A stretch of 64,000 nt of DNA from an uncultured Ectothiorhodospiraceae bacterium (GTDB taxonomy: Bacteria > Bacteroidota > Ignavibacteria > SZUA-365 > GCA-2699105): contig CAYPBB010000010.1 of the NCBI GenBank assembly GCA_964408855.1, forward strand, positions 9,362 to 73,361. Reading direction: 5' to 3'. The translations under genes were made by a program, and so were the position numbers. Below are positions 1 through 64,000 of the stretch, in pieces (positions within the stretch are counted from its first letter, which is position 1; each line of letters starts with the position of its first letter). A model generated the notes under the pieces. That model saw nothing but the letters and a program-made list of their open reading frames with translations, had not been told where the DNA came from and searched no databases.

Positions 1-881
1 ATGAGCGAACTGACGTGCAGTTGGGACGAGGCTTCGGCGAATTCGTTCGCCAGAACGCTTGCCATCGTATGCGCCGGATCGAAGAGCGACCACGACAGTT
101 CGGCGCGGTTACCGATCACCATAGTTACCGCCATCGTCTCTCCGACCGCTCTGCCGAGTCCCAGCAGTGTCGCTCCGAGGATACCGGATTTCGCCCCTTT
201 CAGCACGACCCGGATGGTTTCCCATTTCGTTGCGCCGAGCGCGTAGGCAGCCTCGCGCTGCGATGCGGGGATGGACCGCATCACATCTCTCGAGATGGAG
301 ATGATGATCGGCAGAACCATTATGGCAAGAATGATCACCGCCGCAAGCATCCCGAACCCATACGGCGCTCCCTTGAAAATCGGGAGATATCCGAAATGCT
401 TCATTAGAAACGGCTGTATATCCGTCCTGAGCCAGGGAATCAGCACAAAGATTCCGAACAAGCCGTATACGATACTCGGAATTGCGGCGAGCAGCTCCAC
501 CAGTAATGAAAGAGGGCGCTCCAGCCAGTCGGGGGCATATTCGGATAGAAAAATGGCGACCGCCATACTCATGGGGAGGGCTAACGCAAGCGCGACCAAC
601 GCGGAATACAGCGTTCCGGCGATATACGGAATGGCTCCGTATCGTTCGTTGACAGGATCCCATTCAGTGCTAGCGATAAAAGAATACCCGAAATGCTTGA
701 TCGATGGCATCGATTGAACCGTCATTTCATACGCCATCATGAACACGACGCCTAATACCATGAAGGCGAAAAACCGCGTGGTACTCTGAAAGAGCAGATC
801 GCCCTTGTTGCGCTTCGTCAGGGATTTGAAATAACGAGCAAACACAGCAGAGCGTTTGCCCTGCTGTGTTTGATGTGTCAT
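1..881 (-). CDS. pstC: Phosphate ABC transporter permease PstC (3' end runs off the window; absent from the ORF track)
   Basis: Manual minus-strand translation from ATG at 881: MTHQTQQGKR...STEWDPVNERYGAIPYIAGTLYSALVALALALPMSMAVAIFLSEYAP...LLVELLAAIPSIVYGLFG. Directly downstream of pstS. Confidence 0.93.
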   Translation of the reverse strand, partial: MTHQTQQGKRSAVFARYFKSLTKRNKGDLLFQSTTRFFAFMVLGVVFMMAYEMTVQSMPSIKHFGYSFIASTEWDPVNERYGAIPYIAGTLYSALVALALALPMSMAVAIFLSEYAPDWLERPLSLLVELLAAIPSIVYGLFGIFVLIPWLRTDIQPFLMKHFGYLPIFKGAPYGFGMLAAVIILAIMVLPIIISISRDVMRSIPASQREAAYALGATKWETIRVVLKGAKSGILGATLLGLGRAVGETMAVTMVIGNRAELSWSLFDPAHTMASVLANEFAEASSQLHVSSL

Positions 882-907
882 GGGGTTGTTGTTTGGGGTA
901 CCGTGAC

Positions 908-1945
908 TCATTTCTTTTTATATGTTATCTGATCCACCTTTTTCTGGCAGAGTTTGACGACTTCCTTCGGAAGCGGAGCGTAGTAGAGTTCTTTGGCATA
1001 CGCCTCGCCATCGGTAAGCGCCCACTTGAGGAATTTCTTCATTGCTTCCGCCTTCGTCTTGTCCTTCATCGTCTGGTAGACCAGCAGCCAGGTGAAACCG
1101 GAAATCGGGTACGCGTTCTTGCCGTCGGCGTTCGTCAGTGAAACGCGAAGATCCGCGGGCATCGATTTGATTGCGCCCGCCGCAGAAGCGGAAACGGATT
1201 CAAAGGAAGGCAGAACATAATTTCCGGCTTTATTCTTGATCTGCGCGTAGTCGAGTTTGTTTTGGACGGCGTATGCAAGTTCAACGTATCCGATCGAGCC
1301 GTCGGTTTGCTTTACGAGACCGGCGACGCCTTCGTTGCCCTTGCCGCCGAGACCGACCGGCCATTTCACGGCTTTGCCCGCGCCGACTTCCTTCTTCCAT
1401 GTCGCGCTGACCTTCGCCAGATAGTCGGTGAAGATGCTCGTCGTGCCGCTACCGTCGGAACGGTGTACCACGACAATCGCCGTTTCGGGTAACTTCACGC
1501 CTTTATTGGCGGCTTTAATTTTTGCGTCGTTCCACATGATGATCTTGCCGAGAAAAATGTCCGCAAGAATTTCGGGGGTGAGCTTCAAACCCTGCTCGAC
1601 TTTCGGCACGTTATACGTCACCACAACCGCGCCCATGACGGTGGGGATATGAAGAATATCGGTGCCCTGTTTCTTCTTGATCTGCGCCATTTCATCTTCG
1701 GATAGGAACGCATCCGATGCGCCGAAATCGACCGTGCCTTCGATCGTCTGCTTCACGCCGCCGCCGCTACCGATAGACTGGTAGTTAAATTCGACGCCGG
1801 TTTTCTGATGATAGAGATCGAACCATTTCGAATAAATCACGTACGGGAAGGTTGCCCCTGCGCCGTTCAGTTTCACTTGCGCACCTGCGATCGAGGGGGG
1901 GAGCCCCGCAATCAGGAGGCATACCGCAATTGCTTTCATCTTCAT
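908..1945 (-). CDS. pstS: Phosphate ABC transporter substrate-binding protein PstS
   Basis: Signal peptide; GAGATFPY, YQSIGSGGG, HRSDGSGTT, GKGNEGVA motifs. Confidence 0.97.
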   Translation of the reverse strand: MKMKAIAVCLLIAGLPPSIAGAQVKLNGAGATFPYVIYSKWFDLYHQKTGVEFNYQSIGSGGGVKQTIEGTVDFGASDAFLSEDEMAQIKKKQGTDILHIPTVMGAVVVTYNVPKVEQGLKLTPEILADIFLGKIIMWNDAKIKAANKGVKLPETAIVVVHRSDGSGTTSIFTDYLAKVSATWKKEVGAGKAVKWPVGLGGKGNEGVAGLVKQTDGSIGYVELAYAVQNKLDYAQIKNKAGNYVLPSFESVSASAAGAIKSMPADLRVSLTNADGKNAYPISGFTWLLVYQTMKDKTKAEAMKKFLKWALTDGEAYAKELYYAPLPKEVVKLCQKKVDQITYKKK

Positions 1946-1978
1946 TGATATTCCTATTGTTGTCGTTGTATAGTGTTA

Positions 1979-3076
1979 TTAGAATTCCCAGAAGAACGTC
2001 ACTCTCGGCACCAGGTCGTCGTTGTCCTGGCCTTCGAGCGTATGCATTTCAACGCCGGGCATGACATGCACCGTCGGCGCCACTGCAAAATCGACCGCGC
2101 CGATAATCAGCGCTTCCTGATCGTCCTTTGCGTCTGCATCCGAATTCGGATCGTACATATCGTACCGGGCGACGAGTTTAATGTTCTCCGTCAATCCTGC
2201 CCATGCCCAGAACGAAAGGCCGATGCCCGACTGCGACGCCAGCTCTCCGCCTGCATTGGCGTAGTTGTTTTGTTGCGATTTCATGAACGCTTCCACACCG
2301 GCGGAAAACGTGTTTTCGTGTTCGTAATTCGCGAACCCGGCAAAAACGAACGCGTTGTTATCCTTCATTTCGCCCGTTACCGGATCGGCCTTCTGTTTGT
2401 TTGAGGCGAAATCGCCGTACAGCGTCGCCTGAAATCCGGCGGCAGGTTTGAACTGCACCTGCGCATAATAGCGCTTGTACTTATTCGATTCCGGCGCGTT
2501 GCCGGAATTATTTCCGACTTTCACCCAGTAGCTCGCCATGCCCTTGTCGTCGAATTTCCCTTTGAGATCGAGACCGAGGTCGCGCGAGGAAACGATACCG
2601 AAATAATCGAGGATGGTTTTTTCGAGCGAACGGTAGCCCCAGGCGCTTTCCGATACTTCAAACGCGGGCGTCGGCGATATACCGGCGATGAGGTCTGCGC
2701 CGGAGTAGATGTTCTTCCATTTCAACCAGGCGTCTTTGACAAAAACGCCGATTTTCCCGTTGCTGGTATTGGCCGATTGATCGGCTTCCAGACGGAATCG
2801 GGAAGAAAAGTCTGCGTTGATGGTATAATCGGCGGTGAAGTAGATCCGGCGGAATTGCCAGCCGTTCTGGTCCTTCTTTTCCGGATTGATCTGGTCGGCG
2901 TTGTAATACGCATCGCCGAACATCAGTCCGCTGAATTTTACCGGGCCAATGGCGCCGGACGCCTGCTTCTCCTGCGACGGCGCTTTATCCTGTGCGTAAA
3001 CGGTCAGGGTTAACATTATTGCTCCCACCAGAGCAATGATTGCTGTTTTGCTTGTTCTCATAGATATGTCTGCCAT
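1979..3076 (-). CDS. Outer-membrane beta-barrel, probable phosphate-selective porin (porin O/P-like)
   Basis: Signal peptide, alternating beta-strands (FRRIYFTADY, FVKDAWLKW), C-terminal Phe (FFWEF); first gene of the pstS-pstC unit. Confidence 0.75.
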   Translation of the reverse strand: MADISMRTSKTAIIALVGAIMLTLTVYAQDKAPSQEKQASGAIGPVKFSGLMFGDAYYNADQINPEKKDQNGWQFRRIYFTADYTINADFSSRFRLEADQSANTSNGKIGVFVKDAWLKWKNIYSGADLIAGISPTPAFEVSESAWGYRSLEKTILDYFGIVSSRDLGLDLKGKFDDKGMASYWVKVGNNSGNAPESNKYKRYYAQVQFKPAAGFQATLYGDFASNKQKADPVTGEMKDNNAFVFAGFANYEHENTFSAGVEAFMKSQQNNYANAGGELASQSGIGLSFWAWAGLTENIKLVARYDMYDPNSDADAKDDQEALIIGAVDFAVAPTVHVMPGVEMHTLEGQDNDDLVPRVTFFWEF

Positions 3077-3130
3077 TCAATGTTTGAGCGAATACAAATG
3101 GTACTACGAAACTATACCCCCGGCATTAGT

Positions 3131-3163
3131 CCGGTGTTACTGTCATGTTACCAAATCGTTAAA
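3131..3163 (-). promoter_or_regulatory. Candidate Pho box (three 11-bp direct repeats)
   Basis: Minus strand TTTAACGATTT/GGTAACATGAC/AGTAACACCGG has TAAC at 11-bp spacing; plus strand contains CTGTCAT (3140-3146); lies between the divergent pst units. Confidence 0.6.
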
Positions 3164-3340
3164 TCGCCGGTGTCCCATTGCGGGGATGTTCCGATTCGCG
3201 CATTTTTCGAGACTGATAGCATCGCGGAATGAACTTTCCCCCGGACCCGCGTTGTTGTCGGACACAGCGGACAGGCATAATTCGTGTCCGCAGAGATACA
3301 CAAACAACGAGAAACGAGATATCCTCGAACCGCAGACCGA

Positions 3341-4099
3341 ATGAAAGATATCATCATACAATCGCAGCACCTTTCCTTCTTCTACGGCTCCAAACAGGCG
3401 CTGAACGATATCACGATGGATATATACTCAAGGAAGGTAACGTCGTTTATCGGTCCCTCGGGATGCGGCAAGACAACGTTTCTGAGAACGCTGAACCGCA
3501 TGAACGATCTTATTCCCGGAATAAAACTGACCGGCAATGTGCTGATCGAAGGAGAGGACATTTACGGCAGAGGAACGGATGTAGCCAGGTTGCGGAAGCG
3601 AATCGGGATGGTGTTTCAGAAATCAAATCCGTTTCCCGGGTCGGTGTATGAAAATGTGGCGTACGGACCGAGACTGGCGGGAATTGGTAAGAAGGCTGAG
3701 CTTGACGCAATCGTCGAACGAAGTCTGAGCCAGGCAGCACTTTGGGACGAGGTGAAGGACAGGCTGAAGCATTCGGCGACGGGGCTTTCAGGCGGTCAGC
3801 AGCAGCGGCTGTGCATCGCGCGCAGCCTCGCAGTGGAGCCGGATATTCTGCTGATGGACGAACCTGCCAGCGCGCTGGATCCCATTTCAACGCTGAAGAT
3901 CGAGGAACTCGTCCACGAGTTGAAAACAAAGTACACCATCATTATTGTGACGCACAATATGCAGCAGGCGGCGCGCATCAGCGACTATACCGCGTTTTTT
4001 TATCTCGGCGAACTGATTGAATATGACAAGACAAAAACGATATTTGTAAAACCCGAGAAACAACAGACTCAGGATTATATCACCGGCAGGTTCGGTTAA
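3341..4099 (+). CDS. pstB: Phosphate ABC transporter ATP-binding protein PstB
   Basis: GPSGCGKTT Walker [14 protein letters not shown] signature, LLMDEP Walker [12 protein letters not shown]-terminus; ATG 3341 preferred over the ORF-track start 3284. Confidence 0.97.
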
Positions 4100-4194
4100 T
4101 CGCTCAACCGGCTGTCTGCGGATGCGGCTCCGTTCCGCCGCGATCCGTTCAACACTCTCTTCATCATTATCATTGTACATCACCGGATCTACGT

Positions 4195-4923
4195 ATGTCT
4201 GACCATATCCTTTCACGCTACGACGAACAACTTCAAAAACTGCTGGCGACACTGATCAAGATGGGCAGTCTTGCGCAGGAACAACTGGAAGCGGTGCTCT
4301 CCGCGCTCGATACCGGCGACACCGCCGCCGCACAACTGGTAATAGACAGGGACGCAAAGATCGACAAGTACGACCTCAAGATCGAGAAGCGATGCCTGAA
4401 CCTCTTCGCGTTGCAGCAACCGGTCGCCACGGACCTGCGGGTCATCATGTCGTCGCTGGCAATCAACCGCAGCATCGAACGAATCGGCGATTACACTGTG
4501 AACATTGCCCGTGCCATTATCGCCGGCGGCACATTTTCGTCGCTCATCGAGGCAACCGCGATCCGGGAAATGGGAAGGAATGCGCTTGTCATGTTCGAAA
4601 CAGCGCTGAATGCGTTCATTCAGTACGATCCAGCGCTGGCACGAAAAGTTATCGCCTGCGACTCGGAAGTAGACGAACTCGACCGCGCCAACCGCGCGAA
4701 GCTCGTCGACCTGATGTCTCGCAATGGGTCGATGGCGCCGGCGGGCGTCGCGCTCATCGGCATCTGCAAGGACCTCGAACGTATCGCCGACGAATCGACG
4801 AATATTTCCGAGGAGGTCATCTTTGCCGTCGAAGCGACGAACGTACGCCACAAACACCTCGACGCCGTCGTTCTGGACGAACCCACCGGTACGCCGGAAC
4901 ATTCATCGCACGGCGACGAATAG
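4195..4923 (+). CDS. phoU: Phosphate signalling complex protein PhoU
   Basis: Two PhoU repeats (QQPVATDLR...IERIGDY; DLERIADESTNISE); follows pstB. Confidence 0.95.
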   Translation: MSDHILSRYDEQLQKLLATLIKMGSLAQEQLEAVLSALDTGDTAAAQLVIDRDAKIDKYDLKIEKRCLNLFALQQPVATDLRVIMSSLAINRSIERIGDYTVNIARAIIAGGTFSSLIEATAIREMGRNALVMFETALNAFIQYDPALARKVIACDSEVDELDRANRAKLVDLMSRNGSMAPAGVALIGICKDLERIADESTNISEEVIFAVEATNVRHKHLDAVVLDEPTGTPEHSSHGDE

Positions 4924-4966
4924 AACACCGCTCCCCGCATGCCGTTCCATCGGATAGCGCCGCAGA

Positions 4967-5281
4967 CTATGGTTCCGGCGGTGTATCCTGCGCCTTAATC
5001 TTCCTGATGGCGTCGCGGAGATAGGCGTTCTCCGCTTCGATAAGAGCGATTTGTTCCTTCAGCATGGCCTGTTCCTGTTCCTTCGTCAGCTCGGGAAATT
5101 CCTTCCCAAGAAATGCGTACTTCCCTTTCGGCGTGCAACCCTGGCTTCTGAGCCAGTTGTAGACCTCGACTGCCGAAGTTCGGTGCTTCACGGCGATTTC
5201 TTCGATCGTCGCGCCGTTGTTGTATTCCCGTGCAGCCTGAGCGGCGAGAGGATTCGCAAATTTCTTTCGAGGTTTCGGCAT
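4967..5281 (-). CDS. Small helix-turn-helix protein resembling IS3-family OrfA
   Basis: GATIEEIAVKHRTSAVEVYNWLR HTH plus coiled coil LKEQIALIEAENAYLR; RBS CAGGAG before MPKPRK; no OrfB and no clear terminal inverted repeats. Confidence 0.55.
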   Translation of the reverse strand: MPKPRKKFANPLAAQAAREYNNGATIEEIAVKHRTSAVEVYNWLRSQGCTPKGKYAFLGKEFPELTKEQEQAMLKEQIALIEAENAYLRDAIRKIKAQDTPPEP

Positions 5282-5373
5282 AATCGCTCCTGTGTACCGG
5301 TGCATTAGTACTGATTTTGTCCCTGATTTTCAAGTCTGTTGCGCTTTGCGACGCGCTTTTCTAAGTTGCCCGC

Positions 5374-6105
5374 ATGAATCTCTCATCCGCATTTCGCCGC
5401 GCCGGGAACCTTGCCGCGCCCTTTCTCGATCTCGTGTATCCGCCGCGATGCCTGGGCTGCGACGCGCCCATCCATTCGGGGGATGTGCTGTGCGGCAAAT
5501 GCGCCGGGGATATGATGGAACTGCATATCGGCGAAGACGGTTCGCAGGACCTGATTGAATCGCTCACCTACCCTCCCGCGGCAACGTTCATCGCCGCAGG
5601 ATATGATTACGAGAAGGAAAGCGTGATCGAAACCTGCCTGCACACGCTGAAGTACAAGGGCATGCACTCCGTCGGCGAATGGCTGGGGCGTCTGTTGGGC
5701 GAGCGGATGTACGGCACACCGATTCTGGACGGAGAACCGGTTCTCGTGCCTGTACCGCTGAACAAAACGAAGCAATTGGAACGCGGCTACAACCAGAGCG
5801 AATACATCGCCAGGGGCATTGCCGCCGAAACCGGTCTGGCAATAGAACCGGGAGTGCTGTACCGCACGCGCTACACCGAATCGCAATCCGCTGCGCTGTT
5901 GACGCAGGAAGAGCGGAAAGCCAACCTCGAAGGGGCGTTCGCCGTGCGCGAAGCAGCCGCCGAGCGAATCGCGCCCAGCCCCGTCATCGTTGTGGACGAT
6001 ATTATCACCACCGGTGCGACGTTGGGCGAATGCGTCCGCGCGTTGAACTCAGCAGGCATCGCCGACGTCCGTATTGCCGCCGTGGCGCACCCGCTGAGGC
6101 GGTGA
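5374..6105 (+). CDS. comF: ComF family double zinc-ribbon/phosphoribosyltransferase protein
   Basis: CLGC...CGKC zinc ribbon; VPVPL...ERGYNQS; VVDDIITTGATL PRTase motif. Confidence 0.9.
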   Translation: MNLSSAFRRAGNLAAPFLDLVYPPRCLGCDAPIHSGDVLCGKCAGDMMELHIGEDGSQDLIESLTYPPAATFIAAGYDYEKESVIETCLHTLKYKGMHSVGEWLGRLLGERMYGTPILDGEPVLVPVPLNKTKQLERGYNQSEYIARGIAAETGLAIEPGVLYRTRYTESQSAALLTQEERKANLEGAFAVREAAAERIAPSPVIVVDDIITTGATLGECVRALNSAGIADVRIAAVAHPLRR

Positions 6106-6170
6106 GGGAATTTCCCCAGTACGCAGGGCAGGCTCTTATTGTTTTCATTGGATAGGTTAGATACACATTT

Positions 6171-6749
6171 ATGAAACTACTTCTGCCTTTCATGCTCATC
6201 CTTGCCTTGTTTCCCAATGCAAACATGCAGGCGCAATGGCGCTACGGCGCATTTGCGGGCATGAACTACTCCGGCTACTGCGCGCCCCCCGGATGTTCTG
6301 ACTACGACGAGTTGTCATGGAACGGCGTGTTCGGCGTCCGGGTGGAATATGGATTCAATGAGCTCGTTTCCATTTTCGCCGCCCCTCAGCGTATACAGAA
6401 AAATGCGGGAGGATATCTCCTGGATGAAATTGAATTCCCCATCGGCGCCAGGTATGTCTTTTCGGAGGGGATGCTCGTTCCGTACGTAAGCGCAGGCGGA
6501 TCGGTCGCTGTGATTCTCAATCCGGGACATTTTTCAATCGAACGCCATGATATGGGCGCCCCGGTTGAAAGACAACTCTTCAAAGATGTCGATTACTTGT
6601 TGCATGCAGGGGTGGGCGTGGAGTGGGCGAAGTTGTTCACGTTCGAAACCCGGTATAGCCGGGGCATTACATCCATTGGAGCTGAAGATTCTAATATCGG
6701 GCTGTATTCCGAAGACTGGACAATTACGCTCGGATTTTTGATACGATAG
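6171..6749 (+). CDS. Outer-membrane beta-barrel (porin-family) protein
   Basis: Signal peptide, YGAFAGMNYS start, ETRYSRGITSI, terminal strand WTITLGFLIR. Confidence 0.7.
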   Translation: MKLLLPFMLILALFPNANMQAQWRYGAFAGMNYSGYCAPPGCSDYDELSWNGVFGVRVEYGFNELVSIFAAPQRIQKNAGGYLLDEIEFPIGARYVFSEGMLVPYVSAGGSVAVILNPGHFSIERHDMGAPVERQLFKDVDYLLHAGVGVEWAKLFTFETRYSRGITSIGAEDSNIGLYSEDWTITLGFLIR

Positions 6750-6760
6750 AATTATTTCGC

Positions 6761-7366
6761 CTACCATTGCAGTATATCGTACGATATAGCCAGAGAAATC
6801 CCGCCGGTGATTTTATCGATCTTCGGGATCGAATACACGCCCGCTTTGATCCCGAGTGCGAAGCGCCCGGACAGCGGCAGGTAATACGTCGCCGAACCAT
6901 AGTACGCCGCCATCCACGACGACGCATCGACTGTGGATTCATACGCCGTTACCGAGGATTGCACCAAACTCGCGCCCATTCCGCCGGAAATATTCAGCTT
7001 CCACACTTCCATATCGAACAACAGAATGAATGCGGCAGCGTTCAGACTTGCGTTCATTTCCGTCGTTCCGTACACGTCGGATACGACGGTTTTCGAGACG
7101 CGCTCCAGCTTCATATACGCCGCTTCTACGCCGATATTCAACCGGCGGTTCGGCTTCCACAGCATCGCACAGCCGGGAAGTAGCCAGTCTGCCTCCTTCC
7201 CCGCCGCTGCTCCCGAATGCAACATTGTGCCCAGTCCTGCGGAAGGTATCACCGCAACGGCAAACGTGCTGTCTCCTGAGGAACCGGGCAAATCCTGCGA
7301 ATACATCGAGACCGCAAGCAGCGCCACACACGCAGCAATTGCCGCGCTAATGCGTATAGTACTCAT
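6761..7366 (-). CDS. Hypothetical exported beta-barrel protein
   Basis: Signal peptide from MSTIRISAAIAAC; amphipathic strands; terminal Trp (SYDILQW). Confidence 0.6.
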   Translation of the reverse strand: MSTIRISAAIAACVALLAVSMYSQDLPGSSGDSTFAVAVIPSAGLGTMLHSGAAAGKEADWLLPGCAMLWKPNRRLNIGVEAAYMKLERVSKTVVSDVYGTTEMNASLNAAAFILLFDMEVWKLNISGGMGASLVQSSVTAYESTVDASSWMAAYYGSATYYLPLSGRFALGIKAGVYSIPKIDKITGGISLAISYDILQW

Positions 7367-8591
7367 ACGCCACCATTGCCGGGTAATTGGAAAGCATTCC
7401 ATCGGGATCGCTCCCGGTAAAGAACGTATGTATCAGGTCCTCCAAATCCACCGTCCATGTAAACACGCGCACGCCACGCGCATTCATTGCCGCGATACGA
7501 TCGTTGAGCAAACCGCGCGACCAGCGGGGTGCCCAGATAACGGAGCCGGATTCGATCACTCTCGGTTCGTCGAATTCGCACAGCGCAGGCGGGCGTTCGG
7601 CGGGAGAGAGCCGCAGGTATTCGTTATAGGGCGCGTCTTCCGCCAGTCCCATCACAATTTCGATATCCCTGCCCTGCCGCCGCGCCAGTTCGATATACTC
7701 CCGCTGCACTGCAGCCACTGTGGCAACGATGCCGTACGCCTTGATGTCGAGCCAGACAAGACGGTGATGCGTTTGTTCAATCGCCGTTTGAAGCGCCTCG
7801 CGAAGCGTCGGAATACGTTCGCCGTTTTTCAATGTGCACAGCGTTTTCAACTGCGCCAGCGTATAGTCCGATACCTTGCCGGTTATGTAATCTTCGTTGA
7901 TCAGCCGCGTTGTGAGGTACTGGTCGTGAAACAACACCGGCACGCCGTCTTTCGTACACTGCACGTCGATTTCCACGGCATTCGCGCCGAGGCGTTCGGA
8001 ATACCGGATCATCTCGCACGTGTTCTCCGAAACGGGCAGCCGGTCGATATTCCTCCCTCCTCCCCGGTGACCGATAATGTAAAAGTCCTCCGGTTTCCGC
8101 GTCAGTGCGCGCTTGAACCGCAGCGTTACGGGCTTCCAGGGAGGTTTGTTTCCGTCTCCGAACAATCCTCGTAAGGTTACCGATTCGGCAGTGCCCTCTC
8201 CGTGCAGAATACAATCAGCCGCAGCCGCTTCCGCCGAGAATGTCATTGTGCCGGTATACTCCGACTGTGCGAACCGCCAGAAGCCGCTGAACACGACGGC
8301 GGAATCGTTGTGCCCGCATTGCATAACGCAGTAGGCGGAATTCTTCCCGGCGAACAGCGAACAATAGCCGGCGTTCCATTTCAACACTACAGAATCGCCG
8401 AAATCCTCTCGTCCCTGTTCAACGATGAACACGCCTTCGGTCCGGCGTTGCATCTCCGCCGTCAGAGGCGAGGTATTCGACAGCGGATCGGGAACTGGCG
8501 GAGTGGGCGCCGATACGCCGGGGATATGGTTTTCGCATCCGGCAATCAGAGCAGCAGCGGCGATGAGCAGTATAATTCCAGCACCTTTCAT
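7347..8591 (-). CDS. Lipoprotein glycerophosphodiester phosphodiesterase (GDPD) with extra N-terminal domain
   Basis: Lipobox LIAGC; IIGHRGG, ENT, VEIDVQCTKDGVPVLFHD, RIPTLREAL, VFTWTVD motifs; ATGA overlap with upstream gene. Confidence 0.88.
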   Translation of the reverse strand: MKGAGIILLIAAAALIAGCENHIPGVSAPTPPVPDPLSNTSPLTAEMQRRTEGVFIVEQGREDFGDSVVLKWNAGYCSLFAGKNSAYCVMQCGHNDSAVVFSGFWRFAQSEYTGTMTFSAEAAAADCILHGEGTAESVTLRGLFGDGNKPPWKPVTLRFKRALTRKPEDFYIIGHRGGGRNIDRLPVSENTCEMIRYSERLGANAVEIDVQCTKDGVPVLFHDQYLTTRLINEDYITGKVSDYTLAQLKTLCTLKNGERIPTLREALQTAIEQTHHRLVWLDIKAYGIVATVAAVQREYIELARRQGRDIEIVMGLAEDAPYNEYLRLSPAERPPALCEFDEPRVIESGSVIWAPRWSRGLLNDRIAAMNARGVRVFTWTVDLEDLIHTFFTGSDPDGMLSNYPAMVAYEYYTH

Positions 8592-9295
8592 AGGATGAAT
8601 CCAAAGGATAGTTCGGGATAGAGGAGATATTGCCGGATGGTGGAGTACGAGAGCCACGACTGATGGTAGGTCCGTGCGTAGGTGAGTTTCGCCCCCAGAG
8701 CTACCCATTGGTCGTTCCATAGCGGCTGTTCGATAACAACGCCGATGCTGTACGCCGAATGCGGGTAGTACTCCTCGATCAGCAGGTAATCGTTCGACGA
8801 GGTGGAGAGGTAGCCGTACTGCACGTCGGCGGTTACCGAGACGCAGACGTCATCGAATGCCACTCCCGCCGACACGACGGGATGCAGGTTGATTCCGAAC
8901 GTTTTCAAATCGAAATAATGTGATTCAAGGTGACCGAACCACAGTCCTGTTTTCACACCCGCGCTCAACGCCACACCTTCGACCGGCGCATTCCAGTACA
9001 CACCCAACGTGCCCATGTTGGAGATATAATTCCCCTTGACCCCGAACGTCAACCCGATGCGTTCAGGCAATCCGATTCGATATTCCACATTCAACATCGG
9101 CGAAATGTTGATCTCCTCTTCCGCGATCTCCATTGGGATCTTGGTCACATTGACTCCTGCGGCGATCTTGTACTCCCACGAGTTGTACGCACGAGGATAA
9201 TAGAAATACACCGCTTCCCCGCCGCCGTTCTGCGCGCAGAGAGCGGAAGGCAAGAGAAACAACAGGAACAACGTATTGGAAATGCGCTCAATCAT
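8588..9295 (-). CDS. Hypothetical exported beta-barrel protein
   Basis: Signal peptide MIERISN...ALCAQ; alternating strands; ends ELSFGFIL. Confidence 0.62.
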   Translation of the reverse strand: MIERISNTLFLLFLLPSALCAQNGGGEAVYFYYPRAYNSWEYKIAAGVNVTKIPMEIAEEEINISPMLNVEYRIGLPERIGLTFGVKGNYISNMGTLGVYWNAPVEGVALSAGVKTGLWFGHLESHYFDLKTFGINLHPVVSAGVAFDDVCVSVTADVQYGYLSTSSNDYLLIEEYYPHSAYSIGVVIEQPLWNDQWVALGAKLTYARTYHQSWLSYSTIRQYLLYPELSFGFIL

Positions 9296-9565
9296 CGCAT
9301 GGTGCTTGTGGTGAAACGGTTCCGCGCCGGTATTCAGGATAACGACAGCACAGGTGGAGACATTGCGCGAACGCAACGCGTATTCACCCGCCGCTTTATT
9401 CTGTACGTCCGATGCAGGGTGGAGGTTCCTATTCAATGATTATTGCATGGGGATAAATAAATTTAGCCGATCGTCTATCCCGGCTTGCAGGGAAAGCGGA
9501 TTTCTCGCTATACTTGTGTTTACGATTTCCGAAACCGGGACAGACCCGAAAGCGTTCTTATAGAC

Positions 9566-12412
9566 ATGGCTTCAGCAAACGGCGCGAACTCAGGAAAAAA
9601 GAAGAAAAACGGCGCAGCGACGGCGGTATCGAAAACCGGCGCCGTCAGTGCTTCCGTTCCCAACAGGAATCTCATCATCCGCGGGGCGCGGGTCAATAAT
9701 CTGAAAAACGTCTCCCTCGAGCTTCCGCGCAACAATCTCATCGTTGTCACGGGAGTCAGCGGTTCGGGCAAGTCGTCGCTGGCATTCGATACCATCTACG
9801 CCGAAGGACAGCGCCGGTACGTGGAAAGCCTTTCCTCCTACGCGCGGCAGTTCCTCGAGCGCATGAACAAGCCCGACGTGGATTTCATTCAGGGTATCGC
9901 TCCGGCAATCTCCATCGAACAGAAAACAGTCACTCGCAATCCGCGCTCCACCGTCGGTACGACAACGGAGATCTACGATTACCTGCGCCTTCTCTATGCC
10001 CGCATCGGCAAAACCTATTGCCTGAACGAAGGGCAGCGCGTGCAGCGCGACAGCGTACGTACGGTGCTGGAACGCCTCGAGGCCGTCCCCGACGGTACGC
10101 GCATCTATGTGCTCTTCCCTCTGCACGGTCATGAAGGACATACGATTGCAGAAGAGCTTGAGACGCTCAAAAACCGAGGCTTCGCGCGTATACTCATGCA
10201 TGGAGAGATTGTAGAACTGGAGTCAGCGGCAACTCTCGACGCGGAGAAGTCCGACGTCTTCGTCCTTGTCGACCGTCTTGCCTGGCGGCGGGAAGACACG
10301 TCGCGGCTGACCGATTCGCTCGAAACGGCGTTCACCGAAGGCGACGGCTACGTGCGCATCCGCTTCCACGAGAGCGGCGAGGAGTGGCGGTTCAGCAACC
10401 GGCACGAATGCTCCGCATGCGGCACGCAATACATGGAGCCCGATCCACAGTTGTTTTCATTCAATTCGCCGGCAGGCGCGTGTCCCACCTGTCAGGGCTT
10501 CGGACGCACCACCGGCATCGACCGTAATCTGGTCGTCCCGAACGATATGCTCTCGCTTGCCGGGAATGCGGTTCAACCCTGGAGCACACCCAAACATAGC
10601 AAGCATTACCGCGACCTGTTGCGCGTCGCGAAAGACAAAGGCGTCCCGGTCAACACCCCCTGGCGCGAGATGACGAAGGAGCAACAGGAATTTGTCTGGA
10701 ACGGCGCAAAGGGCTTCCTCGGCGTGAAGGGGTTCTTCAAGATGGTCGAGGAGAACAACTACAAAATGCACTACCGCATTCTTGCCGCACGGTATCGGGG
10801 TTACACCACTTGCGAGGAATGCGGAGGCTCACGCCTGCGCCCTGATGCGCGGGCAGTGAAGATCGGCGGAAAATCGCTCGGCGACCTGACCACCATCAGC
10901 ATCGAGAAGCTACGGAATTTCTTCCGGGGACTTCAGCTCGGCGAATACGACCTGGAGGTTGCCGACCGCATTCTGGAAGAAATCAACAAGCGGCTGGGAA
11001 TACTGGTGGATATCGGTCTCGGCTACCTGACACTGGACCGGCTTTCGCATACGCTTTCGGGCGGCGAATCGCAGCGTATCAACATCGCCTCGTCGCTCGG
11101 CTCCACCCTTGTCGGAGCGCTATATGTGCTCGACGAACCCACTATCGGTCTGCATCCCCGCGATAACACGCGGCTCATCAATATCCTGCTCTCCATCCGC
11201 AATCTCGGGAACACCGTGCTGGTGGTGGAACACGACGCCGAAATGATGCAGCTTGCCGACCTCATTGTGGACATGGGTCCCTTCGCAGGCGAAAACGGCG
11301 GCGAGATCGTCGCCATCGCAACGCCGAAACAGATCGTCAAAGAGAAAGCCTCGCTGACGGGACAGTTCCTTGCGGGCAAACTCACGATTCCCGTTCCGAA
11401 GAAACGCCGCAAATCTACAAAACACGTTAGTATCCTCAGTCCCCGGCAGAACAATCTCAAAGGCGACGACATTGTCGTGCCGCTGGATGTGATGACCGTC
11501 GTCACGGGCGTGAGCGGCTCTGGCAAGAGTACGCTGGTACACGATATTCTGTACGGTGGATTGAAGAAGGAAATCGACGGGGTATTCGAAGGCGAAGTGG
11601 GGATGTTCGGAGGATTCAAGGGATCGTCGCACGTCAAACATGTCGAGATGGTGGATCAAAGTCCTATCGGGCGGACGCCGCGCTCCAATCCGATTACGTA
11701 TATCAAGGCGTTCGACGCCATCCGCGATGTGTTTGCCTCGACGCCCCGCGCGAAAATACAGGGGTACGCGCCGGGCTACTTCTCGTTCAACGTGCCCGGC
11801 GGCAGGTGCGATACCTGCGAAGGCGACGGCTTCATCAAGGTCGAGATGCAGTTCATGGCGGACCTGTTCCTCGAGTGCGAAACCTGCAAGGGCACGCGCT
11901 ACAAGAAGGAAATCCTCGACGTGGAATTCCGCGGCAAAAACATTGTCGATGTGCTGAACATGACGGTCGCCGAGGCGCTGAAGTTCTTCGAAGCCGTGCC
12001 GCGCATCACCAATCGTCTGCAGGTGCTGGAAGACGTGGGACTGGGCTATATGCGGCTGGGTCAAAGCGCGACGACGCTTTCCGGCGGCGAGGCGCAACGC
12101 CTGAAACTGGCGCTGCATCTCTTCTCCAGCACCGACGAGCATACGTTGTTTATCTTCGACGAGCCGACGACGGGTTTGCATCCCTACGATATTCACAAGC
12201 TGCTGGAATGCTTCAGTGCGCTGATCGATGCCGGACACAGCGTGCTCATCATCGAGCACAACCTCGACGTCATCAAATCCGCCGATTGGGTGATCGACCT
12301 GGGTCCCGAAGGCGGCGAGGCAGGCGGTTCGCTTGTCGCCGCAGGCACGCCCGAGGAAATTGTAAAGGTCAGGGGCAGCTACACGGGGCAGTATCTGAAG
12401 GATGTGTTGTAG
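9566..12412 (+). CDS. uvrA: Excinuclease ABC subunit A
   Basis: Two ABC cassettes (GVSGSGKS twice, [26 protein letters not shown]) and CxxC zinc fingers. Confidence 0.98.
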
Positions 12413-12515
12413 GGGGGAGTATAAACGCAGGTCGTTTAATGGATAGAAACTGAAGAACTTGTTTTATAATAATAAATTCCCGCCTCGAAGAACCCGTCAT
12501 CTTTCGATCGGAACA

Positions 12516-12541
12516 CTAGCACCGGCGTTCGCCGGTGCTAG
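12516..12541. terminator. Perfect hairpin between convergent uvrA and PKD genes
   Basis: CTAGCACCGGC-GTTC-GCCGGTGCTAG. Confidence 0.65.
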
Positions 12542-12592
12542 CAAAACCCCCACGTATCATTATTTCCATATAGAACGACGCACGCATCATAG

Positions 12593-14041
12593 TTATTTCC
12601 TATAGAAGTGAACGTCGATATACATATCGGACGTAGGTTCGGTTGAGAGCAAACTATAATACGAGCCGCGAATGTAACGTTCGTCATGAGCGCTATAACC
12701 TAAGGATAGTATGCTGCCAAAATCCTTTACGCCTTCAAGACGATAATGGCAGTCAGATCCCATTGCGGAGGAGATGGGGATATGTTTCGCAATCAACCTC
12801 ACGTTTTTTTCCAAATTAAACACACCCGCATTAAATGCTCCGGAATCGTCATGTGTATAGAGAGAATCGATCATTAATCCATCCGGCGACAACACGGCTA
12901 TGAATTTTACATCATGCGAAAAGCCGGACATTCCCGAACCCGCGGATTGCATCGCCTCGAAAGAAAACACGTTCCCGTTCCAACCAGTGCGCTTGAACGA
13001 ATCCATAAATGTTTCGATAACGAATCGATCGGAGTCATAAAATACTGAGTCGATTCCATTTGGAAAAGAATTGTTATAATAGTGTAGATTAAACCTCCCT
13101 TTGACATGAATTGTAACATCTATCCAATTCCATTGGCGCCATACCGGCTTGTTCTCCGTTACGACGATGTCCGTTGTTGCGATAAGGGGAAACGAAATGC
13201 TCAGGTCGCTTAACCTCAGTGTAACGCTGAAGGTACCTTTCGTTTTGTAGGTATGAGAAACGACCGGCGTGCTGATAAACTCATGCTGAGAGCCATCTCC
13301 GAAATCCCATTCATATGTTGGGGCGAACAATATGGCGCCATTGTGCTCAGCTTTGAATTGCACGGGGGCGCCTGCCTCCGGATTTGTAGTAAGCAGAACG
13401 ATTGACGCCGTTCTTGCAGTTGTCGGCTGAATCGTTAACGAATCGCGCATGACTGTATTGGTTGAAGCATCTTCGAGGCGCATCCGGACCGTATACTCGC
13501 GACTCTCTGCAAATGAATGCGAGACAGTATCGGCATTCCTGGTTACCGTCGGAGTGCCGTCTCCGAAGTCCCACTCAAACGAAGGGGCATCCAACGCCGG
13601 GCCGGTGTACTCTGCCTTGAACTGCACGGGCGCACCGACTTCCGGACTCGCGGTTAACGCCACGACGTGCACCGATCTCCCATCGGTAATTTGTACGATG
13701 ATCGAATCGCGCACGTCAATGTTTGTGGAAGAATCGACGAGATGTACCGTAACAGTGAACTGCCCGCCACTATAAAATGAATGCGATACCGTATCAGCGC
13801 TTGTGTTTACTGTAGGTGTGTTATCTCCAAAATTCCACGTAAAAGACGGATGAGCCAACGGGGCGCCTGTATACTGCGCCTTAAACACAACCGGCTCACC
13901 GATCGAGGGATTTGGCGTTTCAACGACAATGGACACACTCGGCGTCTGTGACGGCGCTATGGGATTGTCGTCTTTTGAGCATGAAGAAATGACAAGGAGG
14001 ATGACGACTAAAACAAATGTGAACCTAAAATGAAATAACAT
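12593..14041 (-). CDS. Lipoprotein with three PKD domains and an unknown C-terminal domain
   Basis: Lipobox ISSC; three repeats of PVxFKA...WxFGDxT...SHxF/Y; GGAGG RBS. Confidence 0.85.
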   Translation of the reverse strand: MLFHFRFTFVLVVILLVISSCSKDDNPIAPSQTPSVSIVVETPNPSIGEPVVFKAQYTGAPLAHPSFTWNFGDNTPTVNTSADTVSHSFYSGGQFTVTVHLVDSSTNIDVRDSIIVQITDGRSVHVVALTASPEVGAPVQFKAEYTGPALDAPSFEWDFGDGTPTVTRNADTVSHSFAESREYTVRMRLEDASTNTVMRDSLTIQPTTARTASIVLLTTNPEAGAPVQFKAEHNGAILFAPTYEWDFGDGSQHEFISTPVVSHTYKTKGTFSVTLRLSDLSISFPLIATTDIVVTENKPVWRQWNWIDVTIHVKGRFNLHYYNNSFPNGIDSVFYDSDRFVIETFMDSFKRTGWNGNVFSFEAMQSAGSGMSGFSHDVKFIAVLSPDGLMIDSLYTHDDSGAFNAGVFNLEKNVRLIAKHIPISSAMGSDCHYRLEGVKDFGSILSLGYSAHDERYIRGSYYSLLSTEPTSDMYIDVHFYRK

Positions 14042-14164
14042 TACGACCTCCAGGAGGTTAAAACCGGCAAAAATGGATGGCTATAGAATGGACAGCCGTA
14101 TCGTTGCTGAAGTTACAACAGCGGGATGAAGTCGGACAGCTAGATTCGGTCCCGCTATAACGCC

Positions 14165-14198
14165 GCAGGCGGGTGAAACCAGCGTGTCCTGATCGCGC
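14165..14198 (+). repeat. 34-bp direct repeat, copy 1 (intergenic)
   Basis: GCAGGCGGGTGAAACCAGCGTGTCCTGATCGCGC; 32/34 identical to 18693-18726. Confidence 0.9.
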
Positions 14199-14485
14199 TT
14201 AAATCCGCACTTCAACGGCGCCAGTTATAACTTGTGATCGCATTTCATCCCTCCTCTTCGGATTTATTGTTCTTTTTTCTTGCTTTCGTCGCATGCGGTC
14301 AGTATTATTGCTTGGTCTTTCATCTAACACTTCTTCGCGCGTTTTCTTATGGGAGCGTAATGCAAACTGACGATGCGGGGACATACACGTTCGATTGAGA
14401 TAATGTAGAATCTGGGAATCCAAGCCTCCACCGGATTCCTTCGTCTACGCGATGTAGGGTTTATTCACCTCCAAAGGTTCATGCT

Positions 14486-15442
14486 ATGCGTCTCGTTCCA
14501 GGACTTTGTGTCTCTTTCCTGCTGCTTCTTCTGGCGGCGCCATACACTTTGCCCGCGCAGGAGGAAGGAGCGATTTCCGCGACCATCATACCCGACGACT
14601 CGATGTTCGTTTACGGCGGTATGGTGTTCACACTAATTGTGCGTAATAATAGTGAGGATACGATTCTGTTCCTCGATACCATGAGCGATATGTATGTGCG
14701 GCTTGATAATGGGAAAGGGCGGGTGTATGTAAGCAAACGATTCTGGAGGCTCATTGTTGATACGATCCCAATAGCGCCATTGCACACTTTTAGAAGCAGA
14801 TTTGAACTAACAACATTGGGGGTGGCTGTAACTGCCTCAGATAACTTTGGTTGGGGTCCCTTCTTTGAGCCGGATATCTATGATATGCATGATACTCTTA
14901 TGTATTCTTCACCAGATAGTAAAAATGAGATAAAGCGGTGTATCATACATCAAACCGTTCACATCAATGAGACATCTCGAAAAGACAAGGAGTTACTTGA
15001 AGCGTATAGGGCTGCACAAAACAGAATGATGAGTTTCTTTTATGGAATGGAATTTGCGGGAGCAAGTTCAACGTCAGCATTTAGTGCTGGGCTTCGCGAT
15101 TACGCAACATTTGCAGATACCTGTTCCAATAAATGGCATCGGCGCAGATTTTTGCAGGCATATATAGAAATTGCAGTCGAGCAAATTCTTACTATGGGAA
15201 TGGGATACTTTATTCCCGATGATGCCGACGCTTTTAAGGCTGATATCAAGAAACGACTTGAATATTTTATTGTATCGTACCCGGATATGCCGTTTGCGCG
15301 GTTTTGTGCGATGCATTTGCGGTTGCACGATCCCGAGCCGGAGTTTATCGACAAGCTCAAACAACAGGGTATATTCCAACGCCTACTACCATATCTGACG
15401 AGTAAAACGGTCAGCTATCAGGAAGGCGATATATTGAGATAA
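14486..15442 (+). CDS. Hypothetical exported protein
   Basis: 318-aa ORF with signal peptide; first of four co-oriented AT-richer genes. Confidence 0.7.
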   Translation: MRLVPGLCVSFLLLLLAAPYTLPAQEEGAISATIIPDDSMFVYGGMVFTLIVRNNSEDTILFLDTMSDMYVRLDNGKGRVYVSKRFWRLIVDTIPIAPLHTFRSRFELTTLGVAVTASDNFGWGPFFEPDIYDMHDTLMYSSPDSKNEIKRCIIHQTVHINETSRKDKELLEAYRAAQNRMMSFFYGMEFAGASSTSAFSAGLRDYATFADTCSNKWHRRRFLQAYIEIAVEQILTMGMGYFIPDDADAFKADIKKRLEYFIVSYPDMPFARFCAMHLRLHDPEPEFIDKLKQQGIFQRLLPYLTSKTVSYQEGDILR

Positions 15443-15461
15443 TAACCAACAAAAACATCAA

Positions 15462-16334
15462 GTGGAGGGTATTATGAAGCAATCAAGATTCATTCAGATG
15501 ATCATTGGGTTGATCCTTTTAGCAATTATTGCAGGATGTGATGCGTCTCCAGAAAGCAATATTAGAACAAACAGCAGAATGCTAGGATCGAGTCAGCTGC
15601 CGACCGTGTATGTTCCTTACAACACAGATAATCCATATGATTCTATTGGCGTGATGCATAACGACGCCATCATATATGCGTTATGTCAGTTAAGTAGTTC
15701 GGACAGCACTACAGCGTTGTGTGTTGCAAGAACAAAACTTGGAATGGTCGATTGGATGACTACGCATTTGCCGTTTAGCGCAGTAACTGTAGGCGCAGCA
15801 TTTGACTCAGCGGGAATAGATGCCGCGAATATTAATCTGATACCAATCAATAACTTATTAAACAGCTACAGTCTTTCCGTGTATGCGGCAGGAGAGTGTG
15901 ATTACATAAATAGAATAATTCAAGTTGCGGCAATGTCAGCTTCCGTCGACGAGAAGAGAGATAGTATTCTCGCGATAGAATACGACGTCGTACATGGCGT
16001 TAATCCTACCCCAGATATTTTGTGTACTATTTCCATTGCGAAATATTCGTTGTATCTCTGGACACATGCCTTCGCGTCGTACTGTAAAACGAGTAGAGCC
16101 TGGATGTACGCTAAGCCTGCGGAATATTTAATGATGCCGTATATTATACATATTGCCGATGTGGTTGGGTATATTGAAGGAAGCATCGAAGCAGCCAGAC
16201 AGGGTTTATCTGGATGCGAGAGAAATGAATATATTGGTATGTATAAAACAGAAACCTCCGCCAATGCCTATTGCATGTATTACGAAGGCGCGGATCGTTG
16301 CGAGTTTTACGAATTGATGAACTGCGGTAACTAA
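15462..16334 (+). CDS. Hypothetical lipoprotein
   Basis: Lipobox IIAGC; GGAGG RBS; NPYDSIGVMHN and SIAKYSLYLW motifs. Confidence 0.72.
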   Translation: MEGIMKQSRFIQMIIGLILLAIIAGCDASPESNIRTNSRMLGSSQLPTVYVPYNTDNPYDSIGVMHNDAIIYALCQLSSSDSTTALCVARTKLGMVDWMTTHLPFSAVTVGAAFDSAGIDAANINLIPINNLLNSYSLSVYAAGECDYINRIIQVAAMSASVDEKRDSILAIEYDVVHGVNPTPDILCTISIAKYSLYLWTHAFASYCKTSRAWMYAKPAEYLMMPYIIHIADVVGYIEGSIEAARQGLSGCERNEYIGMYKTETSANAYCMYYEGADRCEFYELMNCGN

Positions 16335-16371
16335 CGTCTTACGCACAAACACCTAAAGATGGAGAACTACA

Positions 16372-17334
16372 ATGCACAAGCCGATAGGAACTGTTACGCT
16401 ACTTTGTGTTATAATGTTGCTCTACACATATCCCATGTATTCGCAAATACAGGTTTGGTACGACAACGACTCCTGCGATGTGATTCATAATACAAAAATC
16501 TCATATATGCCGCCAGTCATACCGTCAATGCCGTATCAGGTATTGGCGGGCTATGTGGCAATGGACAGCATTTTTAGAACGGCCAGCTACGATGCTTTGT
16601 TGTCGCGCGCAATGACCATGCCGAAAGACTCGATTGAAATGGGAATTCGCTTTTGGTTTTACATGAAGGATTACAATCCACTTTTATTTGGAGAATACTG
16701 GAAAGCTGCTGCAAAAAGATCCGACTACCTAATATCGCCCTCCCAACTTCAACAGGTACTACGAAAATGCTACTTTGAACGATTTGGTATTTGGAGCAAC
16801 ATAGCTGAAGTAATAATAGGTACTGACTATATTCTTCATGTACGGGTTATTGGACAATCGTCTTATCAATCTATTTTGCCCACGCTTGGGTATGAAGCCG
16901 AAAACTATTGCGCAAGGGTTGAGTTCATAGAAAAAGTTACGGGACAGATCTTACCAAATGCCTGTCAACACAATAATGCCGGGGATGAGGAACCTCCTGA
17001 ATGTTTGAATATTGGATGGGCAAGAATCGCGTTAAGTCAATGTACGACCTATGATGATTCGCTCCAGTCGTTGCCATATGGTCCCGATTTAATGGAAATC
17101 GGCAAAGAATATCTTGTCTTTCTCAATCTTGGAATGCTTTCGAACATAGACGAAGGGACAAGTACGTATAACGTTGGACAATCAACGAAGCTAGTAAGAA
17201 AAAACTGGGTTCTGCCGATAGAAAATGGAACGGTTACGGATAAGGAAAATGTGTTTGGATGGGGTGGAAGCGTACCAGTTGAGACATTCAAACAGTATAT
17301 TCATGAAAGCATAACAGAAGCAATTGGGAGGTAA
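16372..17334 (+). CDS. Hypothetical exported protein
   Basis: 320-aa ORF, GGAG RBS, hydrophobic N-terminus; overlaps start of next gene. Confidence 0.7.
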   Translation: MHKPIGTVTLLCVIMLLYTYPMYSQIQVWYDNDSCDVIHNTKISYMPPVIPSMPYQVLAGYVAMDSIFRTASYDALLSRAMTMPKDSIEMGIRFWFYMKDYNPLLFGEYWKAAAKRSDYLISPSQLQQVLRKCYFERFGIWSNIAEVIIGTDYILHVRVIGQSSYQSILPTLGYEAENYCARVEFIEKVTGQILPNACQHNNAGDEEPPECLNIGWARIALSQCTTYDDSLQSLPYGPDLMEIGKEYLVFLNLGMLSNIDEGTSTYNVGQSTKLVRKNWVLPIENGTVTDKENVFGWGGSVPVETFKQYIHESITEAIGR

Positions 17335-18571
17335 TATGCGCCTAATATCTTCATCTTTTGTGCTGTTTGTTGTCCTAACGGAATTGCTTGACACTAACTG
17401 TTGTGGGCAAGCGAATACATTCCCGCAATGCAGGACTAATCCTGCGCCTGGATACTGCATGCCTTACACTATTACTGGTGGTAATGTAGGACAAGAAGAC
17501 TGTGGCAGGACTCCTTATACATCTCCAAATGTAACTACGTATCGATGCAAAAGAAACCCAGAAGGCAACGACTATGCCCCTGATGTATGGTCGGCTTGTT
17601 CAACTGTACGTATTTGCGTTCGAGATTGGGACAAATTCGAAAATATGAGTAATGGTAGCGCCGAAGAATTTAAGGAAAGACGCTGTAAAACTGGCATAGA
17701 TATGGGCCTAAAGGACGCAGTGGACGATGTTCTGTACAGATATAAAACGGTATGTTCCGATTACGGAAGCACGTTTAGTAAATTCTACAATGGAGGAACT
17801 TGTGCTGATACCTTTCCAGACCTCCCGAATTGTGTCGTCCAAATTGATATGTGCACAGACTCAAAATCATGGTATACACTTACCAATGATTACGGAGTTG
17901 AATCGACATGTGGAATAGCAAGATTGCCGCAGAAACCAAGGTGCTTCATCGTTCTCAACTTCACGAAAAACTTCACTGTACAAGACTATCCTAACGGAGT
18001 ATCAAAACGATGGGCTGAACCAGGAGGATGTGACTGTACAACACTGAAGTGTAAATATTCTTCCTTAGATGAAAAATGTATTGACATCGAATCTGTGCTC
18101 TTACATGAATTCGGCCATATATTTGGCCTTCATCATATGATGTATTGTAACAGTACATGCACTCTTGAAAACCAAATGCAGATGGAATACTCAAATTACG
18201 CTTGTGGCAATGAGTTGGGCAATTGCGATAAATGCGGATTCTGTGCGCTATGGTGTCCAGCAAAATGCGGCTATACCGGCTCATCGGCGATCAATGGAAA
18301 TGAATATGCATCTCCCATGTCTCCGCGCTTCGAATTGTATCCAAATCCTTCGCCGCAAGCCGTGAACGTTGTTGTATCGATGCCTGTTGCAAACGCCGAT
18401 TTATTGGTTTATGACGAGTTGGGTGGCATCCGGGAATCGAGAGATATACATCGTTCCGGCAACGAAGCTGTGCTTATACTTGATTTTGCCCCGTATCCGA
18501 ATGGCACATACTATGTTGTGGTAACGAATACCTTCGGCATTACGTCGCGGACTGTGATCATTAATCGATAA
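17324..18571 (+). CDS. Cys-rich metzincin-type zinc metalloprotease with T9SS C-terminal sorting domain
   Basis: HEFGHIFGLHH = HExxHxxGxxH; about 30 Cys; C-terminal FELYPNPS...NGTYYVVV CTD. Confidence 0.82.
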   Translation: MGGNMRLISSSFVLFVVLTELLDTNCCGQANTFPQCRTNPAPGYCMPYTITGGNVGQEDCGRTPYTSPNVTTYRCKRNPEGNDYAPDVWSACSTVRICVRDWDKFENMSNGSAEEFKERRCKTGIDMGLKDAVDDVLYRYKTVCSDYGSTFSKFYNGGTCADTFPDLPNCVVQIDMCTDSKSWYTLTNDYGVESTCGIARLPQKPRCFIVLNFTKNFTVQDYPNGVSKRWAEPGGCDCTTLKCKYSSLDEKCIDIESVLLHEFGHIFGLHHMMYCNSTCTLENQMQMEYSNYACGNELGNCDKCGFCALWCPAKCGYTGSSAINGNEYASPMSPRFELYPNPSPQAVNVVVSMPVANADLLVYDELGGIRESRDIHRSGNEAVLILDFAPYPNGTYYVVVTNTFGITSRTVIINR

Positions 18572-18581
18572 GGTTCAAGCC

Positions 18582-20189
18582 CTACCCCACCACCTTTTCT
18601 ACCCATTGCTGGGCGCAGCGGATGCCGTCGATAGCGGCGGAGGTGATGCCGCCTGCGTAGCCCGCGCCTTCGCCGGCGGGATAGAAATTGCTGCAGGCGG
18701 GCGAAACCAGCGTCTCCTGATCGCGCACAATACGGTACGGCGACGAGGTGCGCGTTTCCGCGCCGAAGACCTGCGCCTCCGACGACCGGGCAAATCCGCG
18801 CATCTTCGTATCGAATATCCCGAATCCCCGCTGCAGGGCGTCGTACACAAACGCGGGAAACATCGTATGCATCGGAGCGGAGGCGATGGGATTGAGGCAG
18901 GAACTTTCGCCAAGCGTTTGCGACGCGCGTCCGTCGAGGAAATCGGTCAGACGCTGGGCGGGAATCACGTTGCTCATCCCCGGCGCATTCACCGAAGCGC
19001 GGAACTTCGCCTCGAGCTCCTTCTGAAACTCCAGTCCCGCATCCACTCCGGAATATCCCGCCTTGTCCAGATCCGCGAGGTTGACGTTCACCACCATCGC
19101 GGAATTGCTGAACCGTCCGCTTTTCAGGTAGTTGCTCATGCCGTTGGTCACGACGCCCTCGGCGCCCGTGCTGGCGTTGAGCACGTACCCGCCGGGACAC
19201 ATGCAGAAGCTGTACACCGCGCGGTTTGTCGCCCCTTCTGACGAGAGCCTGCCGTACTGCCAGGTTTGCGCCAGCTTGTACTGCGCCGTCTCGATACCGG
19301 GGTAGCGCTCGCTGTACTCCGAGCCGTACTGAATCCGGTTAATCGTATGCGCGCTATGCTCCACCCGCACCCCGACGGCGTACTCTTTCGTCTCCATGGG
19401 AATGCCCATGCGGCGAAGCAGCTCGTAGGTCTCGCGGGAGGAATGTCCCGTTGCCAGAAACAGCGCACCCGGCGCGTCGATTGTTCCAGCGGATGTTTCG
19501 ACTGTTTCCACGGCGCCTGAATCGCCGGTCGAAAAGCCGGTAAAACGCGTGTTGTAGCGAATCTCCACGCCGTGTGTCTGCATATCGGCAAGCATGCGGG
19601 TGATACACTGGCGGATCTTGTTGCTGCCGAGATGGGGATTGTACACGTAACGAATGTCCTCCGGTGCGCCGTAGGCAACGAACTGCTCCATGATAAATCC
19701 GATGTACGGCGAACGAATGCGCGTGATAAGCTTGCCGTCGGAATACGTGCCCGCGCCGCCCGCGCCGAAACAGATATTGCTGTACGGGTTTAATTCACCG
19801 CGTTTCATAAACCGCGCCATATCCCTGATGCGTTGCTCCATCGGAGGACCCTGTTCCAGAACGATGGGATTGAAACCGTGCAAATGCAGCCACAGAGCGC
19901 AGAAAATACCCGCGGGTCCCGTACCGACGATGACGGGTACCGGACGCGAACCGGAGGCGAAGGCACGCTGCGCTTTCGCGGACTGCGATTCGATCAACTG
20001 CCGGATTTCCTCGAGCGGATCGTCGAGATCGGTCGTCAGAGAGTACTGCACCTTGATTTCGCGCTGGCGCGCGTCGATGCTGCGTTTCAGAATGCGGTAC
20101 GGCACGGCGCTTCCGTGCATCTGCTCCACGGCGCGTTGAAGATCGGCTTCCGTGTGCGAAAAGGGCAAAATGATTTGAAACGCCGGCAT
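18582..20189 (-). CDS. Uncharacterised NAD(P)/FAD-dependent oxidoreductase (COG2509-like)
   Basis: IVGTGPAGIF dinucleotide fold; FGAGGAGTYSDGKL, YSFCMCPGG, ETRTSSP, YPAGEGAGYAGGITSAAIDG. Confidence 0.9.
   Translation of the reverse strand: MPAFQIILPFSHTEADLQRAVEQMHGSAVPYRILKRSIDARQREIKVQYSLTTDLDDPLEEIRQLIESQSAKAQRAFASGSRPVPVIVGTGPAGIFCALWLHLHGFNPIVLEQGPPMEQRIRDMARFMKRGELNPYSNICFGAGGAGTYSDGKLITRIRSPYIGFIMEQFVAYGAPEDIRYVYNPHLGSNKIRQCITRMLADMQTHGVEIRYNTRFTGFSTGDSGAVETVETSAGTIDAPGALFLATGHSSRETYELLRRMGIPMETKEYAVGVRVEHSAHTINRIQYGSEYSERYPGIETAQYKLAQTWQYGRLSSEGATNRAVYSFCMCPGGYVLNASTGAEGVVTNGMSNYLKSGRFSNSAMVVNVNLADLDKAGYSGVDAGLEFQKELEAKFRASVNAPGMSNVIPAQRLTDFLDGRASQTLGESSCLNPIASAPMHTMFPAFVYDALQRGFGIFDTKMRGFARSSEAQVFGAETRTSSPYRIVRDQETLVSPACSNFYPAGEGAGYAGGITSAAIDGIRCAQQWVEKVVG
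18693..18726 (+). repeat. 34-bp direct repeat, copy 2 (inside the oxidoreductase 3' end)
   Basis: GCAGGCGGGCGAAACCAGCGTCTCCTGATCGCGC. Confidence 0.9.
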
Positions 20190-20230
20190 AGTTATGGTGC
20201 GCTCTTGTAAATGGTGTTATAGAAATGCAG

Positions 20231-20653
20231 TTACAAACCGCCGCTTTGCGCGTTGCGGTTGAGTACTTCCCGGATTTTATCGCTGAGTTGTTCCTGAACG
20301 GTCACGGGGATATCGTTCAGCGAGAAGGTCGTTTTTTCGGCGGTGCGGCGCTCGACTTCCTTAAGGAGGCGTTCGAATTCCGCGACCAGTCTGTTTTTCT
20401 GTTCGTGCAGCGCCACTTCAATAGCGGCGAGTTGGAGAAAGCGATGATGAATATCCTTATCGCTCCATTGCTCAATTTCGCCATTCGGTATTTCCGGATC
20501 GCGGTTGTCGAGAACCGATACGATGACGCATTTTTCCGACGGATCGGTCAGATCGAAATTATTCACGAACAGCAGCGATTCCGTCTGTTGCAACACTCCG
20601 ACCGCGCGCAAAAGCCCGTGCAGATCGTCCTTGTTGATCGAATAATTGGTCAT
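20231..20653 (-). CDS. Hypothetical protein with C-terminal coiled coil
   Basis: ORF from MTNYSIN; host-like codon usage. Confidence 0.6.
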   Translation of the reverse strand: MTNYSINKDDLHGLLRAVGVLQQTESLLFVNNFDLTDPSEKCVIVSVLDNRDPEIPNGEIEQWSDKDIHHRFLQLAAIEVALHEQKNRLVAEFERLLKEVERRTAEKTTFSLNDIPVTVQEQLSDKIREVLNRNAQSGGL

Positions 20654-20809
20654 ACCTGTACACGATAAGTGGATACGATTGAGTGCGATGTAAAGTATGA
20701 AATGTTTGGCAGAGAATCTATTTAAAAAAAACGGTGTTAGTCTTTTGTGGAACGCCACAATTGGCGATTTTCGGTTTTTCCGGCAGAATTCAACAATAAT
20801 GACGATGGA

Positions 20810-23800
20810 ATGATGAAAGCGGGATTCGTGCTATGCACCCTCGGAGTGCTGTTTCTTCTTGCCTTGGGCGAAGCGCCGGCGCAATCGACCTGCGACGGAG
20901 ATAAATCCTGCACCGGCAACGCGCTCCAGTTTTTCGGCGGACAGTTCGACTATGTGGATGTGTTTACCACGCCCGCCCTCGAATCCATCGATCAAACGAA
21001 TCGGATGACCGTCGAGATGTGGATCAACGTCTCGCGCCAGCCGGGCGTGCGGCAGTATATCGGCGGCGTGTGGGGACCCCGCACCGACCGCGACGACCGC
21101 TGGGTGTTGTATATCGACGAAAACGATTCGCTCACATTCGAGCTCAGCAACGACTCGACGAATTTCGGGCCGTTCGATAACACCGTCGCGAAAACGGGGG
21201 TGGTTTACAACACATGGTTCCATCTTGCCGCGATGTGGGACGGTTCGACGCAGGAAGCGCGGCTCTATATCAACGGCTCGTTCATCGCGGTATCGCGCAA
21301 CGCGCAATATCCCATCGATGCGTTGCGTCCGAGCATCAGCTACCTGCAGTTCGCTACCTATAACGGTATCACCAACGATCCCGCCCGGAATAAAACACTC
21401 ACCGGCACGCTCGACGAAATCCGAATCTGGAACCGCATCGTACCGGACGACGAGCTGCGCTGCAACAGATACGCCGCGCTTTCGGGTAACGAAACGGGTC
21501 TGATTCTCTATTACCGTTGCAACGAATCGGGCGGCAACGAACTCTGCGACGCATCGCGATACGACGGCAGGGGTAACCGACGCGGCAATGCGCAGTTCGT
21601 CCCGTCGACGAGAATCGTTCCGCAAACTGTCTTCATCACTCCGGCGAATTTCAACTTCAATCTGTATTGCGTCTCCGATACGCTATTAACAGTGACCGTG
21701 TCCGATACATCCGCATGCGGAAACAGGGTACGCGTTTCGATCGGAGGGCAGGATGCGGCGGCATTCGCGCCGAACCGCACGCTGGTGCAATTGCAGCAGA
21801 ATATTCCGGAGACTATTCAGATTAGAACGAATCTGCGGGTGACGGGCGCCATAACCGCCATCGTCCGCGTTGAACCGGATAACGGATGCGCCTTTGCGGC
21901 GGATATTCCCATCAATATCAACCGGACGACACAGCTCAGCGCATCGATGGGGCATATCCAATTCGATACGCTGTTCGGTTGCGAGGGACGTTCGGTTGTC
22001 GATACTACTCTTACACTCTGCAACACAACGGCAGCCCCGCTGACAGTCAACGGAGTACTGTTAGCGAATCCCGCATTTATCGTATCGATTCCATCCGGTC
22101 CCCTCCCGCGAGTGCTCGCTCCCGGGGATTGTATCGATGTGCCGGTACGTTTCGCCCCTCCCGACACGGGCACATGGGCGGATACGCTCCGCATCGCCTC
22201 CACCGACGCCTGTCCTGGCAGCGGTCTGATACCGGTGAGAGGAATCCGCCGTGACATTGTGTTCACTACTATCGACAGCGTCGACTTCGATCTTCAGGAT
22301 GTTCCCTGCCGCATGTCGCTCAATCTTGCGGAGGAATTCTTCATCCGAGGAAGAGTGAGCGATGATTTCGTCGTCGAGGGCTTTGAATCCACGCTGCCCA
22401 TGTTCAGCAGCTCGACAACCGTTCCGTTTACTGTGCGCCCGGGACGCTCGTACCGCGCCAATATCAGGTTCCGGTCCAATGTGCAGGGTGTTTATCACGA
22501 TACCATACGCATTCGCATCAATTATCGCGGGTGCATCATCTACAAACGGATTCCGGTGCGCGCCACCGTCATCGGCGTTACGCTTGCGGCATCCGATACG
22601 CTCGTGCAATTCGGGACCGTGCGGGTGGGGCGTTCTGCAACGCGGACCGTTACCGTAAAGAATATCGGCATCGATCTGCGCCAGGTGTTCCCGTATCTCA
22701 GTTCCGGACGCGTGTTCAGTTTCACCGGTCCTTCGCCGGCACAGCTCGCTGCAGGCGACAGCGCGGCGTATACAATTACATTCCGCCCGCTCGAAGCGCG
22801 GTTCTATCGCGATACGCTCTGCTTTCAGGATGTGAACTGCCTCGTCCAGGTATGCATCATCCTCGAAGGCAACGGGCAGTTCGGAACGCTGGAGTTCGAT
22901 CCGGGGTACATCCTCGCGGAAAACGTCATCAACTGCAAGTGCAGGCTGGACACCATCACCGTCCGAAATATTTCCGGCGCGGCGCTGACGCTGCAATCGG
23001 TGTTGATTCAGGGTTCGCCGCATTTCACGTTCGTTCCCTCTCCGCCGCCTTCGAATGAAACACTCCCGCCGAACGGCACGCGCACATACATCATCCAATA
23101 TTGCCCGAACGGCACGCCCGATTTCATTACCGAGCGCGCCGACCTGGTGTTCAACACCAACGGCGCCGATACAACGCTTCGAATCCAGCTCATCGGCACG
23201 AACATTCAGCCCAAGCTGTTCGTCAGCGAACTCACGAACTACGGCGATGTGGAAGTCGGAACTACGCTCACGCGGCAAATACTGGTCACGAATGTCAGTC
23301 CCGTGCCTGTGCGCGTCGATAATATCGGCGGATTGCCTCCGGGCTATACGGTGGTATCCGCTGTTCCTCCGATTGGATCGACGTTGCAGTTCCGCGATAC
23401 CATGATCGTCAACGTGCAGTTCGCACCGGTGCAGAATATCGTCTATAGCGGCACTGTCACGGCCTCTTCCACCGATCCGTGTACGACATCGGCGCAGGGC
23501 GACATTACCGGTAGAGGCGTTATCGTACCGCTTTTCGTGCCGTGGACCACCATCGTTTTTTCCGAAGCGACCCGTTGCGACAGCGTTGTGCGTGCGGTCG
23601 GATTGGTGAACGACGGAAGCGTTCCGATCACAGTCGATTCGATATGGATCGCCGGTCCCGATGCTGCGGCGTTTGAATGGCGGGCGAAGACATTCAACGG
23701 CGTTCTCCCGCATAATGTCGGACCGAAATACGCCGATAGCATCGAGATCGTTTACAAACCGATCAATTCGCCCAGCGTCCTGAGTTTTGCGCAGATCTTC

Positions 23801-24886
23801 ATCGCGGCAACAAACCGGCTCGGTCAGGAAGTGTTCGCCATCAATCTTTCCGGGGGACGGATCGAACAATTCATTCCCAGCACGAATGCCGTCGCGTTTG
23901 CGCCTACGCCCGTCAATCAATGGGCGGGTCCGTTTTCCATTTCGTTCCAGAATCCCAGCTATATCGATACGCTGATAATCGATTCGCTCTCATTTAATCC
24001 CGACCAAGGTGTGTTCGGATGGGTGGGTACGCATCCGGCTATTATACCGCCCAGAGAAACCGTCACCTTCACGCTCGAATTCCGGCCGCGCGCGGCGCTC
24101 GACTACCGGGCAACGCTGCGGATGGTCAACCGGCAGCCATGCGCCGAGGTTGACACGACGATTTCGGTTACCGGCTCAGGCTATACGCCTCCATACCTCG
24201 TGACCCTGTGTATCGATCCCCCGCTGGAAGCGCGCATCGGCGATGAAATCGTCGTCCCCGTCATGCTGAACAGGGATATCCCCCAGAATCCTGTGGATAT
24301 CGATTTGTTCATCGAACATTATCATCTCGGAATGCGGTATCTGGGCGCAACGCCGGTGTTTTCGTCGCAACCCGTACTCGATACTGCGCGCGCAAACGGA
24401 ACAAAACTCTCGGTAAAGAACAACCAGGGTGTCGTCGCCGGACCGTTTATCAACATCCGGTTCAAGGTATTGCTTTCCGACAGAATCAGTCTGTTCGTGC
24501 GTTCGGATAGCATTACATTCGCATCGGACAGCACGTTTTTCATTGCACTGTTCGGCGACGGATGTTTTACGACGATGAACGTCAATCCCCACTGCGCTAT
24601 CGACCGCGTGTCGTTCACGGCGAATACCTACCAGTTGTTCCAGAACTACCCGAACCCATTCACCGCAGCGACAACCATTGAATTCGAATCGCTGGAAGAC
24701 ACGAATGTACGCGTCGATGTGCGCGATCTCCGGGGACGGGTTGTCGCCGTTCTCACCGATACCTATTATCTCAACGGCAGATACCGGCTGACGTTCGACG
24801 CTGCTGGATTTGCAGCCGGGGTGTACGTCTATACAATGCACACACCGAACTTCAATGCATCCCGTACCATGACCATCGTGAAATAA
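20810..24886 (+). CDS. Large T9SS-secreted surface protein: LamG/concanavalin-like domain, multiple choice-of-anchor-D/ASH-type Ig repeats, CTD
   Basis: TVEMWINV...WFHLAAMWDGS...LYING...GTLDEIRIWN (LamG); repeated FGxVxVG/TVxN/FxP Ig modules; LFQNYPNPF...GVYVY CTD. Confidence 0.85.
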   Translation: MMKAGFVLCTLGVLFLLALGEAPAQSTCDGDKSCTGNALQFFGGQFDYVDVFTTPALESIDQTNRMTVEMWINVSRQPGVRQYIGGVWGPRTDRDDRWVLYIDENDSLTFELSNDSTNFGPFDNTVAKTGVVYNTWFHLAAMWDGSTQEARLYINGSFIAVSRNAQYPIDALRPSISYLQFATYNGITNDPARNKTLTGTLDEIRIWNRIVPDDELRCNRYAALSGNETGLILYYRCNESGGNELCDASRYDGRGNRRGNAQFVPSTRIVPQTVFITPANFNFNLYCVSDTLLTVTVSDTSACGNRVRVSIGGQDAAAFAPNRTLVQLQQNIPETIQIRTNLRVTGAITAIVRVEPDNGCAFAADIPININRTTQLSASMGHIQFDTLFGCEGRSVVDTTLTLCNTTAAPLTVNGVLLANPAFIVSIPSGPLPRVLAPGDCIDVPVRFAPPDTGTWADTLRIASTDACPGSGLIPVRGIRRDIVFTTIDSVDFDLQDVPCRMSLNLAEEFFIRGRVSDDFVVEGFESTLPMFSSSTTVPFTVRPGRSYRANIRFRSNVQGVYHDTIRIRINYRGCIIYKRIPVRATVIGVTLAASDTLVQFGTVRVGRSATRTVTVKNIGIDLRQVFPYLSSGRVFSFTGPSPAQLAAGDSAAYTITFRPLEARFYRDTLCFQDVNCLVQVCIILEGNGQFGTLEFDPGYILAENVINCKCRLDTITVRNISGAALTLQSVLIQGSPHFTFVPSPPPSNETLPPNGTRTYIIQYCPNGTPDFITERADLVFNTNGADTTLRIQLIGTNIQPKLFVSELTNYGDVEVGTTLTRQILVTNVSPVPVRVDNIGGLPPGYTVVSAVPPIGSTLQFRDTMIVNVQFAPVQNIVYSGTVTASSTDPCTTSAQGDITGRGVIVPLFVPWTTIVFSEATRCDSVVRAVGLVNDGSVPITVDSIWIAGPDAAAFEWRAKTFNGVLPHNVGPKYADSIEIVYKPINSPSVLSFAQIFIAATNRLGQEVFAINLSGGRIEQFIPSTNAVAFAPTPVNQWAGPFSISFQNPSYIDTLIIDSLSFNPDQGVFGWVGTHPAIIPPRETVTFTLEFRPRAALDYRATLRMVNRQPCAEVDTTISVTGSGYTPPYLVTLCIDPPLEARIGDEIVVPVMLNRDIPQNPVDIDLFIEHYHLGMRYLGATPVFSSQPVLDTARANGTKLSVKNNQGVVAGPFINIRFKVLLSDRISLFVRSDSITFASDSTFFIALFGDGCFTTMNVNPHCAIDRVSFTANTYQLFQNYPNPFTAATTIEFESLEDTNVRVDVRDLRGRVVAVLTDTYYLNGRYRLTFDAAGFAAGVYVYTMHTPNFNASRTMTIVK

Positions 24887-24889
24887 CCT

Positions 24890-26836
24890 ATGCCGCAACG
24901 CCTCCGACGGACATTTGCATTTATATTTGTCTTCGCTTCCATCGCTACCTCCGTCCATGCGCAGGATTATATCCGCCTTGGAGTAACCGGAGGGTACAAC
25001 CGTAACTGGCACCACGCGGCATTGCCTCTGTTGACTGCGGAACCCGAATGCGGCAATTACACCTACGGGACCGGCAACGGCATGTACCTCGGGCTGGCAG
25101 GAGAAGTACCGGTCCTTACATGGCTGCGCGGTTCCGCGCGGCTTACCTGGTCGCAACTCGGCGGATCGCTGCAGACGCATTGCTCGCTGATCGAAGTAAC
25201 CGATCCCGCAACCGGCGCCATCGTCCCGCTCGTTCGCGAATACACGCGCACCGCAGCAATCGACTATCTTCAGCTCGAACTGGGCGGCAACATCGCACCA
25301 TTCGATTTTCCATTGTACGGTTCAGCGGGAGTCGGATTCGGGATTCCAACCGCTGCATCGAACGACGAGCATGAGCGCATCATATCGCCTTCGGGAGTGC
25401 GGTATCCCGATGGCACAATCAAGCGGAAGAACTATGAAGGCGATATCGCATCTCCATCCACGCGATTGGCGTTGTATGCTGGTCTTGGATACGATTATTT
25501 TCTGAAGCCGAATCTCATCCTTGCCCCGGAAATTGCATTCCACTATCCATTGACCGATGTCGCTTCCGGACTGGATTGGAACATCCAGTCGATGCGCGCG
25601 GGGATTTCGCTGCAATGGCTTATCGATCTCCGGGAACCCGAAGCGCCTCCTCCTCCACCCCCTCCGCCGCCGCCGCAAGTCCGGAAACCGGTTGCTCATA
25701 TCGGAGCGGCAACGGGCGCTTCCGTGGATATTACCGAAACTTACGTCACTGAAACCTTCCCGCTGCTGCCGTATGTCTTCTTCGAAAAAGGAACAGCGCG
25801 GATGATCCCCAGGTACGTGCAATTGGATAAGGAAGCGACGCAGGCGTTCACGGAAACCGGTCTTCCCCGGAAAAATCTTCTGATCTATTATCAGCTTCTC
25901 GATATCGTAGGATACAGAATGCGGCGGAATCCTTCGGCGAACATTACGCTCATCGGCGCGACAGATAACAAAGGAACCGAGGAGGGTAATGATAGTCTGG
26001 CGAGAGCACGAGCCAGCGAGGTGAAGCGTTATCTGACTTCCGTCTGGAGCATTGCGCCGGAACGCATTGCCATCAAATCCCAGAAGCTCCCGCCTATTCC
26101 GACCAGCCAGACATACGTTGAAGGCGACGAAGAAAACCGCCGCGTCGATATCGTCTCAAACGACGAAAGCCTTTTCCGCCCGGTTGTCCACGAGCGATTC
26201 AGCGAATTCGACATCAATCCGCCGGAACTGGCGCTTTCGCTCGGATCGGAAGCGGTTGACGGTATCGAGCGGTGGGACGTATCGATTTCGTTCTCAGGCG
26301 GCGTCGCGAAGGAATTCCACGGTGCGGGCTCACCGCCCGATTCGCTTCGTTGGTTGCTTTCCGAAGACCTCGCAGTCGGCGTGCAGTCGGAAGATGCGCT
26401 GCGCGCGACCCTGACCGTGTACGATCGGAACGGTGAGAGTTCGTCTTCCGAGGTCGCCATTCCCGTCTCCAAGAAACAGAATGCGTTCGAAGTCGGCAGA
26501 CTCAGCCTGATCGTCTTCGATTTCGACAGGGCGGATATCCGGGGACAGAACAAGGCGATGATCGAGAAATTCGTTGCCACCGCCATCAAACCCACGTCGA
26601 CCGCATCGATTACCGGTTCAACCGATATCCTCGGCGAGGAAGAACACAACAAGGAGCTTTCCGCCGCACGCGCCGAAAGCGTGAAAAACATCATCCTCGG
26701 TCAAAATCCCGGAATCCGCAATCTCGAAGCGCGGGGCATCGGCGAAGCGCCGGATTTGTACGACAATACCCTGCCTGAAGGCAGATTCTATTGCCGGACG
26801 GTATCGGTGGAAGTAAAAACACCGTTAGTAAAGTAA
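24890..26836 (+). CDS. OmpA-family protein: N-terminal beta-barrel, poly-Pro linker, two OmpA-like peptidoglycan-binding domains
   Basis: PPPPPPPPP linker; IGATDNKG...LARARASEV...ENRRVDI and ITGSTDILG...LSAARAESV...GRFYCRTV. Confidence 0.85.
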   Translation: MPQRLRRTFAFIFVFASIATSVHAQDYIRLGVTGGYNRNWHHAALPLLTAEPECGNYTYGTGNGMYLGLAGEVPVLTWLRGSARLTWSQLGGSLQTHCSLIEVTDPATGAIVPLVREYTRTAAIDYLQLELGGNIAPFDFPLYGSAGVGFGIPTAASNDEHERIISPSGVRYPDGTIKRKNYEGDIASPSTRLALYAGLGYDYFLKPNLILAPEIAFHYPLTDVASGLDWNIQSMRAGISLQWLIDLREPEAPPPPPPPPPPQVRKPVAHIGAATGASVDITETYVTETFPLLPYVFFEKGTARMIPRYVQLDKEATQAFTETGLPRKNLLIYYQLLDIVGYRMRRNPSANITLIGATDNKGTEEGNDSLARARASEVKRYLTSVWSIAPERIAIKSQKLPPIPTSQTYVEGDEENRRVDIVSNDESLFRPVVHERFSEFDINPPELALSLGSEAVDGIERWDVSISFSGGVAKEFHGAGSPPDSLRWLLSEDLAVGVQSEDALRATLTVYDRNGESSSSEVAIPVSKKQNAFEVGRLSLIVFDFDRADIRGQNKAMIEKFVATAIKPTSTASITGSTDILGEEEHNKELSAARAESVKNIILGQNPGIRNLEARGIGEAPDLYDNTLPEGRFYCRTVSVEVKTPLVK

Positions 26837-26863
26837 CAGGGACGACAGTCTGACGCAATAATA

Positions 26864-26891
26864 CGGGTACCGGCACATGGTACCTGCTTTT
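26864..26891 (+). terminator. Putative intrinsic terminator after the ompA-family gene
   Basis: CGGGTACC-GGCACAT-GGTACCTG followed by CTTTT. Confidence 0.5.
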
Positions 26892-26961
26892 GTCATTGCA
26901 TTACAGACATAAAAGACGTACCATTCCTGCGGTCTTTTTGGAATAATTTGTCTTTAATTCT

Positions 26962-28440
26962 ATGATCAAATTTCTACTGCTACCGCTCGTTTTTTTACTC
27001 TTCCTTTCAACAGCATCTGCTCAGGACTGGTATGCCTCCCTACAATCCGGCAATATCCATGTCTACGTGACCAACTATGATTCCAGCAGGATTATCGTTA
27101 CAGAGTTTCCCAATTACGGGGCATACATCAGGACGCTTGAAGCGTCCGATAGTGTGAGCGCTAAATCCGTGTTGTCTCAATTCAGAAGCACAACCGGAAG
27201 CCATGAAGTGTTCGAATTACTCGGCGCCTCGCAGGACGTGTTCGGTTACTGGATGAAATGGAGGGATCCGAGCGGAATCGTTATTAGTTTCCATCATCAA
27301 TTCGGAATAAATGGCGATACGATTCCGCAATTTCTTGCTGTTCCTCCCACGAAAGATACGCTGCTCGACTTCACGGAGAGGTTTGGTTTTTCCTGCAGCA
27401 ACTTCCGCTTTCTGGATACTCTTGTGTACGGTAAAACACTGCCTGCATTCGCCTATACGCATAAGACCGAAAGAAATGTATTCACCGTTATCGTCGCCAG
27501 GCCCATCGGCATTCTTCGAATCATCGATCAACAATCAGCGGACGAATGGTATCTGAGTAGCGCCGTCATAGGAAAGGATCGCTTCAACAGAGATACCCGT
27601 CCGCGAAGAGCGCCGCGAATCTGCAATGATTATACGGTTCAATACACAGAAACAAACGACGAACAACACTATTCATTCAATACGACCTACTCCGCTCACG
27701 ATACGACGATAAATAATTCCGACTACCTGTTCATCCTTTCTGAAAATTTGATGGATGATTGGTGGCCGTTTTATTCGTATGGCGATGGGAAGTCGCCTAT
27801 ATTCGGATACCGGAACGATACAATCGTACAATACACTGAATCGGGCGACATCGTATTGGAAGAGCGCCCTATCTCGCTAGGCGATATCATCACATACTAT
27901 AATCTGCTTGATATGTCGCCTCAATTCATGAGCATCGTAATCGATACGGGGAGCGTACCAATCAATGGAATATCGAAGGGGTATTTCACGTATGGACATA
28001 GCATGGCGGATAATGTATTTTTCGAGATCTGGGTTGAAGAAATCGGACTCTACACAAGACACATCTGGTCATATTTCTCCGGTAATACCATATTACAGCT
28101 CACGGAAGCCACAAACTGCGGCGAGCATTTTATCATTACCGGCATGGATGATCCGGCAGAGGCAACGCCGCGTACCTCATATCTCGCTGCCGACCTCTAC
28201 CCGAATCCCGTTTCAACAGAGCGCGGCACGATGACGTTGCATTTCGCGCACCCGATGAATCAGTCGATGCACATCGCCATCTCCGATGCGCTTGGACGGA
28301 TAGTATACACCTCGACACTTCCGGCGGTCTCGCAGGAAGAAATACAGATTCCCATCCGAACATTCAATCCGGGAATCTATTTCCTCTCCGCGACAGCCGG
28401 ACAACTCAACACGACAAAAAGGTTCTTTATCGTTCATTAA
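26962..28440 (+). CDS. T9SS-secreted protein of unknown function (paralogue 1)
   Basis: Signal peptide; LYPNPV...NPGIYFL CTD. Confidence 0.8.
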   Translation: MIKFLLLPLVFLLFLSTASAQDWYASLQSGNIHVYVTNYDSSRIIVTEFPNYGAYIRTLEASDSVSAKSVLSQFRSTTGSHEVFELLGASQDVFGYWMKWRDPSGIVISFHHQFGINGDTIPQFLAVPPTKDTLLDFTERFGFSCSNFRFLDTLVYGKTLPAFAYTHKTERNVFTVIVARPIGILRIIDQQSADEWYLSSAVIGKDRFNRDTRPRRAPRICNDYTVQYTETNDEQHYSFNTTYSAHDTTINNSDYLFILSENLMDDWWPFYSYGDGKSPIFGYRNDTIVQYTESGDIVLEERPISLGDIITYYNLLDMSPQFMSIVIDTGSVPINGISKGYFTYGHSMADNVFFEIWVEEIGLYTRHIWSYFSGNTILQLTEATNCGEHFIITGMDDPAEATPRTSYLAADLYPNPVSTERGTMTLHFAHPMNQSMHIAISDALGRIVYTSTLPAVSQEEIQIPIRTFNPGIYFLSATAGQLNTTKRFFIVH

Positions 28441-28458
28441 ACAGCGACGGAATTCATT

Positions 28459-29889
28459 ATGGGATATTTATACAAGCGATGCTATATACTCTTATTCGCT
28501 GCGATTTTAACGTGTATTCTTCAGCAGAATGTTTCCTACGCGCAAGGGCAATCGTTCGAGTGGCCGTTCAATCACGGCGACCGCGTGTTGATCGACTCCT
28601 GTCTACTCCGCTTCGATGAACCGGAAGAGTCTTTCAGTTCCAGGTACGATTCCGCTATTGCAATCAATCATACAGTCTATTTCTATCCTGATTTAAATCT
28701 CTTCTTTCGTCACGAGAATATTTGGTATCACGTAACAGAAGGCGGCGTTACCAAATCCGGTAATTTTGCGCTCGTCGATCGCGAGGCTCTACATGAACTC
28801 TTTCCGAATTCGCCCCCGTCCGCCGATACGACCTGGCTTTTCAACATGCGTATATACAATGACGGCACTACGCCGTACCGATACTGCACGAATGTCGTTG
28901 AGTTCGATACGACGGTGTTTGGAGAAACCGTGCATGCGTTTTCCGCCGATATTTACTCCGTCGCGGATACTCTTGAATACCGCATCACCATTACGGATAA
29001 ATACTGGCTCATCGCTCTTCAGCGGAGGAATACCCCCGCAGCCGAACTGACGAAGTATAAAATCGACAACCGGATGAACAATGTGGGACCGTACACGTAT
29101 TATTTTCCGGCACTTTGCAACACGCTTTCGTATACGTACCATGAACAAATGTACTCCGTGATTAATCCGCCGGGGTACAAGAGGATGGTAACCTCAGCGG
29201 TGAGAGATACCTCCATTAACGACACAACCTACTACCTGGGATTACCTGAGTTGTACCCGGGCGTGTCGGGTTGTTATCCTACAAGGATGGATAATGATAC
29301 CTTGTACTATCGGTACGGGGACACAGAGCAGGCAGTGCAGCTCCCCATTCTCTATCTTGGCGATATAATTAGAGATAATTATTGGGGTCCTTTCCAATGG
29401 CTGGTGGATGTTTCAGCGATAAATTACGAAGGCCTCCGGACGGCATACAAATATCTCAACGAATTACCCGGCTCTGTGGATACGTATAAAGGAGAACAGG
29501 TATTCGCGTCCAAATTGGGCTTATTCAGTTCAACCATGACAGATGATGATCGATACCTGACAACAGATCTTACATCGTTCACGCATTGCGCAAACGAAAC
29601 ATGGGTTGAAAAACCGGAAGCTGCCAACGAACTCGCGATGAGCCTTTACCCGAATCCCGTCTCATACGGGCGCGGTACGATAACATTACATTTCGCGCGT
29701 CCGGTATCTCTACCCCTGCACATCGCTATCACTGATGCACTCGGACGGATAGTATATACCTCGACACTTCCGGCAGCATCGCTGGAAGAAATACACATTC
29801 CGGTGCGTTCGTATTTACCTGGAATCTACCTCCTGTCAGCTTCGTCCGGGAAACTCCAAACAACGAAAAGGTTCTTTCTAATGCATTAA
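28459..29889 (+). CDS. T9SS-secreted protein of unknown function (paralogue 2)
   Basis: Signal peptide; LYPNPV...LPGIYLL CTD; body similar to paralogue 3. Confidence 0.8.
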   Translation: MGYLYKRCYILLFAAILTCILQQNVSYAQGQSFEWPFNHGDRVLIDSCLLRFDEPEESFSSRYDSAIAINHTVYFYPDLNLFFRHENIWYHVTEGGVTKSGNFALVDREALHELFPNSPPSADTTWLFNMRIYNDGTTPYRYCTNVVEFDTTVFGETVHAFSADIYSVADTLEYRITITDKYWLIALQRRNTPAAELTKYKIDNRMNNVGPYTYYFPALCNTLSYTYHEQMYSVINPPGYKRMVTSAVRDTSINDTTYYLGLPELYPGVSGCYPTRMDNDTLYYRYGDTEQAVQLPILYLGDIIRDNYWGPFQWLVDVSAINYEGLRTAYKYLNELPGSVDTYKGEQVFASKLGLFSSTMTDDDRYLTTDLTSFTHCANETWVEKPEAANELAMSLYPNPVSYGRGTITLHFARPVSLPLHIAITDALGRIVYTSTLPAASLEEIHIPVRSYLPGIYLLSASSGKLQTTKRFFLMH

Positions 29890-29912
29890 ACGGCGGCAGT
29901 ATTCATTACACT

Positions 29913-31343
29913 GTGGGGTACACCATGAAACGATGGTATGTAGTTGTCACATTTATCGCAGCGCATGCGATTCTCATTCAGCACAATGCCAACGCCCAGC
30001 GGCAACCGTTCGATTGGCCTTTCGGCGACGGGGACCGTGTTGTTATTGGGGATATGTTATTGAGGTTTGATGGTCCCGATACTGAGAGTAGATACAATTA
30101 CTTCGATACTCTGTTTTCAAAGATATTAACAGTACACGCCTATCCGGATATAGAATTGCTAACCGCAGACCATGAACGGAATGGGTATTTGTACGATGCC
30201 GGAATCACGTACACCGGAAATTTTGCATTAATTGATTGTCTCAACAGTGAAGTTGCGGAATTCTTCCCGCTTGCTCCACATCAGGACACCGTCTGGCTGC
30301 ATAAGCTTGGGTACGGGGATGCTGCCCCGGGCAAATTCAGGTACTGCACCAATTTCGTGGAATTCGATACAACCATTTACGAAGAGACCGTACACGCATT
30401 TTCAGCCGATATCTATGCGCTCGATCATACGCCGGTGTACCGGATCGCTATCGCGGACAAGTACTGGCTTCTCATGCTGGAAACGCCGGATCAACGAACA
30501 TCGACATTGAACCGATTCAAAATCGGATCTAGACTGAAAAATATCGGACCATATACGTTCGATTTTCCATTGATTTGTTCCTCGCTCAAATACACATATC
30601 TGAAGGAGGTCGTTGTCGGTCCCGGAGGCGAAACGATAAATGTCGCCCCAACACCGGTTGTTATTCACGACACAACATACTATCTCGGAATCCCCGAGTT
30701 GTTTCCAGGATACAAGTTTTCATATCCGCTCCGGTCGCAGGGCGGCAACCTCTATGTCAGAGAAAACGGCAAAGAACGGATGTACACTCCTCCGCAGCTC
30801 TATCTCGGCGATTCGTCATATACCGGCGAGTTCATGGGAGGTGAATGGGTGGTTCAAGTGGATTCGGGTAATTATATGGGAGAGCGGAAGATCTTTACAT
30901 TTGTTCAGGAGTATCCGCGCAATTTCGACAATATGCCGCAGCTACGAAGATTTGCTTCCAAACTGGGCTTCTGGGATGCAACCTTCCAGGATGTATTCAC
31001 CTATACCAAGTTTACCTTGCAGCAATTTACGCCGTGTTCAACCGACACCAGAGTTGACCGTCCTGAAACACCGGACGAAATGAGTATTTCTGTCTATCCC
31101 AATCCGGTTTCGCTCCGGCAAAATAGTATAGTAACTATCTCGCTCGTTTCGCCCGTTCGATCCTCGGCTGTACTATCGATACACGATGCAATCGGCAGGC
31201 AAGTGTTTACGTCGAACTTCGAATCGCTGGTGTCCGACTATCCAATATCGGTACCGCTGAAGAATCTTCTTCCCGGCAAATACTATATCTCCCTGGACGG
31301 TAAGGGCATTCATGCGAACGGATCGTTTACGGTACTAAAATAA
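29913..31343 (+). CDS. T9SS-secreted protein of unknown function (paralogue 3)
   Basis: Signal peptide; VYPNPV...LPGKYYI CTD; RYCTNxVEFDTT...ETVHAFSADIY shared with paralogue 2. Confidence 0.8.
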   Translation: MGYTMKRWYVVVTFIAAHAILIQHNANAQRQPFDWPFGDGDRVVIGDMLLRFDGPDTESRYNYFDTLFSKILTVHAYPDIELLTADHERNGYLYDAGITYTGNFALIDCLNSEVAEFFPLAPHQDTVWLHKLGYGDAAPGKFRYCTNFVEFDTTIYEETVHAFSADIYALDHTPVYRIAIADKYWLLMLETPDQRTSTLNRFKIGSRLKNIGPYTFDFPLICSSLKYTYLKEVVVGPGGETINVAPTPVVIHDTTYYLGIPELFPGYKFSYPLRSQGGNLYVRENGKERMYTPPQLYLGDSSYTGEFMGGEWVVQVDSGNYMGERKIFTFVQEYPRNFDNMPQLRRFASKLGFWDATFQDVFTYTKFTLQQFTPCSTDTRVDRPETPDEMSISVYPNPVSLRQNSIVTISLVSPVRSSAVLSIHDAIGRQVFTSNFESLVSDYPISVPLKNLLPGKYYISLDGKGIHANGSFTVLK

Positions 31344-31354
31344 TTCGGGTTACA

Positions 31355-32449
31355 TTAATCCGGTTTAAATCCTTCGATTGACATTACAGGATTGCCGTTT
31401 TCATCCCAATACGTGGGCGTTCCGGTAATCCTGTTATTTTTGTATTCAATCTCAGCTTTTTTCCTGCCATTCAGGTACCACCATCGGGCTGTGCCATGCT
31501 TCTTCCCTTTCTTATATTCAATTCTTGAATTCGCTATTCCGTTCTTATACCAAATCGTATTCACCCCCTCCATCCCGCAATCCGAACTCATCACTTCACG
31601 CCGCATCAATCCATTTTTATTCCACGATAGCTCGATACGGCATCTCCCTGTCCTATCTGAATGGATTTCAAATCCTTTTATCCCATGATAATAACTATAC
31701 TGCTTGCCGTAGTTTATATCTTTGCTATTTAACAATGCATCTACTGAAAGTTCATTACCAAAGCTTCCCAATTCACTGACATCTATCCCTCTTCCGCCAT
31801 CGCTCACCATTATTGACTTTCGGATACCGCTTGAATATTCAATCTGATATCGATATCCGCTTTCTGTATCATCGTAATGTTTATAGTGTTGCCCTTCTCT
31901 TTCCCCAGGGTATGACATGCTGCTTATGCACGTTCCATTCTTCCATTCCCCTGTATAACTCAGCATACCTGTAGGTCCCCAATGGCGGGAGGTTCCATGT
32001 CTTACCCCGTTCATATACGGCGTCTCGCTTTCTCTTGCTCCGTACTGGTTCCACATATTCTCAACTCCGTGCTTCTTCCCGTTGCGATAGCATGTTTCGC
32101 GCAGCTTCATACCATTATCCCGATAGAATGTCTGTTTTCCGTCGACAGGAAGAAACGGCGTGAAGGACATCAGTACGCCTTTCCAGAACAGTTGGCCATT
32201 GGGATAGAAATAGTATGCCGAATCCACCGGCTTACCTTCCTGGAAATGAACAACAGCCTCAAATGCCTTATCGCCGCTATTGAATGCTACGGTGTCCGCC
32301 AAATTGCTTCCGAGGGCTATTCTCCACGTGCCCTCCCTGGCGCCGTTGATGTTATAGTGCGGCAAGGCGTCGGCGTTCTGGGCATGTAGCACAATCGAAG
32401 AACAAATTACGAGGAAAACAGAAATATATACTTGTTTAATGTGATTCAT
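31355..32449 (-). CDS. MORN-variant repeat protein (YwqK antitoxin-like), exported
   Basis: Signal peptide; repeated Y..G..HG....W/Y...G units. Confidence 0.8.
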   Translation of the reverse strand: MNHIKQVYISVFLVICSSIVLHAQNADALPHYNINGAREGTWRIALGSNLADTVAFNSGDKAFEAVVHFQEGKPVDSAYYFYPNGQLFWKGVLMSFTPFLPVDGKQTFYRDNGMKLRETCYRNGKKHGVENMWNQYGARESETPYMNGVRHGTSRHWGPTGMLSYTGEWKNGTCISSMSYPGEREGQHYKHYDDTESGYRYQIEYSSGIRKSIMVSDGGRGIDVSELGSFGNELSVDALLNSKDINYGKQYSYYHGIKGFEIHSDRTGRCRIELSWNKNGLMRREVMSSDCGMEGVNTIWYKNGIANSRIEYKKGKKHGTARWWYLNGRKKAEIEYKNNRITGTPTYWDENGNPVMSIEGFKPD

Positions 32450-32467
32450 AATACACCAGAAAATTTT

Positions 32468-33259
32468 TTATTCGTCCAAATCGCGCACAGCATATTTCCA
32501 GTCCCATTGCTCGCAACCGCATACGTCCAACGGAATAAACCGTCCCCGGTCGAAGCATACCGATTCCACGAGATTCCCTGCCTCATCCCATCGCCATGCC
32601 GCTCCCTGTAATTCTCCGCTCACCCAGGTTGTATCCGATTCCTTTTCGCCCGACTCATACCACCTGCTGGCGATACCTTCCCGTTTACCATACGCATAGG
32701 ATATTTCGAATTTCTTCATCCCCGACGGATACCAGCCGGTTTCAATACCATGCTTCATGCCGCACGTATAGGGAGATTGAGATTCCATTGCACCTGTATC
32801 ATTCCTGTGTACTCTTTCCCCATGTAACCTCCCATGCCGCCATTGTTCTTCGCGTGTGATTACCCCCTGTGTATTCATGCTAACATGCTTTCCGTCCCGC
32901 ACCCCATGCGAATAGTGTCCCTTTGAACGTAATTCGCCCGTCTCGTACCACGATAGAGTCTCACCATCAAGAACGCCGTCTTTGTAGGTATGCATAAACC
33001 AACGCTTCCCGTCTTTAGCATACTCTATTTCAGGACCGTTTTTCACATCGTCCTTGTACATCGCCGTTTTGAACAGCGTCGAATCGAATCGCCTGAATTC
33101 CGCAAGACCGTTGCGCATGCCATTTCTGTATTGAAATGTGATCTTCATTGCATGACCGTAAGGACATATCGTGTTCGTGCTGTCCGGCGGTGTATCCTGT
33201 GCAACGGCTGCGTAGCCAACCAGTATATATGTCAGGTAAAGGGCTATAGGCGCTTTCAT
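32468..33259 (-). CDS. MORN-variant repeat protein (YwqK antitoxin-like), exported
   Basis: YKDGVLDGETLSWYETGELR-type repeats. Confidence 0.82.
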   Translation of the reverse strand: MKAPIALYLTYILVGYAAVAQDTPPDSTNTICPYGHAMKITFQYRNGMRNGLAEFRRFDSTLFKTAMYKDDVKNGPEIEYAKDGKRWFMHTYKDGVLDGETLSWYETGELRSKGHYSHGVRDGKHVSMNTQGVITREEQWRHGRLHGERVHRNDTGAMESQSPYTCGMKHGIETGWYPSGMKKFEISYAYGKREGIASRWYESGEKESDTTWVSGELQGAAWRWDEAGNLVESVCFDRGRFIPLDVCGCEQWDWKYAVRDLDE

Positions 33260-33830
33260 GGGATGCCGACCGATTGTTGATTGTTTAGTAAGAATCTACG
33301 ACTCCTGCAATCGGCTTACAACCCATAAATCCGGTACCATCCGCCGGCATATTACATGTTGAGTCAGGTCATTGCTGGCGGTGTATCTCCGAATCATCTG
33401 GCCATATGGGCGATTCACTCCCTCATTGCCGACAAAACCATTATGATACTTCGTCGTTTCTTTACGGAGAGAGAGCGCTGAACGTCCGGCTTTGCGGCGA
33501 TTTCGTTGGTCGTCTGAGAAGATGAACATCAACCGCTCCGGTTCGTTTATCAGATCGATCCGCCCGTTCTTCTGCAGCGGGCAATTGAACACCAGAACCA
33601 ACAATCCAGAATCGTCTTTCAGCGCCGACTGAAGCTTCGATGCAATGCCCCCCTGCTATCTCTGAAGGTATCCGAGGCATTTCCAATACAAATATTGCAT
33701 CCACATGGAAATGTTCAAAAATCTGTTGATTGAAGCTCGTTTTCGAACCGCAATGTGAAACGTTGTATCGCCGAAACGACAAGAACCGGTGTTGATCCCG
33801 GTTCCTGTCGAGTTGTTGTGGTTATACCGG

Positions 33831-34898
33831 TTACTTCGCCCTGAGCGACGCCATGTCGATGACAAAGCGGTATTTGACATCGCTTTTCTCCATCCGGACG
33901 TAGGCTTCGTTGATATTCCGAATATCGATGACTTCCACATCGGCGGTAATATTGTGTTCGCCGCAGAAATTCAACAGTTCCTGCGTTTCCGCAATCCCTC
34001 CGATCAACGAACCTGCGACCGATTTCCTCCCCATGATAAGAGGAACGGTGCTGAGGAACGGCTCCAGACCGCCGAGATATCCGACCAGAACGATGGTACC
34101 ATTCAGAGCTAGAGTAGGCATATAGGGATTGAGATCGTGGATGTTCGGTACCGTATCGATTATCAGATCGAACCGGCCGTTTACCGACTTCATCTGCTCC
34201 GCGTCAGTAGAAAGAACCACCGCATCCGCTCCAATCCGGCGAGCATCCTGCTCTTTGCCTGGCGTGCGTGTGAAGAGCGTCACCGAGGCTCCAAGCGCCT
34301 TCGCGAGTTTCAAAGCCATGTGTCCAAGACCGCCGAGACCTACAACGGCGACATGGCTCCCTTTCCCAACCTTCCAATGCCGTAGCGGCGACCATGTCGT
34401 GATACCGGCGCAGAGCAGCGGCGCAGTGCCGGCGAGATCGAGCCCTTCGGGCACGCTCAATACAAACCTGTCGGGAACGACGATGACATCCGAATAACCG
34501 CCATACGTCGGCGTATGGTCGTGCCGGTCCACGCTGTTGTACGTAAACGTTGCGATCTCTTCGCAATACTGCTCCTGATCCTGTTCGCATGCCGCGCAAT
34601 GTCCGCAAGAATCGACCATGCAGCCGACGGCGACACGATCGCCAATGTTGAAGCCCTTTACTTCGCTGCCGACGCCGGCGACCCGCCCAATAATTTCGTG
34701 CCCCGGAACCATCGGGAAAATGCTCCCACCCCAGTCGTCGCGTACCTGGTGCAAATCGGAATGACAAACGCCGCAGTAAAGAATTTCAATTACCACATCG
34801 TCGTTTCGCGGCCCGCGGCGTTCAAAATGATAGGGAGTGAGCGTAGCCTTCGCCGACTGCGCCGCATAACCTTGTGCTTTCATGTTCAGATTCCTCAT
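33831..34898 (-). CDS. Zn-dependent NAD(P)-dependent alcohol dehydrogenase/aldehyde reductase (cinnamyl-ADH/YahK family)
   Basis: YCGVCHSD, PGHEIIG, CMVDSCGHCAAC, GLGGLGH, KYRFVID. Confidence 0.93.
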   Translation of the reverse strand: MRNLNMKAQGYAAQSAKATLTPYHFERRGPRNDDVVIEILYCGVCHSDLHQVRDDWGGSIFPMVPGHEIIGRVAGVGSEVKGFNIGDRVAVGCMVDSCGHCAACEQDQEQYCEEIATFTYNSVDRHDHTPTYGGYSDVIVVPDRFVLSVPEGLDLAGTAPLLCAGITTWSPLRHWKVGKGSHVAVVGLGGLGHMALKLAKALGASVTLFTRTPGKEQDARRIGADAVVLSTDAEQMKSVNGRFDLIIDTVPNIHDLNPYMPTLALNGTIVLVGYLGGLEPFLSTVPLIMGRKSVAGSLIGGIAETQELLNFCGEHNITADVEVIDIRNINEAYVRMEKSDVKYRFVIDMASLRAK

Positions 34899-34981
34899 TG
34901 ATAATGATAGTGTCCGCTGTTTTCGCGGCGTTTAAATGCGTAATTCACTCCGGCGATACACCGGCTATCGCTCCACGCGGC

Positions 34982-36115
<1,134 letters not shown>

Positions 36116-36185
36116 TCAACAGGTATTTTAACTCGGTATAAAACACCGCTAACACCTAATAAATAAATCAGTTGAACGGTATTCG

Positions 36186-37088
36186 ATGGATTCAGCACTT
36201 GATACACTAAAAGCAAACATTGCACAATGGACCGGAGACTGCGATAGAACCGAAACGCGGGTACCCGGACTATCGCTCTACCGCAAAACCGCGCCCACGG
36301 AACCCGGCAGCGGTATGTACGAACCAAGCGTATGTCTGGTAGCACAGGGAGCAAAACTTGTACAACTCGGAAATGAAACCCTGGTGTACGACGAGAAACA
36401 TTACCTCATCACATCAATGCATCTCCCCACAGTTGTGCAGGTTACCTCAGCCAGTCCCGGGAAGCCATACCTGGGGCTGTCGCTCAGACTCGATCGTAAA
36501 AACATCGCACAATTAATGCTGGACGATAATCTCCCGGCATCGCGTATCCGCGTCTCGGCACGCGGAATGGCAACAGGGATTATTACCGAAGCCATGCTCG
36601 ATGCATTCAATAGACTGATTGATTTGCTTCGAGAACCGGAGAGTATTCCAGTCCTTTCGCCGCTAATTCAGCGGGAAATCATGTACCGTCTGCTCACCGG
36701 CGATCAAGGCGCACGTTTACGGCAGGTAGCGGTAACGGGAAGCCACAGCCATCAGATCGCTCAGGCAATTGATTGGTTGAACGTACACTTCAACAAACCT
36801 CTTGTGGTAAGCGAGCTTGCCGGTATCAGCGGCATGAGTGCATCGACGTTCCATCACCATTTCAGAGAAATGACAGCAATGAGTCCGCTCCAATACCAGA
36901 AGTGGTTGCGCCTTCATGAAGCGCGCAGGCTTATGCTCGCCGAACGTCTCGATGCTTCGAGCGCTGCATTCGAGGTGGGATACGAAAGTCCGTCGCAGTT
37001 CAGCCGCGAATATACCCGGCATTTTGGCGTGCCGCCTCGCAAGGACGTCAACACAATAAGAGAGATGGAAGTTGTCGAAGATGTATAA
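36186..37088 (+). CDS. AraC family transcriptional regulator (YqhC-like), divergent from the reductases
   Basis: MYEPSVCLVAQGAK N-domain; MSPLQYQKWLRLHEARRLM...VGYESPSQFSREY HTH. Confidence 0.93.
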   Translation: MDSALDTLKANIAQWTGDCDRTETRVPGLSLYRKTAPTEPGSGMYEPSVCLVAQGAKLVQLGNETLVYDEKHYLITSMHLPTVVQVTSASPGKPYLGLSLRLDRKNIAQLMLDDNLPASRIRVSARGMATGIITEAMLDAFNRLIDLLREPESIPVLSPLIQREIMYRLLTGDQGARLRQVAVTGSHSHQIAQAIDWLNVHFNKPLVVSELAGISGMSASTFHHHFREMTAMSPLQYQKWLRLHEARRLMLAERLDASSAAFEVGYESPSQFSREYTRHFGVPPRKDVNTIREMEVVEDV

Positions 37089-37191
37089 CGCATTCTGGAT
37101 GCAGTTCTTGTATTCCGCTATCGGCGTTCGGACATACATCGCCGATTGTACCATTAATGCATCCGTATTGCGTGCTTCTGTGCGGCAAGGA

Positions 37192-37227
37192 TGGAATCTA
37201 CCAAAGGCATTCCTTTAGTAGATTCCA
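37192..37227. terminator. Long hairpin between convergent genes
   Basis: TGGAATCTACCAAAGG-CATT-CCTTTAGTAGATTCCA, 16-bp stem with one mismatch. Confidence 0.55.
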
Positions 37228-37418
37228 CATAGATAGCGTAGGCTGCGATGGAATAGTTTTAATAAAAGGGCGCACTGGGACGCCCTGACAATTCATATAC
37301 CGGATCTGCACCGTCCTGGTATTCTACCAATGTGCGAAACTCTGTTAGAATCCAGACTTCATACGGATCAAGGAATTCCTCGAAACCGGTAAGAGAAACG
37401 TCCAAGCATTTTCTTGTG

Positions 37419-39761
37419 TTAAAACGTCACTGTTTGTACTGTACTCGACAGCGTAAATGTTTTTTTCAATGTGCCGCCGGAATACGCTCCACCGGTATAT
37501 AAACCATCCGTCAGAGTTCCTGTAGAAGTTCCGCCAGTGTATACTTTATATGTTTCTCCCTTTTTTAACGACGAAGAAGAAAAGATGATATTGCTGTAGC
37601 TGCGATTCGGGGCGAATGTCGCCAGTTCGTTTCCGTTTCCATCTTCAATATGAATCAATGTCCCCGCAGAGATCCCTTGATTGCTTCCGCAAATAACCGT
37701 GTTTTGCGTGGATGTATTATCGGGCATTTGTGACATATTTGACCGCGGTTCGGCGGCAATAAAATATCCGCCGTTGACAAGATAGTTGCCGTTCACATCG
37801 ACACCCACTTCCGGCTGGGATTGCGGGCCGTGCACTAAAACAGTGCCACCATTGATCGTCAGGTTGCCATTGCTATCCAGTGCATCTCCCCTGGAGGCAT
37901 TCAAATAGACATATCCGCCGTTGATGGTAATATCGCTCCCGTCGTTTGTTTCGCCGCCATTTCCATATGTTGCATTAAACGCATCATCGCTTGCGGTAAC
38001 CTTAATTGTTCCGGCGTTCACATGTATAATTGGCGATTCCATTCCTTCAACGGATTCCTTAATGGTTATAGTGCCGCCGTTGATGGAGAGCTTTGTTCCT
38101 GATTTGATGCCGTCATCAGCCGATGAAATGGCGATGGTTCCACTTTCTATTGTAATCTCACCTTCCGCCGATATTGCCTTCGCTTCCGCGTAATCGCCGG
38201 CGTTTGGTCCCTGTCCCGATGAAATAGTAACGGACTTGCCGCTTGTTGTCACATTAACTTCCGGCGCCGTACCCGATTTACCTATAGCGATATCGCCATC
38301 GCATGAAATGCCTTTTCCTGCCGCGCCAGAATGTTTTATTGTTACCGCACCGTCGACAATAGCAATATTGCCGTCTGCTTTGATACACGGGCCATGGTAG
38401 GCGTCTGGTTGGCCTAGTTCATTCGTATATTTTGCGCCGCTTCCGCTTGAAGTGATGGCAAGCGTTCCGGAATTGACGGTAAGATTGCCGTTGATGGAGA
38501 TGCCTCTTCCGGCCGCACCAACTGTATTTATCGTAATTACTGCGTTTGATAGCGATACATCTTTATCAGATGCTATTGCCGTACAATAGGAAGGTTCGTA
38601 ACCCGATCCCGATGCTTCCAAAACGGCTTTCCCTGATGTGTATATATCCACGACACCGCCCGAGATCGCTATTCCCTGTCCGGCATTTATTCCTTTTCCC
38701 ATATCGCCATTAACCGTAATATGTATCGCGCCACCGGTGATTGCGATGGTGCTGTCTGTTTTAATAGCGTCCTGATCCTCAGTCGTAGTAATTATCGTCA
38801 ACGTACCGCCGGTAATTTCAACGATGTTTTCATCGCCATCAATTCCATCGCCGCTGGAAGCGATATTTACAGTCCCGCCGTTCAGGAAAAATCCGTCTTT
38901 TGCATGAATGCCGTCTTTTACTGCGCTGTGAACCGTAATCGAGCCGTTCGTGATTTTGATGTAATCGTCGCTTGCCAGAGCGTGCTGGTCTGTGCCGTTC
39001 CCATAAATATCGAGACTTCCGGCCCCCTCGAAAACTAATTGCCCTTCGCTGAAAAAGGCGGCATCCTGGTCTTCATCATTGGGCGGATCAGCATATACGG
39101 CGCCGTCGCTCAGTTTGTTGCTTGTCCCATCGGCAAGGTAGATGGTTACTTTCTTACCGGTCTGAATATTGATCGCCGGCCCGTCGTTGTTTGTAATCAC
39201 GAGATCGTCTAGCTCAATGATGACTTTATTATCAGAGTAGAGTTTAAACGAACCGTCATCCGTTGAGCCTGATAGCACATATTTTATATCGCTTGTTGCT
39301 GCGGTTGAAGTCACCGTAACATCTGCATGCTCGACATCGACGGCGATGCGCTTAAATGGATTTATTACCGAAACCGTAGTATGGAGGTATGTAATATACA
39401 CGGTGGAATCCGTTAGCGGGCTGAATGTAATGCTGTCTATCGCCGAAAGAGCGAATTGCATATTTCCTTGGCCGGTCTGAATATGGATTATGGAACTCTC
39501 GCTATTGAAATACATACTATCTATTTCAGAATTCAGGAACTGATACGCGCCCTGATCCGTATGAATCCACATCAGTTGAATCGCCCCACTGGAAGTATCG
39601 CCCGAACCATCGATAGTAAATGTGATGCTGGCAATGCTTGGGACAGAATAGTCGTCCGCGACACCGCTATTCTTTTCTACTTCAAGTACTTGGGCACAGG
39701 CGCTGACGGCAAGAATTGCAACGCTCAGGATGCTGATGTATATATGTTTCATGATTCGCAT
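37419..39761 (-). CDS. Carbohydrate-binding domain protein (Cthe_2159/DUF4353-like beta-helix) with three N-terminal short repeats
   Basis: YVLSGSTDDGS...GPAINIQTGKKVTIYLADG...EDQDAAFFSEGQL, DGIHAKD, DALDSNG; repeats ending SITF/SMYF/SITF. Confidence 0.82.
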   Translation of the reverse strand: MRIMKHIYISILSVAILAVSACAQVLEVEKNSGVADDYSVPSIASITFTIDGSGDTSSGAIQLMWIHTDQGAYQFLNSEIDSMYFNSESSIIHIQTGQGNMQFALSAIDSITFSPLTDSTVYITYLHTTVSVINPFKRIAVDVEHADVTVTSTAATSDIKYVLSGSTDDGSFKLYSDNKVIIELDDLVITNNDGPAINIQTGKKVTIYLADGTSNKLSDGAVYADPPNDEDQDAAFFSEGQLVFEGAGSLDIYGNGTDQHALASDDYIKITNGSITVHSAVKDGIHAKDGFFLNGGTVNIASSGDGIDGDENIVEITGGTLTIITTTEDQDAIKTDSTIAITGGAIHITVNGDMGKGINAGQGIAISGGVVDIYTSGKAVLEASGSGYEPSYCTAIASDKDVSLSNAVITINTVGAAGRGISINGNLTVNSGTLAITSSGSGAKYTNELGQPDAYHGPCIKADGNIAIVDGAVTIKHSGAAGKGISCDGDIAIGKSGTAPEVNVTTSGKSVTISSGQGPNAGDYAEAKAISAEGEITIESGTIAISSADDGIKSGTKLSINGGTITIKESVEGMESPIIHVNAGTIKVTASDDAFNATYGNGGETNDGSDITINGGYVYLNASRGDALDSNGNLTINGGTVLVHGPQSQPEVGVDVNGNYLVNGGYFIAAEPRSNMSQMPDNTSTQNTVICGSNQGISAGTLIHIEDGNGNELATFAPNRSYSNIIFSSSSLKKGETYKVYTGGTSTGTLTDGLYTGGAYSGGTLKKTFTLSSTVQTVTF

Positions 39762-39767
39762 TCTTCA

Positions 39768-40247
39768 TTACTTGGATAATACAAATTTTCTCGTTAGCTG
39801 TCGGGCTCCCGCCCGAATTGTGTATAAGTAGACCCCCGAAGAAACCTGTTCATCGCGCTGGTCTTTCCCGTCCCAGACGACCTGGTGCATGCCCTGGTTT
39901 TGAATACCATCGACCAGTTCCCTTACCGCCTTCCCATGGATATCATAGATGCAAAGCCATACTCTCTCTGATCGAGGAATCTGGTATTCGATTACCGTCG
40001 TTGGATTGCATGGATTCGGATAGTTTTGCTTCAACACGATGGATTCAGCGGCCGGCTCCCCGCTATTATCTCCTGCGCCGTTAACATTCAGGAACACTAT
40101 TTTTCTGATGCCGCTTAACGAATGCGTAGATACCATGCCGTCTTTCATTTTAATGTTCATAGTATAATTTTGACTATGAGCCGATGAAGACAGAATTAGC
40201 GATAGCGTGAATGCTGCTATGACAGTTGCACTTTTAACGATTCTCAT
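39768..40247 (-). CDS. Small T9SS protein: short N-terminal module plus FlgD-Ig-type CTD
   Basis: Signal peptide; LKQNYPNP...IYDIHG...VWDGKD...SSGVYLY. Confidence 0.8.
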   Translation of the reverse strand: MRIVKSATVIAAFTLSLILSSSAHSQNYTMNIKMKDGMVSTHSLSGIRKIVFLNVNGAGDNSGEPAAESIVLKQNYPNPCNPTTVIEYQIPRSERVWLCIYDIHGKAVRELVDGIQNQGMHQVVWDGKDQRDEQVSSGVYLYTIRAGARQLTRKFVLSK

Positions 40248-40713
40248 CGCTCTATTCTCTTCTTTGAGTAGATGAAATTATGATTTGCTCAGGAACCTGG
40301 CCGTTGTTTGTCTTCGGATCTTCGCTCACACACGAACGGATTAGCAAGAGTGATTTTGTGTATTGCTCCAGGGCAAACCTGGCGTACGATAAATCAAAAC
40401 AAATATCTTGGAAAAGCTGATCCCTCTTGTGCGAGTAACGTTCGCGAATGGCATTTGATGAATCAGTCCATGAGCATTCATACAAGGGACACGTCATCAG
40501 CTAAAAGGTTTAAGCGGACACCAGGGAAATCATCATGGGAAAAGTATGGGATTTGTTTTATCGAAGAACCCGAAGTGATGCGCTCGGAAGCACTCAGATT
40601 GTTCTCAAAGATTGCGCAGATCGGATGGGACTACCTCACAATCCATCCAGCTAAACATATTTCCGTTTTACTATCCCGCGCCGATCGAAGATGATCGGCA
40701 TTCCGTCTGGGAA

Positions 40714-40929
40714 CTACGCCCGCTGTCCGGACTTGAGATCGCGTTCGCGTTTCTCTGCTTCCAAGCGATTGAGAAATTCTTCCGTATACACCAAAGTCCA
40801 TGGTATACCGCGTTTCGTGAAGGTACTTTTCCCGGAATTATGCTGTTACAACCGCACCTCCAGATCCATTGTTGAACCGATGTACCGCTTTCGCAGGGTC
40901 GGACTCCAGAGCACGTACGTGTAAAACAT
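40714..40929 (-). pseudogene. GIY-YIG nuclease (UPF0213/YhbQ-like) with in-frame stop
   Basis: MFYTYVLWS..RKRYIGST.DLEVRL*QHNSGKSTFTKRGIPWTLVYTEEFLNRLEAEKRERDLKSGQRA*; TAA at 40846-40848. Confidence 0.85.
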
Positions 40930-40970
40930 TGTCACTCCCTCAGTAAGCAAAAGAGAGCCCGTCAGTCGCC

Positions 40971-41253
40971 GGACTCCTTTCGCGGAGAGGGTGGGATGCG
41001 AATCCGGCGGACGTGTCTGCATCCGGCCACCGACGGACCGGACTTTTCTCGCCGTACGCCTCGACAGCACACGGGTATTAATAAGGAGTCCGGATCTAGG
41101 ACTCCTTTCGCGGAGAGGGTGGGATGCGAATCCGGCGGACGTGTCTGCATCCGGCCACCGACGGACCGGACTTTTCTCGCCGTACGCCTCGACAGCCCAC
41201 GGGTACTAAAAAGGAGTCCGGATCTAGGACTCCTTTCGCGGAGAGGGTGGGAT
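40971..41253 (-). repeat. 128-bp tandem repeat (2 full units plus partial third), each with a terminator hairpin and a degenerate tRNA-Ser 3' end
   Basis: GGACTCCTTTCGCGGAGAGGGTGGGAT at 40971, 41099 and 41227; units 1 and 2 differ at 3 positions. Confidence 0.95.
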
Positions 41254-41262
41254 TCGAACCCA
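41239..41262 (-). other. 3' fragment of tRNA-Ser (T-arm plus acceptor strand), probable att core
   Basis: Minus strand TGGGTTCGAATCCCACCCTCTCCG (TTCGAATC T-loop, CCTCTCC acceptor strand, G discriminator); no tRNA 5' half upstream. Confidence 0.8.
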
Positions 41263-41481
41263 TAGCAGCCTAACTCGGCGTGTGACAATGGGTTAAATAC
41301 ACAGATTTCAAACCTTTCACATTTCTTTCACAAGTCTGAAGGCTTTCAGTGTTGCAGAGTTGCAGGCTTGCACGGCTACGATGGCTTGAGGTTCATTCCG
41401 AATCTATTTACGTTACCACCATATATGCTTAATTCGTCTGCGAGAAACGGGTCTTTGATCCCAGAATGGTCGGGGTGTTTT

Positions 41482-42972
41482 TTATCTCGCTTTTTTCGGA
41501 TTAGTTCTTGATTCTATCGATGGCGAACTTGTTTGAACATCAGAATGGTTATGCGTTTGTTCAATTCTGATTGAAGACGGTACAATTATTTCGAGTTTCT
41601 CAACACTTGTATTAGTTTGCTTAGAACTCCCGTAATTGGCGATGCACCAAGTAATAAGAAGTAAGCTGAATGCGAGAACTGCATAAAATACAGAGATCTT
41701 TTGTTTTGAATGTAGTTTGAACGATGGACTTCTCTCGCTTATCGATTTTGTCAGGTTCAATTCTGGGTAATGCTTTGACCAAATATCTTCAATTCTTGAT
41801 GAGCTCAAAACAGCACCTATTAGCAAATTGTGATACCAATGTCTGTCCATGAACCAGAAGACGCCCATCACAAACACACCTACGATTGGCATCAGAACTC
41901 CTGCAGACATCTCAAATCCAAGGACTGATATTGAGTAGTGCTCGTTTGCTAACCAACCAGTAGCAACAATAGTAAATGTAAATAGCGTTAGGGCGAAGTT
42001 CCTGATACGAAGCTCCAGGTCGTTGAAATGCATCTGAACCTCAATTGCCTTTTCCCAGATCTCCCTTGCTTCAGCGAAACGTGTGCTACGATCGTGTCCT
42101 ACATATTGCTCAAATTTGTATTGGTCTTGAATCTCCTTGTATGACTTTTTAAGGACAATCGTAGGTTCATTTGTAGATGTCTTCTTCTCCTCTTTTGCTT
42201 TTTTCTCTCGTTCTACTTCCTCATCGGACCAATGTGTAACCTCCCTTAGAAGATTGTATGCATCATTATCTGTTTCGGACCCATACTTGGCGTATATGCT
42301 ATCTACATTGACATCATTTGCCATCGCGATATCGCGATCCAGTTTGTCGCCAACGTAAATGACCTCGTCTGTTTTCAACCCGAAGTCACGAATAATAATG
42401 TTCAAGATTTCCGGGTTTGGTTTTTTTGTTTCCTTAGACAGATATCTGAACTGCGTGATTTTAGGTTCCCAGTATCCTTCTTCATAGTAACGCTTTGCGG
42501 AGGCTGGTAATCCTTCGTCGATAGGTGCATATACGAAGTCTATGAGGCCATCCAAACCCAAATGCTTTATCCGATACTTCGTGTAGAATGCACTTGACTC
42601 TGTGAAACCGACAACAAGTGTACCGGAAGCTGCTGCAAGTCGCAGTGTTTCAAGTACACCATCGTAAAGTTGAAGACTGTTCTTTTTATTGGAATTGTAT
42701 TCGTGAATAATGCTTCGTTTGTCTCCAGCACTGTCCTCAAAACGGCTCTTCTGCTCTTCGGTTAGACAATCCAATTCATGATAGAAGTGTGAAGATTCCG
42801 ACGAACCGTACTGTTGATGTAACCGTTTGAATGAAGCCTTAAGTTCTTCTCGGTCTACGGAAAACTCTTCTGCTATACGATTGAAGTATGGCTTGAACGA
42901 AGCATGCCACATACCGAGCCAATCCCAGATTGTATCATCTAAATCGGTAACGAGCATCTTAATTGCCTTCAT
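41482..42972 (-). CDS. HAD-superfamily phosphatase fused to a C-terminal three-TM domain; candidate anti-phage protein
   Basis: DLDDT (motif I), FTES (II), KKPNP (III), YVGDKLDRD (IV); three hydrophobic helices after about residue 305. Confidence 0.8.
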   Translation of the reverse strand: MKAIKMLVTDLDDTIWDWLGMWHASFKPYFNRIAEEFSVDREELKASFKRLHQQYGSSESSHFYHELDCLTEEQKSRFEDSAGDKRSIIHEYNSNKKNSLQLYDGVLETLRLAAASGTLVVGFTESSAFYTKYRIKHLGLDGLIDFVYAPIDEGLPASAKRYYEEGYWEPKITQFRYLSKETKKPNPEILNIIIRDFGLKTDEVIYVGDKLDRDIAMANDVNVDSIYAKYGSETDNDAYNLLREVTHWSDEEVEREKKAKEEKKTSTNEPTIVLKKSYKEIQDQYKFEQYVGHDRSTRFAEAREIWEKAIEVQMHFNDLELRIRNFALTLFTFTIVATGWLANEHYSISVLGFEMSAGVLMPIVGVFVMGVFWFMDRHWYHNLLIGAVLSSSRIEDIWSKHYPELNLTKSISERSPSFKLHSKQKISVFYAVLAFSLLLITWCIANYGSSKQTNTSVEKLEIIVPSSIRIEQTHNHSDVQTSSPSIESRTNPKKAR

Positions 42973-43230
42973 AGTTGCTCCTTGGGTGAAGATTGCAGCG
43001 AAAAAAGATAAAATGGATGGAAACTAAAATATGATCACTAAGGGAAAGGATCAACCTGCATCACATGTGAGATCAACGCAACTAAACCTTGGTAAATTGA
43101 GGACACCATAAGGATGATCGTGTTTGGTGCCATTTCTAACATTCTACCGACTTCCTTGCAAAAGAACAAAGAGGCTAGAAGATGACCATAGTATTGCAGA
43201 GTTGCAGACGTTTGAACGATATCGAACTAC

Positions 43231-43656
43231 TCACTCAGTTGGTTGTGAAAGCAATTTCTCTTTCAACTCCGGTTTAAAATCAAACTCCCCCCAGCCTGAG
43301 CGAGTAAGAACACATTCATCCCATCCGGAGATTATTGCATTGAGGTGAGAGAGGATATTTCTTTCTGGTTCTTTCGATTTCCCTAGATCCATTTTTCTTC
43401 GTCGCATGAATTCCAGGATATCATTGCTCTTGACCGGCATCCGTTTTTCTCTAATTAATGCGATCGTAGCTTCATAGACGGATTTCCGCACACTTCCCCA
43501 ACGCGCCGGAGAAGGTCTTTGATCAGCCACTATAGCAGGCATAGCTTTCTCAAGAAGTTCAAGAACGGCCAATTCTTTCTTCTTTAATTCAGCAATCTTT
43601 TCCCGTATTCCTACGAGGTAAAGTTCCAATTCATGACGTGTTTTATCTGTGAGCAT
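43231..43656 (-). CDS. Hypothetical coiled-coil plus winged-helix-like protein
   Basis: Heptad N-terminus; VYEATIALIREKRMPVKSNDILEFM...RSGWGEF pattern; start uncertain. Confidence 0.55.
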   Translation of the reverse strand: MLTDKTRHELELYLVGIREKIAELKKKELAVLELLEKAMPAIVADQRPSPARWGSVRKSVYEATIALIREKRMPVKSNDILEFMRRRKMDLGKSKEPERNILSHLNAIISGWDECVLTRSGWGEFDFKPELKEKLLSQPTE

Positions 43657-43860
43657 ATCCATATCAGACTCACAATAAACATAGGCATAAATCACGTCCA
43701 TTTCAATCTCAAAGAGATTTATCCTCTTGCTAATAAGAGAGAATGTATGAAACTCTCTTATTATTTGCAAGAGTTTTTGCTCTTGTCGGTGAGTTTTTCT
43801 ACTTTTGGTACAAAATCATCACCGATTGTCATCCACAACCTGTGCACTATTAGAAATACG

Positions 43861-44442
43861 ATGAAATCCGACGAGAAAGACGATATGTCCGGAATACATG
43901 AACTATTCGAAGAATTTGGGCTGAAGCTCAAAAACAACCCAACCTCCGAAGAACTGAGATTCTTGCTTGAAAAGTTTATCGAAGAAACGCGGTTCACGCT
44001 CGCCTATCTGAATGAGTATGGAGCAATCACTAAGGTTGCACTCACTGAACTCTTTGGCGCTCTTGTCATGCTTATCAAATCCGAAAACGAAAAGACAGCG
44101 AATGTACAGGGTACGATTCAAAAGGCACTTGATCTCTTGAAAGCCATTCACATGAACACGGAACTGTCGCCAGAACAAGTCGTTGCGTACAGAGAAGACG
44201 TTTTTCGAATCATCGATGAAGCACGATCAGAAGCAGCTGAATCGAGACAATTCAACAGAGAAATCTTTTATGTGGCGTGCTATGTTGGTGGCGGTGTCGT
44301 ATTGACTACTATTGGCGTAGGTGTTTGGATGTTAACAAAAGGCCAGAGTTCTGGAATGCTAGCGAAGGGCGGCCAAATGGCTATGAAGGGCATTGATGCA
44401 GCTAAATCTGTATGGCACGCTAAAAAGGTTATTGGTAAGTAG
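43861..44442 (+). CDS. Hypothetical helical protein with C-terminal Gly-rich hydrophobic segment
   Basis: ORF from MKSDEKDD; FYVACYVGGGVVLTTIGVGVWMLTKG. Confidence 0.6.
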   Translation: MKSDEKDDMSGIHELFEEFGLKLKNNPTSEELRFLLEKFIEETRFTLAYLNEYGAITKVALTELFGALVMLIKSENEKTANVQGTIQKALDLLKAIHMNTELSPEQVVAYREDVFRIIDEARSEAAESRQFNREIFYVACYVGGGVVLTTIGVGVWMLTKGQSSGMLAKGGQMAMKGIDAAKSVWHAKKVIGK

Positions 44443-44501
44443 GTCTTAAGTATACTCCACTGAAGCGATCAAATGATATTAACACAGGGATTCAGAATGC
44501 T

Positions 44502-45470
44502 ATGATCAAAAACATTTGCCTGTCCAGGCTTTTCGTCGCATTTTCTTTGAGCATCATCATGGCAGCATGCTCAGATCCTGAGTACAAGAACCAGATAAAC
44601 AGCGAAGGGCAGAGAGATGGATATTGGAAGCTATACCTTGACAAAAGTTATAAACCCACGCCCCTCGAAGTCTTAGCTCCTTTTTATGCCTTGCTCGAAT
44701 ACGACGATGGTGCGATAGACAGCGATGTTATGATCCATTATAGAACTGGTGAACTGCATTGGAAGGGAACACTTTTATCGTTTTCACCATTCCGAGTAGG
44801 AGATGGTGTAAATCATTTTTATCACAGAAATGGTACACTGCAAGCCAAGATTCCAATAAAGGACCAACAAATACATGGAAACGCTATTGAATGGTTTGAG
44901 TCTGGGAACAAGCAACGTTCATGTTCATATGCACATGGTTTAAAGGATGGAGTAGAAACAATATGGGATGCACAAGGATGTAAGACTGCGGAAATCCACT
45001 GGAACATGGGGAAGAAATATGGCACAGAGATCACCTGGTTCAATGTGGATAAAATACGAAGTTACACAGAATGGAAAAACGACATTTTGCATGGTAGGAA
45101 AATGTATTATGATCTAGGATTCAAAATAGTTGAGAACTATAGCTACGGGCAATTAAATGGTATTCGGGAAGAATACTGGCCGAACGGAGATCTCAGAGTT
45201 ACGACATCATATCTAAACGGGATAAAGCATGGACCGGAGATTGGATATTACAATGATGGGAGAAAGAAAAGCCTAATAAACTGGAATACTGGCTTAGAAA
45301 ATGGTATATGTCAATGCTGGCATCCAAATGGAGTCAAAGAAGAAGAATCGACTTACAGCAATGGTAAACAAACCGGAATCCAAGTCACATGGGACTCACT
45401 AGGTAATATCACAAGTAAAAGCGAATGGGACAATGGCAATTTCTTGGGTGTAACGTATGAAAGGAAATGA
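44502..45470 (+). CDS. MORN-variant repeat lipoprotein (YwqK antitoxin-like)
   Basis: Lipobox MAAC; repeats; LHWKGTLLSFSPF matches LFWKGVLMSFTPF of 31355-32449. Confidence 0.8.
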   Translation: MIKNICLSRLFVAFSLSIIMAACSDPEYKNQINSEGQRDGYWKLYLDKSYKPTPLEVLAPFYALLEYDDGAIDSDVMIHYRTGELHWKGTLLSFSPFRVGDGVNHFYHRNGTLQAKIPIKDQQIHGNAIEWFESGNKQRSCSYAHGLKDGVETIWDAQGCKTAEIHWNMGKKYGTEITWFNVDKIRSYTEWKNDILHGRKMYYDLGFKIVENYSYGQLNGIREEYWPNGDLRVTTSYLNGIKHGPEIGYYNDGRKKSLINWNTGLENGICQCWHPNGVKEEESTYSNGKQTGIQVTWDSLGNITSKSEWDNGNFLGVTYERK

Positions 45471-45639
45471 CTCGATAATTCTGCATAGGGTTACTTGACT
45501 TTTACATAATATCATATATATTGTACGTGTGGGCAATATACCTAACCACCCCTGCAAACCTCAAAAATCCCCAACTGCAAACTCATTGCCAAGAACAACG
45601 CTCACAATATAGCTGTTGCATTTAAATATGTAGTATAAC

Positions 45640-45668
45640 TTGACAATACCAATTATTTATAGTATACT
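45640..45668 (+). promoter_or_regulatory. Consensus sigma70-type promoter of the replication module
   Basis: TTGACA-17 bp-TATACT, about 60 bp before the RBS CAGGAG and ATG 45731. Confidence 0.65.
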
Positions 45669-45730
45669 CTACTATTGAAGCCCATTAGCAAAATGTTCGT
45701 TATATTAATCAACAGACAGGAGTTTATTCC

Positions 45731-46015
45731 ATGAATACCTTTGATACACGAGATTTCTATCTCGCTTGTTTCCTGCATACAGAAGGGATAAGACTCTCTG
45801 GCCATTCGCGAGATGGCTCCAGAGTGATCTTTCATTTCAAGCTAACCGAAGAAACTGAAAACCTAGTGGATAAATATTTCCGGATGGACGCAGAAGTCAA
45901 TCCGATTGAGTACAGCTCGTCTATCAAGCATTTGAAGCACGTGATGTACGACTATACACCGATAATATTGGAGAATGAAGAATGTACAACAACACAGAGA
46001 ACACTAATGAACTAA
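45731..46015 (+). CDS. DUF5659-like small phage/satellite protein
   Basis: TRDFYLACFL...G..L.....GSRVIFHF pattern. Confidence 0.65.
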   Translation: MNTFDTRDFYLACFLHTEGIRLSGHSRDGSRVIFHFKLTEETENLVDKYFRMDAEVNPIEYSSSIKHLKHVMYDYTPIILENEECTTTQRTLMN

Positions 46016-48147
46016 ACTTCACATTTTCGTACGCAGAAAATCCCAATTTAATGGGATGGCTGACAAAATTCGAAACCAAAACAATCCCCACACCGGAACT
46101 CAACGAGTTCTTCACCACATACACATACAGTACAATAATCTGGGACGGACAAAGAAACGGAGATAATTTTTCCTATGCTGTAGGAGGAATTCTAGACTTT
46201 GACAATAAACCCGATGATGAGAGACAGTGGACTATAGATGAAGCAGTAGCTGCGTTTGAGGCAAACAATATGGCCTATGCATTGATCACCAGTAAATCAC
46301 ACACCTCGGACATACCCAAATTCCACGTATTTATACCGTTTAATAGAGTAGTTTATAACGTCGATGATTACAGACGGGTTATGCACTATCTAGTACATGT
46401 ACTGTATCCAGGCAGTGATAAAAAAATAAAAGATGGCGGCAGACAGATATTCCAAAGTCCGAAGAGCGCAATTTACCGTGATAATTTTCGATTACCATGT
46501 TTCAATATAGATACTGCAGCTTATCTGGAACCGGCAACTAGCCAGACATTGGTTTCGAGTTCTGCAGTGCCTACAGTAAAATCGTATAAACCGACGACAG
46601 CCAGTGCGAAGCAAAGAGATATTGAAACTATCAATAAGTCAGATGCATGGAAACCGGGTACGAAAGTACGCCTTGGAAATGGTTCAGTCGTTGCCATGGA
46701 TAGTGTCACGAAGTTAAATCGCGCTTTCTGTAATTGGCATGAAGTATCTGATAGACCATCGGCGGTTGTTGGATATTCTGAACGAAGCAGAAACCATTTC
46801 ATGCATTGTTTCAAGTGCAAAACTACCTTTTGGAAAGTCATGGATATAGATGTTACTCTCGCTAACTTCTATTCCTTTGGAAAATCTATCTATGAAGCAA
46901 GCATTTCCAACAACCTCTTTTACTTCACAGATATCGGAAAAGACAAGCTCGCAATATGAACTGGTGCCCCAACCAAGGAAAAGGCCGAGGAGTATTACCG
47001 TAAAGTAGTTAACGAGAAACATCTAGCAGTAACGCCAGCAGTAGAATACTATGGCAATCCTGATATCACGACTGCTCGGTTTGAACTTGACATGAGTAAA
47101 TGCAAAGCCAAGGTAGAGATTCCGCCAATACAGACCGATATTGATGACGATCAATTCATTGAGGATTACCTTGACCAGGTATTTGGTGAATACAAGGAGA
47201 CGATCAAACTCTACATGGCTCTTGTGATCTTCAGTAATTACCGACGACTTCCGACGCTAATCCTCACAGGAGCCAGATCCGCCAGTAAAACGACATTTGC
47301 GAACTTGTTATCTGCTGCATACCATTCAATGAGTACGACAATCCAGACAGTTCTCACGAGCTTTAATCCCTGGGCTGGGAAGAAAATCGTGACTCTTGAT
47401 GAGGGAGCTTCAGAAGGCAAGAGCCAGTATCGCGAGTTTAAGCGTATTTCAGGAGGAGAATGGATTTCTATCAACGAGAAATACAAAAACGAGTATAAGG
47501 TTCGGAATAATTCAACCCTTATCATACTCAGTAACGACATGTTTCCGATTACAGTCGAAGAAAGCGAAATCCCAACTGACGAAGCAGCGAACCAATTCCT
47601 GGTACTAAGACTTAGTAAACTCAACAAAACCCCCGACCCCCTTTATGGCAAAAAATTGGAAGAACGTTTAGGACACTATATTCAGAATGTTCTGCGTTCC
47701 ATCTATGATAGTCACGATACTTCTGTTTCTCGATACGGGATGTTGGTACCCATAACGGAATGGGAGGAACAGCTCTTCAAGAACAGCATGACAGAGACGG
47801 ATTACGTAATCGAATCGCTCATTGACGCGTTAGTCGATATACTAAACGGAAGTTCTGACTTTTACTCGTCGGATGACACACTAAAATTTGCACTTGAGGA
47901 AGGATATGTTCCAAAGGAAGTCATTGACAAGATCGCCAAGGAACATAAGATGAAAATCTCAGAGATCCACGAACGATTAACTTCAAAAGGTCTTTGTGAA
48001 CCACTCCGAAAGCAGGCAACCGAGAAATATGAAAGACCACAAATAAACGGGAAACGTCCCAGATGCCGGGAAATGACAAATGACCTGAAAACTATGCTGG
48101 ACGAATTGAAGTCTACGAATTCAGCACCAGATTTGTTCGGTGAATAA
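45982..48147 (+). pseudogene. Primase(-polymerase)-like/Zn-finger/DUF5906-type SF3 helicase fusion interrupted by one in-frame TGA (46957-46959)
   Basis: Both track ORFs (45982-46959 and 47092-48147) share one frame and the gap is open (AI*TGAPTKEKAEEYYRK...); TSKSH..KFHVFIP, CNWH...HCFKC, TGARSASKTTF, VTLDEG, IILSN motifs. Confidence 0.75.
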
Positions 48148-48149
48148 CA

Positions 48150-48400
48150 AAAATGGTCCAACCTGGTCCAGGATTGTCCAGGTAACTCGGACCGTGTAAC
48201 TTGTTGATTTATACATAGTTATCTATTGCCGTCCAGGTTGTCCGGTTTTTTATAAATGTACTACGCGAAAAAGAGATTATAGAGATAATAGTTTTCTGTT
48301 TTTCCTGGACAAACCGGACAACAAAACTTAAGTTATTGATATGTATATATTTACAACGTCCCAAAAACTTGGACGAACTTGGATCACTAATCCGGTCCAC
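48150..48400. promoter_or_regulatory. Candidate replication origin (GTCC/GGAC iterons around an AT-rich core)
   Basis: Multiple GTCCA(G)/GGAC motifs; inverted repeat GTTGTCCGGTTT (48237-48248) / AAACCGGACAAC (48311-48322); directly downstream of the helicase. Confidence 0.55.
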
Positions 48401-48431
48401 ATAAACGAAAATGAAATTAAGGTGAAGCATC

Positions 48432-48830
48432 ATGAATATACTTGATACACTAAAACAGCACCCCCGGTTAACAATATCGGGGTACGACGGAGACCCAAAT
48501 GACCCTGAATACGAAGTAAAACGCAATCAACTGAGAATTGAGATGAATTCGTTGGAAATCGCGATCGATTACCTTGAGAGATGTCAAAAGACAAAGGGAT
48601 TCGGTATGACCTACTCTATAGACAGCTACGTTTTGAAACACCATATGGAAGGAAGCAGCCGGGGATACGGCCCTCGAAAGGGATACGTGAGCCAAGGGAC
48701 CGCGATTCTAGCCTGTTTACTGGCGGGATACAAAATAAAACCCGGCGAGCCTTCAGAGCCGAACGTACGTATTGCACTCAAAGAACCAAAACATCGAGTA
48801 GTAGAAACCGCCCTTTTATGGCAGCAATGA
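48432..48830 (+). CDS. Hypothetical protein typical of primase-linked satellite modules
   Basis: DSYVLKHHMEG...YVSQGTAILACLLAGY pattern. Confidence 0.65.
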   Translation: MNILDTLKQHPRLTISGYDGDPNDPEYEVKRNQLRIEMNSLEIAIDYLERCQKTKGFGMTYSIDSYVLKHHMEGSSRGYGPRKGYVSQGTAILACLLAGYKIKPGEPSEPNVRIALKEPKHRVVETALLWQQ

Positions 48831-48867
48831 GGTAACGTGAGTTAATTTTCCCATTTTGTTACTACAT

Positions 48868-48943
48868 TGAAAATAGTATAGACTATTCTGATAGAAAATC
48901 GTTAAATTATTATTTATCGCATAAATAGTCTATACTATTTTCA
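48868..48943. repeat. 20-bp perfect inverted repeat with 36-bp spacer
   Basis: TGAAAATAGTATAGACTATT ... AATAGTCTATACTATTTTCA; each arm contains AATAGT-N4-ACTATT. Confidence 0.85.
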
Positions 48944-49375
48944 TCCAAAAGTGATAATCCCCTAGAAAATGGGTCCCATACCCCACCCCCCCGGGAGTGG
49001 AGTCAGACTGCCATACAAAACAAACCCGTTTTCTGGAGAGAATTCGGGTTTCGATTTTTTTTTGCCCATATTTTGGGAACCCCATTAGCGATTTTGCCCC
49101 GGATTCTAGAAGAGTCTTCCTTTTTACCGCGATAGGATTCACCAAGATCGCCCCGAAGATGCTATGTCCTATATTACTTGACACTTACAACAGCACGGCC
49201 CCTCTGATGCTGCCATCCTCCCCCAGCATTACGTTTCCATCAAATTGCTCATACATATTTCGTCATTCTGCACAATTTTCGTAAGTTTGCCCTTACAGTT
49301 TCAGAAATCTCAGTGTTTTTCGGTGACAATGGACGACCGTTAAAACGGGGGCCCTACCAAGTAAGTGAGAGTATT

Positions 49376-52300
49376 ATGACTTGCTTCTCAAGGATATCCA
49401 AAAATTCTCAAATTCGTACTTCACGTTCACTTCTATTTGCTGTGCTGCTCGTGATGTCTGGGATTCTTACATTATCCTTCGAGAGTAATGCTCAATGTGT
49501 CGTTTTTACCTCACCTACAAGCGGAACAATCGTTTCGCCTGGTGAGACTATCACAGTCACGGGAAATGTAATCAGTCCGAGTAGCTATGGACACTACGTA
49601 ACAATTTATTTCGGCACAACGAATTGTGAAATAGGCGAAATGGTGAGTGGATCGTCTTGTTCTTCAGCTTCCTCGGGAGGTTTTAGCGTCAATATTACCA
49701 TCCCAAATTATGTTGCGACAAATTGCATATACAGAATCTATGGTAGTATTGGTGGAAATTGCGATCCAAAGGAACCCGATCATCCCTGTGCCTGTAACGG
49801 CAACGGAGCATCTATTGAATTGGTCATAACCTGCGATGGCGCACCTCCATACCAACTTCAAGCCCCAAATTTAATATCCCCCATTAATTTTGAAGACAGA
49901 GTACGGAATCCAGCATACCATACCTGGGGAGATGTTCAGAACGCAGAGTTCTACGAAATTCAAGTCGACCCCTCTCCTAATTTCGATACGATTGTTCTTC
50001 AAGATTCCCTTGGCAAACCCTACTACGTTCCGATATTCAGAACAACTATTGATAGAACACAAACTGAGTTTATAGATTTTGCACCTGATTGGGAGAACAC
50101 AACATTTTATTGGCGTGTTCGTGCTGGATCATGTGACTGTAAGGTTTGGGGCCCATGGTCCGAGACATGGAGTTATACTACTGCACCTTGCATATCATTA
50201 GAGTTGCCCTTGAATGGTACAATATTTCAATCCGGTGAAATTACTTTGGTAGAAGGCCGAATTGTGGAGCCGCTTCTCTGGGGTAAAGAGGTAAGTGTAT
50301 GGCTAAATGGCCCCTACTATTATCCACCTGATCCCCAATACCCACCAAGTGAGATCGGACATGGATGTTCCTCCTTGAATGATGGAAGCTTCTCTTTGGA
50401 AATCACCCTGCTATCAGATCCTGGTGATGGTATTGCGCGTTCATTGGTCGATGGTGGATGGACCTTGACCCCTTATGTATTATCCAACGACGACTGTATT
50501 GGTGATGAGTATTATTGCGGTGGTGTTTCACAAGGTATATTCTACATCTACAACGACCTCCCACTTACACGTATTCAGGAACAAATTGGGCGAAATACTT
50601 CGTCAATCTATGTAGATGATCCAGTTGATATAATCACTGGAAACTTTCTTTATTCTGCGAACGATATCCACATCCCTGACAAGTTGGGAATCAACCTTAC
50701 TCGCAATTACAACAGCCAAAATATTCAGAATTCAGAACTCGGTGCAGGTTGGTCTTTCACGTTCGGTGCATCGCTTCAATTAGTTGATGATTGGAGAATC
50801 ATTGCACGCGGGGACGGAAGAAGGTTCGTCTTCAAGATGGATAGCTTGGGGACATACATACCCATGGAGTTTGCAGGAACAGAAGGTACGCTCGATTCAG
50901 CCACAACCGTTTGGACCTACACCAGCAAGTACGGATACAAGTATGATTTTGATAACACGGGACTGCTGCAATCCCTCAGTGACAGAAACGGAAACGAGAC
51001 AAGGTGCTTCTACAAAACGCACAACATGATCGATAGCTTGGTCATTCCTGGGGATAGACGTATTACCTTCTCATACTTGACAAGTCCGGATACGCTCATC
51101 GAATCCATTACTGATTTTATCGGCAGGACTCACAGGTATGCGTACGACACCGAAAGTAATCTTATCAGCTATATCAATCCTAGAGGCGACACGACCAAGT
51201 ACGAGTACGATACACAGCATCATCTGACAAAAATCATTGATCCCAGGGGCAACGTGTTTATTCAGAACAACTATGACCCCAAGGGACGTGTGATTGAGCA
51301 GTACGATGCCTTCGGTGCACGAACCGAGTTTGTGTACGATACGCTCGGGATGAGTACATACGTAGTCAACTACCTCGGTGATACAACAACATACGTCTAC
51401 GATCAGCACCACAGGATACTTTCGCAAACAACAGCTCTTGGATACTCTGAGTCATACGCTTACGATTCAACAAACAATCGAGCGTCGATCGATGACATGA
51501 ACGATGAGCTGTTCTCCTATCCTGAATACAGCCCCTTTGGTGATGTTGCCAGGGAGGAGAATCCTGTCTCGCAGGTCCGTACGTTCTCATACGATAGCAC
51601 AACAGGCGACTTGCTTGCGAGAGGTGATGACCTTGGCACCCTGGAAGAACGGAGCTACTCCACAAACGGTCTCCTCTTACAGCTAACGGATGCAAATGGA
51701 TCAGCGACCAATATGACATACGATGGTTATGGCTACCTGGAATCGACATCCATGGTAGCAGATGGGGCTTCCCGGACTACAGAATACGATTACGACATAG
51801 CCGGACGTATGCTCTCCAGGAAGAATCCGGAAGGAGATGTCACGGATTATCAATACGATGAATCTGATAATGTCACGTCTACCCTCTTTGCCAACGGAGC
51901 CAGTACTCAGAATGAATATGACGCAAACGACAATCTCATCAAGTCGATAGATCGAAACGGTAATGAGACCCGCTTTGAGTACGATGTAAACAATAACCTG
52001 CGGTTTGTTTACGCTCCTGAGAGCAAAACGACGGAGTATCGTTACGACAGTTTGAATCGCGTGACCAGTATGATCGATGCCGAAGGCGGTGTCTATGCGT
52101 ATCAATACGATGCCATGGGAAGAAAGACGCTTTCCATTGATCCGATAGGACGAACTACACACATGGGATACGACGGCAATGGCAACATGCTGTTCTCCAC
52201 CTCACCGAAAGGCGATACGACGCAGTTTATCTACAACGCTATCAATCAACTTGTTGAGAAGGTTAGTCCCGAAGGAAACACAACAAGTTACAGCTATGAT

Positions 52301-55300
52301 GTACGGGGAAGTCTCACTCAGATATCATATCCGAGTGGCAATACAATAGAGTACACATACGACGGGAACGGGAACCAGACATCAAAGAAGGAATATCTCG
52401 ACTCTACGACTACAAGGACCACAACCTACACATACAACGAAGCCAACCAGCTTGTGGAAACAACATATCCAAGCGGTGGAAAGGAGAAACGTACCTACGA
52501 CCGGAATGGCAATCTGATTGAACTGGTTACCATTGATGGCAAAACGACAGCATACGAATACAACGAGATGAACCGGGTTTCGAAAGAAACTGATTACAGG
52601 CAATTCTCCCAAGCGTATCAGTATGACAACAATCTGAACCTTCTTTCTGAGACTGATGATCTTGGAAGGCGGACAGCATACGCATACGACAAGGTCAACA
52701 GACAGGTAAGCACTACCGATCCCATCGGGAATACAGACTCCCTGGTGTACGACAAGCTCGATCGCGTTGTGCAAATGATCGATGCCAATGGAAATGCAAC
52801 AGTGTATGGCTATGATGCCGCTGGTCAACTGACTAGCGTCACGGATCCGCTTGGTAATTCCATGTCGTACCAGTATGATCTCAACGGTAATCTGTCACAG
52901 ATCACTTATGGAAATGGAAGAGTTGTAAGCGGCTTCATCTATGATAAGGACAACCGGTTACTCAACGAACCCGATCCGCCGACGTGGTACACGTACGATC
53001 CAAATGGCAACATTGCCTCGAAAGTCGATGCGAATGGTGATACAACTTCATACGAATACGATGGCGCCAATCAACTGCTCAGGAAGACCTTCAGCAGCGG
53101 AGGGAGCGTCCAGTATTCCTATAATGCAAATGGACTAGTGGAAAGCATAGAAGATGAGCAAGGACTTATCCGGATGCAGCACAATGCCGCAAATCAGTTG
53201 CTGGAACTTGCCACCCCGGATGGTATAATCCAGTACCAATATGCCGGTCCGAACAGGGTATCGATGAAGTATCCGAATGATGAGTTGCTCAAGTACTCCT
53301 ACGACCGCAACCGGCTTACAACCATTGAAGGGACCAGGGATGCAATAAGCTATACGTACTATGACAATGGACTCATTGAATCTTTGACCTATCCTGATAG
53401 TTCCGTTACTTATTATGCTTATGACGAAGCGAACCAGTTAGAGACGATCCTCAGTGAAACATCCGATGGTGAACTCATCACATCGGATGCTTACAAGTAC
53501 GATGAAGCAGGGAACAGAGTGATCAACATTCGCACGAGGCGCAGAAACCCCGGATTTGTCGGGGTACTTGTGGACAGCACGCTTCCCATGACGGCACTTC
53601 TAGCAAAGCATTTCTTCGATTCGCCAGTGGATACTATTCTCATCTGCTCCAATAGAGGATTCGCGCACAATGCTACTATAGCTGCCTATGCAAGTAAGCT
53701 CAATGCTCCGGTATTGTATGTGAATCCAAACACTCTGGTCGGCTCTCCCGAATTTACTACCGTCTTCTCGGACTTGACAGCAGGGTTCTCAGCTCCGCAT
53801 GCCATCGTATTTGGCGATGAAACTACCGTTTCCGATTACGTCGTTTCGCAATTGCACAGACTTGGTTGTACTACGGTGAGGATTTTTGGCAACAATCGTT
53901 TCGAAACCGCCAATCTCGTTGCCTCAAAGTTGCCAGTATATTCTGGTCAAAGAAAAGCATTCCTCACGGGATCATCGAATCCGGAAGACCTGGCCATATC
54001 TGCGTATGCTTCGGCGCTTCTGGGCATTCCTCAGTATATGACGTACAACGACGAGCTTGCACCTGAAACACTTGCTGCATTACAATCAGCGGGAATAGAT
54101 TCCATCATTGTTGTTGGCAACTCCATATCCGACGCTGTACTTCAGCAGTTGATAAGCAATGGAATTGTAGTAGTGCAACGATTTGATCAAGACAATATCC
54201 GCGAGCGTAGCGCAGCCATTCTGACAAACAGCGGGACCAACTTGGCTGAGAAGGGTCCCCTTTATCTTTGCGAGTCAAAGAACTTCAGGGAAGCGATTGC
54301 CATTTCAACTTACGTTGCGAACAGGAGCGGGTATGTCATCTGTGTGGATGATCCGGCCGACTATCTTGCAACAGTCTCGGACATGATCTCAATTGGCACT
54401 GAGGTTGATTCGATTTTCCTGCTGCAGACAAATCCGTTTGTCGACCAACAGGCGATTCAAATCCAACAGACGTTTTTCGGATACGAGGTTGATACTGTAC
54501 GCTACACCTACGATGATATGAACCAGCTTCTTGCCGAGAGCAGCAAGACATTTGGTGTGATGCAGTACACGTATGATGCCAACTACAATCGATCACGCCT
54601 TGTGGACAATGGTGTTGCTACCGATTACGCCTACGATACCTGGGACCGTCTTATCTCTGCCGGTACTACTGCGATGAATTACGACGGCAATGGAAACTTG
54701 ATAACCGAAACTGACGCTGACAAAACAAGTCAGTATGTATGGGATAGTCGTGGACGGCTCGCCGAGTACAACAATTCTCTTGGAGATACTGCACGATACA
54801 CCTACGATGCGCTAAACCATCGCATTCGTATTTCGAACATTCATTCCGAAGCATCTCCTGAGACAACCTCCTTGGTCTATGGTGACGATTGGGATGCTAT
54901 CCTCGAATTCGGTACGGCAGAAGACTCAATCAACTATCTGAGTGGTTTTGGTATCGATGATGTGTATCTGTCCCGCTCAGAGCAGGTATCGTTCCTCTAC
55001 AAAGATGCACTAGGGAGTATTGTTAGCGCAAGTAGCGACGAATCACAATCGTTCTCATCCTTGATGTACGATGGATTTGGGAATGCGAACCGGAATCTGA
55101 GTGTGTTTCCTTTGAGGTACTCGTACACAGGGCGGGAGTATGATTCACCTCTCAAGGGCTATTATTACCGAAATCGCACATACTCAGCTAGAAGAGGAAG
55201 ATTTCTATCGATGGATCCTATTGATCCACAAAAATGGTATTCTAGCAGTTTAAATAAGTACATTTATGTTAAAAACAATCCAGTGCGCTGCATCGATCCG

Positions 55301-55837
55301 AATGGGTATTATGGAATTGCGGTCAACTTCAATGCATCTATAGCATACTACGTTGGATTAGATTTTGACGTTACAATTGGATACGATGATAAGATTGGCT
55401 TATATAACAGCAATGACGTTGGGCTGCTCATCGGTATGGGATTGGATGGTAATGCATCTCTCGATATAGTTACAGAAGATAAAGTTCTGACTAGACATGG
55501 AGTAATTGTAAAGATACCAATTTCTGCCGATTTAGAGGTAGTTAAAGTCATTAGTGCAACACTCCTTGGCTTAGAGTATAGAGTTGGATCAGATGAAATC
55601 AGTATAAATCCCGATGTTGCATTTGCCAATGTCCATGGTGGTAGCAAAATTAATTTCTCTCTAAAAGAGTTGCAGTTGCCTGACGCTTATCCCAAGTTTG
55701 GCTTGCGCGGCGGGGTCGGGGCAGCACTAAAAATCGCCTCTATCTCGTATAGAAGTGAGAATACTATTGATATATCATGGATTACACCACATATATATAA
55801 TGCGAAAAGGATGTTAGACGAAATCATATTAAGATAA
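49376..55837 (+). CDS. Rhs/YD-repeat protein: signal peptide, Ig/FN3-like domains, DUF6531, YD repeats with inserted CWB2 trimer, Rhs core, about 176-aa C-terminal domain
   Basis: DPVDIITGN...LTRNYNSQ...LGAGWSFTF (DUF6531); YxYD repeats; GNNRFETA (CWB2); YSYTGREYD...YYYRNRTY...FLSMDP...NNPVRCIDPNG. Confidence 0.93.
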   Translation: MTCFSRISKNSQIRTSRSLLFAVLLVMSGILTLSFESNAQCVVFTSPTSGTIVSPGETITVTGNVISPSSYGHYVTIYFGTTNCEIGEMVSGSSCSSASSGGFSVNITIPNYVATNCIYRIYGSIGGNCDPKEPDHPCACNGNGASIELVITCDGAPPYQLQAPNLISPINFEDRVRNPAYHTWGDVQNAEFYEIQVDPSPNFDTIVLQDSLGKPYYVPIFRTTIDRTQTEFIDFAPDWENTTFYWRVRAGSCDCKVWGPWSETWSYTTAPCISLELPLNGTIFQSGEITLVEGRIVEPLLWGKEVSVWLNGPYYYPPDPQYPPSEIGHGCSSLNDGSFSLEITLLSDPGDGIARSLVDGGWTLTPYVLSNDDCIGDEYYCGGVSQGIFYIYNDLPLTRIQEQIGRNTSSIYVDDPVDIITGNFLYSANDIHIPDKLGINLTRNYNSQNIQNSELGAGWSFTFGASLQLVDDWRIIARGDGRRFVFKMDSLGTYIPMEFAGTEGTLDSATTVWTYTSKYGYKYDFDNTGLLQSLSDRNGNETRCFYKTHNMIDSLVIPGDRRITFSYLTSPDTLIESITDFIGRTHRYAYDTESNLISYINPRGDTTKYEYDTQHHLTKIIDPRGNVFIQNNYDPKGRVIEQYDAFGARTEFVYDTLGMSTYVVNYLGDTTTYVYDQHHRILSQTTALGYSESYAYDSTNNRASIDDMNDELFSYPEYSPFGDVAREENPVSQVRTFSYDSTTGDLLARGDDLGTLEERSYSTNGLLLQLTDANGSATNMTYDGYGYLESTSMVADGASRTTEYDYDIAGRMLSRKNPEGDVTDYQYDESDNVTSTLFANGASTQNEYDANDNLIKSIDRNGNETRFEYDVNNNLRFVYAPESKTTEYRYDSLNRVTSMIDAEGGVYAYQYDAMGRKTLSIDPIGRTTHMGYDGNGNMLFSTSPKGDTTQFIYNAINQLVEKVSPEGNTTSYSYDVRGSLTQISYPSGNTIEYTYDGNGNQTSKKEYLDSTTTRTTTYTYNEANQLVETTYPSGGKEKRTYDRNGNLIELVTIDGKTTAYEYNEMNRVSKETDYRQFSQAYQYDNNLNLLSETDDLGRRTAYAYDKVNRQVSTTDPIGNTDSLVYDKLDRVVQMIDANGNATVYGYDAAGQLTSVTDPLGNSMSYQYDLNGNLSQITYGNGRVVSGFIYDKDNRLLNEPDPPTWYTYDPNGNIASKVDANGDTTSYEYDGANQLLRKTFSSGGSVQYSYNANGLVESIEDEQGLIRMQHNAANQLLELATPDGIIQYQYAGPNRVSMKYPNDELLKYSYDRNRLTTIEGTRDAISYTYYDNGLIESLTYPDSSVTYYAYDEANQLETILSETSDGELITSDAYKYDEAGNRVINIRTRRRNPGFVGVLVDSTLPMTALLAKHFFDSPVDTILICSNRGFAHNATIAAYASKLNAPVLYVNPNTLVGSPEFTTVFSDLTAGFSAPHAIVFGDETTVSDYVVSQLHRLGCTTVRIFGNNRFETANLVASKLPVYSGQRKAFLTGSSNPEDLAISAYASALLGIPQYMTYNDELAPETLAALQSAGIDSIIVVGNSISDAVLQQLISNGIVVVQRFDQDNIRERSAAILTNSGTNLAEKGPLYLCESKNFREAIAISTYVANRSGYVICVDDPADYLATVSDMISIGTEVDSIFLLQTNPFVDQQAIQIQQTFFGYEVDTVRYTYDDMNQLLAESSKTFGVMQYTYDANYNRSRLVDNGVATDYAYDTWDRLISAGTTAMNYDGNGNLITETDADKTSQYVWDSRGRLAEYNNSLGDTARYTYDALNHRIRISNIHSEASPETTSLVYGDDWDAILEFGTAEDSINYLSGFGIDDVYLSRSEQVSFLYKDALGSIVSASSDESQSFSSLMYDGFGNANRNLSVFPLRYSYTGREYDSPLKGYYYRNRTYSARRGRFLSMDPIDPQKWYSSSLNKYIYVKNNPVRCIDPNGYYGIAVNFNASIAYYVGLDFDVTIGYDDKIGLYNSNDVGLLIGMGLDGNASLDIVTEDKVLTRHGVIVKIPISADLEVVKVISATLLGLEYRVGSDEISINPDVAFANVHGGSKINFSLKELQLPDAYPKFGLRGGVGAALKIASISYRSENTIDISWITPHIYNAKRMLDEIILR

Positions 55838-55904
55838 CTATATCTCAATGGATGTTATACGAATCTAGATTGTCAATAAGTGATAATGCATTGATACTGA
55901 GGTA

Positions 55905-58517
55905 ATGATGATATACGTAATTGTTGATTCACTTGCACTATTTTCATTTATTTGTTGTTTGTTTCAATCGGCATTTGCGCAATCTGTGAATCCTGTGGGT
56001 ACGTCACTAGAGGTTTATGAATCATCTAACTCTATAAGTGTTGGTATTGTTTCAATTTCGCAAATTAATTCACACTCTTTCCTGCATGAACTGCGCTCAG
56101 GTGGAAACGGCTCCCTCATCGCATCCATTCCCGATCAATTGAAAGGCATGCCAACGTCCATCGCCGTTTTCGACCATACTATCCTAATCGGCTACCAGGA
56201 CTCAAACGAAGTACTCTTTTACAACTGTGTAACCTCTGCACAAACTTCCATCAAGTCTCCGAACAAGCATCTATTCGGTACTACTATCTCCAATGTCGCG
56301 AGTAGCTCTGGTCATGATTATTTTTGTGTTGCAGCAGAAACGTCCGGACAGGTCTTTCTGTATGATGGGCTCCCTAGTGCATTTGACCTATACGAACAGG
56401 TTCTTGAAGGTCTTCCCAGTTCTGGCTATGGACGAAGCTTGAGAGTTATTGACAATCTCACGGGCAATAATAAACCGTACGTTATTGTAGGAGGCCCATA
56501 CACATCAGATTCACTTATGGAGTACGGGAAGATTTACCTGTACTCAGGCCAACCGTTTGTCTTGGTGGATTCGATTTCAGGACCATGTGAATACTCGCAT
56601 TTTGGATCATCTCTTTCATCGGGCGATGTAAACGGCGACAGCTATCACGATCTAGTAGTAAGCGCCCCTGGCTCGGGAAATCATCACGAAGGAGCTGTCT
56701 ACGTGTACTACGGAGGGCCTCATTTCGATACAACCCCGGACAAAGCCTACTACGGGACACAGGCAGACGAATTGTTCGGTAACTCCATTCTTGCAGTAGA
56801 TCGTCGAACTGCTATGATTGGTGGCCTCGCGATTGGCAGCTACAATGCATCGCACAATGGCCAGTCCCGCAACGGCGCCTTGCACTGGTACAACATCACA
56901 AATCCACCGAACAGCAAAGCGGATACGGTGATCTATGGCGAAGCATCAAGCGATCACATGGGCTGGGCTTCTGCATTCATGTCCAAGTCTGCCACCTCTG
57001 ATTCCTGCGCAATACTCTACTCGTCACCGTACAATAGCTCGGCCAACAGTATTGAAGGCAAGGTGCATGTACTGGACCTCTTCAAACCGCGAGTCAAAGG
57101 ATTCGTAATCAATACATACCCGGAAAACATTGGCCTTAAGATCAAGGTCGAAAACAAGGAGTATCGGGACGGAGTCACTCTCGAATCAATCGTCGGAACG
57201 CCCTATCTGTTGTATACACAGGAAGTGCAGTATTCAGACTCGACTAATCAGCAAGTTCGCTGGCGTTTCGACCGGTGGAGTGATGGTGGAGAAAGAATCC
57301 ACAACGTCACCGCCGAAGAAGGAACTGTGATTACGGCATACTTCAAGAAAGAGGTAATGATTACATCGAGCGTCCTTCCGAACTGCGGCTCAACAGGTGT
57401 GTACGGTACAATCGAAGGTAATGAGTGGCATCAGGTGGGAACCTCGGAAACGCTCACCGCTATTCCGAGTCCCGGCGCAATGTTTTCGGGTTGGGAAGGC
57501 GCGGTCTCTCAAACCTCAGAGACTTTGACGCACGACTTCACTGAACCAACCACAGTTATTGCACGCTTCAAACTTCAGAATCCTGAAATAGACGATGTAC
57601 TCAACACGAGCATCAGCAGCAACGACCTGTCGATGGATATTTACTGGCATGATAATGCAAAAGGATTGGCAGAAGTTTGGACACTTGAGCGTAAATCATC
57701 TGTTGGAAATACGTGGAGTGAAGTAGCAACGCTCATCACGGGAAACAGTCCATACAGGGATACACACCAGCTCATCGAAAAAAGTAGCTATGCCTACCGG
57801 TTAAGAGCGAATTCATGCGATCCGACCAGCAATTCAGGCTATGGCGATATAGACCTTACAACGGTATTGGGGATGGATTCTGTCGTCATAGTCGAACCGC
57901 AGCCTCCGCTTGTAATTCAATATGACGACAATCACAATCCACTCGGAAATTTCCTGGTGAAGTTTTCACTCACGAACAAAACCGTGGATGAGTTCGAAGA
58001 CTCTCTTACTACGGAATTCATGGTCATGTCTGGGAATGTAGCATTGGCACCAGGTGAGATAGCATCGAAGCCATACTATGGTATCTTCACGACACAGGAG
58101 AATTACATCGCTACTTGGGAATGTGTCCCTGCGTATCAACCGTCAGACGACCTGGCAGTTGTCGCAATCAGATACTACCGCACCCCAGAACGCGCCGACA
58201 CTGCCTACAGTGAACCAATCGAGATTACACATACGATTGTCGGAATAGAATCGCCTCCTTCGGTACAATCGTACCGACTCTTTCAGAACTATCCCAATCC
58301 GTTTAGCGGCAACACAACCATTCTCTTCTACGCCAGTTCAAGCGCGACTGTCTCTTTGGTCATCCATGACATACTTGGCCATCCCGTGTACAAACGTGGA
58401 ATAGAGCCTACCGTAGGCCTCAATAGAATTGACATCAGCGGACTCCCATCCGGATCATATCTCTACGTTCTCCAAACTAATGAAGGATCGTTGTCCGGGA
58501 TAATGATAGCAAGATAA
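55905..58517 (+). CDS. T9SS-secreted FG-GAP/integrin-alpha propeller protein with InlB-type repeat and FN3-like domains
   Basis: Signal peptide; GDVNGDSYHDLVVSAPG...GAVYVYYG; FDRWSDGG, FSGWEG; LFQNYPNPF...SGSYLY CTD. Confidence 0.85.
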   Translation: MMIYVIVDSLALFSFICCLFQSAFAQSVNPVGTSLEVYESSNSISVGIVSISQINSHSFLHELRSGGNGSLIASIPDQLKGMPTSIAVFDHTILIGYQDSNEVLFYNCVTSAQTSIKSPNKHLFGTTISNVASSSGHDYFCVAAETSGQVFLYDGLPSAFDLYEQVLEGLPSSGYGRSLRVIDNLTGNNKPYVIVGGPYTSDSLMEYGKIYLYSGQPFVLVDSISGPCEYSHFGSSLSSGDVNGDSYHDLVVSAPGSGNHHEGAVYVYYGGPHFDTTPDKAYYGTQADELFGNSILAVDRRTAMIGGLAIGSYNASHNGQSRNGALHWYNITNPPNSKADTVIYGEASSDHMGWASAFMSKSATSDSCAILYSSPYNSSANSIEGKVHVLDLFKPRVKGFVINTYPENIGLKIKVENKEYRDGVTLESIVGTPYLLYTQEVQYSDSTNQQVRWRFDRWSDGGERIHNVTAEEGTVITAYFKKEVMITSSVLPNCGSTGVYGTIEGNEWHQVGTSETLTAIPSPGAMFSGWEGAVSQTSETLTHDFTEPTTVIARFKLQNPEIDDVLNTSISSNDLSMDIYWHDNAKGLAEVWTLERKSSVGNTWSEVATLITGNSPYRDTHQLIEKSSYAYRLRANSCDPTSNSGYGDIDLTTVLGMDSVVIVEPQPPLVIQYDDNHNPLGNFLVKFSLTNKTVDEFEDSLTTEFMVMSGNVALAPGEIASKPYYGIFTTQENYIATWECVPAYQPSDDLAVVAIRYYRTPERADTAYSEPIEITHTIVGIESPPSVQSYRLFQNYPNPFSGNTTILFYASSSATVSLVIHDILGHPVYKRGIEPTVGLNRIDISGLPSGSYLYVLQTNEGSLSGIMIAR

Positions 58518-58539
58518 GAACCTAAATTCGGGGTCACGC

Positions 58540-58580
58540 GAAAGGCACACATCTGGTCAAATGCACTGGGTGTGCCTTTC
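58540..58580. terminator. Hairpin between convergent units
   Basis: GAAAGGCACAC ... GTGTGCCTTTC. Confidence 0.55.
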
Positions 58581-58743
58581 TGTAATTGAACTAGCAATCT
58601 CCTCGCTGAAAGAAGTTTCTACCCATCCCCCCCAGCGTGTTGACTAAGAGTTCCCTAACTCAAGACCTGATTACCTGGAAAGGGTACGGCCTATATTTAC
58701 CTACCCCCGGGTCTTCGATTCTGAGAATTTTCTGGGGGATTGT

Positions 58744-59451
58744 TCACCCTATCACCGTCCTTTCCAACCGGTCCTTCCAGCGCTCCCAGTCCGGCATGGC
58801 TGCCGACATCAGCCGGTAGAATTTCTTGTCGTGATTTGGATGAACTAGATGGCAAAGCTCATGTATGATGACGTAATCGATACACACGAGCGGGGCTTTT
58901 ATGAGTTCGGTGTTCAGCGTAATGGTGCCATGGCCGGTGCAGCTCCCCCAACGTGATGTCATCGTTCGCAAGATGATTTTGGGATATGCAGCGCCTCGTT
59001 TAGCGAACCAGGGGTAATACCCATCAACCTTCCGGTTGAACATTTCTGATGCATGCTTCCGGTACCAATCTCGCATCACTTTTTTAGCTGAGGAAGAATC
59101 CATTGGCTCCGGTAATTCTACCTCAAAGAACTTCCCCACTAGCCGTACTCGTCTCTTCTCGCCTAGTCTGATTTTCAATCGATATTGCCGCCCCAGGTAG
59201 TAGTGCGTTTCTCCGCTCACGTATTCACGTGGAGGTTGAAGAGGGTGGAATTGGTCGAAATAGTTGAGTTGCTTCACAATCCAGGGTGCTTTGCGAAGAA
59301 TTCTAGACTTTACTTCCTCCAGCGGCTTTCCACTTGGCACTATTGCTTCGACTCTCATATCCGGATGCACATTGATCGTCAAGGACCTACGATCACGTTC
59401 GTGAACGATTACAACAAACCGTGTACTTCCATATTCGAAGAATAACTTCAA
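58744..59451 (-). CDS. M48/YgjP (DUF45) family metallopeptidase associated with type I R-M
   Basis: YVSGETHYYLG, MTSRWGSC, YVIIHELCH..HPNH...FY; directly downstream of hsdR. Confidence 0.9.
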   Translation of the reverse strand: MKLFFEYGSTRFVVIVHERDRRSLTINVHPDMRVEAIVPSGKPLEEVKSRILRKAPWIVKQLNYFDQFHPLQPPREYVSGETHYYLGRQYRLKIRLGEKRRVRLVGKFFEVELPEPMDSSSAKKVMRDWYRKHASEMFNRKVDGYYPWFAKRGAAYPKIILRTMTSRWGSCTGHGTITLNTELIKAPLVCIDYVIIHELCHLVHPNHDKKFYRLMSAAMPDWERWKDRLERTVIG

Positions 59452-59457
59452 GGTCTA

Positions 59458-62400
59458 CTACCTTTCTTCCCTGCTCTGGGCAATAGCAAGACACCGATCC
59501 ATAATCTCATCGAACTGGTCCACATCCACAGACAACCCATCATCCAACGCTTCGAAGAGCAGATCATCCAGTTCATTTCGCATCTTGTTCTTTTGTGGTT
59601 CGTTGTAGTACCAGTTCACAATGCGTAGACGATTGATGACCTCATCTATTTTAAGACACAACTCTGCTGTTTTTTCAGCATCCGAATCGCCCGAGAAATT
59701 CTTGATGCTTCGAAAATATGCAGCCGCGACATCATTGTTTTGCAACCTGGCCGGCAGATCGTCTCCGCGTCTCGTACGAACTTGCTCCTCAAACTGTCTT
59801 ACCTTCGATAGATACTCGCTCTCACTGATACGCTTGTTACGAAAATCGTCGATCGTAGCCTGGATCAGTTCAGAGAAACGCTTATAGAATTCCGGATCCC
59901 TGTCCCAAAGCTCATTGATTGATTTCTTTGTCCTGTGAGCGATTGTGTCAGCTTTTGCTGCATCTGTTGAGAGCGCATCAACCTCAGCCTGGAATGCATC
60001 TTTCTCAAAGATGTTTACGGGTGCAATTATCGTTTCTACCTCTTCAGCACCAACGTACGTGTCAAGTAGTCTCTTGATTTTCGGTTCGTACTCTGCGAAG
60101 TCTACACTTTCGGCGAACCTGCGTCCCAGGCTGTGACGAATCTTGTTATAGCGTTTCAGATCTTGCTTGTACATCTCAATTGTAGCTGCAGGAGTAATCT
60201 CGTGGAACCTGACTGTCGATAGGGCCATTTCCATGACGTTCGCAAACTCTCGGAGGTTAGCATAGAACTTATCCCGTTCCGATCGTTCAGTCAGAAACTG
60301 CGCAATCTCCTCTGTGTCGTAGCGATTTCTTAGCGTTGTGAACTGACCGACCAGGACACTGTGTTTCTGCTTGACATCAGGCAACTGTTCTTTCACATCT
60401 GTCAGCAATCCTACCAGGTCTTTCGCGTCGAAATCTTCGAGCTTCTCGTAGAGCTTCAAAGCATTATCCAGCTCGCCAAGCACTCCGCGATAATCGATGA
60501 TGTAGCCATATTCCTTGGCTTCATACAGTCTGTTCACCCTGGCAATTGCCTGTAGGAGTGTATGCTCTTTCAGCATGCGAATGAGATAGAGAATAGTATT
60601 CCGAGGGGCGTCAAATCCTGTAAGAAGCTTATCGACGACAATGATTATCTCCGGATCGTCAGCGTTCTTGAAATTGGTGATAATCTGCGTATTGTACTTC
60701 TCCTCGCTTCCCCAACGGTACATCATCTTCTTCCAAAAGTCCAGCACGTCGTTCTTGTCGTCGTCACCTTCGATTTCACCTTCGCGATCATCGGGTCCGG
60801 AGATAAGAACCTCCGATGTCACCCGCTTAAAGGAATCAAGGTATTTCTTGTACTTCAATGCCGTAGCTTTGCTGGACGTTACCAGTTGAGCTTTGCGGTC
60901 CTTTCCTTTCCAGTTGTCAGCGAAATGCTCACTTATGTCCCAGGCAATTCTCATTATTCGCTGTTCAACGTTGTTGATCTGATCAGTGCTGGAGTACCGT
61001 TTCTTTAGGTCATTTGCTTCTTCCTTTGACAGCCTTTTTGTGACTTTCTCAAACCAATCGTCAATACTCTCCTTTTGTACGATTTGCTGAGAATGCCGAC
61101 CTTCGTAAAGTAACGGGACGACGGCTCCATCATCCACTGCTTGATTGATCGTATAGGTATCGATCAATCCACCAAACCGTTTTATGGTATCCTTTTCATT
61201 TCTTCTAACCGGCGTCCCTGTGAAGCCAATGAAACATGCCTTTCTCAACACGCGCTTCATTGCGCTGTGCAGTTTTCCATATTGAGTACGGTGCCCCTCG
61301 TCGACAAGCACGAAGACTTCTGTGCTGTCGATTGGCGCCTTCATCTTTACAAGCGCCGTCTCGAACTTATCAATGACTGTTGTAATGATACTGACATTAC
61401 GCCGTTCCAACATCTCGGCAAGATGTTTCCCGGATTTCGCTCTCTCCGGCTCCAGGTTGCAGTCAGAGAATGTATTGTAGATCTGCTCATCGAGATCAAC
61501 ACGGTCAGTAACGACGACGATTGTTTCGCCTTTAATCGCAGGTGACTGAAATATCCCTTGGACCAGCATCACCATACTTAACGACTTCCCACTTCCTTGC
61601 GTATGCCAGACCACTCCGCCTCTACGAGTCCCATCTTCATCAAATTCCAGTATCCTTTGCAGCATCTTTTCAACAACGAAATACTGCTGATACCGTGGTG
61701 TTTTTCGGACTCCCCTATCGAAGATGCTATATGACCGTATATTCTTGAGCAAGCGCTCACGGTTACAAAGCGCAAACAACAACCGGTCCTGCTCCGTTAC
61801 CATGCGATCGACATGATATTCGTTGGTTTCCTCGTTGACCACTCGTCCGCCCGGGATTGCGAGAGCACGGAGCTGTTCATTACTTAGACTCAGGTCGAAT
61901 ACCCTTTTTACGTCATCATCTGAATACTCGCGCTCCTTCCATACCGACCAGTACTCTCGTGATGTACGGACAGTCCCGTACTTTGCTGCACTCTCGGCCA
62001 CTGCAATCAGGAGTTGGGCGTAGTGAAACAGGCGTGGGATTTCATCCTCGTTCTGGTTCTTTATCATTTGATTGACAGCCTGGTCAACCGGGTCTGTTGT
62101 ACCTGGCGCCGCCCTGTCCTTACATTCGATGACCACTACGGGGATGCCGTTGATGAACAGCACAATGTCGGGTATTCGGTGCTTGTGCATACCAGACCGC
62201 TCTACCTTGAACTCCTCAACGACGTGGTAAACGTTACGATCCGAATTTTCCCAGTCGATGTAATGCAGTGTTTTGCTTTTAACGTCCTCACTTACTGTAA
62301 ACGATTTCCCATGTGTTAGTATCTCGTGGATTTTCTGATTCGTGGGGATAAAGCCACTTTCCTCCCTGCGCTTCAGGTCAAGCACAGCATCGCGGATAAC

Positions 62401-62622
62401 AGTCTCCGGGAAACGATGCTTCTTCCCAAGATGTTCATATTCTGCGTTTTGTTTGAGCCATTCACTAAGAACTTTCTCAAGTAAAACATTCGAGTAATCC
62501 TCCCCGCGTAGTTCGTAGACCTCGCCATCTGACAGATACTCCCAGCCAAGCTTTTGCAAAAGTATCAGGGCAGGGAGCTTGCTCTGTTCGTCCTCGTTGT
62601 GCTGGTGGATGTAGATTGCCAT
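59458..62622 (-). CDS. hsdR: Type I restriction enzyme R subunit
   Basis: PDIVLFINGIPVVVIECK nuclease motif; HTQGSGKS, VDEGHR, FTGTP, LLTGFDAP, LLQAIARVNR helicase motifs. Confidence 0.97.
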   Translation of the reverse strand: MAIYIHQHNEDEQSKLPALILLQKLGWEYLSDGEVYELRGEDYSNVLLEKVLSEWLKQNAEYEHLGKKHRFPETVIRDAVLDLKRREESGFIPTNQKIHEILTHGKSFTVSEDVKSKTLHYIDWENSDRNVYHVVEEFKVERSGMHKHRIPDIVLFINGIPVVVIECKDRAAPGTTDPVDQAVNQMIKNQNEDEIPRLFHYAQLLIAVAESAAKYGTVRTSREYWSVWKEREYSDDDVKRVFDLSLSNEQLRALAIPGGRVVNEETNEYHVDRMVTEQDRLLFALCNRERLLKNIRSYSIFDRGVRKTPRYQQYFVVEKMLQRILEFDEDGTRRGGVVWHTQGSGKSLSMVMLVQGIFQSPAIKGETIVVVTDRVDLDEQIYNTFSDCNLEPERAKSGKHLAEMLERRNVSIITTVIDKFETALVKMKAPIDSTEVFVLVDEGHRTQYGKLHSAMKRVLRKACFIGFTGTPVRRNEKDTIKRFGGLIDTYTINQAVDDGAVVPLLYEGRHSQQIVQKESIDDWFEKVTKRLSKEEANDLKKRYSSTDQINNVEQRIMRIAWDISEHFADNWKGKDRKAQLVTSSKATALKYKKYLDSFKRVTSEVLISGPDDREGEIEGDDDKNDVLDFWKKMMYRWGSEEKYNTQIITNFKNADDPEIIIVVDKLLTGFDAPRNTILYLIRMLKEHTLLQAIARVNRLYEAKEYGYIIDYRGVLGELDNALKLYEKLEDFDAKDLVGLLTDVKEQLPDVKQKHSVLVGQFTTLRNRYDTEEIAQFLTERSERDKFYANLREFANVMEMALSTVRFHEITPAATIEMYKQDLKRYNKIRHSLGRRFAESVDFAEYEPKIKRLLDTYVGAEEVETIIAPVNIFEKDAFQAEVDALSTDAAKADTIAHRTKKSINELWDRDPEFYKRFSELIQATIDDFRNKRISESEYLSKVRQFEEQVRTRRGDDLPARLQNNDVAAAYFRSIKNFSGDSDAEKTAELCLKIDEVINRLRIVNWYYNEPQKNKMRNELDDLLFEALDDGLSVDVDQFDEIMDRCLAIAQSREER

Positions 62623-62626
62623 GTTT

Positions 62627-64000
62627 TTATTGTCCCTCCAACGCAGAAAACATCTTGTTAATAAAGCCTACTAACTCTGTGCGAGTCAATTCTCTTTCAG
62701 GTATAAAATCATCTATCTGATGACTTTCAGCGTTTGCTATTACCCTAATTTCGTTCAGCATTTCTGTCTTTTTATCGCTGATTAACGACCTATGTTTCAA
62801 TTCAGCGATCTTTGCTGACAGTTTGTCAATCTTTGATATGTACCGATAATATTGTCTGTTCAATACACCTTCTAATACATCTCGCATGAGATGTTGAATA
62901 TAGCTGATTGATTGCCCTGAATCATTTCTACAGTAGTCGTCTAACTCCTCTACTTTTTGCGCAAAACTATCTTTTGCGAATTCAGATGGATCACAGCGTT
63001 CATACCTGCTGCCAGTATCATCACAGCGAATTTCGAACTCTCCACTAACACCATATTTCTTCTTATCCCGGTAGTACTTTTGATGTTGAATAGCAACACT
63101 TTTCCGATGTGTTAACACAATTGTTTGCAAGCAGTCGGACGAAAGAGTTGCAATAATCTTTGCAGTCTGATATCTTCGGTCATCATCCATGCTTGTTAAT
63201 GGATCATCGTAGATCACAATTGTATCCGATAGTTTTGGATCGTACTTCAGCGATGCAATGAAGAATGCAAACGCAAGAGAATTCCGATCTCCACCGCTGA
63301 GTATATTCTTGAAACAAGGGACATTTTCACTCGAAGAGAGTGGAGCACCTTCACCGTTGATCACAATCTCGAATTCTGCGAGTTTACCCATCCTCTTGTC
63401 AGTCTTTTCTTTAAATGACCGAACAGAAAACGATGTATTCAGTTCCTTCAGTACTCTGTTTATCTCATCTTCGTAGTTGGAGAAGTTTCCAAGATACTTA
63501 TTCAGTTTGTCCTCGATTTCCTTGAACTTATCATCTGCTTTTTCTTTCTCTTCCTTGGCAGAATTGTAGCCAGTCACCCATACCATTCCCTCTTCAGTGA
63601 ATCGAAATAGGCGATGCTCGAATCCGCGCGTCTTTTTCTTCGCGTCTTCAATGCTGGCCGGACTCTCAGCCCGCTCTTTAAACGATGTTACCCTCTCATT
63701 GAGCGTCTTAATTTGTTCATTTATATCTGTCACAATCTGTTGAATCACAGATTTGGCGTCTTTGTACTTTTCTACGGCACCAGGTTCTGCCGTGCGATTG
63801 AGGTCTTCCACTTTTCGATTGAGTTCATTCTTCAGTGCTTCAAATGCTTTGCTCAACTGAGTCTTGAGTGCTTCCTGATCAACATCTTCGGTCAGAGAAC
63901 CTGAGAGCTCCTCCTTGATAATACTCGACCAGGAACTTATTTGGGCATCAATTTTCTGTATCTCAAGAATGAGCTTGTCTATGATGGTGTTAGCATCAAA
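62627..64000 (-). CDS. RloC-like AAA_13/SMC-type ATPase with C-terminal HEPN-like domain (5' end outside the window)
   Basis: Frame open to 64000; long coiled coil, LSGGDRNSLAFAFF signature, IVIYDDPLTSMD Walker B, IVLTH; HLMRDVLE...IANAESH. Confidence 0.75.
   Translation of the reverse strand, partial: FDANTIIDKLILEIQKIDAQISSWSSIIKEELSGSLTEDVDQEALKTQLSKAFEALKNELNRKVEDLNRTAEPGAVEKYKDAKSVIQQIVTDINEQIKTLNERVTSFKERAESPASIEDAKKKTRGFEHRLFRFTEEGMVWVTGYNSAKEEKEKADDKFKEIEDKLNKYLGNFSNYEDEINRVLKELNTSFSVRSFKEKTDKRMGKLAEFEIVINGEGAPLSSSENVPCFKNILSGGDRNSLAFAFFIASLKYDPKLSDTIVIYDDPLTSMDDDRRYQTAKIIATLSSDCLQTIVLTHRKSVAIQHQKYYRDKKKYGVSGEFEIRCDDTGSRYERCDPSEFAKDSFAQKVEELDDYCRNDSGQSISYIQHLMRDVLEGVLNRQYYRYISKIDKLSAKIAELKHRSLISDKKTEMLNEIRVIANAESHQIDDFIPERELTRTELVGFINKMFSALEGQ

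Follow-up and report, generated by a model that had tools for sequence, protein, structure and literature searches.

The window, by which we mean the whole 64-kb stretch of DNA that was analysed, belongs to an uncultured Ignavibacteria genome and contains 38 genes, six of which encode a T9SS CTD. An Rhs/YD-repeat gene and a gene for an FG-GAP protein form a co-directional two-gene module there, in a lower-GC island at ~41-64 kb (Table 1). The junction of the two genes is no assembly artefact, because two further Logan assemblies (SRR12489244 and SRR12489243) span it at 100% identity. No terminator-like site was found in the 67-nt spacer, and the hairpin past the FG-GAP gene probably ends the transcription unit. 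An earlier note on this DNA had described an 870-aa signal-peptide FG-GAP protein with a T9SS CTD, 67 bp past the Rhs gene, where an immunity gene would be expected. Coordinates and domain matches agree with this description, and no immunity-sized co-directional ORF was found between the two genes or after the FG-GAP gene. Neither an upstream CARDB gene nor a TcA-like translocator gene was found in the window.

Table 1 Features of the Rhs/FG-GAP locus, in positions of the window.
Feature	Position	Strand	Remarks
Rhs/YD-repeat gene	49376-55837	+	Likely start ATG 49376; ORF opens at GTG 49313; database gene call from ATG 49454
Predicted Sec signal peptide of Rhs, MTCFSRISKNSQIRTSRSLLFAVLLVMSGILTLSFESNAQ	49376-49495	+	Read from sequence
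CW_binding_2 (CWB2) repeats	53525-54517	+	Pfam PF04122; ~330-aa insertion in YD shell
Rhs-associated core	55067-55306	+	TIGR03696, 55.2 bits vs cut-off 32.5
Low-GC cassette	~55200-56100		Last ~35 core codons, tail, spacer, partner signal peptide and N-terminal linker
Core end, NPVRCIDPNG	55277-55306	+	
C-terminal cargo (tail), 176 aa	55307-55834	+	Orphan; beta-amphipathic, acidic
Stop codon of Rhs ORF	55835-55837	+	
Spacer, Rhs to FG-GAP gene, 67 nt	55838-55904		GC 0.31
T9SS type-A cargo gene (FG-GAP protein), 870 aa	55905-58517	+	Pfam and NCBIfam matches above cut-offs
Signal peptide of FG-GAP protein, MMIYVIVDSLALFSFICCLFQSAFA, followed by Q	55905-55982	+	Read by eye
FG-GAP repeat region	~56172-57074	+	FG-GAP E 1e-11
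Flg_new_2 (InlB-B-repeat/Ig-like region)	57396-57575	+	Above curated cut-off
Por_Secre_tail CTD / TIGR04183	58290-58493	+	Above curated cut-off
Terminator-like hairpin with T-run	58548-58574	+	31 nt past FG-GAP stop
YgjP-like gene	58744-59451		Convergent to Rhs/FG-GAP pair
hsdR	59458-62622		Convergent to Rhs/FG-GAP pair

A search of 1.84 billion representative proteins returned a single full match to the Rhs protein, namely itself (P0001). Its N-terminus carries Ig-like domains, and Pfam and NCBIfam profiles recognise 18 RHS_repeat stretches (E 1e-116), DUF6531, TEN_YD-shell and the Rhs_assc_core TIGR03696. PAAR or VgrG-type domains are absent by the same profiles, and SpvB or TcdB-mid domains gave no match. 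The signal peptide, read from the sequence without a predictor, has a basic n-region, a hydrophobic core and a putative cleavage site between SNA and Q. The wall-binding CWB2 insertion (E 9e-14, 52 bits vs cut-off 24.9), flanked by YD repeats on either side, is unusual for a YD shell; PF04122 was present in 0 of 120 Rhs relatives, among the matches listed. In an alignment of nine Rhs cores, the Asp residues of LSMDP and IDPNG match the invariant columns D224 and D251, and the autoproteolytic motif of the core is intact.

The tail that follows NPVRCIDPNG had been noted as beta-rich and unrecognisable, and in all libraries searched it indeed has no relative. Pfam and NCBIfam gave no match to it even at E<=10, and neither did a 5.8-billion word-index search or the PDB sequences; exhaustive phmmer returned only the tail itself and three spurious repeat proteins, and scans of metagenome and genome contigs, confirmed by tblastn, revealed no relative. 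The tail is rich in Ile (11.9%), Leu (10.2%), Gly (9.7%) and Val (8.5%), has no Cys, and alternates strongly in hydrophobicity. Alternation in its N-terminal 24-mer ranks within the top 0.1% among 17,485 windows, a level reached by 121 of 5000 shuffles. No helical TM segment was found in it (maximal KD19 1.49), and the AF2 model was unusable (pLDDT 28.7). The tail does not resemble a CTD (hhalign probability 0.14%).

In the FG-GAP protein, homologues match only amino acids ~90-390 and the CTD, whose canonical YPNP motif aligns with the five other CTDs of the window.

The tail and the start of the partner gene lie in one low-GC block. Of 1263 sliding 900-bp windows, the one at 55201-56100 has the lowest GC content (0.37, z -2.15; mean of the whole window 0.491), and the edges of the block at ~55200 and ~56100 are sharp. 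GC3 is 0.335 in the tail versus 0.485 in the Rhs body, and 0.26 in codons 1-65 of the FG-GAP gene versus 0.51 in the remainder, the lowest 5' value of the 38 genes, with recovery at codon 52. Since the dip also appears at third codon positions, it is more than an amino-acid effect. The AT-rich block reported in the earlier note over the Rhs tail and the first ~60 FG-GAP codons was thus confirmed, and its proposed origin as a swapped module gains support, because the dip is present at synonymous sites too.

Close homologues of the Rhs protein, its tail or the FG-GAP protein were found neither in the protein libraries nor in the contig scans. None of three sampled FG-GAP relatives had a visible Rhs neighbour; one of these stands at the end of its contig, so that nothing upstream of it could be seen, and upstream of another there is only a partial gene of 50 aa. 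A CTD neighbour is absent at four of six sampled Rhs relatives, and several signal-peptide Rhs relatives lack one; a further distant relative (P0158) shows the order Rhs, 277-aa ORF, DUF7619/CTD. Adjacency of an Rhs and a CTD gene is by itself weak evidence, because with CTDs on 6/38 window genes the chance of one lying downstream is ~0.16.

A comparable arrangement was found in gut and rumen Bacteroidales. Among loci collected with the Rhs-core profile, 18 had enough downstream DNA, and in 15 of these the ORF after the Rhs gene was 700-1278 aa long and separated from it by 0-100 nt; following ORFs at non-Bacteroidota Rhs loci were 50-300 aa long. The 15 partners carry DUF7619 (15/15), Por_Secre_tail (13/15) and Flg_new_2 (5/15), and no immunity gene was found at these loci. 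A signal-peptide Rhs followed by a large T9SS-CTD protein without an immunity gene is thus a conserved Bacteroidales arrangement, in the order CARDB protein, signal-peptide Rhs, DUF7619/CTD protein. The Rhs tails are polymorphic, and 2 of 20 are peptidoglycan hydrolases (M23, M15). All 15 pairs show a low-GC3 footprint over the core end, tail, spacer and first ~50-65 partner codons, with mean values of 0.65 in the body, 0.49 at the core end, 0.24 in the tail, 0.20 in the spacer, 0.37 in partner codons 1-65 and 0.69 in codons 66-130; GC3 recovers close to the first conserved motif. The corresponding window values, 0.51, 0.43, 0.34, 0.31, 0.26 and 0.55, fit this pattern. Rhs 5' ends and neighbouring genes, used as controls, are free of the dip (Mann-Whitney p 6e-6 and 4e-7); as the loci share kinship and are non-independent, these counts and p-values overstate independence. 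The FG-GAP protein is homologous to the Bacteroidales partner only in the CTD (hhalign probability 10.7%).

Rhs/YD polymorphic toxins include T6SS PAAR-Rhs proteins such as RhsA and Tse5, and the general class of polymorphic toxins was reportedly treated by Zhang and colleagues in 2012. The window Rhs resembles the Rhs/YD toxins in its YD shell, DUF6531, core ending in PxxxxDPxG and variable C-terminal domain, which is of typical size and foreign composition. It departs from them in having a Sec signal peptide, in lacking a PAAR/VgrG adaptor and a downstream immunity gene, in the CWB2 insertion and in a tail of no known family. With the WapA-type Sec-dependent wall-associated Rhs toxins of Gram-positives (PMC12704120) it shares the combination of signal peptide and wall-binding module with an Rhs shell and a C-terminal cargo; however, its host is a diderm with T9SS-type cargo, its wall-binding repeats lie inside the shell and not N-terminally, and a WapI-like immunity gene is missing. 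A further comparison is with the Bacteroidales trio, which may include the PGN_1817/1818 neighbourhood of P. gingivalis 381 (PMC6775972): both have a signal-peptide Rhs, a large T9SS type-A cargo gene within 100 nt, no immunity gene and a low-GC3 cassette reaching from the core end into the first ~50-65 partner codons, and some trio partners likewise carry Flg_new_2. Unlike the trio, the window has a partner with FG-GAP repeats and without DUF7619, no upstream CARDB gene, no conserved QNIIRPKI mature N-terminus, and an Rhs ~700 aa longer through Ig-like and CWB2 additions. TANFOR toxins of Bacteroidetes (PMC7073777), which have been hypothesised to use the T9SS, are also polymorphic toxins with a signal peptide and no CTD of their own, in neighbourhoods enriched for CTD substrates. 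They usually have recognisable immunity genes. No TANFOR domain was detected here, and the scaffold of the window protein is a different one, an Rhs shell.

The reading that we place first, at a probability of about 0.45, is a coupled module in which an exchangeable toxin-like tail would be joined to a constant CTD partner aiding T9SS export or tethering of the Rhs protein. The tail would have been acquired by recombination between two conserved stretches, the Rhs core as left arm and the body of the partner as right arm, and its long amphipathic beta segments suggest that it may be membrane-active. The partner would be a coupled component and no chance neighbour, and by analogy with the Bacteroidales trio we infer that it probably helps the periplasmic Rhs over the outer membrane, or tethers or presents it there, via the T9SS. 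As the immunity gene is missing, the cargo would not endanger sister cells: kin may lack its target, or it may act from outside. The carrier pair that the earlier note envisaged stands in part: the layout and GC3 footprint recurring in Bacteroidales favour, by analogy, a real coupling of the two genes, while the FG-GAP relatives without a visible Rhs neighbour and the ~0.16 chance of adjacency count against it. Links of Rhs or polymorphic toxins to the T9SS were proposed earlier (PMC6775972, PMC7073777): a T9SS cargo gene adjoins the largest Rhs gene of P. gingivalis 381 (PMC6775972), and CTD substrates are enriched around signal-peptide TANFOR toxins (PMC7073777). No description of hitchhiker export through the T9SS was found in the literature searched, and the recurring layout hints at a T9SS-linked export route for Rhs toxins.

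It is doubtful, though well worth weighing, that the two genes are neighbours without shared function, an ordinary Sec-dependent Rhs toxin (its immunity gene lost, elsewhere or unneeded) beside one of the genome's many surface proteins of the T9SS. The low-GC tract would then mark no more than the reach of one recombination or insertion. The abundance of CTD genes in the window, the Rhs-free FG-GAP relatives and the signal-peptide Rhs relatives without a CTD neighbour fit this, as does the lack of close homologues of both genes, with which conservation of the pair cannot be shown. Chance, however, leaves unexplained a footprint that extends ~50-65 codons into the CTD gene in 15/15 Bacteroidales pairs and in no control, and the common strand, 67-nt gap and terminator-free spacer also count against this reading. 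We regard as unlikely a non-toxic tail, whether in a wall or surface YD-shell protein (a scaffold or adhesin resembling teneurin or WapA) or as decayed or structural cargo that needs no immunity gene. The absence of a catalytic motif, a family match and an immunity gene would agree with it, and the CWB2 insertion and Ig-like domains suggest anchoring; but the core motif is intact, both conserved Asp residues included, which is how an encapsulated cargo is released, the tail is a cassette of foreign composition, as is typical of toxin tails, and the analogous Bacteroidales tails are polymorphic, with M23 and M15 hydrolases among them.

Two further readings bear on the missing immunity gene. Either the whole FG-GAP protein or just the ~40 N-terminal residues swapped along with the tail could be a protective factor, a surface binder that neutralises the tail in place of a small immunity protein: the gene sits at the immunity-gene position, its 5' end shares the low-GC cassette with the tail, and beta-propellers are common binding scaffolds. 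We hold this very improbable, since we know of no immunity protein that resembles an 870-aa protein of adhesin-like architecture, and the N-terminal linkers of the Bacteroidales partners do not follow tail identity (loci L091 and L092 differ in their tails and have similar linkers). Least probable of all is an Rhs aimed at non-bacterial targets, such as grazers or eukaryotes of other kinds, much as the TcB/TcC cocoon of Tc toxins is, which would explain the absence of an immunity gene; to our knowledge TcC-type cocoons likewise have none. Against it, the window holds no TcA-like translocator, the Rhs lacks SpvB and TcdB-mid domains, and the Bacteroidales tails of known function are peptidoglycan hydrolases and hence antibacterial.

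The stretch encodes a large Rhs protein whose stop codon is followed, after a spacer of 67 nt, by a gene encoding a T9SS cargo protein with FG-GAP repeats. The most plausible start of the Rhs gene is the ATG at position 49376, which gives MTCFSRISKNSQIRTSRSLLFAVLLVMSGILTLSFESNAQ, a Sec signal peptide as read by eye. This putative N-terminal signal peptide, read from the translation, is the trafficking feature of the protein; searches with Pfam and NCBIfam found no PAAR or VgrG match in it. The YD/RHS repeat shell was recognized by PF05593 (18 stretches, E 1e-116) and TIGR01643 (E 6e-84), and the same libraries revealed a weak Ig-like domain and DUF6531. In the N-terminal 414 amino acids Big_7 was the only match, and a TANFOR model may be absent from the libraries used. 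Among the matches listed, the best Rhs relatives are at most 34% identical to the window protein.

The Rhs-associated core spans amino acids 1919-1998 (TIGR03696, 55.2 bits against a cut-off of 32.5), and the residue that follows its final motif, of the PxxxxDPxG type, is Y where L is usual. In an alignment of the window core with eight other Rhs cores, the aspartates of LSMDP and of IDPNG occupy the invariant columns D224 and D251, and we take them to be the catalytic aspartates of TcC/Rhs autoproteolysis. Since both are present, the cargo should be able to come free within the shell.

Features of the Rhs/FG-GAP locus, its surroundings and the Bacteroidales cassette (window positions, or loci where indicated)
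Feature	Position	Strand	Length	Description
UvrA gene	9485-12412
CTD protein	20747-24886
Three tandem paralogous secreted proteins	26962-31343		492, 476, 476 aa	each with a C-terminal T9SS CTD
CTD protein	39768-40247
Upstream ORF	48432-48830		132 aa
Perfect inverted repeat	48868-48943		20-nt arms, 36 nt between them	TGAAAATAGTATAGACTATT / AATAGTCTATACTATTTTCA; non-coding, upstream of the Rhs gene
Rhs ORF	49313-55837	+	2174 codons	translation
CW_binding_2 (CWB2) repeats	53525-54517		about 330 aa	within the YD shell of the Rhs protein, YD repeats on either side
Core end	55277-55306			NPVRCIDPNG
Tail (C-terminal cargo of the Rhs protein)	55307-55834	+	176 aa	I/L/G/V-rich, acidic, no Cys
FG-GAP gene	55905-58517	+	870 aa	putative signal peptide, FG-GAP repeats, Flg_new_2, T9SS type-A CTD; domain matches above curated thresholds
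Terminator-like site	58548-58574
YgjP-like metallopeptidase, type I restriction HsdR and AAA_13/DUF4145 protein	58744-63856	-		genes in a row
Bacteroidales cassette	loci L089-L108, L113			CARDB-repeat giant, signal-peptide Rhs, ~936-aa DUF7619/Por_Secre_tail protein; no immunity-sized gene

The wall-binding CWB2 repeats inserted in the shell are absent from all of the 120 Rhs relatives listed, and their role could be to hold the cocoon on a wall polymer, either the producer's own or that of the target. Beyond the DNA encoding the YD repeats, no extra repeats or orphan rhs fragments were found around the locus. The inverted repeat ahead of the Rhs gene could serve in regulation or recombination.

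An earlier note on this DNA described the tail as beta-rich and with no recognisable catalytic motif, and our searches bear this out. No Pfam or NCBIfam family matched the tail even at E≤10, there was no match among PDB sequences, and a word-index search of 5.8 billion clusters found no relative. An exhaustive phmmer search against 1.84 billion representatives returned the tail itself and three weak matches, all of them repeat-protein artefacts, and scans of metagenome and genome contigs, confirmed by tblastn, revealed no homologue. The sequence exhibits a strong beta-type hydrophobic alternation and no helical transmembrane segment. The alternation of its first 24 residues is in the top 0.1% of 17,485 windows drawn from the proteins encoded in the window, a value that 121 of 5000 shuffles also attain. 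A single-sequence AF2 model was unusable (pLDDT 28.7). The possibility that the tail is a cryptic T9SS CTD was ruled out by comparison with the six CTDs of the window (hhalign probability 0.14%). We infer that the tail is a toxin, possibly a membrane-active one; as it has no relatives at all, it is a candidate for a new toxin or membrane-active fold.

The downstream gene is as the note had read it, since its translation and the matches at curated thresholds agree with a signal-peptide FG-GAP protein bearing a CTD. The putative Sec signal peptide, read from the sequence, is MMIYVIVDSLALFSFICCLFQSAFA|Q. The CTD occupies amino acids 796-863 of 870 (PF18962, 35.3 bits against 27; TIGR04183, 38.7 bits against 23), and its YPNP motif aligns with those of five other CTDs in the window. 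Homologues found in the protein search are related at repeat level only, over amino acids ~90-390 and the CTD, and the genome contig collection held no relatives of the protein. Both the Rhs and the FG-GAP proteins lack the close homologues that a synteny comparison of orthologous pairs, as suggested in the note, would need.

The absence of an immunity gene was likewise upheld: neither the spacer nor the region after the FG-GAP gene includes a credible small co-directional ORF. Two candidates were considered and rejected. One is a 60-aa ORF located after the terminator; the other is the upstream 132-aa ORF, which lacks a signal peptide and any family assignment and goes with the mobile DUF5906 genes. 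No terminator-like site was found between the Rhs and FG-GAP genes and one follows the second gene; apart from this hairpin, the promoter and terminator scan remained at background level. The junction is spanned by two other assemblies with 100% identity. Three Logan contigs that overlap the window are all 100% identical to it. One of them (window 41224-55909) ends exactly at the FG-GAP start codon, and the other two both end at the same spot inside hsdR (window 62466-62470). These common assembly breakpoints may reflect strain variation or repeats; a look-up of sequencing runs that might show strain variants or RNA found none.

Six distant Rhs relatives were sampled. In one of them, P0131, the Rhs gene is followed 101 nt later by a gene encoding a 1785-aa DUF7619/Flg_new_2/CTD protein, and in another, P0158, a 277-aa ORF lies between the Rhs gene and a downstream gene for a DUF7619/CTD protein. 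No CTD neighbour was found in the remaining four, among which P0125 and P0126 bear signal peptides. The P0126 locus includes two tandem signal-peptide Rhs genes, each followed by a gene for a secreted protein (276 and 593 aa) with a shared Cys-rich, Pro/Lys-rich C-terminus, and the two Rhs genes are separated by CsgG-like genes; the locus may represent a further non-classical type of Rhs partner.

A diverse Rhs-core profile was too variable for a locus search, and a narrower profile based on the P0131-type core identified 78 loci. In the loci from outside the Bacteroidota, the ORF that takes the classical immunity position after the Rhs gene is 50-300 aa long. In Bacteroidales loci (Prevotella, Paludibacteraceae, Muribaculaceae and others) the next ORF is 700-1278 aa long and begins after a gap of 0-100 nt in 15 of the 18 loci with enough downstream DNA. 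All 15 of these partners contain DUF7619, a CLIPPER-like isopeptide Ig domain of surface proteins (PMC12617251), 13 contain Por_Secre_tail and five Flg_new_2. The Rhs proteins of these Bacteroidales loci have signal peptides, the mature N-terminus is conserved (QNIIRPKI...) and the tails are polymorphic; only two of 20 tails have a Pfam match (Peptidase_M23 and Peptidase_M15_3, both peptidoglycan hydrolases). A CARDB-repeat giant gene is located upstream, and the genes past the partner are unrelated. The Bacteroidales cassette is thus a conserved module in which polymorphic tails are followed by a constant T9SS cargo, without an immunity gene.

The note had also pointed to an AT-rich block around the junction. 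A sliding-window analysis bore this out: among 1263 windows of 900 bp, 55201-56100 has the lowest GC (0.37, mean 0.491), with sharp edges, and the dip is present at third codon positions (GC3) too. Codons 1-65 of the FG-GAP gene have a GC3 of 0.26, compared to 0.51 in the rest of the gene, the lowest 5' value among 38 genes. A similar profile was found in 15 Bacteroidales Rhs-partner pairs.

Base composition along the Rhs-partner unit in 15 Bacteroidales pairs and in the window
Segment	Measure	Bacteroidales mean	Window
Rhs body	GC3	0.65	about 0.485-0.51
Last 300 nt of core	GC3	0.49	0.43
Tail	GC3	0.24	0.335
Spacer	plain GC	0.20	0.31
Partner codons 1-65	GC3	0.37	0.26
Partner codons 66-130	GC3	0.69	0.55

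GC3 recovers at codons 34-84 of the Bacteroidales partners, near the first conserved motif (DPNEIIG), and at codon 52 of the FG-GAP gene. Controls, namely the signal-peptide 5' ends of Rhs genes and neighbouring genes, exhibit no dip (mean difference about -0.03, compared to -0.28 in partners; Mann-Whitney p 6e-6 and 4e-7, values that overstate independence because the Bacteroidales loci are related). The simplest reading is that the exchangeable module has a conserved recombination arm on each side, formed on the left by the Rhs core and on the right by the partner's conserved body. If the partner body is the right arm, the partner would be a fixed part of the module.

Compared with Rhs/YD polymorphic toxin-immunity systems, the window protein shares the YD shell, the core with both aspartates and a signal-peptide-like N-terminus, but no small immunity gene lies directly downstream. 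The variable 176-aa tail has no family match. WapA-type toxins of Gram-positive bacteria combine Sec export, wall binding and Rhs repeats (PMC12704120). The window protein resembles them in its putative signal peptide and CWB2 repeats, and differs in that its host is a member of the Ignavibacteria, not a monoderm, its CWB2 repeats are internal and a WapI-like immunity gene is missing. With the Bacteroidales cassette the locus shares a signal-peptide Rhs, a short spacer, a large CTD protein, the lack of an immunity gene and a low-GC3 tract that extends from the end of the core into the partner, up to about codon 50-65. Unlike in the cassette, the partner here has no DUF7619 (a profile alignment covers the CTD only, probability 10.7%), the upstream genes are DUF5906 and the 132-aa ORF instead of a CARDB giant, and the Rhs N-terminus differs from QNIIRPKI. 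The carrier pair proposed in the note is therefore partly supported: Rhs/CTD-partner modules with the same footprint recur in Bacteroidales, but the FG-GAP protein shares only the CTD with their DUF7619 partners, and the CARDB gene is lacking.

We propose, with a probability of roughly 25%, that Bacteroidota including Ignavibacteria possess a class of Sec-exported Rhs toxins without CTD or immunity gene that are exported, tethered or aimed by a dedicated T9SS cargo encoded directly downstream, a DUF7619/CTD protein in Bacteroidales and an FG-GAP/CTD protein here, the unit being swapped between arms. By analogy with the cassette, the partner would rely on the T9SS for exporting the periplasmic Rhs, or for tethering or presenting it. 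Immunity would be dispensable if kin are not at risk, and the exchangeable unit would comprise the tail, the spacer and the signal peptide and linker of the partner, swapped between two conserved arms. The rival to which we give most weight, itself held only tentatively, is that the two genes are adjacent by chance. Six of the 38 genes in the window encode proteins with a canonical YPNP CTD, so that a CTD gene is expected directly downstream of any given gene in about 16% of cases. An Rhs neighbour was seen at none of three sampled FG-GAP relatives; one of them is at the end of a contig, which hides its upstream side, and another has only a 50-aa partial gene upstream. The common GC3 footprint, judged by analogy with the Bacteroidales pairs, would be the strongest argument against accidental adjacency in the window.

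The Rhs protein might instead be a non-toxic scaffold or adhesin, which we regard as unlikely; the orphan tail and the CWB2 repeats are compatible with such a role, and the intact pair of core aspartates and the peptidoglycan hydrolase tails of the cassette point to a toxin. That the FG-GAP partner, which occupies the immunity position, is itself the immunity factor is very improbable. Least probable of all is an anti-eukaryotic, Tc-like role. Compared with TcB/TcC, the window Rhs lacks SpvB/TcdB-mid domains, and no TcA translocator was found among the annotated window genes.

A link between Rhs toxins and the T9SS is not a new idea. Moradali et al. reported that in P. gingivalis 381 the largest Rhs gene has a T9SS cargo gene beside it, and suggested that there is a mechanistic link (PMC6775972). 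Jana et al. found that CTD substrates are enriched near TANFOR toxins with signal peptides and put forward export by the T9SS as a hypothesis (PMC7073777). New here are an example from the Ignavibacteria in which the partner is an FG-GAP protein, the CWB2 repeats inserted in the shell and the wholly orphan tail, as well as, as far as the literature searched shows, the immunity-less Bacteroidales cassette and its GC3 footprint. The locus bears on how signal-peptide Rhs toxins exit diderm cells that do not use the T6SS for them, and on the part of the T9SS in interbacterial antagonism, which both papers raised from gene neighbourhoods alone. Together with the cassette it offers a concrete gene pair, a compositional signature that places the partner in an exchangeable module, and the question why polymorphic tails come without immunity genes. 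If our proposal is true, the T9SS would have a role in the delivery of polymorphic toxins, through a hitchhiker or partner mechanism. With Prevotella and P. gingivalis 381 there are cultivable candidate carriers in which this can be tested directly.

The UvrA protein of the window shares no more than 73% identity with sequences from Ignavibacteria MAGs, which makes the host an uncultured representative of this class, without a close genome in the collections. Its genome probably encodes a T9SS, given this affiliation and the CTD proteins, of which there are six in 64 kb including the three tandem paralogs. The Rhs/FG-GAP pair is located in a lower-GC3 part of the window, at ~41-64 kb, where GC3 is about 0.37-0.55, compared to mostly about 0.4-0.75 at 1-41 kb. 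This part also includes DUF5906 (primase-like) and DUF5659 genes upstream of the pair, MORN-repeat genes, and convergent YgjP-like, type I HsdR and AAA_13/DUF4145 genes downstream. It looks like a genomic island in a defence-rich setting; no tRNA, Rfam feature or integrase marking the island ends was found in the window. The AAA_13 match covers profile positions 335-712 only, so the gene may be truncated or continue differently upstream, and its place beside type I restriction-modification genes recalls a PrrC/RloC-type arrangement.
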